Source: Geotalea daltonii FRC-32 (lineage in GTDB: Bacteria > Desulfobacterota > Desulfuromonadia > Geobacterales > Geobacteraceae). Taken from it: DNA of 32,000 nucleotides. The notes below the pieces were generated by a model. It ran no database searches, was not told the origin of the DNA, and saw nothing but the letters and a program-made list of their open reading frames with translations. The DNA lies in contig NC_011979.1 in NCBI RefSeq assembly GCF_000022265.1, positions 3,870,001 to 3,902,000 on the forward strand, given 5' to 3'. Made by a program: the position numbers and the translations under genes. Shown here piece after piece: positions 1 through 32,000 of the stretch (within the stretch, counting starts at the first letter, position 1; every line of letters starts with the position of its first letter).

Positions 1-759
1 GGCTTTCACCTCGGCGATCATTTCCGCTGCCTGGGGCGATTTCTCCTTCTTCAGGTAAAGCTCAAAGTATTTGGTTGCCTCGGCGAGACGCTCCTGGTCA
101 ATGCAGATATTGCCAAGGGTGAGATAAGACATGGTGAAATTGGGATCAAGCCTCACCGCTTCCAGGGTCTCCTTTTCAGCTGATTCCAGATCACCCAGAT
201 CATAAAACAGGTCTCCCAGGTTGAAACGTGCTGCGGCATCGTTGGGGTCCAGGGCAATCCCTTTGCGGTAGGCTTCAATTGCCTGGTCATTGTTGCCAAG
301 GCCGTAATAAAGGTCGCCAAGGGCATTCAGAGCAAACACATTGTGCGGATCTAACTCCAGCGCCTTGTTAAAGGCCTGCAGCGCATCATCTGCCCGTTCC
401 AGGCTGTTATAAACAAGCCCCAGGCTCACGTAACCATCAGCCTCCGCTGGACGCAGTTCTATTACTTTTTTGTAAGCAGCAATCGCTTCTTTATGCTGCC
501 CGCTCTCGAAGAGGATATCACCCAGTGAAGTCCACGCCTCAATATCTTCCGGTGCGCGCTTCAACCCTGCTTTAATCGATTCTATGGCCTCTGCCTGTTT
601 TCCGGTCTCGGCAAGTGCCTCGCCAAGGTAAAAATAGCCCTCGGCATTATCCGGTTCGACCTCGGTGCATGCTTTGAATTCCACCGAGGCTTTTCCGTAT
701 TCTCCAGCCTCCAGTAAGGAAATGCCCTGAGCCAGACGCTCATCGAAATTTGTCGTCAT
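1..759 (-). CDS. TPR-repeat protein, C-terminal end runs off the window (253 codons visible)
   Basis: Reverse-strand ATG at 757-759 preceded by GGAGGA (complement of 765-770). My translation starts MTTNFDERLAQGISLLEAGEYGKASVEFKACTEV and shows repeated 34-aa TPR-like units (AEGYFYLGEAL, ADGYVSLGLVY, VFALNALGDLYYGLGNNDQAIEAYRKGIALDP). The frame is open to position 1. This ORF is absent from the supplied ORF track. Confidence 0.85.
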   Translation of the reverse strand, partial: MTTNFDERLAQGISLLEAGEYGKASVEFKACTEVEPDNAEGYFYLGEALAETGKQAEAIESIKAGLKRAPEDIEAWTSLGDILFESGQHKEAIAAYKKVIELRPAEADGYVSLGLVYNSLERADDALQAFNKALELDPHNVFALNALGDLYYGLGNNDQAIEAYRKGIALDPNDAAARFNLGDLFYDLGDLESAEKETLEAVRLDPNFTMSYLTLGNICIDQERLAEATKYFELYLKKEKSPQAAEMIAEVKA

Positions 760-941
760 TTATTCCTCCAGTCTGTGTCAGTTTCAGTCTCAGGAAAACC
801 ATACATGGCTTCCGGGAGGAAACTATATCAAAAACTTCCAATGATTGCTACAGCAACCATCTGCCAGCCCATTAAAGTTTACCCTTTCCTTTTCCGTTGA
901 CTGTTCTATAATTAGAATATTTTTGAGCAAAGGCTGCCATT

Positions 942-3284
942 ATGGGCGACGAGCGCCACGAAACTCTGGGACTACGCACGCTGGAAGATATCAGCGGCCT
1001 GATCCTCCATTCCCATGATCTGCAGGAGACCTTGGACAACATCGTCAACCTTGTTGCCAAACGGGTCGGTTCGGACGTCTGTTCCATCTATCTTCTGGAA
1101 GATGACGGAGAAACCCTGCGACTCAAGGCTACCAAAGGTCTGTCCCGTGGTTCGGTAGGCAAAATCACCATGAAGACCTCAGAGGGTCTTACCGGCCTGG
1201 CTGTTGAGGATCGCAGCATAATTGCCACCGATAATGCCCCCCTTCACCCCCGATACAAATATTTCCGTGAAACGAGGGAAGAAAAGTTCCTTTCTTTCCT
1301 TGGTGTGCCGTTATTCGAGCGCAAAACTCCAGTTGGCGTACTGGTTGTCCAGACTCGCGAGGCCCGCGTCTTTACCCCTGCCGAAATAAGCACTATTTCA
1401 ACCATTGCCTATCAGATCAGCAGCATTGTCATAAATGCAAAGCTCCTGGACTCCATTCACCAAAAGGAAAAGGAACGCGCTTTCTTCGCCAGCGAACTGG
1501 AAAAAATGAAAGCCAGTGAAATCAAAGGAAGGGTTCACCCCGAACAGGAGAAAAAGCGAAAACTGGCTTCCCTGATTGGCACCCCGGTTTCGCCAGGCTT
1601 TGCCTGGGGTAAGATCTACATTTTCAGCCGAAACGAAAACGACGGCATCGACATGGAGCACGCCGCCTCCCGCCCGGAAGAACGGAAACGGTTCCAGATT
1701 GCCCTGGAAAAAGCGAAAATCCAGACATTATATATGGAGAAGCGTGTTGCCGAGGTTATGTCCAAGGAAGACGCCGCGATATTTCACAGCCACCTTATGT
1801 TTCTGGAGGATCGTGGCTTCATCACCAAGATCACCGATTCCATCGATAATGGATACAGTGCCGGACAAGCCATAAGGGAAGTGGTCGACTACTACGTCAA
1901 CGCCTTTGCCAAGATGGAGGATCCCTATCTGCGCGAGCGTTCAGCGGATATGGAAGACATCGGCCGGCGGCTGCTCGGTGCCCTCAACGGCAACAGCAGC
2001 TCCAGAAAAAAATTCCGCGAAAAAAGAATCATTGTTGCCGACGACATTCTCCCTTCGGATATGGCAACCATGGATCATGAAAAAGTGCTCGGCATAGTGA
2101 CGGAGAGAGGGAATGCCGGATCCCATGCGGCCATCATGGCAAAATCTCTCGGCATTCCTGCCGTCGTCGGCATTGACGGGTTGATGAAGCAGATTTCGCC
2201 CCGCAACGAGGTAATCGTCGACGGCACTTCCGGCCATCTCTACATCAATCCCGATCAAAGGATAAAGGAGGAATACGAAAGGCTGCAGAGGGACTTCAGC
2301 CTGAAACAGCGGGAACTGGAAGGGCTGCGCGATCTGCCGGCTGAAACCGTCGACGGCAGCCGTGTCTTCCTTCGAGCCAACATCGGCCTGCTCAATGATG
2401 TGAAAGTTGCCCAGGCGAGTGGGGCCGAAGGGGTCGGGCTGTACCGTACCGAATTTCCCTACATGACCCGCAAGACTTTTCCCAACAGAATAGAGCAGTA
2501 CAACCTTTACCGTAAAATAGTCGAGGGTTTTCCCAGTCACCCGGTAACCATTCGCACGCTGGATATCGGCGGCGATAAGGGGCTCTCCTATTTCCCCTTT
2601 CCCAAAGAAGACAATCCATTCATGGGCTGGCGTTCCATCAGGGTATCCCTCGAAGAAGAGGACATTTTCCGTGAACAACTGGCTGCAATTCTCATGGCAT
2701 CCGTTCACGGCAAAATCACGGTAATGTTCCCTATGATTTCCAGTGTCGAGGAAATCAGGACCGTGAAACGGATCCTTGAAGAAGTAAAAGATGAGCTCAC
2801 GGCAGACAAGAAACCATTTAACCCAACCATTCCACTCGGAGTGATGGTTGAAATACCGGCTGCGGTCCAGATAGCCCACCTGCTTATTCGGGAGGTGGAT
2901 TTCTTCAGCATCGGCACCAATGACCTTATCCAGTATACCCTGGCTGCCGACCGCAATAATCCAAAGGTAAAACAATACTACGACCCCTACCATCCGGCCA
3001 TACTGCACTCCATAAAACGTGTGGCCGACGTGGCAGGGGCTGCAGGGAAAAAAGTCTCAATCTGCGGAGAAATGGCTGCAGACCCCATCAACGCCATCCT
3101 CCTTCTCGGGATGGGGATATCTGACTTCAGCCTGACAGCTCCGTACATCCCCCTGATAAAACAGGCGATATTGAAAATTACCATGGCAGAAGCCAGAGAA
3201 ATCTCAGCAGCAGCACTGCAAATGGAAAGCAGCGCCGACATTCGTGAATACCTGGCCAAAGCCAAAGCTGCCTTGAAGCTGTAG
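942..3284 (+). CDS. ptsP: Phosphoenolpyruvate-protein phosphotransferase PtsP (Enzyme I-Ntr: N-terminal GAF domain + PEP-utilising enzyme core)
   Basis: 780-aa ORF. The GAF-like N-terminus reads LQETLDNIVNLVAKRVGSDVCSIYLLEDDGETLRLKATKGL. EI hallmarks follow: GNAGSHAAIMAKSLGIPAVVG (phospho-His region), GVGLYRTEFPYM, and FFSIGTNDLIQYTLAADR. Confidence 0.9.
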   Translation: MGDERHETLGLRTLEDISGLILHSHDLQETLDNIVNLVAKRVGSDVCSIYLLEDDGETLRLKATKGLSRGSVGKITMKTSEGLTGLAVEDRSIIATDNAPLHPRYKYFRETREEKFLSFLGVPLFERKTPVGVLVVQTREARVFTPAEISTISTIAYQISSIVINAKLLDSIHQKEKERAFFASELEKMKASEIKGRVHPEQEKKRKLASLIGTPVSPGFAWGKIYIFSRNENDGIDMEHAASRPEERKRFQIALEKAKIQTLYMEKRVAEVMSKEDAAIFHSHLMFLEDRGFITKITDSIDNGYSAGQAIREVVDYYVNAFAKMEDPYLRERSADMEDIGRRLLGALNGNSSSRKKFREKRIIVADDILPSDMATMDHEKVLGIVTERGNAGSHAAIMAKSLGIPAVVGIDGLMKQISPRNEVIVDGTSGHLYINPDQRIKEEYERLQRDFSLKQRELEGLRDLPAETVDGSRVFLRANIGLLNDVKVAQASGAEGVGLYRTEFPYMTRKTFPNRIEQYNLYRKIVEGFPSHPVTIRTLDIGGDKGLSYFPFPKEDNPFMGWRSIRVSLEEEDIFREQLAAILMASVHGKITVMFPMISSVEEIRTVKRILEEVKDELTADKKPFNPTIPLGVMVEIPAAVQIAHLLIREVDFFSIGTNDLIQYTLAADRNNPKVKQYYDPYHPAILHSIKRVADVAGAAGKKVSICGEMAADPINAILLLGMGISDFSLTAPYIPLIKQAILKITMAEAREISAAALQMESSADIREYLAKAKAALKL

Positions 3285-3400
3285 CCGCAACACACCCTCC
3301 ATCAGATTAAAAGCATCTCAGTGTTATCACATCTCTATTACGCGTTTTACCTGAACAAAGAAAGCTGGTCAATGATTGTTGGCGCTGGTGCCAATGCCTG

Positions 3401-3429
3401 AGGACATTAGTTTGCATGTGGAATAAAAT
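3401..3429 (+). promoter_or_regulatory. Candidate sigma-70-type promoter for the LemA gene (AGGACA-N17-TAAAAT)
   Basis: Hexamers at 3401-3406 and 3424-3429 with a 17-nt spacer, about 65 nt upstream of the ATG at 3496. This is a pattern match only. Confidence 0.2.
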
Positions 3430-3495
3430 ATGCAGATTAAGGATGTATTAATAATTCATATTAATATTAATATGTCTGGTGGCGGAGGAACAGCC

Positions 3496-4071
3496 ATGGA
3501 AAAGGTATTGATCGGTTTGGTTGCATTTTTGCTGATTTCGGCGTGCGGATACAACAATCTTAAGGCAAAAGAGGAGCAAACCAACAGAGCCTGGAATGAT
3601 CTTGGCTTCTCGTGCCGCCAGCGAGTAGAACTTGCTGCTGTCTATATCGAAGCTTTGCAAAGGCACATTTCACCGCAAAACGACGTTGTGCAACAGGCAG
3701 AAAAGACCGTAAAAAAGGCTGCCCGCGAGGGATGTCCAATAACCCCGCCGGAAACCTCAGAAAGATTGCTGAAATTCCGTCAGGTCCAGACAGAGCTGTC
3801 TGAGACACTGACCCGGCTACATATATTCTCCAGCAGCCAGCCTTCCCTTTTGCAGGACGACAGCTACCTTGCCATACAAAAACGAATGGAAAAGGCAGAA
3901 AGTCGATTGAATGAAGCTATAGCCGATTACAACTTCGCCAGCCATGATTTTAATATCAGCAAGAGAAGTTTTCCCCACTCAATGACCAATGCTTTGTTAT
4001 TGAGATACAGGGATAAGGAACCGTTCGTCGCGGGAGAGGATGTAAAACTGCTCGGCAGGCTGGACTCGTAG
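3496..4071 (+). CDS. lemA: LemA-family lipoprotein
   Basis: I prefer the ATG at 3496, preceded by GGAGGA at 3484-3489, over the ORF-track start at 3430. The signal peptide plus lipobox reads MEKVLIGLVAFLLISAC. The LemA-like pattern CGYNNLKAKEEQTNRAWNDL ... NEAIADYNFASHDFNISKRSFPHSM follows. Confidence 0.75.
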   Translation: MEKVLIGLVAFLLISACGYNNLKAKEEQTNRAWNDLGFSCRQRVELAAVYIEALQRHISPQNDVVQQAEKTVKKAAREGCPITPPETSERLLKFRQVQTELSETLTRLHIFSSSQPSLLQDDSYLAIQKRMEKAESRLNEAIADYNFASHDFNISKRSFPHSMTNALLLRYRDKEPFVAGEDVKLLGRLDS

Positions 4072-4100
4072 GCGGGCTGAAGTAGAAAGGGCATGTAAGG

Positions 4101-4217
4101 CTGATGAAAAAGCCCCAGGTGCAAGGCGCCCGAAACCTGAGAAGTGAGGCGTACTTAACGGTACGCCGCAGCGACGAATTGATAAGGGCAACGCCGCAGA
4201 TGGGGCTTTTTCATCAG
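4101..4217. other. 117-nt unit closed by a perfect 17-bp inverted repeat; candidate structured RNA or REP/MITE-like element
   Basis: ctgatgaaaaagcccca (4101-4117) is the exact reverse complement of tggggctttttcatcag (4201-4217). The interior holds a 7-bp hairpin, ggcgtac (4148-4154) / gtacgcc (4161-4167). It also holds a 9-nt direct repeat, acgccgcag, at 4163-4171 and 4191-4199. Confidence 0.35.
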
Positions 4218-4221
4218 ACTC

Positions 4222-4257
4222 AAGGGGGGCGGCTGGTTAGCCCCCCTTCTTTTTTAT
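4222..4257 (+). terminator. Rho-independent terminator (plus strand)
   Basis: The 9-bp GC-rich stem aaggggggc (4222-4230) / gcccccctt (4240-4248) encloses a 9-nt loop and is followed by cttttttat. The T-tract overlaps the pyc stop codon on the other strand. Confidence 0.6.
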
Positions 4258-7200
4258 GCCAAGACAATCAGCAGGTCATCCTTCTCTATTTTGTCCCCTT
4301 CCTTGAATTTAACCTGAGCTATTTTGCCGTCTTCCTTGGCCTTGACATTGGTCTCCATTTTCATGGCCTCGGTCACCATAAGGACATCGCCAGCAGAAAC
4401 CCCATCGCCCGATTTGACATTGACCTTCAGAACCTTGCCCGGCATAGGCGCCCCAATGTGCAGGCTGTTCCCTTTATCGGCCTTTTCCCTGCTGACCTCA
4501 TCGGTTATTGCCGTCTGATCGCGCACTGTAACCTGGCGGGCATCGCCGTTCAGTTCAAAGAAAATATGGCGGGTGCCGTCCGGGTGAACACGACCGATGG
4601 CATTGAGCTTGATGATAAGGGTCTTGCCAGGCTCGATATCAATGGCGGTCTCCTGGCCCGGTTCGAGACCATAGAAAAAGATCGGCGTAGGGATGACTGA
4701 AGTATCCGAGTACTCCTGACGATGCTTGTCGAACTCGGGAAAAACGTGGGGATAAAGAATGTACGATATAAGCCCCTTATCGTCAACCGGGCGGCCCACT
4801 TTTGCCTCAGCCTTGAGCCGCTCCTCGTCAAAGTCAGCCGGCTCGATCAATTCGCCCGGCCTGCAGGTGATCGGTTCTTCTCCCTTAAGGATGATGCGCT
4901 GCAATTCCCGGGGAAAGCCCTGGTAGGGCTGACCGATCATCCCCTTGAACATTCCCACCACCGACTCGGGGAAGGTAAGATCGTCCCCCTTGATATAGAC
5001 ATCATCAACATCCATGTTGTTTTTGACCAGGAACATGGCCATGTCCCCGACTACTTTCGACGACGGAGTAACCTTGACGATATCGCCGAAGAGCAGATTC
5101 ACCCGGTGGTACATCTCTTTGCACTCTTCCCAGCGGTCGAGCAGCCCCAGACCAGCCACCTGGGGTTTATAATTTGAATATTGCCCCCCCGGTATCTCGT
5201 GGTGATAAACCTCGGCAGTGCCGCTTTTCAACCCAGATTCAAAGGGGGCATAATAATCCCGCACCGTTTCCCAATAATTGGCAAGCTTCTGCAGGTTTTC
5301 CTCATTGAGGCCGGTATCCCACTCACTCCCTTTCAGGGCAGCCACCAGCGCATTGAGATTGGGTTGTGAGGTCAAACCGGAGATGGAGGAAAGTGCGGCA
5401 TCCACGATGTCGACGCCTGCCTGGCAGGCCATGAGGAGCATCGCGCCACCGTTGCCTGAGGTATCATGGGTATGGAGGTGGATCGGTATGCCAACCTCCG
5501 ATTTAAGGGCTTTGATCAGCCGGGAAGCAGCCAGCGGCTTGAGAAGCCCCGCCATGTCCTTGATGGCAAGAATATGGGCGCCCATCTTCTCCAGCTCTTT
5601 AGCCATGCCCACGTAATATTCCAGCGGATATTTGTCCCTTTTGGGGTCATTGATGTCACCGGTGTAGCAGATGGCAGCTTCGCAGATTTTCCCTTGCTTG
5701 CGCACCGCCTCCATTGCGACCTTCATGCCGGTGGTCCAGTTGAGGGAGTCGAAAACGCGGAAGATGTCTATGCCTGAATGGGCTGCTTCCTCGACGAAGC
5801 GCTCCACCACATTATCGGCATAGTTGGTATAGCCTACGGCATTGGACCCCCTGAGCAACATCTGGAAAAGGACGTTGGGAATGGCCTCCGACAGTTTGTG
5901 CAGCCGCTGCCATGGGCACTCCTTGAGGAAACGCATGGAGACGTCAAAGGTAGCCCCCCCCCACATCTCCAGAGAGAAGAGATCGGCAGCCAGATGGGAG
6001 GTAGGCTCGGCGATTTTCAACAGGTCATAGGTCCTTACCCTTGTGGCCAGCAGTGACTGATGGGCATCGCGCATGGTGGTGTCGGTAATGAGGACCTTCT
6101 TCTGCTCCAGTATCCACTTGGCCAGGCCATCAGCCCCCTTCTCCATGAATATGTCGCGGGTGCCGGCCGGCCTGGGCTTGGTGAAATCCACATCCGGAAC
6201 CGTTGCCTCCAGGAGCTCCGAAGATTTCAGCGGCTTGATGATGCCCGGGGAGCCGTTGACAATGACATCGCCGATAAAATTGAGCACCTTGGTGGCGCGG
6301 TCTTTCTTTTCCCGCAATTGCAGCAGCTCGGGATGCTTTTCGATAAACGAGGTGTCGCATTTGCCGTTGAGGAAAACCGGATGGGTAACGACATTCTCCA
6401 GGAAAGAGATATTGGTCTTGACTCCCCGGATACGGAACTCTTGCAGGGAACGGTGCATGATGCGGGCAGCTTCATCGAAGGTAAGCCCCCAGGCGCTGAC
6501 CTTGACCAGCAGCGAGTCGTAATGGGGGGTGATCTGCGCACCGGTAAAGGCATTGCCGGCGTCAAGGCGCACTCCGAAGCCCGCCGACGAGCGGTAAGCC
6601 TTGAGAATGCCGAAATCGGGGGCGAAATTGTTGGCGGGATCTTCGGTGGTAATCCTGCACTGCAAGGCATATCCCCACATCTTGACGGCATCCTGATTGG
6701 GGATATTGATTTCCGGGTCGGACAGGGGCTTGCCTTCGGCTACCAAGATCTGGGTCTGCACCAGGTTGCGGCCGGTGATCATTTCAGTGACGGTGTGTTC
6801 CACCTGGATGCGCGGGTTCATCTCGATAAAATAGAAGTTCCCCTCCTGGTCCAGCAGGAACTCCACCGTACCCGCATTCCGGTACCCCACATGGCCGGCA
6901 ATTTTCAGGGCTGCGCTGCATAACTCCTCACGCATCTCGGGAGTAATGCAAAGGGATGGAGCAAATTCCACCACCTTTTGATGACGGCGCTGGATTGAAC
7001 AATCCCTCTCGAAGAAATGCACCAGATTGCCATGGCTGTCACCGAGAACCTGGACCTCGATGTGTTTGGGATTTTCCAGGTAACGCTCCAGGAAGACGGC
7101 AGGATTGCCAAAGGAAGCCTGTGCTTCGCTGCGGGCAGCGGCTAGCCCTTCAATGAGTTCCTTGCGGTTGTTTGCCACCCGCATCCCCCGGCCACCACCA

Positions 7201-7700
7201 CCGGCAGCAGCCTTGATAATGATGGGATAGCCATAGTTCTTGGCGAAGATAAGGGCATCCTCTTCGTGCTCCACAGGCTCTTCGGTACCGGGAACGACAG
7301 GTACGCCGGCCTCCATGGCAACCTTGCGGGCAGCTACCTTGTCTCCCAACCGCCGCTGCATTTCAGCAGTGGGACCGATAAAGGTAATTCCTGCAGCTTC
7401 GCATTTCTCCGCAAACTCCGCATTTTCGGAGAGGAAACCGTAACCGGGATGAATAGCATCCACATCCCTTTTCAGAGCGAGGGCAATTATTTCGTCTATA
7501 CCCAGATAGGCGTCTATGGGACTTTTGCCTTTACCGATCAAATATGCCTCGTCAGCCTTGTATCGGTGCAGAGACAGCTTGTCTTCTTCTGAATAGATCG
7601 CTACAGTGCCAATACCCAGCTCGGTGCAGGCGCGAAATATCCTGATGGCTATCTCACCGCGGTTAGCAGCCATAATCTTTCTGAATTTGCGTTGTGCCAT
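4254..7700 (-). CDS. pyc: Pyruvate carboxylase (single-chain: biotin carboxylase + carboxyltransferase + biotinyl domain)
   Basis: 1148-aa ORF. N-terminus: KIMAANRGEIAIRIFRACTELGI. ATP-grasp region: GYPIIIKAAAGGGGRGMR. Carboxyltransferase region: DTTMRDAHQSLLATR. C-terminal biotin attachment motif: EAMKMET. Confidence 0.95.
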   Translation of the reverse strand: MAQRKFRKIMAANRGEIAIRIFRACTELGIGTVAIYSEEDKLSLHRYKADEAYLIGKGKSPIDAYLGIDEIIALALKRDVDAIHPGYGFLSENAEFAEKCEAAGITFIGPTAEMQRRLGDKVAARKVAMEAGVPVVPGTEEPVEHEEDALIFAKNYGYPIIIKAAAGGGGRGMRVANNRKELIEGLAAARSEAQASFGNPAVFLERYLENPKHIEVQVLGDSHGNLVHFFERDCSIQRRHQKVVEFAPSLCITPEMREELCSAALKIAGHVGYRNAGTVEFLLDQEGNFYFIEMNPRIQVEHTVTEMITGRNLVQTQILVAEGKPLSDPEINIPNQDAVKMWGYALQCRITTEDPANNFAPDFGILKAYRSSAGFGVRLDAGNAFTGAQITPHYDSLLVKVSAWGLTFDEAARIMHRSLQEFRIRGVKTNISFLENVVTHPVFLNGKCDTSFIEKHPELLQLREKKDRATKVLNFIGDVIVNGSPGIIKPLKSSELLEATVPDVDFTKPRPAGTRDIFMEKGADGLAKWILEQKKVLITDTTMRDAHQSLLATRVRTYDLLKIAEPTSHLAADLFSLEMWGGATFDVSMRFLKECPWQRLHKLSEAIPNVLFQMLLRGSNAVGYTNYADNVVERFVEEAAHSGIDIFRVFDSLNWTTGMKVAMEAVRKQGKICEAAICYTGDINDPKRDKYPLEYYVGMAKELEKMGAHILAIKDMAGLLKPLAASRLIKALKSEVGIPIHLHTHDTSGNGGAMLLMACQAGVDIVDAALSSISGLTSQPNLNALVAALKGSEWDTGLNEENLQKLANYWETVRDYYAPFESGLKSGTAEVYHHEIPGGQYSNYKPQVAGLGLLDRWEECKEMYHRVNLLFGDIVKVTPSSKVVGDMAMFLVKNNMDVDDVYIKGDDLTFPESVVGMFKGMIGQPYQGFPRELQRIILKGEEPITCRPGELIEPADFDEERLKAEAKVGRPVDDKGLISYILYPHVFPEFDKHRQEYSDTSVIPTPIFFYGLEPGQETAIDIEPGKTLIIKLNAIGRVHPDGTRHIFFELNGDARQVTVRDQTAITDEVSREKADKGNSLHIGAPMPGKVLKVNVKSGDGVSAGDVLMVTEAMKMETNVKAKEDGKIAQVKFKEGDKIEKDDLLIVLA

Positions 7701-7843
7701 TAGTGCCTCCAGACTTAACTATTTTACCGAAAATAAAACAAATAAACTATAGATAAATATTTATTGGTACTAAAATTCTTTAGTTTTTCTAGATATTTAG
7801 CTTACACCAAACGAAGTAACAATAAAACCAGAATCATATTTTA

Positions 7844-7872
7844 TTGTCAATAGTAAACATCTGTTATATTAT
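7844..7872 (+). promoter_or_regulatory. Candidate sigma-70-type promoter for the PPIase gene (TTGTCA-N17-TATTAT)
   Basis: Hexamers at 7844-7849 and 7867-7872 with an exact 17-nt spacer, inside a very AT-rich 263-bp divergent intergenic region. This is a pattern match only. Confidence 0.3.
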
Positions 7873-7963
7873 GTAAAGAGTTTAATTTTTCTAAAGATGT
7901 ATATTTACCAAACCCTTCTTTAATGGTATATTTCTGCAAAAATTCCCCAAAGGAGAGATAAAG

Positions 7964-8986
7964 ATGTCGGCAAAAAAAATATCTTTAGTTGCAGCGCTTG
8001 CTGTTTTTGCAATTCAGTCCATGCCAGCACTTGGTGCAGAGCCACAAAAAACAGCGGCATCTGCCGAGCAGAAAGAAGTCAAGGAAACGGTAAAAAAGGT
8101 TTCTCCTTCCGACCCCGTGGCAAAGATTAACGGTACCATCATCACTCGCAAAGAGCTGGACCGGGCTGTAAAGGTGCTCGTCGCCCAGAACAGGCTCCCG
8201 CAGGCTCTTCCCCCTGAGCAGCAGAAACAGGCAGAGGAGGCTGCCCTTGACCAGTTGATCTCCGCGGAATTGATGTATCAGGCAGGTCAGAAAACCGAGA
8301 TCAAGGATATCGACAAACAGATAGAGGAAAAAATCGCCCTGAATCGGGCAAAATTTCCCAATCCTGAAGAATTCGACAAGGCGCTTAAATCAGTGGAAAT
8401 GTCCGAGAAGGATCTCAAGGAGTTCACCCGCAAGGATATTGTTATCACTGCATTCATTGAGAAAAACATCATCTCCAACATCAATGTGGCTGAAGCCGAC
8501 GCCAAAAAATTCTATGATGACAATACCGAAAAATTCAAACAGGACGAAAGCATCAGAGCCAGCCATATACTCATCGGAGTTGACGCCAAGGCCGGCGAAG
8601 AAGACAAGAAAAAGGCCAGGGAAAAGGCCGAAGGCATTCTGAAAAAGATCAAAGCCGGCGAAGATTTTGCCACCCTGGCAAAAGCAGAATCAACATGCCC
8701 CAGCAGCAAGCAGGGTGGTGACCTTGGCACCTTCCCCAAAGGTCAAATGGTCGCCCCCTTCGAAAACGCCGCTTTTGCCCTTAAACCGGGTGAAGTCAGC
8801 GACGTGGTTGAAACCCAGTTCGGTTATCACATCATCAAGCTGGCAGAAAAGAAAGAAGCCGGCATGGTGAAGTTTGACGAGGTCAAGACCAAGATTGTTG
8901 ATTACCTGAAAAGCCAAAAAATTCAAAAGGGCGTCGGTGATTATCTTGAAGAGTTGAAAAGCAAGGCAAAGACTGAAAAACTCTAG
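7964..8986 (+). CDS. Secreted peptidyl-prolyl cis-trans isomerase, parvulin type (SurA/PrsA-like)
   Basis: The RBS AGGAGA precedes the ATG. Signal peptide: MSAKKISLVAALAVFAIQSMPALGA. Rotamase motifs: RASHILIGV, CPSSKQGGDLGTFPKGQMVAPFENAAF, and TQFGYHIIKL. Confidence 0.85.
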   Translation: MSAKKISLVAALAVFAIQSMPALGAEPQKTAASAEQKEVKETVKKVSPSDPVAKINGTIITRKELDRAVKVLVAQNRLPQALPPEQQKQAEEAALDQLISAELMYQAGQKTEIKDIDKQIEEKIALNRAKFPNPEEFDKALKSVEMSEKDLKEFTRKDIVITAFIEKNIISNINVAEADAKKFYDDNTEKFKQDESIRASHILIGVDAKAGEEDKKKAREKAEGILKKIKAGEDFATLAKAESTCPSSKQGGDLGTFPKGQMVAPFENAAFALKPGEVSDVVETQFGYHIIKLAEKKEAGMVKFDEVKTKIVDYLKSQKIQKGVGDYLEELKSKAKTEKL

Positions 8987-9014
8987 AGGTATGACTATCC
9001 TACCCCTTGCTCCC

Positions 9015-9052
9015 CCCCTCAATCCTCCCTATTTCATAGGAGGATTGAGGGG
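9015..9052. repeat. Perfect 14-bp stem / 10-nt loop hairpin (REP-like or RNA-stabilising element)
   Basis: cccctcaatcctcc (9015-9028) pairs exactly with ggaggattgagggg (9039-9052). No U-tract follows it. Confidence 0.4.
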
Positions 9053-9064
9053 TTAGTCAAAGCC

Positions 9065-9093
9065 AAAAGCCCGCAGCTGCGGGCTTTTTTATT
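9065..9093. terminator. Bidirectional rho-independent terminator between the convergent PPIase and ferritin genes
   Basis: The palindrome gcccgcagctgcgggc (9069-9084) is flanked by aaaa on the left and tttttt on the right. It therefore reads as hairpin plus U-tract on both strands. Confidence 0.75.
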
Positions 9094-9108
9094 GATTCAA
9101 TAGCCTCC

Positions 9109-9624
9109 TCAGGCAGCAGTTGCCGGAGGCGGAACGAAGATCCGGGCTGCCATTTCCCCGTCCAGCATGAGCAGCCCATGGCCGTTGTCACCTATCAGTC
9201 TCAGTTTGCCGATAAGATCCCGGTCATTTTCCTCTTCCTCGATCTGTTCGGTGACAAACCACTGAAGAAAAATGTGGGAGGCATGATCCTTTTCCTTCAG
9301 GGCCAGATCGGTCAGATCGTTAATGCACCGGGTAATGAACTGCTCATGCTTCAGGGTCTGCTCGAACATGTCGAGCAGGGATTTATACTGGCCTGGAGGA
9401 GCAGACATGGCGGAAAGGCCGATAGATGCCCCCTGGCTGTTGATGTAGTTATAGAACTTCATGAAATGAACCATCTCTTCCTGGTATTGGACCATGAACC
9501 AGTTGGCAGTCCCTTTTAGGCCGATGGAATTGGCATGGGAAGACATGGAGAGGTAGAGGTAGGCGGAGTATAATTCGATGTTCATGTGCTTGTTCAATGC
9601 GGCATACATTTTTTTGTTCAGCAT
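9109..9624 (-). CDS. ftn: Ferritin (non-haem, Ftn type)
   Basis: 171 aa, with GGAGGA 6 nt upstream of the ATG. Ferritin-like di-iron residues appear in NIELYSAYLYLSMS, QYQEEMVHFMKFYNY and LKHEQFIT. Confidence 0.9.
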   Translation of the reverse strand: MLNKKMYAALNKHMNIELYSAYLYLSMSSHANSIGLKGTANWFMVQYQEEMVHFMKFYNYINSQGASIGLSAMSAPPGQYKSLLDMFEQTLKHEQFITRCINDLTDLALKEKDHASHIFLQWFVTEQIEEEENDRDLIGKLRLIGDNGHGLLMLDGEMAARIFVPPPATAA

Positions 9625-9661
9625 GGATTCTCCTCCTGTTATAAATCCTGCAATCGCAGTA

Positions 9662-10438
9662 TCAAGACTTTTGTCTATCCCCTATTTTATCGAGAAATAT
9701 GCTTATCAGGTCTATGGGCACCGGGAAAATGGTAGTGGAATTTTTTTCTGCCGCTATGTCCGTTAAAGTCTGCAAGTAGCGCAGTTGCAGGGACATTGGG
9801 TCAGCCGCAAGCACCTTGGCCGCGCCAGCCAGCTTTTCGGAGGCCTGCAGTTCACCCTCGGCATGGATTATTTTAGCCCTTCGCTCCCTTTCCGCCTCAG
9901 CCTGTTTAGCTATCGCCCGAAGCATTTCCTGGGGCAGGTCGATATTCTTGACCTCCACATTGGCCACCTTCACTCCCCACGGGTCGGTATGGCGGTCCAG
10001 AATTTCCTGCAACTGCTTGTTTATTTTTTCCCGGTTTGCCAGCAGTTCATCCAGTTCCACCTGGCCCAGCACGCTGCGCAGCGTCGTCTGTGACAACTGG
10101 CTGGTGGCATACAAATAATTTTCCACATCGATAATGGCCTTTTCAGGAGCTACCACCCGAAAATAAATAACAGCCGAAACCTTGACCGTGACGTTATCAT
10201 GGGTTATGACATCTTGCGGCGGCACGTCAAAAGCCACTGTTCGCAGAGATACCCGCACCAGTTTGTCTATGCCGGGAATGATGAAGAAAAGGCCCGGCCC
10301 CCGCACCCCGGCAAAACGTCCCAGGCGAAACAGCACACCGCGCTCGTACTCGGGAAGAACTCTGATGGCGCTGGCGGCAAACATGATGAGCAGCACAATC
10401 ACGAAAATAAATGGTATGTAATCGAAAATATCAAACAT
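9662..10438 (-). CDS. SPFH/Band-7 (stomatin-like, slipin) membrane protein
   Basis: An N-terminal TM segment is followed by the SPFH core ([46 protein letters not shown]). I prefer the ATG at 10438, with AAGGAG 8 nt upstream, over the TTG at 10444 used in the ORF track. Confidence 0.9.
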
Positions 10439-10487
10439 GTCCAAAGCTCCTTTAATGTGTAGTACCCAGCTATTCTTCAGGCATGCC

Positions 10488-11759
10488 TTATGCCTTCTTA
10501 ACCTTTAATCGCATGCCCTCCACCGCCACCACGGCAACCTCCTCCCCTTTCCTGACAGGGCTGTCACTGGAGGCCTGCCAGTATTCCCCATGGACAAATA
10601 CCTTTCCTTCATGGTTAAGATCGGTCTCTGCCGTCCCCCTTTCGCCAATCAGCCCCGCGATGCCGGTGAGCGGTTTTTTCCGGTGGGCCTTAATGGAAAG
10701 TGCAACCGCAGAAACGAAAAAGACGGTGGTTGCCAGAACGGTGACAGTAATGACGCTCCAGGAGACGCGAAGATACGGTTCAGAGCTTTCGAAAAGGAAA
10801 AGAGAGCCCAGAACCAGACATATCACCCCTCCCACTGTCAGCATGCCATGGGAAATGATCTTTATCTCTGCGATGAACAGCACCAGGGCCAGTAACAGCA
10901 AGAGTACCCCTGCATAATTAACAGGCAAGGCCTGTAAAGCAAAAAAAGCAAGGATAAGAGAAATACCCCCGACAATGCCAGGGAGCATGACGCCCGGATT
11001 GGAAAGCTCGAAAAATATGCCGAGAAAGCCGAGCATCATGAGCACGTATGCAACATTGGGATTACTGATGACATTGAGGATTCTTTCCTTGGCAACCATC
11101 TCATGTCCCCGGACTTCAGCGCCGGCCGTTTCGATGACCAGCTTTTTGCCATCCCTGATCAGGCTCAGACCATGGAGTTCAGCCAGAAGTTGTGCCTGAT
11201 CGGTGGAGATCATGTCGATTATTTTCCCATCCAGAGCTTTATCGGCCGACAAAGAGAGACTTTCCCGAACCATCTGCCCTGCAAGTTTGACATTCTTCCC
11301 TCGCTTTGCGGCAATACCCTCCAGGTATGCTTCCGCGTCATTTACGACCTTATCCATCATGACCTTGTCAGGCTTTTCACCCATGGTAACGGGATGGGCA
11401 GCTCCGATATTGGTGCCGGGGGCCATGGCACAAATATCGGCGGCAAGGGCAATCACCGCGCCGGCGGAAGCTGCGCGAGCACCACTGGGAGCCACGTAAA
11501 CGACTACCGGAACGGTGCTTGACATGATCAGCTTGACGCTGTCGCGCATGGCAGAATCAAGTCCGCCTGGAGTATCCATGGTAATCAGCATAAGATTTTC
11601 GCGGCCTGCTTCCGCCTCCTGCAAATTCCGCTGCAAATAACCGGCAACGACCGGGGTTATCGGTCCACTAATGGAAATTTTGCGTACCACAGCTCCAGTG
11701 GCCCCGGCAGGGGGGCAACAGATGAAGAGAAACAGACAGAAGAACAGTAAACGAGGCAT
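10488..11759 (-). CDS. nfeD: NfeD-family membrane-bound ClpP-class serine protease (partner of the SPFH protein)
   Basis: The ORF has a signal peptide ([20 protein letters not shown]) and a ClpP-like domain ([27 protein letters not shown]). Multiple TM helices and a C-terminal OB-like tail (GEYWQASS ... [13 protein letters not shown]) follow. The ATG at 11759 has GGGAG 5 nt upstream; the ORF-track start at 11777 lacks an RBS. Confidence 0.85.
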
Positions 11760-11808
11760 TGACACTCCCATATTCATATCAGGAACAGTATACTTTGTGA
11801 CCTGCCGG

Positions 11809-11859
11809 CGTCAAATCCCGCCTTGCCAATTTGACGGTAACATGTTAGTTTTTCACAAT
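11809..11859 (+). promoter_or_regulatory. 8-bp inverted repeat (CGTCAAAT-N12-ATTTGACG) overlapping a candidate TTGACG-N17-CACAAT promoter
   Basis: The inverted-repeat arms lie at 11809-11816 and 11829-11836. The right arm contains TTGACG (11831-11836), and CACAAT lies at 11854-11859. The element sits in the 114-bp divergent region between nfeD and the sigma-54 activator gene. A transcription start predicted from it would fall on the RBS, so the promoter call is weak. Confidence 0.25.
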
Positions 11860-11873
11860 CTGGGAGCCTTCCG

Positions 11874-13253
11874 ATGAAAGAACGCGTGAAAATCCTGCTC
11901 ATAGAAGACGAAAGGCCGAGCCGCGAGGCGCTTTTACTCCTGCTGCAAGGAAACAGCTTCACCATAAAGGGGAGCGGTTCCGGCGCCGAAGGCCTGAAGC
12001 TCATGATGAACGAGCGTTTTGATATCGTCATCACCGATTTGTTCCTTCCCGACATCAGCGGCATCGATATCCTGAAAAAAATAAAAGATACATCCCCACA
12101 CACGGAAGTCATCCTCATTACCGGCCACGCCTCGGCCGAGACCGCTGTCAAGGCCATGAAGGAAGGGGCTTACGACTATATCACCAAGCCACTCAACATC
12201 GATGAACTCCGTATCATCATCGATAAAGCAGTGGAGAAGCACCGGCTCGTCAACGAAAACGTCTACCTGAAAGAACAACTGCGCGACCGGTACGAATTTG
12301 CCAACATCATCGGCAGTTCCGAAGCGATGCAGCAGGTTTTTTCCAGGATGAAAAAGATCATCAAGACCGATTCGACTGTTCTTATCCTCGGCGAATCGGG
12401 TACCGGCAAAGAACTTGTAGCCAAAGCCGTCCATTTCAATGGAGCCCGCCGGGATAAGCCCTTCATAGCCATCAACTGTTCAGCCATCCCGGAAAACCTG
12501 CTGGAAAGCGAGCTCTTCGGCCATACCAGGGGCTCGTTCACCGGTGCCATCAAGGACAAGGTCGGCAAGTTCGAAGCGGCAAATCATGGAACTATATTTC
12601 TCGATGAAATAGGCACCCTGCCCATGCACCTGCAAACCAAACTGCTGCGGGTTTTGCAGGAGCAGGAAGTGGAAAAGGTAGGCTCCAACAAACCCATAAA
12701 GCTTGATGCCAGGGTCATTTCCGCAACCAATGTGGATTTGGAGCAGGAAGTAAAGCGGGGAACTTTTCGTGAAGACCTCTATTACCGGTTGAACGTTATC
12801 CCCATAAACATTCCCCCCTTGCGAGAAAGGACAGAGGACATTTTCCTGCTTGTCAGACACTTTCTGGAGAAGAATTGCCGGGAAATGAAACGCCCGGCCA
12901 TGAGCATCGACAAGGAAGCATATGAAGCCCTTGAATTCTATCAATGGCCGGGAAATGTGCGGGAACTGGAAAATGTCATTGAACGGATTGTTGCACTCAC
13001 GGAAGGGGACCACATCTCCCTGAACGATCTGCCGCCGAACATCGCCAGAGCCTATGGAGAGCAGGAAAGAGCGTCCACCAAGGTTACCGAGGACGGTATA
13101 GATATGGCGAAAACTGTGAATGACATCGAAAGAAAAATGATCAGCGATGCCCTGCTCCTGTCCAAGGGGGTAAAGGCCAGGGCCGCAAACATGCTCAAGC
13201 TGAACCGTACCACCCTTGTGGAAAAGATGAAGAGACTGGGGATGGAGGGGTAA
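11874..13253 (+). CDS. Sigma-54-dependent response regulator (REC + AAA+ + Fis-type HTH; NtrC family)
   Basis: REC: ILLIEDE ... DIVITDLFLPD ... ITKP. AAA+: Walker A GESGTGKE, the GAFTGA-type loop written GSFTGA, and ESELFGH. C-terminal HTH: ARAANMLKLNRTTLVEKMKRLG. Confidence 0.9.
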   Translation: MKERVKILLIEDERPSREALLLLLQGNSFTIKGSGSGAEGLKLMMNERFDIVITDLFLPDISGIDILKKIKDTSPHTEVILITGHASAETAVKAMKEGAYDYITKPLNIDELRIIIDKAVEKHRLVNENVYLKEQLRDRYEFANIIGSSEAMQQVFSRMKKIIKTDSTVLILGESGTGKELVAKAVHFNGARRDKPFIAINCSAIPENLLESELFGHTRGSFTGAIKDKVGKFEAANHGTIFLDEIGTLPMHLQTKLLRVLQEQEVEKVGSNKPIKLDARVISATNVDLEQEVKRGTFREDLYYRLNVIPINIPPLRERTEDIFLLVRHFLEKNCREMKRPAMSIDKEAYEALEFYQWPGNVRELENVIERIVALTEGDHISLNDLPPNIARAYGEQERASTKVTEDGIDMAKTVNDIERKMISDALLLSKGVKARAANMLKLNRTTLVEKMKRLGMEG

Positions 13254-13273
13254 ACATCTGCTGCTGTGCGGAG

Positions 13274-13371
13274 ACAACAAAATTTTTACCTAAACAACAA
13301 AGTTCCTACCAGATCAAAGTTCTTACCCCAATATCACCTCCCCCTTTTGCAGAGACAACGAAGTTCTTACC
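13274..13371 (+). repeat. Four 17-nt direct repeats (consensus ACAACAAAGTTCTTACC) in a 200-bp intergenic region
   Basis: Copies: ACAACAAAATTTTTACC (13274-13290), ACAACAAAGTTCCTACC (13294-13310), AGATCAAAGTTCTTACC (13311-13327), ACAACGAAGTTCTTACC (13355-13371). The first and last copies also share an upstream GAGAC extension. Confidence 0.55.
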
Positions 13372-13453
13372 AAACTCAGCACATAATGGTGTGTGAGCTA
13401 CTCGCGGGACTTAAACCTCAACAATGAGTAGAAATAGTCGTTAAGGATCGAAT

Positions 13454-14841
13454 TTGGTAGATTCATCACGTAAAAGTCCGCAGAAAGTAGTGCGTGAAGT
13501 TATTGAGTTGTGCGCCGACTGCGACACCTGCCGCACGCTTATGGAGAAGGATTGTGTATTCTTTCCTGAGCTTTATCGTCTCTCTGATCGGGAAAAGGAA
13601 GAGGAGATACCGGTTACCGAGGCGGAACTACGAGAGCTAGTTGAACTATGTACCCTCTGCGGCCTCTGTCCGTGCCCCAGGGTGCCCGAGGATCTGGTCA
13701 AGGCCAAGAATGGTTACATGCAGAAGGAAGGCACTCCCATCTCAACCCGGCTAATGATTGATGTGCCAGGGTTGGCCCGCTTATGCGGCACATTTCCACG
13801 ACTATCCAAGGCGTTAACCAACAATAAAGCCATGAGCACGTTGCTCCGGAAAGTCACCCGGACTCATCCTGCACGGCAGATCCCAACAGTTACAGAACCG
13901 GATTTTTTTCAGTGGGCGAAAAAGAAAGGTTTAACTAACAGGCTTCCAGGAAGCCGTAATGTCACCTATTTTGCGGGCTGCACCGCGGGTTATCTCTTCC
14001 CAGAGGTCGCACGGGCAACCGTAGAAGTCCTGGAGCGCAATGGTGAGACTGTCTATGTCCCGCCTCAGCAATGCTGTGGTATGCCGCATTTGGTGGAAGG
14101 AGACTTCGATGGCTCGCTGCAGCGAGCCGGTTTAAACATTGAATCGCTGCTGGAATCCGCCAAGGCAGGGGATAATCTGGTCTGTTCCTGCCCTACCTGT
14201 GGGTACTTCATGAAAGTCTTACTCAAAGAAAGGGCCTATTTTTCAGATGATTATCAAGGATCGATCGGTGCTGGAGAAAACGAGATCAGGGTTCCTGACC
14301 CGAGTAGCGGCAATAACCAGTTCAGAATATTAAATCTGCCTACAAGGATATCCTTAAGGATGATGGCTGTTTTTCTGCTTTTGATCCCATGTCCCGCATC
14401 GGGCTGTCCGATGCGCTTTGTGATGCTGGAGAATATCTGGCACGCCTCCATGCTGAAGGAAGACTTGATACCTTCTTTAACACCATCAATGAACGGATGG
14501 TTTATTATGCACCGTGCCATCAGCGGGAACAGAAGATAGGTACCCCCTACTTGGACCTGCTGGCACTCATTCCCGGATTGAGACTGGAATCGCTGGAGGA
14601 GACGGATTGTTGCGGGATGGGGGGCAATTTCGGCTTCAAGACTCATTTTCACGAAAAATCACTGGCCATAGGAAAGCCTCTAATGCTGAAAATTCGTCAG
14701 CACGCCCCCCAGGCAATAATCACCGATTGCCTCAGTTGTCGATTGCAGTTCAATCATGCACTCCCTTACCCGGTATTTCACCCTATGGAAATTCTGGCGA
14801 GAGCCTATCGAAATGCAGAACGAGGAGGAAACATCTCTTGA
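13454..14841 (+). pseudogene. Fe-S oxidoreductase (2x[4Fe-4S] ferredoxin motifs + two CCG domains; GlpC/HdrD/LutA-like) interrupted by a frameshift near 14317-14345
   Basis: The TTG start at 13454 has AAGGA 6 nt upstream. Frame A gives CADCDTCRTLMEKDC, LCTLCGLCPCP and CCG domain 1 (YFAGCTAGYLFPE ... PPQQCCGMPH ... CSCPTCGYF), then degrades into low-quality sequence. Frame B opens at 14317 and gives YKDILKDDGCFSAFDP ... VYYAPCHQREQ ... ETDCCGMGGNFGFK ... ITDCLSCRLQ (CCG domain 2), ending at 14841. Confidence 0.7.
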
Positions 14842-15030
14842 TCAGTATCAACGAAGCACAACAGAACATTCTTGTACATGTATCGCCTCTGGAAACCGAA
14901 AAGGTGTTTCAGGGGCTGAACAGAGTAACTCCGGAAGACCATATAGCACCCTGGGACATCCCCACTACCGACAACTCCGCCATGGATGGCTTTGCATTCT
15001 CTCACGCAACCATTGAGGAGGGAGCACATG
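14838..15030 (+). pseudogene. moeA: moeA (molybdopterin molybdenumtransferase) 5' remnant, about 64 codons
   Basis: AGGAGG at 14823-14828 precedes a TTG at 14838 that overlaps the upstream stop (TTGA). The translation ISINEAQQNILVHVSPLETEKVFQGLNRVTPEDHIAPWDIPTTDNSAMDGFAFS matches the MoeA N-terminus, including the DNSAMDG(Y/F)A motif. MoeA-like sequence stops near 15030, whereas full-length MoeA is about 400 aa. Confidence 0.65.
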
Positions 15031-15075
15031 AAGCATTTGCTTTAAGCTGCTTCTGTACCGCTGTTCATCGGCTTT

Positions 15076-15867
15076 GTGGAATCGGGCGTTCCCCTTGGCG
15101 TGACCTTATCGTTTCTCATTTCATCGCCCATGGTCAACGAGGTGGCTCTTATCATACTCTGGGGCATGTTCGGCTGGAAGGTAGCCCTCGTCTACATAGG
15201 AACCGGGCTTCTGGTGGCCATCTTTGCCGGGATGATTATCGGCAGACTGAAGATGGAAAAATACGTTCAGGATTATGTCTGGGAGATGCAAGTCGGCAAC
15301 ACGGAAATTGCCGAACAGCGTTGGTCAGAGAGATTTGCTAACGCCCACCAGTACACCGCAGGCCTGTTGAAGAAAATCTGGCCGTTTGTGGTAGTCGGTA
15401 TCGGCATCGGGGCCTTCATTCACGGCTACGTACCCCAGTATTTCCTTGCCCGTTGGGCTGGACGGAACAATCCCTTCGCTGTGCCGGTGGCCGTAGCGCT
15501 TGGCGTGCCGCTCTATTCCAATGCCGCCGGGGTCATTCCCATCGTTCAGGCTCTAACGGCCAAAGGGATGGCGATCGGCACAGTGTTGACCTTCATGATG
15601 GCAGTGACCGCCTTATCATTGCCGGAAGCGATAATCCTCAGTAACGTGCTGAAGAAGCCACTCCTCGCCACCTTCTTTGGAGTTGTGGCGACGGCCATAG
15701 TGGCCGTCGGCTATCTGTTCAATGCCATTTCTCTAAAAACATTTACAGGAGGAAAAGATGAAAGTCGAAGTGCTGGGAACCGGCTGTGCAAAGTGCAAGA
15801 CCCTCTACGAGAATACAAAGAAGGCACTGGAAGAAAGCGGGACAATTGCCGAAGTAGTAAAGGTTGA
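15076..15867 (+). CDS. Permease of the UPF0718/ArsP-like family, 5'-truncated (possibly a pseudogene)
   Basis: The frame opens only at 15046 (AASVPLFIGFVESGVPLGVTLSFLISSPMVNEVALIIL), immediately after an in-frame TAA. Homologues carry roughly 90 more N-terminal residues. A GTG at 15076 is the first possible start. An orphan RBS plus MKHLL-stop mini-ORF sits at 15028-15045 in the same frame. The 3' end reads 110 nt into the next gene, so the native stop may be lost. Confidence 0.55.
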   Translation: MESGVPLGVTLSFLISSPMVNEVALIILWGMFGWKVALVYIGTGLLVAIFAGMIIGRLKMEKYVQDYVWEMQVGNTEIAEQRWSERFANAHQYTAGLLKKIWPFVVVGIGIGAFIHGYVPQYFLARWAGRNNPFAVPVAVALGVPLYSNAAGVIPIVQALTAKGMAIGTVLTFMMAVTALSLPEAIILSNVLKKPLLATFFGVVATAIVAVGYLFNAISLKTFTGGKDESRSAGNRLCKVQDPLREYKEGTGRKRDNCRSSKG

Positions 15868-15988
15868 AGATATTCCTTCGATTATGAAATACGGCGTCAT
15901 GAGCACCCCGGCGCTGGTAGTCGATGGTAAGGTAAAATTTTCCGGCAAGGTGGCATCCGTTGCCGAAATTCTGGAGGTGCTGTCATGA
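15758..15988 (+). CDS. Thioredoxin-fold protein (redox-active disulfide protein 2 / TM0996-MTH895 family)
   Basis: 76 aa, starting MKVEVLGTGCAKCKTLYENTKKAL with a CxxC motif. AGGAGG lies upstream. This family is typically paired with the upstream permease family. Confidence 0.85.
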   Translation: MKVEVLGTGCAKCKTLYENTKKALEESGTIAEVVKVEDIPSIMKYGVMSTPALVVDGKVKFSGKVASVAEILEVLS

Positions 15989-16362
15989 GATTGCTCATGA
16001 TTGCAGCGATGCTGCTGTTAACCACTACCGCTATGGCAGAGATTCCGTCCGCTACTGACGCAGTTATCAGCCAGGCGCTCACTTCCGGCAAACCTACGGT
16101 CATCGACCTGGGAGCTCGCACTTGTATTCCGTGCAAAAAAATGGCCCCCATCCTTGAAGGACTATCCAGAGAGTATCGGAGTAAAGCCTCTGTTCTCTTC
16201 ATTGATGTCCACGAGGACAAGGCCGCTGCCAGTAAGTTCCGCGTCCAGATGATACCTACCCAGATTTTTTTCAATGGCCAGGGGAAAGAAGTGAAGCGCC
16301 ATGTGGGTTTCATGGACAGGACCGACATCGTTAAAGAATTGAAGGCAGCAGGGCTGAAATGA
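15985..16362 (+). CDS. Secreted thioredoxin-family protein
   Basis: Its ATGA start overlaps the previous stop. The signal peptide is MRLLMIAAMLLLTTTAMA. The active site is CIPCKKM, within a thioredoxin-like fold (VIDLGARTCIPC ... IPTQIFF). Confidence 0.85.
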   Translation: MRLLMIAAMLLLTTTAMAEIPSATDAVISQALTSGKPTVIDLGARTCIPCKKMAPILEGLSREYRSKASVLFIDVHEDKAAASKFRVQMIPTQIFFNGQGKEVKRHVGFMDRTDIVKELKAAGLK

Positions 16363-17045
16363 CCTTTCTCGACAATATCGAGCAAATCATCGCCCTCTAC
16401 CCCATCATCGCCTTCGGCGCAGTCTTTCTCGCAGGAGTTCTCTCATCGGCTTCCCCATGCGTGCTGGCGACCATCCCGCTGGTGGTCGGCTTCGTCGGCG
16501 GTTACAGCGATGGCGACCGCATGAAGGCTTTCCGTTATTCCCTGGCCTTCATCCTTGGACTGTCGCTTACCTTTACCGCCTTTGGTGCTGCTGCCGGGCT
16601 TCTGGGAACGATGTTCGGCACATTGGGTGGCCCTTGGTATCTGATTGCCGGAACTATCGCCCTGGTGATGGGGGGACAGATGATGGGTTTTTACGAAATC
16701 AGGCTGCCCGTCAAACGCAACTTCAAGCCAAAGCGCGGTGGAATTATCGGCACATTCCTGCTGGGGCTGTTTTTCGGCATTGTCTCATCTCCATGCGCTA
16801 CGCCGGTGCTTGTCGTACTGCTTACTCTGGTAGCGGGGAAAGGTCAGGTGTTGTATGGCATTGCCCTGCTCTTCTGTTACGCAATCGGACATTGCCTGCT
16901 CATGCTTTTTGCCGGCACCTGCACCGGATTTGTTGAAGGATTCGTCAAGGCGAGGGGGGTGGTTAACTTCTCCGCATGGGCCAAGCGGGTCAGCGGAGGC
17001 GTAGTCGCCCTTATTGGAGGATGGTTTGTCTGGCAAGGCTTTTAG
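16359..17045 (+). CDS. ccdA: Cytochrome c biogenesis / thiol-disulfide transporter CcdA (DsbD-family membrane core)
   Basis: Its ATGA start overlaps the previous stop. It is a polytopic membrane protein with the two conserved Cys-Pro segments SASPCVLATIP and SSPCATPVL. Confidence 0.9.
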   Translation: MTFLDNIEQIIALYPIIAFGAVFLAGVLSSASPCVLATIPLVVGFVGGYSDGDRMKAFRYSLAFILGLSLTFTAFGAAAGLLGTMFGTLGGPWYLIAGTIALVMGGQMMGFYEIRLPVKRNFKPKRGGIIGTFLLGLFFGIVSSPCATPVLVVLLTLVAGKGQVLYGIALLFCYAIGHCLLMLFAGTCTGFVEGFVKARGVVNFSAWAKRVSGGVVALIGGWFVWQGF

Positions 17046-17281
17046 CTGCCATGAATGGGGAATCATATGAGGAAGTTTTTAGTTCCATCGGAAAGTATTT
17101 TTACTGTGCCTGCTCATGCAGGTACAGTATATATCCACTGCACTGGCGAAAGAGACAACCTTCGATGTTTTCTTTCAAGATTTGGCTATGAAACCCGCGC
17201 TGATATGTAGATAGATAGCAAAAAGCACTTTTTTCATGTCTCATTTTTTGAGAAGTTTATGCCCCCTTGGCCGGGGCGGGT

Positions 17282-17845
17282 TCAGTAGCCCCTGGTGCAT
17301 TGGGCGACGATATCCGCTAACTCTGCATCGGACAGATCGTCGTCAAGGCGGATCGCACCATTGGCATCCCGGCGGAGTTCGGTTATTCCCGGATAATGCT
17401 GCTCCAGGTATTTCAACTCCTGGCTTTGCTGTCTGACCGCCCGCAGCAGTCTCCTGTTCTCCGATTCCAGATCGTATTTTTCGATGGCAGAGCGAATAGC
17501 CAGCTTCAACTGGACCTCGTCCCATGGCTTGACGAAAAAGCGGTAGATCTCGCCATTGTTGACCGCCTTCATGGTGGCATCGACACTGGCATGGCCGGTG
17601 AGCATGATGCGCACCGTCTCCGGATAACGCTCTTTTACTACAGACAAGAAAGTGGCTCCGTCCATGCCGGGCATCCTTTCATCGGAAATGACTACTTTGT
17701 ATGATTTTCCTTCCATCAGCTGCAAAGCCGCTTCCCCGCTATTCACCCCTGTAGTTTCGTAGCTTTCATCAATCAGGGCACGTTGAAGTGCTGATATAAC
17801 ATAGGCTTCATCATCCACCAGCATAACATTAGTATGGTGATTCAT
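17282..17845 (-). CDS. Response regulator: REC domain + about 60-aa uncharacterised tail
   Basis: The ATG at 17845 has GGAGG 5 nt upstream; the ORF-track start at 17863 is less likely. REC motifs: VMLVDDE, VISDERMPGMDG, RIMLTGHAS, FFVKPW. Confidence 0.85.
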   Translation of the reverse strand: MNHHTNVMLVDDEAYVISALQRALIDESYETTGVNSGEAALQLMEGKSYKVVISDERMPGMDGATFLSVVKERYPETVRIMLTGHASVDATMKAVNNGEIYRFFVKPWDEVQLKLAIRSAIEKYDLESENRRLLRAVRQQSQELKYLEQHYPGITELRRDANGAIRLDDDLSDAELADIVAQCTRGY

Positions 17846-17869
17846 ACACACCTCCCAAACCATATGGAA

Positions 17870-20290
17870 TTATAAGACGTCTTTAGGACTGCCGCAATTC
17901 GGACAGTTTAACCAACTAGTCTCTAATGAAATTTTGCATGTCTTGCAAAAATTCTGACGGAATGAACCACAATAGGGACAAAACAGAAACTTGGCATCGA
18001 AGTTTCTATGGCAATTATCGCAGCATCTTTCATAAACGAGCTGTGGCCCTATTACGCGGAGCAACTCTTCAAGAGTAGTAAGTCCCAGACGGACCTTTTC
18101 CAGACCGTCTTCAACCAATGTCCGCATCCCGGCAGCACGAGCCATCTCGAATAACTCCGTTTCGCGATACCCTGTGCTTATCATATGCCTGAAATCTTCA
18201 TTCATGACGAAGACTTCATAGATGCCCGTCCGTGACATATATCCAGTCTTATTGCACTGATCACACCCCATACCTTTACTGACACCGTCAGCAAATAAAT
18301 CAGGTGGTACTCGAAGAAGGTCAAGTATGTCGGGATCTGGTGACACTGTCGTTTTGCAATGAGGACAGATTTGTCTAACCAGACGCTGTGCAATTATCCC
18401 TTCCAGTGCAGAACCAATAATGTATGGTTTAACGCCCATATCGATCAGGCGGGTAATGGACGCTACAGAACTATTAGTGTGGAGGGTGGAGAGCACCATG
18501 TGTCCGGTGAGGGATGCCTTGAATGCCACGTCTGCCGTCTCGTGGTCTCGGATCTCTCCCACCAGGATCACATCCGGATCCTGGCGCAAGGTGGCACGCA
18601 GGACCTGGGCAAAAGTCAGCCCTATCTTATCCCGCACCGCCACCTGGTTTGCATCCTCAAGGAAATATTCCACCGGTTCTTCGATAGTTTCAAAGTTTTT
18701 GCTGCTCTCAAGCATGGCGGCAAGAATCGAATAAAGCATTGTTGTTTTGCCGCTACCAGTTGGACCGGTTGTAACAATGACACCTTGTGGCTTCCTTACG
18801 ATCATGGAGATTTTTTTCAGGTCATCTTGAAGTACACCGAGCTCATCGAGGCTCCTGATTGCAGAGCTCTTATCCAGAATCCTCATCACGATCTTCTCAC
18901 CATTTAGTGTCGGTAGTGATGAAACACGCATGTCGACAATGCGAGTGCCGGCTTTAACTGTTATACGCCCGTCCTGTGGCTTGCGGCGTTCGGATATATC
19001 CATTTTGGCAAGAATTTTAAGCCGAGAAATGATTGCAGCATGAAGATCAGCAGGTATCTTGATTTTGCTGTGAAGGAGTCCGTCTATTCTGAACCGAATC
19101 AAGGTATACTTTGTTTTAGCTTCCACATGAATATCACTTGCCCTGAAGCGGATAGCTTCCGAAATGACGGCATTGACTATACGGATAACCGGCGGAACCT
19201 CAGACGAGCCTACCAGTTCTTGAATACTCACATCTTTTTCATCTTCTTCTATTACAATGTCAATTTCATCAAGTGGCTCTATATCTATACATTCATCAAT
19301 GTCATCAATATTATTTTCACCGTAAATTCTCTTCAAAAGTGCAACAATTTCTGTGCTAGCACTCAACAAAGCTGTTACCTTCAACCCTGTCATTGTAGCA
19401 ATGTTGTCTATTTTATAGATATCCGATGGATCCGCCATTGCCATAGTCAGCTGACGGCCATCCATTTTAATGGGAATTATCCGATTTCTTTCACAAAGAT
19501 CCCGGGGCAGGAACCTCGCTGCAGTCTGGTTAACTTCATACTCGCGCAAATCCACATACTCAATATTGAGGTTTTCCTGCAGAGCCTTTATTATTTTAGC
19601 CTCACTGGTATATCTCAATCTGACTATTGCTTCACTGAGAAATTCTCCCTTTTCCATATTTTCTAGTGCATTTTCAAGCTCTTCCTGTTTAATAACTCCA
19701 CTTCTGACCAAAATGCTTCCCATCATACCGTGGTTTTCATCAAAGAGGCTGCTATAGTTCTTCAGTTTGAGCTGTTGAGTACGAGCTAAATCTTTTAGCC
19801 TTTTGTTCTCCTGAATTAAAGTGTACTGCTGGAGAGCTAAGCTTACCGTCAGACGCAGATCTTCATCATTCCAGGGTTTGGTAATAAATTTGTATACAGC
19901 TCCATCTTTTACAGCACCCATTATGGAATTGACATCCGCATGACCTGTCAACATGATGCGTATTGTCTGAGGCGAAAGTTCCTTGATAGCTTTCAGAAGT
20001 TCTGCACCTGTCATACCTGGCATACGATGATCCGACACAACCAGATGAATCGGCTCGGCGTCAAACATGGATAGGGCTTTTTCCCCATTCGATGCAGTAA
20101 GAATGTTGTAGTTTTCTTCCATGAAAATACGCCGCATTGCAGACAACACACCATCTTCGTCATCCACAAAAAGAATGGTAAATTTTTCTACACCTCCAGG
20201 TTGGCCGGAAGAAACACTTACATCTCCCATGGGCTCATTGATTCCATCGGTATTAGTAGTATTGCGGAAAAGGTTGGAATACTTAGCCAT
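17870..20290 (-). CDS. REC-fused GspE/PilB-family (T2SS-E/T4P) ATPase with MshEN-like N-domain and C-terminal double zinc ribbon
   Basis: 806 aa. REC: ILFVDDE, VVSDHRMPGMTG, RIMLTGHAD, FITKPW. T2SSE_N-like: MGSILVRSGVIKQEELENAL. ATPase core: Walker A GPTGSGKT, Walker B DPDVILVGEIRD, His box TGHMVLSTLHTN, and tetracysteine CPHC ... CDQC. An extra tail carries four CxxC pairs (CDNC, CPYC, CKTC, CPNC) at nt 17873-18040. Confidence 0.9.
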   Translation of the reverse strand: MAKYSNLFRNTTNTDGINEPMGDVSVSSGQPGGVEKFTILFVDDEDGVLSAMRRIFMEENYNILTASNGEKALSMFDAEPIHLVVSDHRMPGMTGAELLKAIKELSPQTIRIMLTGHADVNSIMGAVKDGAVYKFITKPWNDEDLRLTVSLALQQYTLIQENKRLKDLARTQQLKLKNYSSLFDENHGMMGSILVRSGVIKQEELENALENMEKGEFLSEAIVRLRYTSEAKIIKALQENLNIEYVDLREYEVNQTAARFLPRDLCERNRIIPIKMDGRQLTMAMADPSDIYKIDNIATMTGLKVTALLSASTEIVALLKRIYGENNIDDIDECIDIEPLDEIDIVIEEDEKDVSIQELVGSSEVPPVIRIVNAVISEAIRFRASDIHVEAKTKYTLIRFRIDGLLHSKIKIPADLHAAIISRLKILAKMDISERRKPQDGRITVKAGTRIVDMRVSSLPTLNGEKIVMRILDKSSAIRSLDELGVLQDDLKKISMIVRKPQGVIVTTGPTGSGKTTMLYSILAAMLESSKNFETIEEPVEYFLEDANQVAVRDKIGLTFAQVLRATLRQDPDVILVGEIRDHETADVAFKASLTGHMVLSTLHTNSSVASITRLIDMGVKPYIIGSALEGIIAQRLVRQICPHCKTTVSPDPDILDLLRVPPDLFADGVSKGMGCDQCNKTGYMSRTGIYEVFVMNEDFRHMISTGYRETELFEMARAAGMRTLVEDGLEKVRLGLTTLEELLRVIGPQLVYERCCDNCHRNFDAKFLFCPYCGSFRQNFCKTCKISLETSWLNCPNCGSPKDVL

Positions 20291-20293
20291 TAT

Positions 20294-21586
20294 TTATTCC
20301 TTATTCAGAGGAATTGTAATAATAAAATCAGCCCCACCATCAGCTGCATCTGCAACTGATACAGTTCCCCCAAGTTTCAAAACGCTGTCATACACCACGG
20401 CCAGCCCCATACCTTTACCTGCACCCACTTCACGAGTAGTAAAGAAAGGTTCAAACACCCGGCCGCGATGCTCTGGAAGAATTCCTGGTCCATTATCAGC
20501 AATACTGATTCTGATTCGTTTCCCATCCCAGGCTGTAGCCAGAGTTACACGGAGGCCATCCCCACGGGATTGGATTGCATTTTGTATAATATTGAGGAAA
20601 ACTTGACTAAGTACTGCCGCTTGAGCCTTGATAACAGGCAATGGTTGAAGATCACGTACAATCTCCACTTTGTTTTTTAATTGATGACAAAGAACACTTA
20701 ATGTCAGTTCAATTTCTCTATTCACATCAATGTCAATAAGCCCAACTTCATCGACATGAGAAAAACCTTTTAAATCAGCCACTATGTTCATAACACGTTC
20801 TGCGCCGGTCAACGTTTGGGATAGGAGATCACCAACATCTGTACACACCATGTCTATTTTTAATTCTTGCCATTTTTGTTCTGTCTGTTCGACTAAAGTG
20901 GAGGTTGTCGAACCAATCTTGTTCAGATCTCTGCAGAAGAATAACATTGCACTGAGGCGATTGACATATTTTTGCAAGGTGTGAAGATTGCTTATGATGA
21001 AGCCAAGGGGATTGTTTATCTCGTGAGCTATTCCTGCTGCCAGTTGCCCTATGGCTGCCATTTTTTCTTGCTGAAGTAGATGCGAATGAGCTTTTTTCAA
21101 CTCGAATGTTCTCTCATTCACTCGTTTTTCAAGGCTCTCTGCCAAATCTCGATACCGTGCTTCTGATTGACTTAGCTGTTGATTTATTTCAACAAGTTGC
21201 TCAAAGGATGTATTGACTACAGTAGTATGAATTTCTGTTGTAAGAATTCTTTTAAGGTTATTTGAAATCACAGTATTAAGCGCAACAGCCAATAGTTTAC
21301 CAACTGCAAAAAGCAAAGGCTTTGAATCCTGATCTCCAAAAACATTTATAGTTCCTACCGGTTCCCCTTCCAATTTCAGGGGGAAAATAACTAAAGGTTC
21401 CGCCAGGAATGGACGCTGGGTGGCACCCCAAATCTCCATCCCGTCTGGGTCCAGTATGGTCACATTATCGGCACCTGCCTGTACGGCACCTTCAAGAAGA
21501 GGAATAACCTCAGTATCTATTAAAACGTCATGCAGGCGCTTCTCATCGCCGACTACATATGAAATTCCTTCCTGTGAAGGCAGCAT
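20294..21586 (-). CDS. Cytoplasmic sensor histidine kinase (small GAF-like or unknown N-domain + coiled coil + HisKA + HATPase_c)
   Basis: H-box: QQEKMAAIGQLAAGIAHEINNPLGF. N-box: FLNIIQNAIQ. G-boxes: DNGPGI and GAGKGMGLAV. The start is either the ATG at 21586 (AGGAG upstream) or the TTG at 21595 (TTGA overlap). No TM segment is evident. Confidence 0.85.
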   Translation of the reverse strand: MLPSQEGISYVVGDEKRLHDVLIDTEVIPLLEGAVQAGADNVTILDPDGMEIWGATQRPFLAEPLVIFPLKLEGEPVGTINVFGDQDSKPLLFAVGKLLAVALNTVISNNLKRILTTEIHTTVVNTSFEQLVEINQQLSQSEARYRDLAESLEKRVNERTFELKKAHSHLLQQEKMAAIGQLAAGIAHEINNPLGFIISNLHTLQKYVNRLSAMLFFCRDLNKIGSTTSTLVEQTEQKWQELKIDMVCTDVGDLLSQTLTGAERVMNIVADLKGFSHVDEVGLIDIDVNREIELTLSVLCHQLKNKVEIVRDLQPLPVIKAQAAVLSQVFLNIIQNAIQSRGDGLRVTLATAWDGKRIRISIADNGPGILPEHRGRVFEPFFTTREVGAGKGMGLAVVYDSVLKLGGTVSVADAADGGADFIITIPLNKE

Positions 21587-21591
21587 CTGTA

Positions 21592-22257
21592 TCAATCTCC
21601 TTCCTGCTCAGCAACATTGACCATGCGATTCACAAATGCTCTTTTGTCAAGACCATGGTCGGACGCGATTCTGTAGCGATCATCAATTCTGTCGTAAAGG
21701 CGTTCGACCAGCAGTGAAAATGTTTCTACTACTCCCAATCCTTTAATAGCTGCTGCCATAGTCACGGGAATTCCGGTAGGCTCCCAAGTATGAAGAATAT
21801 CCTCTTCTGCAACTATTGCCGATAAATCTCGCTTGTTAAATTGAATCACAAGCGGCACTGAATCAACATCCAACCCTACCAAAGCTAAATTGTTTTCCAA
21901 GCTTTCAAAGCTGGCAAGGTTGTTCGTGCTTTGCGAAAGCTGGGAATCAGCGATAAAAGCAACGCCATCAGCTCTCTGTAATACAGCCTTACGTGTGGCG
22001 TCATGTCTTACTTGGCCTGGAACTGTGTAAACTTTGACTTTTATTTTTAACCCGCTGGGTGCAACAATGAAAAAAGGCAGAAGATCAAAATAGATTGTTC
22101 TATCGTCAGTTGTATCCAAGACCATCAGATCTCCTCGACCTTCATGTTTTAACAATTCATGCAATTGAAGAAGATTGGTTGTTTTCCCAGACATGGCAGG
22201 GCCATAATAAACGAGTTTCAGAACCATGCGCCGCTCTTTTTCATTAAATTCAATCAT
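21592..22257 (-). CDS. MglA-family Ras-like small GTPase
   Basis: MIEFNEKERRMVLKLVYYGPAMSGKTTNL aligns residue-for-residue with the MglA N-terminus (P-loop GxxxxGKT). Also present are TDDRTIYFDLLP (intrinsic Arg-finger position), YTVPGQ (the MglA-type G3 with catalytic Gln), and NKRD (G4). An alternative start at 22320 (ATGA overlap) would add 21 residues. Confidence 0.8.
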   Translation of the reverse strand: MIEFNEKERRMVLKLVYYGPAMSGKTTNLLQLHELLKHEGRGDLMVLDTTDDRTIYFDLLPFFIVAPSGLKIKVKVYTVPGQVRHDATRKAVLQRADGVAFIADSQLSQSTNNLASFESLENNLALVGLDVDSVPLVIQFNKRDLSAIVAEEDILHTWEPTGIPVTMAAAIKGLGVVETFSLLVERLYDRIDDRYRIASDHGLDKRAFVNRMVNVAEQEGD

Positions 22258-22316
22258 GATGGGAATCCTGTTCCTTGAATCAAGAAGTTGAGTCTGTAGA
22301 TTACAAAAGTAAATAC

Positions 22317-23627
22317 TCATTGAGAAACGAAAACAAACACTCCCCCCTCGGGAGGATCTACACTGTAATATCGCTTCAGAGCGTGTATTTTAGCCTCATC
22401 CAATGTCGCCCCCTTGTTTAGAAGCAAAAGCCCCGTGCCGCTTATCACTTCTCTGGCCAGGACCATGCCTGTACATAAGTCTTTTGGTGAAATTTCTTGC
22501 ACAACCATCGAACGATCTGTAAGACCAATATAATAACTAGTGGATACTTCCTGAACTGTTGGCAGCAGCTCTGGATCAAAAAAGCTTTCTGCTTTCTCCT
22601 TTAGGCTTTTCATTATTGATTCGATTGAAACCGAAGCATCCATTCTTGAGATAGTCGTATCCACGAAATCTGCAATGGCGATTATACGTGCTCCAATCGG
22701 TATGTCCTTCCCGGATAGCCCATCTGGAAATCCTGTTCCATCATAGAGTTCATGATGGTGACGAATTATCTGGCCTGCTGAGCGTAAACCTTCGACCACA
22801 TCAACAACTGCCTGTCCCCGCACCGGATGCCGGGCATACTCTGCACGCTCCTCATCATCAAGCAACTCATACCGCATTCTTAGTATGCCTGGTTCTATAC
22901 CTATTTTCCCTATATCATGCAAAAGTGCAGCGACTCTTATAGTTTCGATTTCGTCTTCTGTTAACTGTAATTTGCGAGCGGACTCTTCGGCAACAGCGGA
23001 AACATTGTTAGAATGATTCTTTGCCAGTGAATCTAAAAGGCCGATAACGCTGGAAAAGGCAAGAATGGTATTCTGCCAGTTCCTGGTGGCAATCTCGCCA
23101 CTCAGGCGCAATTCCTCCATCTGCTGCCTGATCCGGGTCGTCTGTTCCATTACGCGGCTCTTCAGCCCGTTGTTCCACTCGTGCAGCTCGGCATTCTGCT
23201 GCTGTACCAGTGCGGAAAGGCGCTTGTTCTCCATGGTCATCCGGTAGCGCTGGACGCCTTCTGTCAGGGTCTGCACAAGCATGCCGTCATCCCACGGTTT
23301 GGTGATGTAGCAAGAAGCCCCACCCTTGTTGATTGCGTCCATGGTGGCATTGATGTCGGCATAACCGGTCAATACCATGCGTATCGCTTCCGGAGCCAGG
23401 CTCTTTGCCTGTTGCAGGAATTCCGCTCCCGTCATTCCCGGCATTCGCTGGTCAGAAAGGATCAACGCCACATCCGGGTGCGCCTGCAGAACGCTGAGCC
23501 CTTCGCTTCCCGAGCCGGCAGTCAGTACATTGATGTCGTTCTCCTCCATCAGCAGGCGGACAATGGCCCGGAGGATGTTTTCTTCGTCGTCGACGACAAG
23601 TATGGTGCTTGTGGTTTGGGCTACCAT
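22317..23627 (-). CDS. Response regulator with HD-GYP (c-di-GMP phosphodiesterase-type) output and about 130-aa C-terminal extension
   Basis: REC: ILVVDDE, ILSDQRMPGMTG, RMVLTGYAD, YITKPW. After a coiled coil, the HD-GYP domain has LLHDIGKIG and HHHELYDGTGFPDGL, where GFP replaces GYP. The extra C-terminal region ends in DLCTGMVLAREVISGTGLLLLNKGATLDEAKIHALKRY. Confidence 0.9.
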   Translation of the reverse strand: MVAQTTSTILVVDDEENILRAIVRLLMEENDINVLTAGSGSEGLSVLQAHPDVALILSDQRMPGMTGAEFLQQAKSLAPEAIRMVLTGYADINATMDAINKGGASCYITKPWDDGMLVQTLTEGVQRYRMTMENKRLSALVQQQNAELHEWNNGLKSRVMEQTTRIRQQMEELRLSGEIATRNWQNTILAFSSVIGLLDSLAKNHSNNVSAVAEESARKLQLTEDEIETIRVAALLHDIGKIGIEPGILRMRYELLDDEERAEYARHPVRGQAVVDVVEGLRSAGQIIRHHHELYDGTGFPDGLSGKDIPIGARIIAIADFVDTTISRMDASVSIESIMKSLKEKAESFFDPELLPTVQEVSTSYYIGLTDRSMVVQEISPKDLCTGMVLAREVISGTGLLLLNKGATLDEAKIHALKRYYSVDPPEGGVFVFVSQ

Positions 23628-23633
23628 TGTTCT

Positions 23634-24596
23634 TTATCCTTCTGAGCCTGTTTTTTCCGTGTCCAATGTTTGGAAAAACATGTCTACCAGCCGTCCTTCC
23701 AGGTGGTTTCCTCGCATATCTCCCATGAGCTTGTGCGCCTTTGCGAAACTCATGGCAGGCTTATAAGGTCGATCCGTAGTCAGGGCGTCGAAAACGTCGG
23801 CAACGGCCACTATCCGTGCCTCCAGAGGGATCGAGACCCCTTTCAGACCGAAGGGATACCCGGTTCCATCGAAGCGCTCATGGTGATGGCGGATAATGTT
23901 GATCAAAGTAGGAGATAAGTTGGCCTGCTGGGCCACGTTGGCTCCCCACTCGGGATGCTTCCTGACAACGATCATTTCCTGCTCCGAAAGCATGCAGGTA
24001 GAATTGAGGATTGTCTCCGGCACGCCGATCTTGCCGCAGTCGTGCAGCCAGCTGCCGTAACGAATCTCCCGGGATGTGGTCGAGGGAAGCTTCAAAAGCT
24101 CGCATATCCTTAAAGCGTGGTCGGCAACGCGGTTACAGTGCCCGCGGGTGTAATGGTCTTTCAGCTCGATGGTCTCGGCCAGAGAATGGAGAACACCTTC
24201 ATCATGTTGTCTGAGGGCGTCCCAGATACGGAAACGGGCAACCCCTTCGCTGACCGCCTGGTATAGCTCCTCATTTCGCCAGGGCTTGACGATGAATCTG
24301 AAGACCTCGCCACTGTTGATCGCCTGCAGCGCCGTATCCAGATCGGCATGGGCTGTCAGCAGACATTTGACGGTCTCCGGTGATTCCTCCTTGATCCGTG
24401 TCAACAGTTCGATTCCTTTCATTTCAGGCATCATATTGTCCGAAACGATAACGGCAAACTTTTTACTGCGACACAGTTCCAGTGCCTCTATTGGGCTACG
24501 GGTGAAAACGGTTTCCAGGCCGCTTTCCGAGAAAACCCGCTGCAGGGCGTTGAGCACATGTTGTTCATCATCAACAAAAAGGATAGGTTCGCTCAT
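23634..24596 (-). CDS. Response regulator with HD-GYP output (RpfG-like)
   Basis: REC: ILFVDDE, IVSDNMMPEMKG, FIVKPW. HD-GYP: GHCNRVADHA, WLHDCGKIGVP, HHHERFDGTGYPFGLKG. Confidence 0.9.
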   Translation of the reverse strand: MSEPILFVDDEQHVLNALQRVFSESGLETVFTRSPIEALELCRSKKFAVIVSDNMMPEMKGIELLTRIKEESPETVKCLLTAHADLDTALQAINSGEVFRFIVKPWRNEELYQAVSEGVARFRIWDALRQHDEGVLHSLAETIELKDHYTRGHCNRVADHALRICELLKLPSTTSREIRYGSWLHDCGKIGVPETILNSTCMLSEQEMIVVRKHPEWGANVAQQANLSPTLINIIRHHHERFDGTGYPFGLKGVSIPLEARIVAVADVFDALTTDRPYKPAMSFAKAHKLMGDMRGNHLEGRLVDMFFQTLDTEKTGSEG

Positions 24597-25396
24597 ACTG
24601 AAGACTCTCCTGTCAGGACTATGACGATGGCAGGTGTTGCACCCTGATCCAATGCGGTCGCATCAGCCTGCAACGTCCTGCCGTCGGCGGCAATGCCGGT
24701 CCAGCTTTTCTCTCCGGCCAAAACCCGGCCGATAAACCCGCAGATATCAGCAGGGAGTACATGGGCCATGGGCCGACTCAGGCATTCGTCCCTATCCCTC
24801 CCCAGCAGCAGGGCGGCAGCAGTGTTCATTTGCATGACCGTATCGGCGAGGACCGACAGCACGCCGAAGGGAAGGCTGTCCAATATTATGAAAGGATCAA
24901 GGCCGTGGGGGCCACCCGCCACCAAAACTTGCTGTTGATCAACGGCACCGCTCAAAAGCTCCAGAGCCAGGGACTTGACATGGAGTTCTTCGGACAACTT
25001 TGCGTTTTCCCGATGAAGGGCGAACATCTCCACTGCCTTGGCAATGGTCATCTTCAGCTCATCTTCGTTCCAGGGCTTGGGGATGAACCGGTAGATCTCC
25101 CCCTCGTTGATCGCCGCAACGACAGCAGCGGTATCCGCATAACCGGAGAGGACGATGCGGATTGTTTCCGGATGGAGGCTGCACGCCTTCTTGAGGAATT
25201 CCACCCCGTTCATGCCGGGCATGCGGTAGTCCGAGATGATCACATGGAAATTTTCGCTACTGGAGAGCTTTTCCAATCCCTCCTCCCCGGAAGAGGCGGT
25301 GATGATCTCGTAGTCCTCATCGATAAACATTCTTTCAATTGCGCGGAGCACGTTTCGTTCGTCATCGACGCAAAGAATTCTCACGGTTTCATCCAT
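24593..25396 (-). CDS. Response regulator: REC + PAS-like C-terminal domain
   Basis: REC: ILCVDDE, IISDYRMPGMNG, RIVLSGYAD, FIPKPW. The C-terminal part (ILDSLPFGVLSVLADTVMQMNTAAALLLGRDRDECL) is PAS-like. An ATGA overlap joins it to the downstream gene. Confidence 0.8.
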   Translation of the reverse strand: MDETVRILCVDDERNVLRAIERMFIDEDYEIITASSGEEGLEKLSSSENFHVIISDYRMPGMNGVEFLKKACSLHPETIRIVLSGYADTAAVVAAINEGEIYRFIPKPWNEDELKMTIAKAVEMFALHRENAKLSEELHVKSLALELLSGAVDQQQVLVAGGPHGLDPFIILDSLPFGVLSVLADTVMQMNTAAALLLGRDRDECLSRPMAHVLPADICGFIGRVLAGEKSWTGIAADGRTLQADATALDQGATPAIVIVLTGESSV

Positions 25397-25399
25397 TCG

Positions 25400-28300
25400 C
25401 TACTCCACAGGAATTCGGATAGTGAAGGTCGTTCCCTGTCCCGGTTCACTGGTAACATCTATAGTCCCTTTATGTTTGTTGATGATGTCGAAACTGATGG
25501 AAAGACCTAGTCCAGTTCCTTTTCCCACTTCCTTGGTTGTGAAGAATGGATCGAAAATCTTGCCGATCACCTCCGGCGGAATCCCGCAACCGGTGTCGCT
25601 GATGGCAATGCAGGCGGTCTTGTCCTCGCACCAGGTCGCAATCCTGATTTCCCCACGCTCCTTGATGGCATGGGCGGCATTGATCAGCAGATTGAGGAAT
25701 ACCTGGTTCAGCTGCTGGGGAAAGCATTTGACCTGGGGCAGTTCGCCGTAATCCCGGACCAGCGTCACCTTGTATTTCAACTCATTCCAGGCGACCATGA
25801 TAGTACTTTCCAGGCATTCGTGAAGGTCCATATACTTGCTTTCCGCATTGTCGATCCGGGAAAAGGATTTCAGGTTCTGGACGATATGTTTGACCCGCTC
25901 GGCCCCCTCTGTCGACTCGGACAACAGGCTCCGAGCATCATTGAGTATGTAGTCCAGCTTGCATCTGGCGCTCAGTTCGGCGATCTCCGTCCGGACCTCG
26001 GCCGGGGCGGTGTCGTTAATGGCTGCGCTCTGGGCGGCAATAATTCCCTGAAGCCGCTCCAGGTACTTGCCCATTGTCCCCAGATTGCTTGAAATGAAAC
26101 CGATGGGGTTGTTGATCTCATGGGCAACACCCGCCGCAAGCTGGCCGAGGGAAGCCATCTTTTCATTCTGGAGCAATTGTTTGTGGGTGGTTTTCAGATC
26201 CTCGTAAGTCCGAAACAACTCCTGGGAAACCAGCTTGATCTGGGTCAGGTCATGGAGAGTAATGACTGCCCCGTCAGCATCCCCGTAAGGGTAGCTGCTC
26301 AGATCGAACCAGCGGTTGGTTGGCTCATGATGGAACTCGATCTTCCTGCTGTCCCGGTCGAAGGTAAAACCGAGGGAGGCGCAAAGATCGGGCCATTTGC
26401 TGGAAATGAGGCCGGTATAGGAAATGCCGCAGAATTCCATGAACGACTTGTTGCAGCGTCTGACATGATCCTGGCCATCTACGAGTATGATCATGTCGTC
26501 GATGCAGTCCATTGTCTTTTCCCACTCCCGCTTGCCCTGCTCCACCTGCCTGAACAGGTTGCGGAGTTCTTCATGTTTCACCACCAGCTCAGCCTGCTGT
26601 TTTCTCAGAGCCCGCTCGTTATTTCTCAGTTCGGTAATGTCCTCCTCGGCAATAACGAGATTAGTTATTGTCCCGTCCGGGTCCGTCACCGGCATCACGG
26701 TGACAGTCTGCCAAAAGGCGGTTCCATCTTTCTTTCGGCTCATGAGTTGCACCTGCCAGGCATCTCCTGCAGTTAGGGTCTGCCACACTTGATGGTACAG
26801 CTGCGGCGATTGCTGCTCCGGATCGAGAACCGGCGGTTTCCGCCCCAGTATCTCCTCTTTGCTGTATCCGCTGATTTCGCAGAATTTCCGGTTCACATAC
26901 TGGATCGAGCCTTCCAAATCGGTAATGATGATTGAGCTGGCGCTTTGATTGATGGCCTCGGAAAAGAGCCTGAGGCTGTCCTCCGCTGTCTTACGCTCGG
27001 TGATGTCGTAAATGGTTTCTACGACGGCCACCTTTTTGCCGTCACTGAAGATGGGGGCGGCATCTAAGATCAGATAGCGTTTTTCTCCGTTGGGCATTTC
27101 AAACCACTGTTCGCAGCGAATGGATTTCTTGACAAAGGGATCTTTGAAACAGTGCTGGTAACAGCGCTCGATGTCCCCATTGAGACCATCCAGAACCAGG
27201 TCGCTCAGGGTCGGTCGTTGATCCCCATAAAAAGGCTGCCATTGCAGGCTGGTCCCCAGGACATCGGCGGCGGCCTTTCCCGTCAGTTCCACCATGGCAC
27301 GGTTCCAGGCAATGACCTTATGATCGGCATCGATGACGAAAACCGGCGTAAGAATGCTATCGACGATACTTTCGCTGAAGACTCTCTGGTCATTAAGTCT
27401 CTGCTCCAGGATGATCCGGTGGGTGACGTCCCTGAAACTGGCGCGGATTGCTATGCGGCTGCCGTCCGATGCGACAACGGTATGACAGACATGGTTGAAC
27501 CACCTGGTCTCTCCGTTTTTGGTGATGATCCTGATGTCGAAGCTTCTACCGCATCCTTCTTCGTCCGGCAGTTCACAGTGATGGAGCCATGCGTCCAGGT
27601 CCTCGGGATGAACGATTTTTTCGAGAAAGCGGGGATTACCGTGGAACTCCTCTTCCGTGTAGCCGGTCAGCTTGAGGCAGTTGCCAGACACATATCGTAC
27701 GGACTTGTCCGGATTGAACAGGATTGCCAGTTCCGAAGTGAACTCGGCGAGAATCTTGTAAAGCTCCCGGTTCTCGTGGAGCAATTCCTGCTTTTCGTCC
27801 ATCTGGAGAATCATCTCGTTGAAGGCTGCAGCCAGGGAACCCAACTCGTCGCGGGTATCGATATGAATAAACCTTCCTTCTCCCCGTTTTGCCGACAGTT
27901 TCTTCACATGGGCAGTCAGCCTTACTACGGGGCCGACGATTTTTCCCGTCACGAAATAGGCAATAACCAGGGAGGCAACAAAAGCCATGCAGAACATGGC
28001 AGCCATGAAGTAGTTGATCCGACTTATGGGTGCATAGGCCTCGGAAAGAGGATAATGAATGGCTAGTATCCAGTCGGCATTGACCAGGGGTTTGAAGGAT
28101 GAAATCCCTTTGGCGCCCATACTGTTCGTATTCTCCATGCTGCCGGTAAAGTTGCTTTCGATGGCAGAATCGAGCCCAGGGTTTGCGCCCGACAGAATAG
28201 TCTCGGTAATGCGTCGCTGGTTTGGATGCATGATCAGCATGCGCTTCCTGTTGACCAGGTAGATGAAACCCTTATTGCCGATCCGTAGTTTGTTCAGATC

Positions 28301-28852
28301 GGCAAGGTAGCTGTCATGCAGCAGATCGTTGGAACCGGCAAGAACACCGATGGCCCTGCCATCATGAACAATAGGGACACTCAGGGTGACCATAGGATGG
28401 TGGGGGGACGCGGCCTCTATATAGGGGTTGGAAAGAAATGTTTTGCCGTGCTTGAGGGGAAAGGAGACATAGTCCTCGTTCAGCAATGACTTGGTCGGGG
28501 CGGCGCCCTCAGAACCTGTTTTCGCAACGACACGTCCCTTAGTATCGATGATGCACAACCCACCGTTGAAGTGCTGTTTGTCTTTCCATAAGGAAATGAT
28601 CTTACGGTTAGTTTCAGTATCTCGAAGGTCCTTGTCGGCAAGATCCAACGCCAGATGCTCCAGCATATGCCGTGAATGGGCAATCTGCTCGTCGAGCGGC
28701 CCCGCGACCAAGGACAACAAAGCGGACTGCTGCTTTGCAACCTCATCCTTGAGTACCTCGATCACATAGTGATGACCAATGACACTGATCGCTCCCATTA
28801 AAAGCGAAACAAAGATGGAAATGATTGTCGCGGTTTTTGTTTTGATGCTCAT
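25400..28852 (-). CDS. Membrane sensor histidine kinase: TM-dCache-like periplasmic domain-TM-HAMP-4xPAS-HisKA-HATPase_c
   Basis: Roughly 1150-1162 aa. The start is either the ATG at 28852 (MSIKTKTATIISIFV) or the GTG at 28888. The periplasmic region lies between TM segments at about aa 20-40 and 290-315. Four PAS-like blocks follow. H-box: [26 protein letters not shown]-boxes: DTGCGI and GKGTGLGLS. Confidence 0.9.
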   Translation of the reverse strand: MSIKTKTATIISIFVSLLMGAISVIGHHYVIEVLKDEVAKQQSALLSLVAGPLDEQIAHSRHMLEHLALDLADKDLRDTETNRKIISLWKDKQHFNGGLCIIDTKGRVVAKTGSEGAAPTKSLLNEDYVSFPLKHGKTFLSNPYIEAASPHHPMVTLSVPIVHDGRAIGVLAGSNDLLHDSYLADLNKLRIGNKGFIYLVNRKRMLIMHPNQRRITETILSGANPGLDSAIESNFTGSMENTNSMGAKGISSFKPLVNADWILAIHYPLSEAYAPISRINYFMAAMFCMAFVASLVIAYFVTGKIVGPVVRLTAHVKKLSAKRGEGRFIHIDTRDELGSLAAAFNEMILQMDEKQELLHENRELYKILAEFTSELAILFNPDKSVRYVSGNCLKLTGYTEEEFHGNPRFLEKIVHPEDLDAWLHHCELPDEEGCGRSFDIRIITKNGETRWFNHVCHTVVASDGSRIAIRASFRDVTHRIILEQRLNDQRVFSESIVDSILTPVFVIDADHKVIAWNRAMVELTGKAAADVLGTSLQWQPFYGDQRPTLSDLVLDGLNGDIERCYQHCFKDPFVKKSIRCEQWFEMPNGEKRYLILDAAPIFSDGKKVAVVETIYDITERKTAEDSLRLFSEAINQSASSIIITDLEGSIQYVNRKFCEISGYSKEEILGRKPPVLDPEQQSPQLYHQVWQTLTAGDAWQVQLMSRKKDGTAFWQTVTVMPVTDPDGTITNLVIAEEDITELRNNERALRKQQAELVVKHEELRNLFRQVEQGKREWEKTMDCIDDMIILVDGQDHVRRCNKSFMEFCGISYTGLISSKWPDLCASLGFTFDRDSRKIEFHHEPTNRWFDLSSYPYGDADGAVITLHDLTQIKLVSQELFRTYEDLKTTHKQLLQNEKMASLGQLAAGVAHEINNPIGFISSNLGTMGKYLERLQGIIAAQSAAINDTAPAEVRTEIAELSARCKLDYILNDARSLLSESTEGAERVKHIVQNLKSFSRIDNAESKYMDLHECLESTIMVAWNELKYKVTLVRDYGELPQVKCFPQQLNQVFLNLLINAAHAIKERGEIRIATWCEDKTACIAISDTGCGIPPEVIGKIFDPFFTTKEVGKGTGLGLSISFDIINKHKGTIDVTSEPGQGTTFTIRIPVE

Positions 28853-29056
28853 GCTGATGGTCTTCACCTGAGTTCCCCGGACATGCACCCGATTAAATCA
28901 TTCAGGAGCTGCAACTGAAAGGTGTTCCGTACTTGAAACATCTATCGGTTCGGGGACCGGAAACTTAAATCCGCAAATTTATCAGCTGATGCTCTAAAGT
29001 TGCCGGCATAAATGCCGAAAGGGATCAGTAGACGGGCAAATCAACGACGGAGAGAG

Positions 29057-29458
29057 ATGATGAAAATTCTTCTGGTGGATGACAGCTTTATCACGAGGCA
29101 GTGGATCAAGGACACATTGTCTCCACTGGGCGAATGTGACATAGCCGCCAATGGTGAGGAAGCGATATTGGCTTATAAACTGGCCTTCGAGGCTCAGAAA
29201 CCATACGACTTGATCTGCATGGATCTGTTGATGCCGGTCATGGACGGCAACCAGGCCCTACGGGCAATCAGGGCCGTAGAGCAGGCATCGAGAATTTCAG
29301 CTGTTCATCAGGTCAAGGTCATCATGATTACCGCTTGTGATGATCCCAAGACTCGCCTGGATCCCACTTTCCTGAATGGGTCCACTGCTTTTTTGGTCAA
29401 ACCGTTCACCGCTGAGGACCTTCTGCAAGAGATCATAAATCTTGGCCTGTATCAGTGA
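29057..29458 (+). CDS. Single-domain CheY-like response regulator
   Basis: The sequence starts MMKILLVDDSFITRQ, with the phospho-acceptor region LICMDLLMPVMDG, then VIMITA and FLVKPF. GGAGAG lies upstream of the ATGs at 29057/29060. The receiver subtype differs from the five operon REC domains: there is no KPW motif. Confidence 0.85.
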   Translation: MMKILLVDDSFITRQWIKDTLSPLGECDIAANGEEAILAYKLAFEAQKPYDLICMDLLMPVMDGNQALRAIRAVEQASRISAVHQVKVIMITACDDPKTRLDPTFLNGSTAFLVKPFTAEDLLQEIINLGLYQ

Positions 29459-31413
29459 GTTAAAGTTTCCCTCTGCACTCCCTCTTCTTCACCATGGTGG
29501 TCCTTGCCCAGCACAGGCAAGGTAATGGTGAATCTGGTTCCTCTTCCCAGCTCGGACTCCAGGGTAATACCACCATTGTGCTTTTTGATGAGGTCATAGG
29601 AAATACTGAGCCCCAGCCCGGTCCCTTTCCCTACCTCTTTTGTGGTAAAGAAGGGCTCGAAGATCCGGTGCCGAATTTCTTCAGGAATTCCGACTCCGGT
29701 GTCAGCTATTGAAACGGAGATCTGGTCACCGTTATGGGAAGTGGCCACGGTGATCTCCCCTTGGGTATCGATTGCCTGGGCAGCATTGACAAGAAGGTTC
29801 AGGAACACCTGGTTGAGCTGCTGAAGGTTGCACTTCACTTTCGGCAGGACGCCGAATTCCTTCTTTACGGTGGCCTTGTATTTAATCTCGTTCCACACGA
29901 TATTAATGGTGCGGTCAAGACATTCATTGATATCAGCGAATAAATATTCCTTTGCATCAGCACGGGAAAATGTCTTGAGGTCAGTCACAATATCCCTGAC
30001 CCGTTCGGTGCCCTCCAATGATTCCTTGATCAACTGCTCCGCGTCTTTCCTGATACGGTCTATCTTAAGAGTTTTCCGCTTCAGTTCCAGTTCTTCCAGG
30101 TGCTCCGGAGCAACGTCGCTCAATTTTTCTTCCTGCAGGTCAATAAACTCGTTCATTCTGCTCAGATACTTGTTCAGCGTGGTGAGATTGCTTGAAACGA
30201 ACCCTATGGGATTGTTGATTTCATGGGCGACTCCGGCGGCCAGTTGTCCGATGGAAGCCATTTTTTCATTTTGCAGCATATGGAGTTGAGCCGTTTTAAG
30301 TTCTTCGCTCGAAGCTTTCAGCTCATGAGTCCGCTCCTCTACAATCTGTTCCAGGGACTGCTTCGAAACCCTCGTATTCGAAAGGTTGTCCAGCATTTTG
30401 TTGAAGGTCTTCCCCAGGGCCTCCACCTCTTCGTCGGACGAAATCTCAACCCTCTGAGACAGGTCGTCCTTTTCCATAATCGACTGCATCGTTGCTTCCA
30501 GGTCTTTTATCGGTCGCACAAACCTCCTGGTACGGAAGAAAACGACACAGGAGACAGCGGTGGCAGTAAGAAGCCCTATCAGCAGCATGTGCCAGAGCAA
30601 TTTTTCTACCGGGGCCAGAATGTTGCTGGAAGGAACCGATAGAACCAGTCTCCAGCCGAAGCCCTCGAATCCTTCGATACCCTGCAAGGGAAACACGGCA
30701 AAAAGTTTATCGTGCTCGGAAAAAACCCGCGCCTCTCTTTTCGGCAGCTTCCCTCCTGCCGCTTTGGCAAGAGTAGACGGATCAAGCTCCCCAAGAAGCA
30801 GATGTCCGGAGGAGCCGATGATAGCGGTCTTGAACTCTTCCGTAGTTTGCATGACGGCCGAGATCAAGGAAACATCGAATTTGGCAACCAGAACACCTTC
30901 GGGCAGCGACTGGTAAAAAATCGGGAACGCGAAAAGCACCTTGTGATGCTTCCCGTCATCGCTGATCTCGGCATGGGGACTGCCCCCCATCACCTTTTGC
31001 CGCCACCGTACATTCTCGAAGACATCATTGCTCGTACCAGCTCCGTTTTTAGCGATGATCCTCCCCTTATAGTCGAGAAGAAAAATATCAGCCTTGTCAC
31101 CCTCTTTGCCCGGCAGGGACAGCTTGCGCATGAAGGGAGCCAGATATGTCTCTCTCCCCAGTGTGTCGATGACGCTATTGATCATGAATGGATTGGCTGC
31201 AAGGTCCTGCGTTGCGCGCCACTTGATAGTCATATCCTCGTTTACCGCACGTGAAAAGTCGGCGGCCATCTGAGAAAGATGAACGCGAATTTCCCCTTCA
31301 AGCGCCTTCATGGCTGTCCGCGAAACGCTGAACATCATGATGCTGAGCGCCGTCAGGTCAAGAATAATAAAAAAGATAAGTATCTTGCCTTGAAGGCTCT
31401 TCAAATAGCCCAT
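29452..31413 (-). CDS. Membrane sensor histidine kinase (TM-Cache-like periplasmic domain-TM-HAMP-HisKA-HATPase_c)
   Basis: 653 aa. H-box: [26 protein letters not shown]-box: [12 protein letters not shown]-boxes: DTGVGI and GKGTGLGLS. Its 3' end overlaps the convergent CheY-like gene by 7 nt. Confidence 0.9.
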
Positions 31414-31424
31414 AACCAGCCTGC

Positions 31425-32000
31425 CTATCGGCGTGGCATGATCGTCCCGTCCCGATCGTAAATCGCCAGGTGGTAATCCGAGGCGTTCAGCCCCTCATGC
31501 CGCTGAGGGGTAAACGGAGGCCGGTATGTTTTGACAAGGCCCGAATAGGAGTTGATCTTTTCCATGGCATTGCGCACTTTTGCCCGATCGATGGTTCCCG
31601 CCTTGTCAATGGCCAGCGCCAGAATATGTACCAGGTCATAAGCGTGGGCAGTACCGACGGGGGCCATAATTTCCCGCTCGCTTCCGGCCTTGAACATGGT
31701 CTTGTAGCGATTGATCACCTCTCGCGCCTTTTTCCCTCTTGCGTTCATAAATGAATAGGTCTGAAGAAACTGCAATTTAACACCTTTCAGTCCATCCCCT
31801 GCACTCCCGCGGAAATTTCCCCCTGTTATTCCCCAGTGAGAGATTATTGGAAGTCTCACCTTTTCCGGTCTCAGCGCCATGTGCCTGACGATTGCACCAC
31901 CCTCCGGAGCATTGGCCACCATGATCACCGCATCCGCCCCTGCTTTTTCGAAAGCAATCAATTGAGTCGTCATGTCCGTGTCCCCCAGATAGAACCACTG
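31425..32000 (-). CDS. Periplasmic substrate-binding protein, type-1 PBP (Leu/Ile/Val-binding / ABC-type), N-terminus outside the window
   Basis: The frame is open to 32000 (QWFYLGDTDMTTQLIAFEKAGADAVIMVA ...). Typical LivK-like C-terminal lobe sequence is present (GTAHAYDLVHILALAIDKAGT). The stop lies 11 nt upstream of the kinase start, so the two are probably co-transcribed. Confidence 0.8.
   Translation of the reverse strand, partial: QWFYLGDTDMTTQLIAFEKAGADAVIMVANAPEGGAIVRHMALRPEKVRLPIISHWGITGGNFRGSAGDGLKGVKLQFLQTYSFMNARGKKAREVINRYKTMFKAGSEREIMAPVGTAHAYDLVHILALAIDKAGTIDRAKVRNAMEKINSYSGLVKTYRPPFTPQRHEGLNASDYHLAIYDRDGTIMPRR

Follow-up and report, generated by a model that had tools for sequence, protein, structure and literature searches.

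The question raised by this stretch of Geotalea daltonii FRC-32 DNA is whether eight signalling genes packed on one strand, among them an MglA-type GTPase and a PilB/GspE-type ATPase, belong together, and what they could do as a set. A preliminary description had placed them at positions 17282-28888 of the window (the whole stretch analysed, 32,000 nucleotides long), and ORF calling returned eight tightly packed minus-strand ORFs at the same coordinates (Table 1), with the ATGA overlap at 24593-24596; the domain assignments, including the MglA-type and PilB/GspE-type ones, were likewise recovered by Pfam and by the matches to solved structures given below.

Table 1. Features of the operon and its surroundings, with positions counted from the first nucleotide of the window
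Feature	Position	Strand	Description	Basis
g1	25400..28888	-	Membrane sensor kinase, dCache-HAMP-PAS(x3-4)-HisKA-HATPase	ORF + Pfam
g2	24593..25396	-	REC + weak PAS-like C-terminal domain	Pfam
g3	23634..24596	-	REC-HD-GYP, canonical catalytic motifs	Pfam
g4	22317..23627	-	REC-HD-G(F)P + conserved ~80-aa C-terminal extension; NosR-family response regulator	NCBIfam
g5	21592..22257	-	MglA-type (Group 1-like) small GTPase, 221 aa	PDB match
g6 (HK2)	20294..21586	-	Soluble histidine kinase: N-terminal alpha/beta domain, long signalling helix, DHp-CA	Pfam HisKA + HATPase_c
HK2 N-terminal globular domain, residues 12-110	21257..21553	-	Candidate Roadblock/MglB-like or mini-GAF module	AF2 + Foldseek
g7	17870..20290	-	REC, degenerate MshEN, PilB-type extension ATPase, C-terminal double zinc ribbon; 806 aa	Pfam
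g8	17282..17863	-	REC + ~60-aa conserved tail	Pfam
Divergent REC	29012..29458	+	Stand-alone REC, different receiver subclass	Pfam REC 7.4e-15
Upstream kinase	29452..31413	-	dCache-HAMP histidine kinase, paralogue of g1	Pfam
Periplasmic-binding-protein gene	31425..31973	-	Precedes the upstream kinase	Pfam
Low-GC3 block	17750..23030		GC3 ~0.37 vs ~0.65 in flanks	

The junctions measure +3 nt (g1 to g2), -4 nt (g2 to g3, the ATGA overlap), +6 nt (g3 to g4), +59 nt (g4 to g5, from the GTPase start at 22257), -4 or +5 nt (g5 to g6, with a TTG at 21595 or an ATG at 21586), +3 nt (g6 to g7), and +6 or +24 nt (g7 to g8, with a start at 17863 or at 17845), while the start of g1 could lie at 28888 (GTG), 28867 or 28852. 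The short GTPase start was taken because 'MIE[FY]' is the conserved N-terminus in all homologues, and the ATG of g6 is preferred because it has an RBS and agrees with 430-aa gene calls. Promoter-like sites inside the operon (18, with 13.2 +/- 3.9 expected) and terminator-like sites (14, with 11.3 +/- 3.3 expected) are at chance level, and with these tight junctions the eight genes look like the single transcription unit first proposed, which in this strain could be split by a weak hairpin at 22356-22340, followed by the 59-nt gap before the GTPase. In a Pfam scan of the window's major ORFs (at least 100 aa; the remaining listed ORFs, mostly overlapping these genes, were left out), no GspF/PilC, pilin, secretin, PilMNO, PilT, MglB/Roadblock or GGDEF protein was found, as had been claimed for the 32 kb.

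The gene list of the preliminary description lacked three neighbours, namely the REC at 29012-29458, the kinase at 29452-31413 and the periplasmic-binding-protein gene at 31425-31973. Its count of two kinases and five receivers is correct inside the operon, next to which lie one more paralogous kinase, the third, and one more receiver, the sixth. This sixth, divergent receiver has only 22-29% identity to the five operon RECs, and is also found upstream of the operon in loci L089 and L090 of the survey described below. The core of the upstream kinase is 56% identical to that of HK1 (g1), with the same H-box/alpha1; the H-box of HK2 is HEINNPLGF, and HEINNP(I/L)GF..SNL.T..KY is common to the three kinases, which form one kinase class. 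The input is not the one environmental sensor first envisaged: no fewer than three paralogous kinases are present, and they hardly differ in their H-box/alpha1 regions. As for g1, three of the four PAS domains initially assigned are robust Pfam matches and the fourth is supported by partial ones only; its sensor part varies between genomes, and its kinase core, at 351 bits, stays below the cutoff of 450 set for NCBIfam NF038348 'T2SS_HK'.

The five operon receivers (g2, g3, g4, g7 and g8), which are likewise of one REC class, have Pfam REC matches of 1e-19 to 1e-25, keep the acidic pair, phospho-acceptor Asp, Thr/Ser and Lys (DD/D/T/K) intact in the alignment, share SDxRMPGMxG...KPW, and each reach ~185 bits against the NosR model over its first ~145 positions. 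In g2, REC (4.6e-22) is followed by PAS_4 (1.3e-4), and equivalents occur in loci L005, L006 and L087. Homologues of the tail that follows REC (1.8e-21) in g8 are encoded after the ATPase in loci of the delta type, and immediately before the GTPase in those of Marinobacter and Pseudomonas. The phosphodiesterase g3 (HD_5, 2e-33) has GH..R, HDCGK, HHERFDGTGYP and ADVFDA, that is, complete metal-ligand motifs (H...HD...H...HH...D) and GYP signature, and its best solved relatives, at ~1e-33, are V-cGAP3 (5z7c, a cGAMP phosphodiesterase) and PmGH (4mcw). As regards the hydrolysis of c-di-GMP that had been attributed to HD-GYP domains, similarity puts g3 no nearer to a c-di-GMP phosphodiesterase than to a 3'3'-cGAMP one, and g4 departs in part from the canonical motifs. 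For the latter, the REC and the extension were described correctly, but the domain between them is HD-G(F)P and not a plain HD-GYP: the protein matches the NosR family NF053512 over the full model (1-422 of 422; 472.5 bits, cutoff 400), and it has HDIGK and HHELYDGTGFP, with the first and last motifs altered (NH for GH..R, ADFVD for AD.FDA). It would be a partly degenerate member of a type that is often catalytically degenerate, as thirteen GFP-type proteins in the surveyed loci are without HD.GK. In many loci the C-terminal extension of g4 is encoded immediately before the GTPase.

The GTPase has only a weak Arf match in Pfam; against solved MglA, phmmer gives E = 1.8e-41 (6hjh/6h17/5ymx) and 1.3e-39 (3t12_A), with 43% identity to M. 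xanthus MglA over 175 ungapped residues. The motifs point to an MglA-type, Group 1-like protein: YTVPGQ, with Thr for Asp in G3 and the catalytic Gln (T[VI]PGQ in 82/83 surveyed loci, DxxGQ in 0/83); the intrinsic Arg finger of switch I (Arg53 equivalent) in an invariant D52-R53-T54 (DRT in 83/83); and a canonical NKxD G4 motif (83/83; NKRD in g5), so that P-loop, switch-I DRT, TVPGQ and NKRD are kept in 82-83 of the 83 loci. A C-terminal tail (HGLxKxxF), which MglA does not have, is conserved in this subfamily. An adjacent gene for the MglB (Roadblock/LC7) GAP is typical of Group 1 mglA, without being universal. Beside g5 the scanned window ORFs contain no Roadblock protein, and the 83 loci no conserved MglB-sized family. 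The absence of MglB already reported is therefore true locally, but a canonical MglA-MglB pair is encoded elsewhere in Geobacter genomes according to the 2014 census, in which the 223-225-aa Geobacter members of the MglA family are orphans.

The ATPase g7 is covered by T2SSE PF00437 (3.3e-129, positions 6-370 of 370), REC (6.7e-25), MshEN (3.4e-20) and a weak DZR. Its closest solved relatives are PilF and PilB (1e-138 to 1e-127), with GspE behind at 1e-106, and the similarity to PilB/PilF extends from the N1 domain to the C-terminus. The Walker A (GPTGSGKT) and Walker B motifs, the Asp and His boxes and the tetracysteine Zn site are in place, with DPDVILVGEIRD and TGHMVLSTLHTN read from the sequence and two of the six CxxC motifs at 642/676. 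Since it stays below the equivalog cutoffs of PilB (564 bits vs 675.65, TIGR02538) and of GspE (541 bits vs 630.25, TIGR02533) alike, g7 represents a distinct paralogous subfamily. It shares the N1 (MshEN)-N2-CTD architecture and the Zn site with the c-di-GMP-regulated MshE, PilB and PilF, to which it adds an N-terminal REC and, in the delta/Nitrospirota clade, the C-terminal double zinc ribbon. The c-di-GMP motif of MshEN is a tandem of 24 residues, RLGxx(L/V/I)(L/V/I)xxG(L/V/I)(L/V/I)xxxxLxxxLxxQ or a relaxed form of it (PMC5013675), and g7 fits neither of the two: both motifs lack the key Arg (position 1) and Gln (position 24) in 68/68 aligned orthologues, motif II of g7 also lacks both Gly, and these two Gly are only variably kept among the 68. 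The motif is, then, degenerate in every orthologue, and the sequence gives no backing to the branched relay first proposed, as far as removal of c-di-GMP is to feed the ATPase. The nearest reported relative of a REC and MshEN combination, compared by description only, is Bdellovibrio Bd2402, an 'MshEN-containing response regulator' that does bind c-di-GMP.

Whether this composition is peculiar to one genome was answered by a survey of 83 non-redundant loci from Desulfuromonadota, Nitrospirota, Desulfobacterota, Bdellovibrionota, and Gamma- and Betaproteobacteria, in which synteny was counted on the 68 loci with enough flank and HD-GYP adjacency on 73. A histidine kinase directly follows the MglA-type GTPase in 67/68 loci; the REC-MshEN-T2SSE ATPase comes next after the kinase, on the same strand and +1.5 to +5.5 kb from the GTPase, in 65/68, and is somewhere in the cluster in 67/68; REC-HD-GYP genes are directly upstream in 47/73. 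The HK2-ATPase junction is of -8 to +3 nt in 7/7 gene-called examples. The synteny of GTPase and REC-ATPase in other genomes, on which the first proposal had been staked, is therefore found in several phyla, and an order that recurs in dozens of genomes only distantly related to each other goes far beyond chance. De novo clustering of the loci yielded four conserved families, GTPase, histidine kinase, ATPase and REC-HD-GYP, and none beyond these; in none of the 83 loci was a platform protein, pilin or secretin linked to the cluster. Examples come from Geoalkalibacter, a Nitrospirota MAG, Geomonas, P. indica and G. sulfurreducens, the last with the full cluster, and the hosts include non-gliding lineages (Marinobacter, Pseudomonas indica, Gallionella). 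The invariant core is, in short, the MglA-type GTPase, the soluble histidine kinase HK2 immediately after it, and the REC-bearing hexameric extension ATPase of PilB type. The accessory parts are paralogous receiver proteins of the RpfG/NosR class (REC-HD-GYP, REC-PAS and REC-only) and at least one variable sensor kinase (Cache, PAS or GAF); both these kinases and the accessory receivers differ from locus to locus. Of what follows, the established part is the composition, the integrity of the catalytic motifs, the fact that the kinases, and likewise the receivers, are paralogues, and a synteny that is very strong; in agreement with the earlier suspicion, no characterised system or description of a cassette of this composition was found in the searchable literature.

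In G. daltonii the core also carries a compositional mark. The low-GC3 block covers the HD-GYP half of g4, then g5 to g7, and g8 over its first ~150 nt; it is also present in the reference G. toluenoxydans, and is absent from the sister Geotalea sp. SG265 and from the checked clusters of G. sulfurreducens, Geomonas, Geoalkalibacter, the Nitrospirota MAG and P. indica. The block shows that in this lineage the HD-GYP half of g4 behaved as a single unit with the GTPase, HK2 and the ATPase.

What we propose, at a little under an even chance for the whole, is that this operon exemplifies a signalling cassette, widespread but uncharacterised, whose REC-gated extension ATPase would be controlled by a multi-kinase phosphorelay and a GTPase-coupled kinase. 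The steps could be the following: (i) several kinases with near-identical DHp specificity regions would phosphorylate one receiver class; (ii) the N-terminal alpha/beta domain of HK2, as a GTPase-binding sensor or a GAP-like partner, would link the activity of this kinase to the nucleotide state of the GTPase encoded beside it; (iii) phosphorylation of the ATPase REC would take over the role that c-di-GMP binding to MshEN has in the MshE/PilB relatives, and would gate either the activity of the hexamer or its recruitment to a T4P/T2SS-like machine encoded elsewhere in the genome; (iv) and in parallel, the REC-HD-GYP proteins would lower cyclic dinucleotides (c-di-GMP or 3'3'-cGAMP), with the REC-only proteins as phosphate sinks or adaptors. 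There is a precedent in NosK, a soluble kinase with an unassigned N-terminus of ~130 aa, which has been demonstrated to phosphorylate the REC-HD-GYP protein NosR (PMC12570481). A two-component cyclic-di-GMP phosphodiesterase response regulator also governs PilB in the PdeK-PdeR-FimX-PilZ system of Xanthomonas (review PMC11656802), but there the link is made by the adaptors FimX and PilZ and the phosphodiesterase is of EAL type, whereas the cassette has a REC fused directly to the ATPase, HD-GYP phosphodiesterases and a GTPase.

A more specific form of step (ii), drawn from structural modelling and on balance doubtful, is that HK2 carries a fused, highly diverged Roadblock/MglB-like domain, which would make the cassette a 'G-protein-gated two-component system' with the REC of the PilB-type ATPase as its substrate; the nucleotide state of the GTPase would then set the activity of the kinase, or the HK2 N-domain would be the GAP of the GTPase. 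The AF2 model of this domain (pLDDT 91, pTM 0.84) has MglB 3t12_B as top Foldseek match (E = 0.012, prob 0.99, TMq 0.55; not significant) and TMq 0.58-0.60 to many MglB chains, and ~30 of the top 50 matches are MglB, MglC, Roadblock or Rag chains, none with E <= 1e-3; GAF-like folds, however, score comparably. With hhalign, MglB is aligned at Prob 19% and P = 1.2e-3 over 24 in-register columns (reversed control, P = 0.12). Pfam Robl_LC7 has no match in the domain, and the Roadblock alpha2 helix is missing from the model. The domain is confined to the HK2 family, and the gamma/beta-clade kinases are not detected by its HMM. A genetic coupling of histidine kinase and MglA-family GTPase, and possibly of a Roadblock-like module, is also seen in the actinobacterial conservon, formed by the CvnA kinase, the CvnB Roadblock protein, CvnC (DUF742) and the MglA-like GTPase CvnD (PMC4316618). 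However, conservon GTPases are of Group 2, without G4 lysine and Arg finger, as opposed to the Group-1-like one of the cassette with NKRD and Arg finger; and the conservon has its Roadblock protein separate, CvnC, and no response regulator or ATPase, whereas the cassette has the candidate Roadblock-like domain fused to the kinase, five receivers and the PilB-type ATPase, and de novo clustering of the surveyed loci gave neither a separate Roadblock nor a CvnC family.

The GTPase could, alternatively, be a polarity factor, a role extrapolated, as in the preliminary description, from Myxococcus (MglA/SofG-like); it would bring the REC-ATPase to a pole, with the canonical MglB encoded elsewhere as its GAP, and HK2 as a mere second kinase of the phosphorelay. 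The analogy with the MglA-MglB system (and SofG) of Myxococcus and Thermus is a close one: g5 has every catalytic feature of a Group-1 MglA (P-loop, TVPGQ, NKRD and the intrinsic Arg finger that MglB repositions), Geobacter genomes have the MglA-MglB pair, and the genetic tie is to a PilB-type ATPase, PilB and PilT being regulated by MglA and SofG in M. xanthus (PMC4316618). We nevertheless think this reading unlikely, as it leaves unexplained the invariant kinase neighbour with a private N-domain (67/68 loci), and as the GTPase subfamily has a conserved tail of its own. Unlike those systems, the cassette has no adjacent MglB, RomR/RomX, SgmX or bactofilin genes, the GTPase is invariably accompanied by a histidine kinase and an ATPase with a fused receiver, and the hosts include non-gliding lineages. 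On MglB in gamma/beta-proteobacterial hosts, the 2014 census has no Marinobacter entry.

A further alternative is that the ATPase is no pilus or secretion motor, and that the cassette is a self-contained signalling device, with the REC-gated hexamer as a regulatory or scaffolding ATPase and the output directed to cyclic-dinucleotide or other pathways. The lack of PilC/GspF, pilin or secretin in all 83 loci, the scores below both equivalog cutoffs and the extra zinc ribbon of the delta/Nitrospirota clade would fit such a device, and M. xanthus PilB is reportedly a signalling protein for EPS (PMC5544727), which would be a precedent. But g7 has kept every catalytic and Zn motif that marks an extension ATPase, along with the PilB/PilF similarity from N1 to the C-terminus, and several extension ATPases on one machine are a known arrangement (review PMC11656802), so that we consider this improbable.

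Still less probable would be a network for NO or another gas of the NosP/H-NOX type, with g4 as NosR, HK2 as a NosK-like sensor-less kinase under a separate haem sensor, and the GTPase and ATPase as add-ons. All five operon receivers are of the REC class of the NosP-NosK-NosR and RpfC-RpfG systems, g4 is above the NosR-family cutoff, HK2 is a soluble kinase as NosK is, and among the structural neighbours of its N-domain are the haem-binding HbpS, DUF336 and DosS-GAF folds. However, the NosR operon includes NosP, a FIST haem NO sensor, and NosK (PMC12570481), whereas FIST/NosP and H-NOX genes are found neither in the scanned window ORFs nor among the conserved families; the invariant neighbour of HK2 is a GTPase and not a sensor protein; and g3 is catalytically canonical where the Burkholderia NosR is degenerate. 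Finally, a fortuitous 'signalling island' of independent two-component genes without functional coupling, which the wealth of such genes in Geobacteraceae and the variable sensor kinases and receivers might suggest, is effectively refuted by a GTPase-kinase-ATPase order and strand conserved in 65-67 of 68 loci across phyla, by overlapping or near-zero junctions, and by the compositional block, in which the core was replaced together.

The cassette, as we propose it, suggests a new kind of on/off control over a pilus or secretion motor in bacteria. If HK2 does carry the Roadblock/MglB-like domain, it would be a direct and widespread bridge in Gram-negative bacteria between Ras-like GTPase signalling and the phosphorelay control of such a motor, and in this lineage of ATPases control by GTPase and kinase would have replaced the control by c-di-GMP through MshEN.

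The eight co-directional open reading frames of the minus strand (g1 to g8 in the order of transcription, 17282-28888) are present at exactly the coordinates of the preliminary description, and its domain calls hold against Pfam and NCBIfam (see the table). The junctions from g1 to g8 measure, in order, +3, -4, +6, +59, -4 or +5, +3, and +6 or +24 nt, the second of them being an ATGA overlap. The short start at 22257, left open as an option for the GTPase gene g5, is the real one, because 'MIE[FY]' opens every homologue, and the start of the soluble kinase HK2 (g6) is most likely the ATG at 21586, since GGAAGGAG sits 10 nt upstream and independent gene callers give a 430-aa product. Promoter-like and terminator-like matches within the operon remain at chance level (no commoner than in shuffled sequence), and Rfam returns no matches over the whole window. 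The sole candidate break is a weak 6-bp hairpin, GC-rich and followed by a T-rich tract (TCCTCCCGAGGGGGGAGTGTTTGTTTT), which lies inside the last codons of g4 and directly precedes the only sizeable gap in the operon, the 59 nt before the GTPase gene; it might attenuate or partly terminate transcription before the GTPase gene.

Features of the operon and its surroundings, with window coordinates where given
Feature	Coordinates	Strand	Content	Basis or remark
g1		-	dCache-HAMP-PAS(n)-HisKA-HATPase	Pfam/NCBIfam
g2		-	REC + weak PAS	Pfam/NCBIfam
g3		-	REC-HD-GYP	Pfam/NCBIfam
g4		-	REC-HD-GYP with C-terminal extension	Pfam/NCBIfam
g5		-	MglA-type GTPase	
g6 (HK2)		-	HisKA-HATPase	Pfam/NCBIfam
g7		-	REC-MshEN-T2SSE-double zinc ribbon	Pfam/NCBIfam
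g8		-	REC + tail	Pfam/NCBIfam
ATGA overlap	24593-24596	-	second junction	
g4 C-terminal ~80 aa	22317-22562	-	conserved	no Pfam family
Hairpin	22340-22356	-	6 bp, then T-rich tract	
g8 tail	17282-17488	-	conserved	no Pfam family
Low-GC3 block	~17750-23030		g4 (part) to g8	
Stand-alone REC	29012-29458	+	sixth receiver, different subclass	divergent from operon
Third kinase	29452-31413	-	Cache-HAMP kinase	core 56% identical to g1's
Periplasmic-binding-protein gene	31425-31973	-		upstream of third kinase
Site lacking ~1.8 kb	~15019-15053		ORFs 14514-15341, 15076-15867	
g8 to DsbD-like gene	17046-17281		intergenic	extra ~185 nt

The question of whether this arrangement recurs can be answered at the level of the GTPase, which is one of a large subfamily of proteins of about 218 aa that share about 70% identity within Geobacteraceae, with at least 504 relatives in species-representative genomes, retrieved by the subfamily-specific peptide patterns [FY]FDLLPFF and YGPA[LM]SGKT. 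The nearest case is Geotalea toluenoxydans, whose proteins are 96-99% identical to the GTPase and kinase of the window and whose genome is 96% identical to it at the DNA level. We surveyed 83 non-redundant loci from Desulfuromonadota, Nitrospirota/Thermodesulfovibrionales, Desulfobacterota, Bacteriovoracaceae, Marinobacter, Pseudomonas, Halomonadaceae, Janthinobacterium, Noviherbaspirillum and Gallionella, the downstream counts being made on the 68 loci whose 3′ flank reaches at least 4.6 kb. A kinase lies immediately 3′ of the GTPase in 67/68 loci, and the REC-MshEN-T2SSE ATPase comes next, on the same strand, in 65/68; the synteny of the GTPase and the receiver-fused ATPase, on which the earlier proposal of a single system depended, is thus strongly upheld and favors a real functional unit. 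As for the three exceptions, in one (L032) the ATPase has been relocated upstream within the same cluster, in another (L033) an additional kinase is inserted, and the third (L036) is truly without both genes. An HD-GYP gene is directly upstream in 47/73 loci, and in 26 of the 30 of the closer clade, while the C-terminal zinc ribbon of the ATPase is mostly limited to the delta/Nitrospirota clade (23/26 informative loci, against 9/42 in the more distant clade). Unbiased clustering of all locus ORFs gave only four conserved families, namely the kinases, the REC/REC-HD-GYP proteins, the REC-ATPase and the GTPase, with no fifth partner (MglB, PilC, pilin or other) among the surveyed loci. The invariant unit is the GTPase, its dedicated kinase and the REC-PilB-type ATPase.

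The gene calls of Geoalkalibacter, a Nitrospirota MAG, Geomonas and G. sulfurreducens show the same gene order: sensor kinase(s), REC(-PAS), one or two REC-HD-GYP, GTPase, kinase, REC-MshEN-T2SSE, and then usually a REC, except in the Nitrospirota MAG, where none was called. P. indica and Marinobacter have these parts in another order (REC-HD-GYP, REC, GTPase, kinase, REC-ATPase and a giant PAS/GAF kinase). The protein with the g8 tail comes after the ATPase in the delta-type loci; in Marinobacter and Pseudomonas it directly precedes the GTPase. The C-terminal extension of g4 always abuts the GTPase gene. In the Nitrospirota MAG (L005 3755-5245 and neighbors) the cassette has flagellin, FlaG, FliD and FliS genes as neighbors, and an HDOD-HD protein comes after it; this protein is the checked member of a ~285-aa family (cluster C4) that is found again close to the cassette in 15 loci.

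GTPases of the MglA family are the model case for bacterial cell polarity, and to our knowledge few of their partners have been described beyond Myxococcus, Thermus and Bdellovibrio. The g5 protein, on which Pfam gives nothing beyond a sub-threshold Arf match, matches solved MglA structures with E about 2e-41, shares 43% identity with M. xanthus MglA in a gap-free alignment, and retains the hallmarks of the family: the P-loop, the intrinsic arginine in 'DRT', 'TVPGQ' and 'NKRD'. In the 2014 census of prokaryotic small GTPases, the Geobacter proteins of 223-225 aa (Gmet_3475, GM21_2366) are MglA Group 1 orphans, the neighborhoods of Group 1 vary widely, and the same genomes also carry a canonical 195-aa MglA beside MglB. 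For G. sulfurreducens PCA the accessible part of its supplement gives only GSU0098 and GSU1930. A complete cassette is present in the genome of G. sulfurreducens YM18 (AP017912.1 2253476-2274798), composed of two Cache kinases, REC, two REC-HD-GYP, a 229-aa GTPase, kinase, REC-ATPase and REC, with an mreB gene a few kb away; as far as that part of the census goes, a paralogue of this type appears to have been missed in G. sulfurreducens.

The ATPase g7 is nearer to the type IV pilus extension ATPases than to GspE or PilT (PilF 1e-138, G. metallireducens PilB 2e-135, GspE 1e-106, PilT 1e-32), and it falls under the NCBI equivalog cutoffs for both PilB and GspE, which makes it a separate paralogous subfamily. 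The 'MshE' of G. sulfurreducens is not this ATPase, since it is GSU0435, which adjoins pilT3 at a different locus. The MshEN region of g7 keeps its four-helix-bundle scaffold. MshEN domains bear two c-di-GMP motifs of 24 residues each (PMC5013675), and both have lost the Arg of position 1 and the Gln of position 24 in 68/68 aligned proteins; motif II of g7 is also without both glycines, which other orthologues keep variably. With motifs degenerate in all orthologues, canonical c-di-GMP sensing by the ATPase is not predicted and appears to have been lost, and gating through MshEN was dropped as the default model. The fused receiver domain would be the obvious candidate for a replacement input. 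PilB-type extension ATPases are known to be regulated by c-di-GMP and adaptor proteins, and are not known to be regulated by a fused receiver. A receiver-fused PilB is never mentioned in a 2024 review (PMC11656802), according to which Geobacter seem to be without identifiable extension regulators.

The five receivers of the operon have all phospho-acceptor residues intact, share a common 'SDxRMPGMxG...KPW' with 32-42% mutual identity, and all score about 185 bits, far above other receiver families, with the first ~145 positions of the NosR-family model. Since they belong to one class, and the three kinases have a nearly identical H-box/alpha1, it looks as if several paralogous kinases feed, and converge on, this single receiver class. 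Three neighbors must be added to the preliminary description, which did not list them: a divergent stand-alone REC, only 22-29% identical to the operon receivers, a third Cache-HAMP kinase and a periplasmic-binding-protein gene. The REC and the third kinase converge with a 7-nt overlap; in Geotalea sp. SG265 the REC is kept and the kinase/binding-protein pair is not.

As regards the outputs, the HD-GYP domain of g3 has canonical catalytic motifs and is equally close to the Vibrio 3'3'-cGAMP phosphodiesterase V-cGAP3 and to the c-di-GMP enzyme PmGH; as 3'3'-cGAMP is an established signal in Geobacter, the substrate may be either c-di-GMP or 3'3'-cGAMP. In g4, GFP replaces GYP and the flanking motifs are altered, and HD.GK is often absent from the GFP-type proteins of related loci. 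This protein is above the curated NosR-family cutoff, and its C-terminal extension is part of that model. In Burkholderia, the REC-HD-GYP protein NosR is phosphorylated by the soluble kinase NosK, the N-terminus of which is unassigned (PMC12570481). A NosP-type NO system, prompted by this match, was rejected: there is no FIST gene among the window ORFs scanned, and the loci are without a conserved extra gene family able to supply a NosP-like sensor.

The preliminary description had also noted missing partners, and indeed PilC/GspF, pilin, secretin, PilMNO, PilT, Roadblock and GGDEF were not found in the major window ORFs scanned, which have housekeeping or unrelated functions. MglB is elsewhere in the genome rather than at the cassette. 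Pfam at E ≤ 10 gives no family on the g4 C-extension, the g8 tail, the ATPase linker or the GTPase tail. The N-terminal ~110 residues of HK2, ahead of its long signaling helix, likewise belong to no Pfam family (at E ≤ 10, only a marginal GAF_2 match, E = 0.16), and AlphaFold2 with 56 orthologues predicts for them a confident small alpha/beta domain (pLDDT 91, pTM 0.84). In a Foldseek search of the PDB with the trimmed domain, no match reaches E ≤ 1e-3; the best is the Thermus MglB chain solved in complex with MglA (E = 0.012, prob 0.99, TMq 0.55), and chains of MglB, MglC, Roadblock, Rag or Ragulator make up about 30 of the best 50 (TMq up to 0.60), with GAF-like and haem-binding folds (HbpS, DUF336, DosS-GAF) interleaved at similar scores. 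An hhalign comparison with a profile of M. xanthus and Thermus MglB is weak (Prob 19%, P = 1.2e-3; reversed control P = 0.12), with 24 columns in register over alpha1-beta1-beta2. The domain is private to the HK2-type kinase: its HMM has matches only in kinases encoded directly after the GTPase, and there within the delta/Nitrospirota clade, and an exhaustive phmmer search of 1.84 billion representatives found only HK2 orthologues, fragments and repeat-driven matches, with no stand-alone MglB-like relatives. A Roadblock-like GTPase-binding domain fused to HK2 is thus a tentative lead, drawn from the predicted fold and on balance rather unlikely to be right, for which the actinobacterial conservon (kinase, Roadblock, MglA-like GTPase; PMC4316618) provides an analogy. 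The N-domain is the best candidate for a local partner of the GTPase.

The composition of the operon is itself a mosaic. Near nt 600 of g4, GC3 falls sharply from about 0.72 to about 0.37; low values extend across the GTPase, HK2 and ATPase genes until the recovery inside g8. The reference G. toluenoxydans has this block; the sister Geotalea sp. SG265 does not (GC3 uniform at 0.63-0.71), nor do the clusters of the five further genomes that were checked. Absent from SG265, yet with high protein identity to it inside the block (ATPase 91%), it suggests an allele replacement from a lower-GC close relative, or else a local codon shift. Further downstream, the window lacks about 1.8 kb of the reference G. 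toluenoxydans (L090 17015-18837), comprising an ArsR/HTH_5 regulator together with 5′ sequence of an ArsP-type permease gene and 3′ sequence of moeA, and truncated MoeA_N and ArsP_1 ORFs remain at the site. Between g8 and the DsbD-like gene there are 236 nt, where the reference strain has about 48 nt. The additional ~185 nt occur nowhere else in the window and in none of the searched loci apart from the two contigs that duplicate the window (L001, L002), and they have no Rfam match; as RNA they fold markedly better than shuffles (-71.8 kcal/mol, z = -3.8).

The specific mechanism first envisaged, which joined a polarity GTPase, the removal of c-di-GMP and a phosphorylation-gated ATPase, is only partly supported. 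The synteny favors a functional unit, and the ATPase itself appears to have lost c-di-GMP sensing. The parts of the cassette are all of known kinds; their conserved combination appears undescribed, no description having been found in open-access papers or bioRxiv, an absence that is not proof. One MglA subfamily, spread over at least 504 species-representative genomes, is almost always tied to a kinase of its own and to a PilB paralogue with a fused receiver, and synteny supplies it with concrete, testable partners, with orthologues in the genetically tractable G. sulfurreducens, where the complete cluster is seen, and G. metallireducens. If true, this would represent a new input logic for pilus or secretion motors, in which phosphorylation is combined with a G-protein, and a second bacterial coupling of kinase and GTPase after the actinobacterial conservon; in Geobacter, it could bear on the control of the pili and endopili in extracellular electron transfer.

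Follow-up and report, generated by a model that had tools for sequence, protein, structure and literature searches.

A receiver-bearing PilB/GspE-family ATPase with a double zinc ribbon tail, encoded beside an MglA-type GTPase and a histidine kinase in Geotalea daltonii

The window, the whole stretch of DNA analysed here, comprises 32,000 nucleotides of Geotalea daltonii FRC-32 (contig NC_011979.1, positions 3,870,001 to 3,902,000), and all positions below are counted from its first letter. On the reverse strand it holds a single unbroken open reading frame with an ATG start codon and a stop codon at 17870-17872, whose 806-residue product (ACM21847.1 / WP_012648575.1) is built from five parts, running from an N-terminal receiver and a helical linker through a complete MshEN domain and an ATPase of the PilB/GspE type to a C-terminal double zinc ribbon (DZR). 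The start codon is backed by conservation of the N-terminal peptide MxKYSxLF in an alignment of 59 sequences, with residues 11-35 beyond it forming a variable stretch, and the stop codon by a tail that stays in frame across orthologs. From 24596 down to 17282 the genes follow one another with start/stop overlaps or gaps of 4-7 nt, and the gene for a cytoplasmic histidine kinase ends 4 nt upstream of the ATPase gene (Table 1).

Table 1. Features of the ATPase gene and its neighbours, with positions in the window.
Feature	Residues or length	Position	Strand	Remarks
Whole gene: REC - helical linker - MshEN - T2SSE ATPase - double zinc ribbon	806 aa	17870..20290	-	
Conserved N-terminal peptide MxKYSxLF	1-9	20264..20290	-	L7, F8 invariant
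Receiver (REC)	39-148	19847..20176	-	Pfam Response_reg (PF00072), 87.9 bits
Long alpha-helical linker		19733..19846	-	AlphaFold2 model helix, residues 142-183
MshEN_N four-helix bundle, two 24-residue motifs	189-212, 217-240	19571..19726	-	Fold kept, motif degenerate
MshEN_C (T2SSE_N) subdomain	241-325	19316..19570	-	Pfam MshEN, 72.3 bits
Acidic flexible linker, conserved motif EPLDEIDIV	326-365	19196..19315	-	Alignment, AlphaFold2 model
PilB/GspE-type ATPase (N2D + CTD)	366-745	18056..19195	-	Pfam T2SSE, 431.2 bits
Double zinc ribbon (DZR)	757-800	17891..18022	-	Four CxxC pairs
Stand-alone REC protein	193 aa	17282..17863	-	7 nt downstream of ATPase
Cytoplasmic histidine kinase	433 aa	20294..21595	-	HisKA + HATPase; directly upstream of ATPase in 67/71 loci
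MglA-family small GTPase		21592..22320	-	Present in 62/68 loci
REC-HD-GYP response regulator 2	436 aa	22317..23627	-	HD...GFP variant
REC-HD-GYP response regulator 1	320 aa	23634..24596	-	Canonical HD + GYP motifs
REC-PAS response regulator	267 aa	24593..25396	-	
dCache-HAMP-PAS(x3)-HisKA-HATPase sensor kinase	1162 aa	25400..28888	-	
dCache-HAMP-HisKA-HATPase sensor kinase	653 aa	29452..31413	-	

The adjacent kinase combines a small alpha/beta N-terminal domain (residues 20-88), for which no family was identified, with a long helix (89-226) followed by the HisKA and HATPase domains. The GTPase is homologous to MglA (E 1.8e-41 to 6HJH and 6H17; M. xanthus MglA, E 2e-41); its P-loop, Arg finger R74, T75, Q103 and NKRD motif are invariant in 55 orthologs, and it bears an additional conserved C-terminal extension. 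No family match was obtained for the C-terminal region of about 110 residues in REC-HD-GYP regulator 2 or for the tail of about 60 residues in the stand-alone REC protein.

A first-pass annotation made from the DNA letters had divided the ATPase protein into a receiver, an MshEN-like domain, a T2SS-E/PilB ATPase and a C-terminal double zinc ribbon. Pfam matches and motif positions place all four parts where it had put them, and its coordinates hold throughout (residues 189-240 at 19571-19726 and residues 751-806 at 17873-18040), as do its tail pairs CDNC (757-760), CPYC (771-774), CKTC (782-785) and CPNC (796-799). An AlphaFold2 model of the 806-residue protein is moderate overall (mean pLDDT 72, pTM 0.42) and uninformative on inter-domain contacts. 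Residue conservation was counted in 77 full-length orthologs, and the alignment of 59 sequences was evaluated separately.

In the receiver, D43, D44, the phospho-acceptor D87, T115 and K138 are invariant in all 77 orthologs, so that every residue needed for a functional phospho-acceptor is kept; the idea of phosphorylation gating put forward in the first-pass annotation was to fall if an alignment showed otherwise. A model helix spanning residues 142-183 connects the receiver with the MshEN domain. Together, receiver and linker (residues 39-181) resemble the module with which HD-GYP response regulators begin (186 bits to NF053512), and they share 36-48% identity with the operon's other four REC modules.

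The ATPase belongs to the T2SSE superfamily (PF00437, 431.2 bits against a cut-off of 24.9) and, with a tetracysteine zinc site in its CTD and an N-terminal MshEN domain, to the extension-type PilB/GspE subgroup. Its core is as earlier described, with Walker A, Walker B, His box and zinc-site motifs all present: the Arg fingers lie at 435-442, Walker A (GPTGSGKT) at 509-516, DPDVILVGEIRD at 571-582, the His box TGHMVLSTLHTN at 595-606, and CPHC and CDQC at 642-645 and 676-679, respectively. The catalytic Walker B residue E579, H597 of the His box and the four zinc-site cysteines (C642, C645, C676 and C679) are invariant in the 77 orthologs, and the 59-sequence alignment shows no variation in Walker A, H604 or the Arg fingers. 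Residues 189-746 align end to end with full-length G. metallireducens PilB (5TSG, E 3e-135) as well as with PilB 5ZFR, 3JC8 and PilF, and the best Foldseek matches are PilB, PilF and GspE. The protein nevertheless scores below the NCBIfam cut-offs of both the PilB equivalog (TIGR02538, 564.3 against 675.65 bits) and the GspE equivalog (TIGR02533, 541.1 against 630.25 bits), and we therefore assign it to neither machine.

Upstream of this core, MshEN membership (PF05157) is indicated by 72.3 bits and by an alignment to 5HTL with E 3.5e-11. The tandem MshEN motifs had been placed correctly at residues 189-240, but the domain is complete and extends beyond the motif region: bundle helices at 190-196, 202-210, 218-224 and 230-241 are followed in the model by a beta/alpha unit (pLDDT 80-90), and ADPSD at 286-290 in MshEN_C is invariant in the 59-sequence alignment.

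At the C-terminus, the isolated tail matches DZR (PF12773) with 33.7 bits against a gathering score of 27.3, the full protein giving 25.0 bits. Its eight cysteines are retained in 76-77 of the 77 orthologs, and P772, G775, W793, P797 and G800 are conserved alongside them; most of the conserved residues other than Cys have hydrophobic or aromatic side chains (F768, F770, F777, W793), not basic ones. The same tail occurs on relatives without a receiver and on relatives with a C-terminal one, in the forms MshEN-T2SSE-DZR, (MshEN)4-T2SSE-DZR and MshEN-T2SSE-DZR-REC, and a REC-bearing form without DZR also exists (P0130). The DZR may thus be a zinc-stabilised module of a wider clade of PilB-like ATPases, which appears undescribed. 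Because it occurs with or without a receiver, its role would be intrinsic to the clade and separate from any phospho-switch, and is most likely the docking of a partner.

Full-length orthologs with 58-98% identity are present in all 80 of the best 80 genome loci, in Geobacterales, Desulfuromonadales, Nitrospirota and others, many of them anaerobes, and more than 120 protein clusters (at 90% identity) have the architecture at full length; judged from the alignments, its conserved features go well beyond chance. The description of this architecture as unusual does not survive these counts. The architecture itself is already known, since it serves as the GenBank name of ACM21847.1, with "PulE" in that name, and the G. 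metallireducens ortholog Gmet_3473 appears as "REC-MshEN-T2SSE" in a supplementary table of Wang et al. 2016 (PMC5013675). It had been proposed that the architecture would count as ordinary if it were both common and already assigned to a known pilus or secretion locus; it is common, but it carries no such assignment, and our literature search found no functional study of any REC-MshEN-T2SSE-DZR family member.

Gene linkage was counted in the 80 best genome loci, with a denominator that differs by neighbour. Besides the kinase and the GTPase, a REC-HD-GYP gene is linked in 57 of 63 loci, and a gene starting with a REC domain, sometimes itself REC-HD-GYP, lies downstream of the ATPase in 59 of 74. 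No other gene family recurs near the ATPase in more than 9 of the 80 loci. The trio of GTPase, kinase and ATPase persists in clusters that are just 45-47% identical, and in G. sulfurreducens. We saw no linkage of the ATPase family to genes for a PilC/GspF platform, PilM/GspL, pilins or secretins in the 80 loci, a pilin-like N-terminus being encoded in one of them only, so that the co-encoding with pilC, pilM-Q and pilin genes that marks PilB is lacking there. An MglB (Roadblock/LC7) gene was found neither in the window operon nor among the recurrent neighbour families. The conserved gene module appears undescribed.

From these observed domain identities, conserved motifs and gene linkages, we lean on balance towards the view that the protein is a catalytically competent hexameric motor of the PilB/GspE family, whose activity or docking would be gated by phosphorylation of Asp87 in its own receiver and which would act as the output of a G-protein-coupled two-component module. 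Such gating seems a reasonable guess from the sequences because the acceptor residues are invariant and the kinase gene, 4 nt away, is co-conserved in 67 of 71 loci. The REC-ATPase would be the sole non-signalling output of an operon that otherwise comprises the MglA-family GTPase, the cytoplasmic kinase, the stand-alone REC protein and one or two REC-HD-GYP proteins, predicted c-di-GMP phosphodiesterases, joined in Geotalea by two upstream dCache kinases that presumably sense the periplasm. In this scheme the order of phosphotransfer, the sense of the regulation, the machine on which the motor works and the role of the tail are all putative. Kinase activity would be set by the state of the GTPase, a coupling we offer as a hypothesis, and/or by the small N-terminal sensor domain of the kinase, which would then phosphorylate the paralogous receivers of the operon; we infer its pairing with the ATPase receiver from adjacency only, in an operon with three kinases and five receivers. 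Phosphorylation of that receiver could act through the long helical linker to reposition MshEN (N1) or to change oligomerisation, and so start or stop the motor at a platform for type IV pili or type II secretion whose genes lie elsewhere in the genome, while in parallel the HD-GYP regulators would lower c-di-GMP. A role for the ATPase in driving a filament machine in trans is pure conjecture, since platform, PilM/GspL, pilin and secretin genes are unlinked.

A different, partly overlapping account, which we regard as possible but doubtful from the sequences, is that the MshEN domain has kept a non-canonical way of binding c-di-GMP or a related nucleotide and that this binding is the main switch, which the ATPase would integrate with phosphorylation while the neighbouring REC-HD-GYP phosphodiesterases set the local pool. 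The complete and well-conserved MshEN fold, the co-conservation of REC-HD-GYP genes and the listing of Gmet_3473 among the MshEN architectures of Wang et al. are all consistent with it. The binding motif itself was compared as two copies of RLGxx(L/V/I)(L/V/I)xxG(L/V/I)(L/V/I)xxxxLxxxLxxQ or in the relaxed pattern of the same authors. Its hydrophobic positions mostly agree, but the window protein departs from it at two positions of motif I (1 and 24) and at four of motif II (1, 3, 10 and 12), M189, M212, F217, S219 and R226 making the canonical motif degenerate. Position 1 is basic in only 1 of 77 orthologs in motif I and in none in motif II, the motif II Gly is retained in just 32, and the relaxed pattern is matched by none of the 77, a rough test in that the pattern also rejects motif I of known PilB proteins. 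By this comparison the REC-ATPase family lacks the canonical c-di-GMP receptor motif, and the earlier caution about binding pointed in the right direction, the leading Arg being gone family-wide. Its argument from the Met-for-Arg replacement is nonetheless weak, because an R1M variant with three further changes is reported to bind still, with a Kd of 2.6 µM (Wang et al. 2016, PMC5013675). Ser219 in place of the motif II Gly and Arg226 in place of the helix-turn Gly would seem more worrying, given that in MshE G11I destroys binding and G40E is called a crucial loss change; XpsE, moreover, exemplifies an MshEN homolog that has lost binding. A conserved Arg two residues before the canonical position (R187, in 70 of 77 orthologs) speaks for binding, but the window protein has His there.

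It is unlikely, in our estimate, that the protein is not a filament motor at all and instead acts as a signalling or remodelling ATPase on another substrate, its zinc tail binding nucleic acid or protein while the hexamer translocates or remodels, or as a phospho- or nucleotide-dependent scaffold. The unlinked pilus and secretion structural genes in the 80 loci and the two missed equivalog cut-offs would fit such a role, as would the orphan gene of a REC-less, DZR-bearing relative (L083); a signalling precedent for PilB, the control of exopolysaccharide in M. xanthus, has been proposed (PMC5544727). Against this, the whole PilB layout is retained, acidic linker included, and N1 (MshEN_C), the subdomain that contacts the stator in relatives (review PMC11656802), is strongly conserved, with its invariant ADPSD. 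The non-basic character of the conserved tail residues argues in the same direction, and in one distant member a secretin gene and four prepilin-like genes are found 3 kb away. Finally, an annotation or assembly artefact (mis-called stop or frameshift fusion) or a decaying, dead duplicate is very improbable: the one shortened tail occurs in a frameshifted draft sequence of G. toluenoxydans (L001), and a newer record of the same species has the full 806 residues. Of the 77 orthologs, which span several phyla and have invariant catalytic and Cys residues, 76 keep the full-length frame, which also disposes of the worry that the Cys-rich tail comes from a mis-called stop or frameshift.

Returning to the phospho-gated motor, we tentatively suggest that GTPase, kinase and REC-PilB-DZR protein form an undescribed, horizontally spread "G-protein-coupled two-component motor switch", in which the GTPase controls the kinase and the kinase phosphorylates an alternative extension motor that competes with PilB/GspE for the pilus or pseudopilus platform. 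Pilus and secretion motors are known to be regulated by separate partners (PilZ/FimX, SgmX, PilG/PilH) or by c-di-GMP binding to MshEN. A receiver-carrying motor whose gene accompanies those of an MglA-type GTPase and a kinase would directly link a two-component signal to filament assembly or secretion, and the motor, if the switch is real, would be the first case in which one protein is both a response regulator and a secretion or pilus motor; the word "receiver" is absent from a 2024 review of PilB regulation (PMC11656802). In Geobacter, such a switch could control pilus- or pseudopilus-dependent export. A phospho-receiver route to the motor is biochemically tractable, and orthologs are present in G. 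sulfurreducens and G. metallireducens, two species that are amenable to genetics and in which it is debated what PilB paralogs contribute to pilus and cytochrome export (PMC8557921).

Among known systems, the closest are PilB (G. metallireducens 5TSG/6OLJ, G. sulfurreducens 5ZFR, M. xanthus 3JC8) and T. thermophilus PilF, whose core is about 41-46% identical and shares MshEN/N1, the acidic linker, which in canonical Geobacter PilB is of the same kind as residues 326-365, N2D, the CTD with Walker A/B and Asp and His boxes, the Arg fingers and the tetracysteine zinc site. In contrast to PilB, the window protein adds an N-terminal receiver with helical linker and a C-terminal double zinc ribbon, lacks the c-di-GMP motif Arg residues and is not encoded with pilT, pilC or pilM-Q; canonical pilB (GSU1491) sits in a pil cluster (PMC8557921). 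GspE/EpsE/PulE proteins belong to the same ATPase family and have the same zinc site, but the score (541 bits to TIGR02533) lies under the cut-off, no gsp genes are linked and the MshEN_N four-helix bundle is typical of PilB/MshE-type proteins. V. cholerae MshE (5HTL; PMC5013675) has a homologous MshEN with two 24-residue motifs and a 5-residue spacer, whereas here both motifs begin with a residue other than Arg (M/V/I and F), the Gln at their end is unconserved and the window protein has Ser for the motif II Gly and Arg for the turn Gly.

The tie between an MglA-family GTPase and a PilB-type ATPase recalls M. xanthus MglA and SofG, of which SofG positions PilB and PilT (PMC4316618) and MglA is reported to activate type IV pili through SgmX (PMC7668184). 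The Arg finger and catalytic Gln are kept, but the GTPase here, a paralog that bears a conserved C-terminal extension, has its gene between those of response regulators and that of a histidine kinase, in a module without MglB (canonical Geobacter MglA/MglB, GSU0099/GSU0098, lie elsewhere); no SgmX-like adaptor was seen, and the receiver is part of the ATPase. Actinobacterial conservons (CvnA kinase, CvnB roadblock, CvnC, CvnD GTPase; PMC4316618) likewise set an MglA-family GTPase gene beside a histidine kinase gene, suggesting G-protein-coupled two-component signalling (PMC4316618). Of their four genes, the module has only kinase and GTPase, Roadblock/MglB and CvnC homologs being absent; the kinase is cytoplasmic where theirs is membrane-bound, the GTPase keeps a Group-1-type Arg finger and Gln, and the phyla differ. 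RpfG-type REC-HD-GYP regulators, finally, share the front end of the protein, receiver and linker being 38-47% identical to those of the operon's two HD-GYP regulators, and they differ in output, which is a phosphodiesterase there and a PilB-type ATPase here.

The ATPase is encoded by an unbroken 806-residue reading frame with an ATG start, and the motifs and coordinates assigned to it in the first-pass annotation were all correct when checked against this frame. Pfam profiles match a receiver (Response_reg, residues 39-148, 87.9 bits), MshEN (241-325, 72.3 bits) and T2SSE (366-745, 431 bits), followed by a double zinc ribbon (DZR, 757-800) that scores 25 bits in the context of the full protein but 33.7 bits for the 58-residue tail by itself, relative to a gathering score of 27.3. 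A sequence search of the PDB aligned residues 189-746 end to end with full-length G. metallireducens PilB (5TSG/6OLJ, E about 1e-135), and likewise with G. sulfurreducens PilB, M. xanthus PilB and T. thermophilus PilF. By this alignment MshEN is complete, comprising the MshEN_N four-helix bundle (189-240) and MshEN_C (241-325), and is a full domain, more than a motif remnant. The AlphaFold2 model, built on 59 homologs with a mean pLDDT of 72, contains a confident receiver, a long helix (142-183), the four MshEN_N helices, the ATPase and the tail, the last at a pLDDT of about 71-79; Foldseek with the full-length model matched the cores of PilB, PilF, GspE and PilT only, with no match to the DZR tail. 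At the N-terminus, the peptide MxKYSxLF (residues 1-9, 20264-20290) is conserved, with L7 and F8 invariant in 59 sequences, and may be a docking motif; residues 11-35, between it and the receiver, are variable and modeled with low confidence. The acidic linker motif EPLDEIDIV is invariant in the family and was dropped as a distinguishing mark because canonical Geobacter PilB also carries it.

The four-part architecture had been called unusual, a description not borne out since it is widespread among genomes and already annotated. The exact protein is ACM21847.1 / WP_012648575.1 (UniProt B9M659) from the 4,304,501-bp replicon of Geotalea daltonii; its GenBank name already covers the four parts, and Supplementary Table 4 of Wang et al. 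2016 (PMC5013675) lists "REC - MshEN - T2SSE" with Gmet_3473 of G. metallireducens as the example, so the architecture is already catalogued. The Gmet_3473 segment in Supplementary Fig. 3c of that study is plainly orthologous (GLFDEDKSM.LGSIL.EAGVI... versus SLFDENHGMMGSILVRSGVI... in G. daltonii), and its zinc-ribbon tail goes unmentioned there. In open-access full text and bioRxiv, our search turned up no functional work on any family member, Gmet_3473, GSU2609 or DZR with pilus ATPases, and the word "receiver" is absent from a 2024 review on PilB regulation (PMC11656802). With 564 bits against PilB (cut-off 675.65) and 541 bits against GspE (cut-off 630.25), the ATPase reaches neither NCBIfam equivalog threshold, and therefore neither name fits. 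It belongs to the T2SSE superfamily and the extension-ATPase subgroup.

Searching the protein database gave more than 120 clusters (90% identity), each 64-100% identical to the ATPase over at least 95% of its length and all carrying REC, MshEN and T2SSE. A genome scan with one genome per species gave 532 relatives, a pattern-seeded figure that may take in other PilB-like genes; the verified set is the 80 loci fetched and checked for full-length orthologs. A full-length gene (58-98% identity) is present in all but one of these, the exception (L069) being cut at residue 38 by a contig end. Record titles assign the hosts to Geobacteraceae, Desulfuromonadaceae, Nitrospirota/Thermodesulfovibrionia, Syntrophales, Desulfomonilia, Desulfobulbia and Deferrimicrobium. 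The G. sulfurreducens ortholog has 825 residues and the same tail, and that species' copy of the module sits in strain record AP017912.1; in strain PCA, GSU2609, which is 40% identical to PilB, is a candidate ortholog only. No full-length relative was found in a tblastn search of plasmids, which thus gave no indication that plasmids carry the module. Over 19000-23000, a stretch that runs from the 5' half of the ATPase gene through the kinase and GTPase genes into most of the second REC-HD-GYP gene, GC content is 0.40-0.44 versus 0.50-0.56 in the flanks, and the Nitrospirota orthologs, at 64-66% similarity, are on par with many from Geobacteraceae; together these observations are a hint that the core module was transferred horizontally.

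Among 77 aligned full-length orthologs, the receiver residues D43, D44, D87, T115 and K138 are invariant, as are the catalytic E579 and H597 and the core zinc site (C642, C645, C676 and C679); a separate alignment of 59 sequences shows no variation in Walker A, H604 or the Arg fingers. The phospho-acceptor D87 on which the proposed gating depends is thus present throughout. The tail is equally genuine and no artefact of a stop or frameshift: its eight cysteines are kept in 76-77 of the 77 orthologs, along with P772, G775, W793, P797 and G800. The only truncated tail belongs to the Geotalea toluenoxydans JCM 15764 draft (L001), frameshifted after the second CxxC pair (about 12300-12367) to give the 788-residue WP_243688639.1; a newer record from this species, GAB7028337.1, has the complete 806 residues, and the frameshift probably arose from faulty sequencing of the draft.

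A search of a 50%-identity library of 1.84 billion representative proteins, with Pfam scans of ten matches, revealed five forms: REC-MshEN-T2SSE-DZR, the same without DZR, MshEN-T2SSE-DZR without REC, (MshEN)4-T2SSE-DZR, and a permuted MshEN-T2SSE-DZR-REC with a C-terminal receiver (P0143 / L085). From their lengths and from matches in two stretches, many clusters of the 50% library may share the permuted form. The five forms mark DZR as a trait of a broad PilB-like ATPase clade to which receivers were attached at either end; by the same comparison the tail would be older than the REC fusion and not specific to it. One REC-less DZR member that we inspected is an orphan gene too, and this, together with the clade-wide occurrence of DZR and the placement of receivers at either end, argues that the tail lies outside the phospho-switch. 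Across the 77 orthologs the conserved non-cysteine tail residues are mostly aromatic or hydrophobic, not basic, weakly favoring protein docking over nucleic-acid binding.

The genomic context proved the most informative result on the ATPase, which is the eighth of nine minus-strand genes, those from 24596 down to 17282 being separated by gaps of 4-7 nt or overlapping by 4 nt. Promoter and terminator scans of 16900-32000 gave counts no higher than chance (19 versus 14.8; 15 versus 14.4) and left the operon ends undelimited.

Genes of the signaling operon and other reading frames of the window
Feature	Coordinates	Strand	Remarks
Gene 1, dCache kinase	29452-31413	-	
Gene 2, dCache-PAS kinase	25400-28888	-	
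Gene 3, REC-PAS	24593-25396	-	
Gene 4, REC-HD-GYP (first regulator)	23634-24596	-	canonical HD and GYP motifs
Gene 5, REC-HD-GYP (second regulator)	22317-23627	-	GFP replaces GYP (HHELYDGTGFP)
Gene 6, small GTPase	21592-22320	-	MglA family
Gene 7, cytoplasmic histidine kinase	20294-21595	-	
Gene 8, ATPase	17870-20290	-	
Gene 9, stand-alone REC	17282-17863	-	
CCG-type ORF 1	13454-14539	+	Cys-rich
CCG-type ORF 2	14389-14841	+	Cys-rich; CCGMGGNFGF
ORF upstream of permease	14514-15341		overlaps permease ORF in another frame
ArsP-type permease ORF	15076-15867		profile positions 78-293 of 294 only

The GTPase matches M. xanthus MglA with an E-value of 2e-41, and its P-loop, Arg finger R74, T75, catalytic Q103 and NKRD are invariant in 55 orthologs, marking it by sequence as a genuine MglA-family protein. 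A conserved C-terminal extension of about 35 residues, including Y209, D213, R215, L218, H222, G223 and F229, is absent from MglA. As listed, the frame has about 21 extra N-terminal residues, and the internal M22 (MIEFNEKERR...) fits the MglA start better; the G. sulfurreducens ortholog has 229 residues. In the kinase, a Foldseek search with the model gave DHp-CA cores only and no match for the N-terminal domain (residues 20-88), for which Pfam offers a sub-threshold GAF_2 match alone (E 0.17). In a rough comparison with Roadblock (MglB-like) domains, which have a helix between strands 2 and 3, the secondary-structure order of this domain (alpha, four strands, alpha) lacks that helix. The same domain has a conserved LEGEPVG, and the kinase core scores 201 bits against NCBIfam NF038348 "T2SS_HK", below the cut-off of 450, with the match limited to the C-terminal 280 residues. 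Identity among the operon's five REC-plus-linker modules is 36-48%, and the one in the ATPase scores 186 bits against the HD-GYP-regulator receiver family; the second HD-GYP regulator ends in a region of about 110 residues without a Pfam match. Elsewhere in the window, the two CCG-type frames, which overlap in different frames, look like a single two-CCG-domain Fe-S oxidoreductase (13454-14841) broken in two by a frameshift or, alternatively, a programmed or sequencing event, and the partial ArsP match may reflect a truncated N-terminus, a frameshift or a wrongly called start.

This gene order recurs across the 80-locus set. In 67 of 71 loci the kinase gene immediately precedes the ATPase gene, in 59 of 74 the ATPase gene is followed by one starting with a REC domain, and the MglA-family GTPase and REC-HD-GYP genes are present in 62 of 68 and 57 of 63, respectively. 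All-against-all clustering of every ORF in these loci yielded no further family in more than nine of them, and a prepilin-like gene occurs in a single locus; the module is therefore self-contained, outside any pil or gsp cluster. The GTPase-kinase-ATPase core is retained even in protein clusters only 45-47% identical (L086 and L088). In the metagenomic locus L086 (12455-16406), with a 47% identical module, a secretin gene lies 3 kb away and is followed by four genes with prepilin-type N-termini of the G|F(T/S)(L/M)(V/I)E type (GFTMVE, GFSLVE, HSFIEF and GFTLVE). This cluster shows neither an ATPase nor a platform gene, and an F5/8-type-C protein is also encoded after the secretin.

The sequences establish a competent PilB-type ATPase, a competent receiver, a real DZR, and tight genetic coupling to the GTPase, the kinase and the HD-GYP regulators. 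Phospho-gating of the ATPase, already suspected from the receiver, is plausible and better supported by this context. The adjacent kinase would phosphorylate D87, possibly under the influence of the GTPase and of its own small N-terminal domain; the signal could then run via the helical linker, acting either on the N1/MshEN domain or on the assembly of the hexamer, and the motor would engage a platform for pili or type II secretion whose genes lie elsewhere. We lean slightly toward a phospho-gated motor as a whole, and consider service to a filament machine in trans somewhat less probable.

An alternative input would be c-di-GMP, bound by MshEN. Aligned to known MshEN domains, motif I of the ATPase is MMGSILVRSGVIKQEELENALENM and motif II is FLSEAIVRLRYTSEAKIIKALQEN. 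None of the orthologs matches the relaxed MshEN pattern of Wang et al., a blunt test that we rejected as a classifier; since it also turns down motif I in PilF and in the PilB proteins of G. metallireducens and M. xanthus, per-position counts were used instead. Position 1, where MshE and PilB have Arg, carries a basic residue in 1 of 77 orthologs for motif I and in none of the 77 for motif II; 32 of 77 retain the motif II Gly, and the terminal Gln position of motif I is mostly Lys or Arg. A conserved Arg, R187 (70 of 77), sits two positions ahead of the canonical site and is His in G. daltonii. Binding had initially been doubted on account of the Met replacing the leading Arg, an argument that is weak because a variant with R1M plus three other changes still binds with a Kd of 2.6 uM (PMC5013675). 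The same mutant data shift the doubt to other motif changes: G11I abolished binding, hydrophobic changes cost more than 10-fold in affinity, and G40E and F48K were named crucial in natural loss of binding, so that the changes of concern in G. daltonii are S219 (the G40 position) and R226 (at the turn Gly). The co-conserved HD-GYP genes keep the idea alive, and on these motifs c-di-GMP binding is possible though rather doubtful for the family and less probable again for the G. daltonii protein.

For the phospho-gated motor, two known systems offer precedents. Passages in PMC4316618 and PMC7668184 describe M. xanthus PilB as controlled by MglA and SofG, and the pairing of a GTPase with a kinase is found in the actinobacterial conservons (PMC4316618). 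However, MglB/Roadblock of the M. xanthus system is absent from the module, as are the Roadblock and CvnC components of the conservons. The module therefore belongs to neither system, and what seems to be undescribed is the conserved combination of GTPase, kinase and motor.
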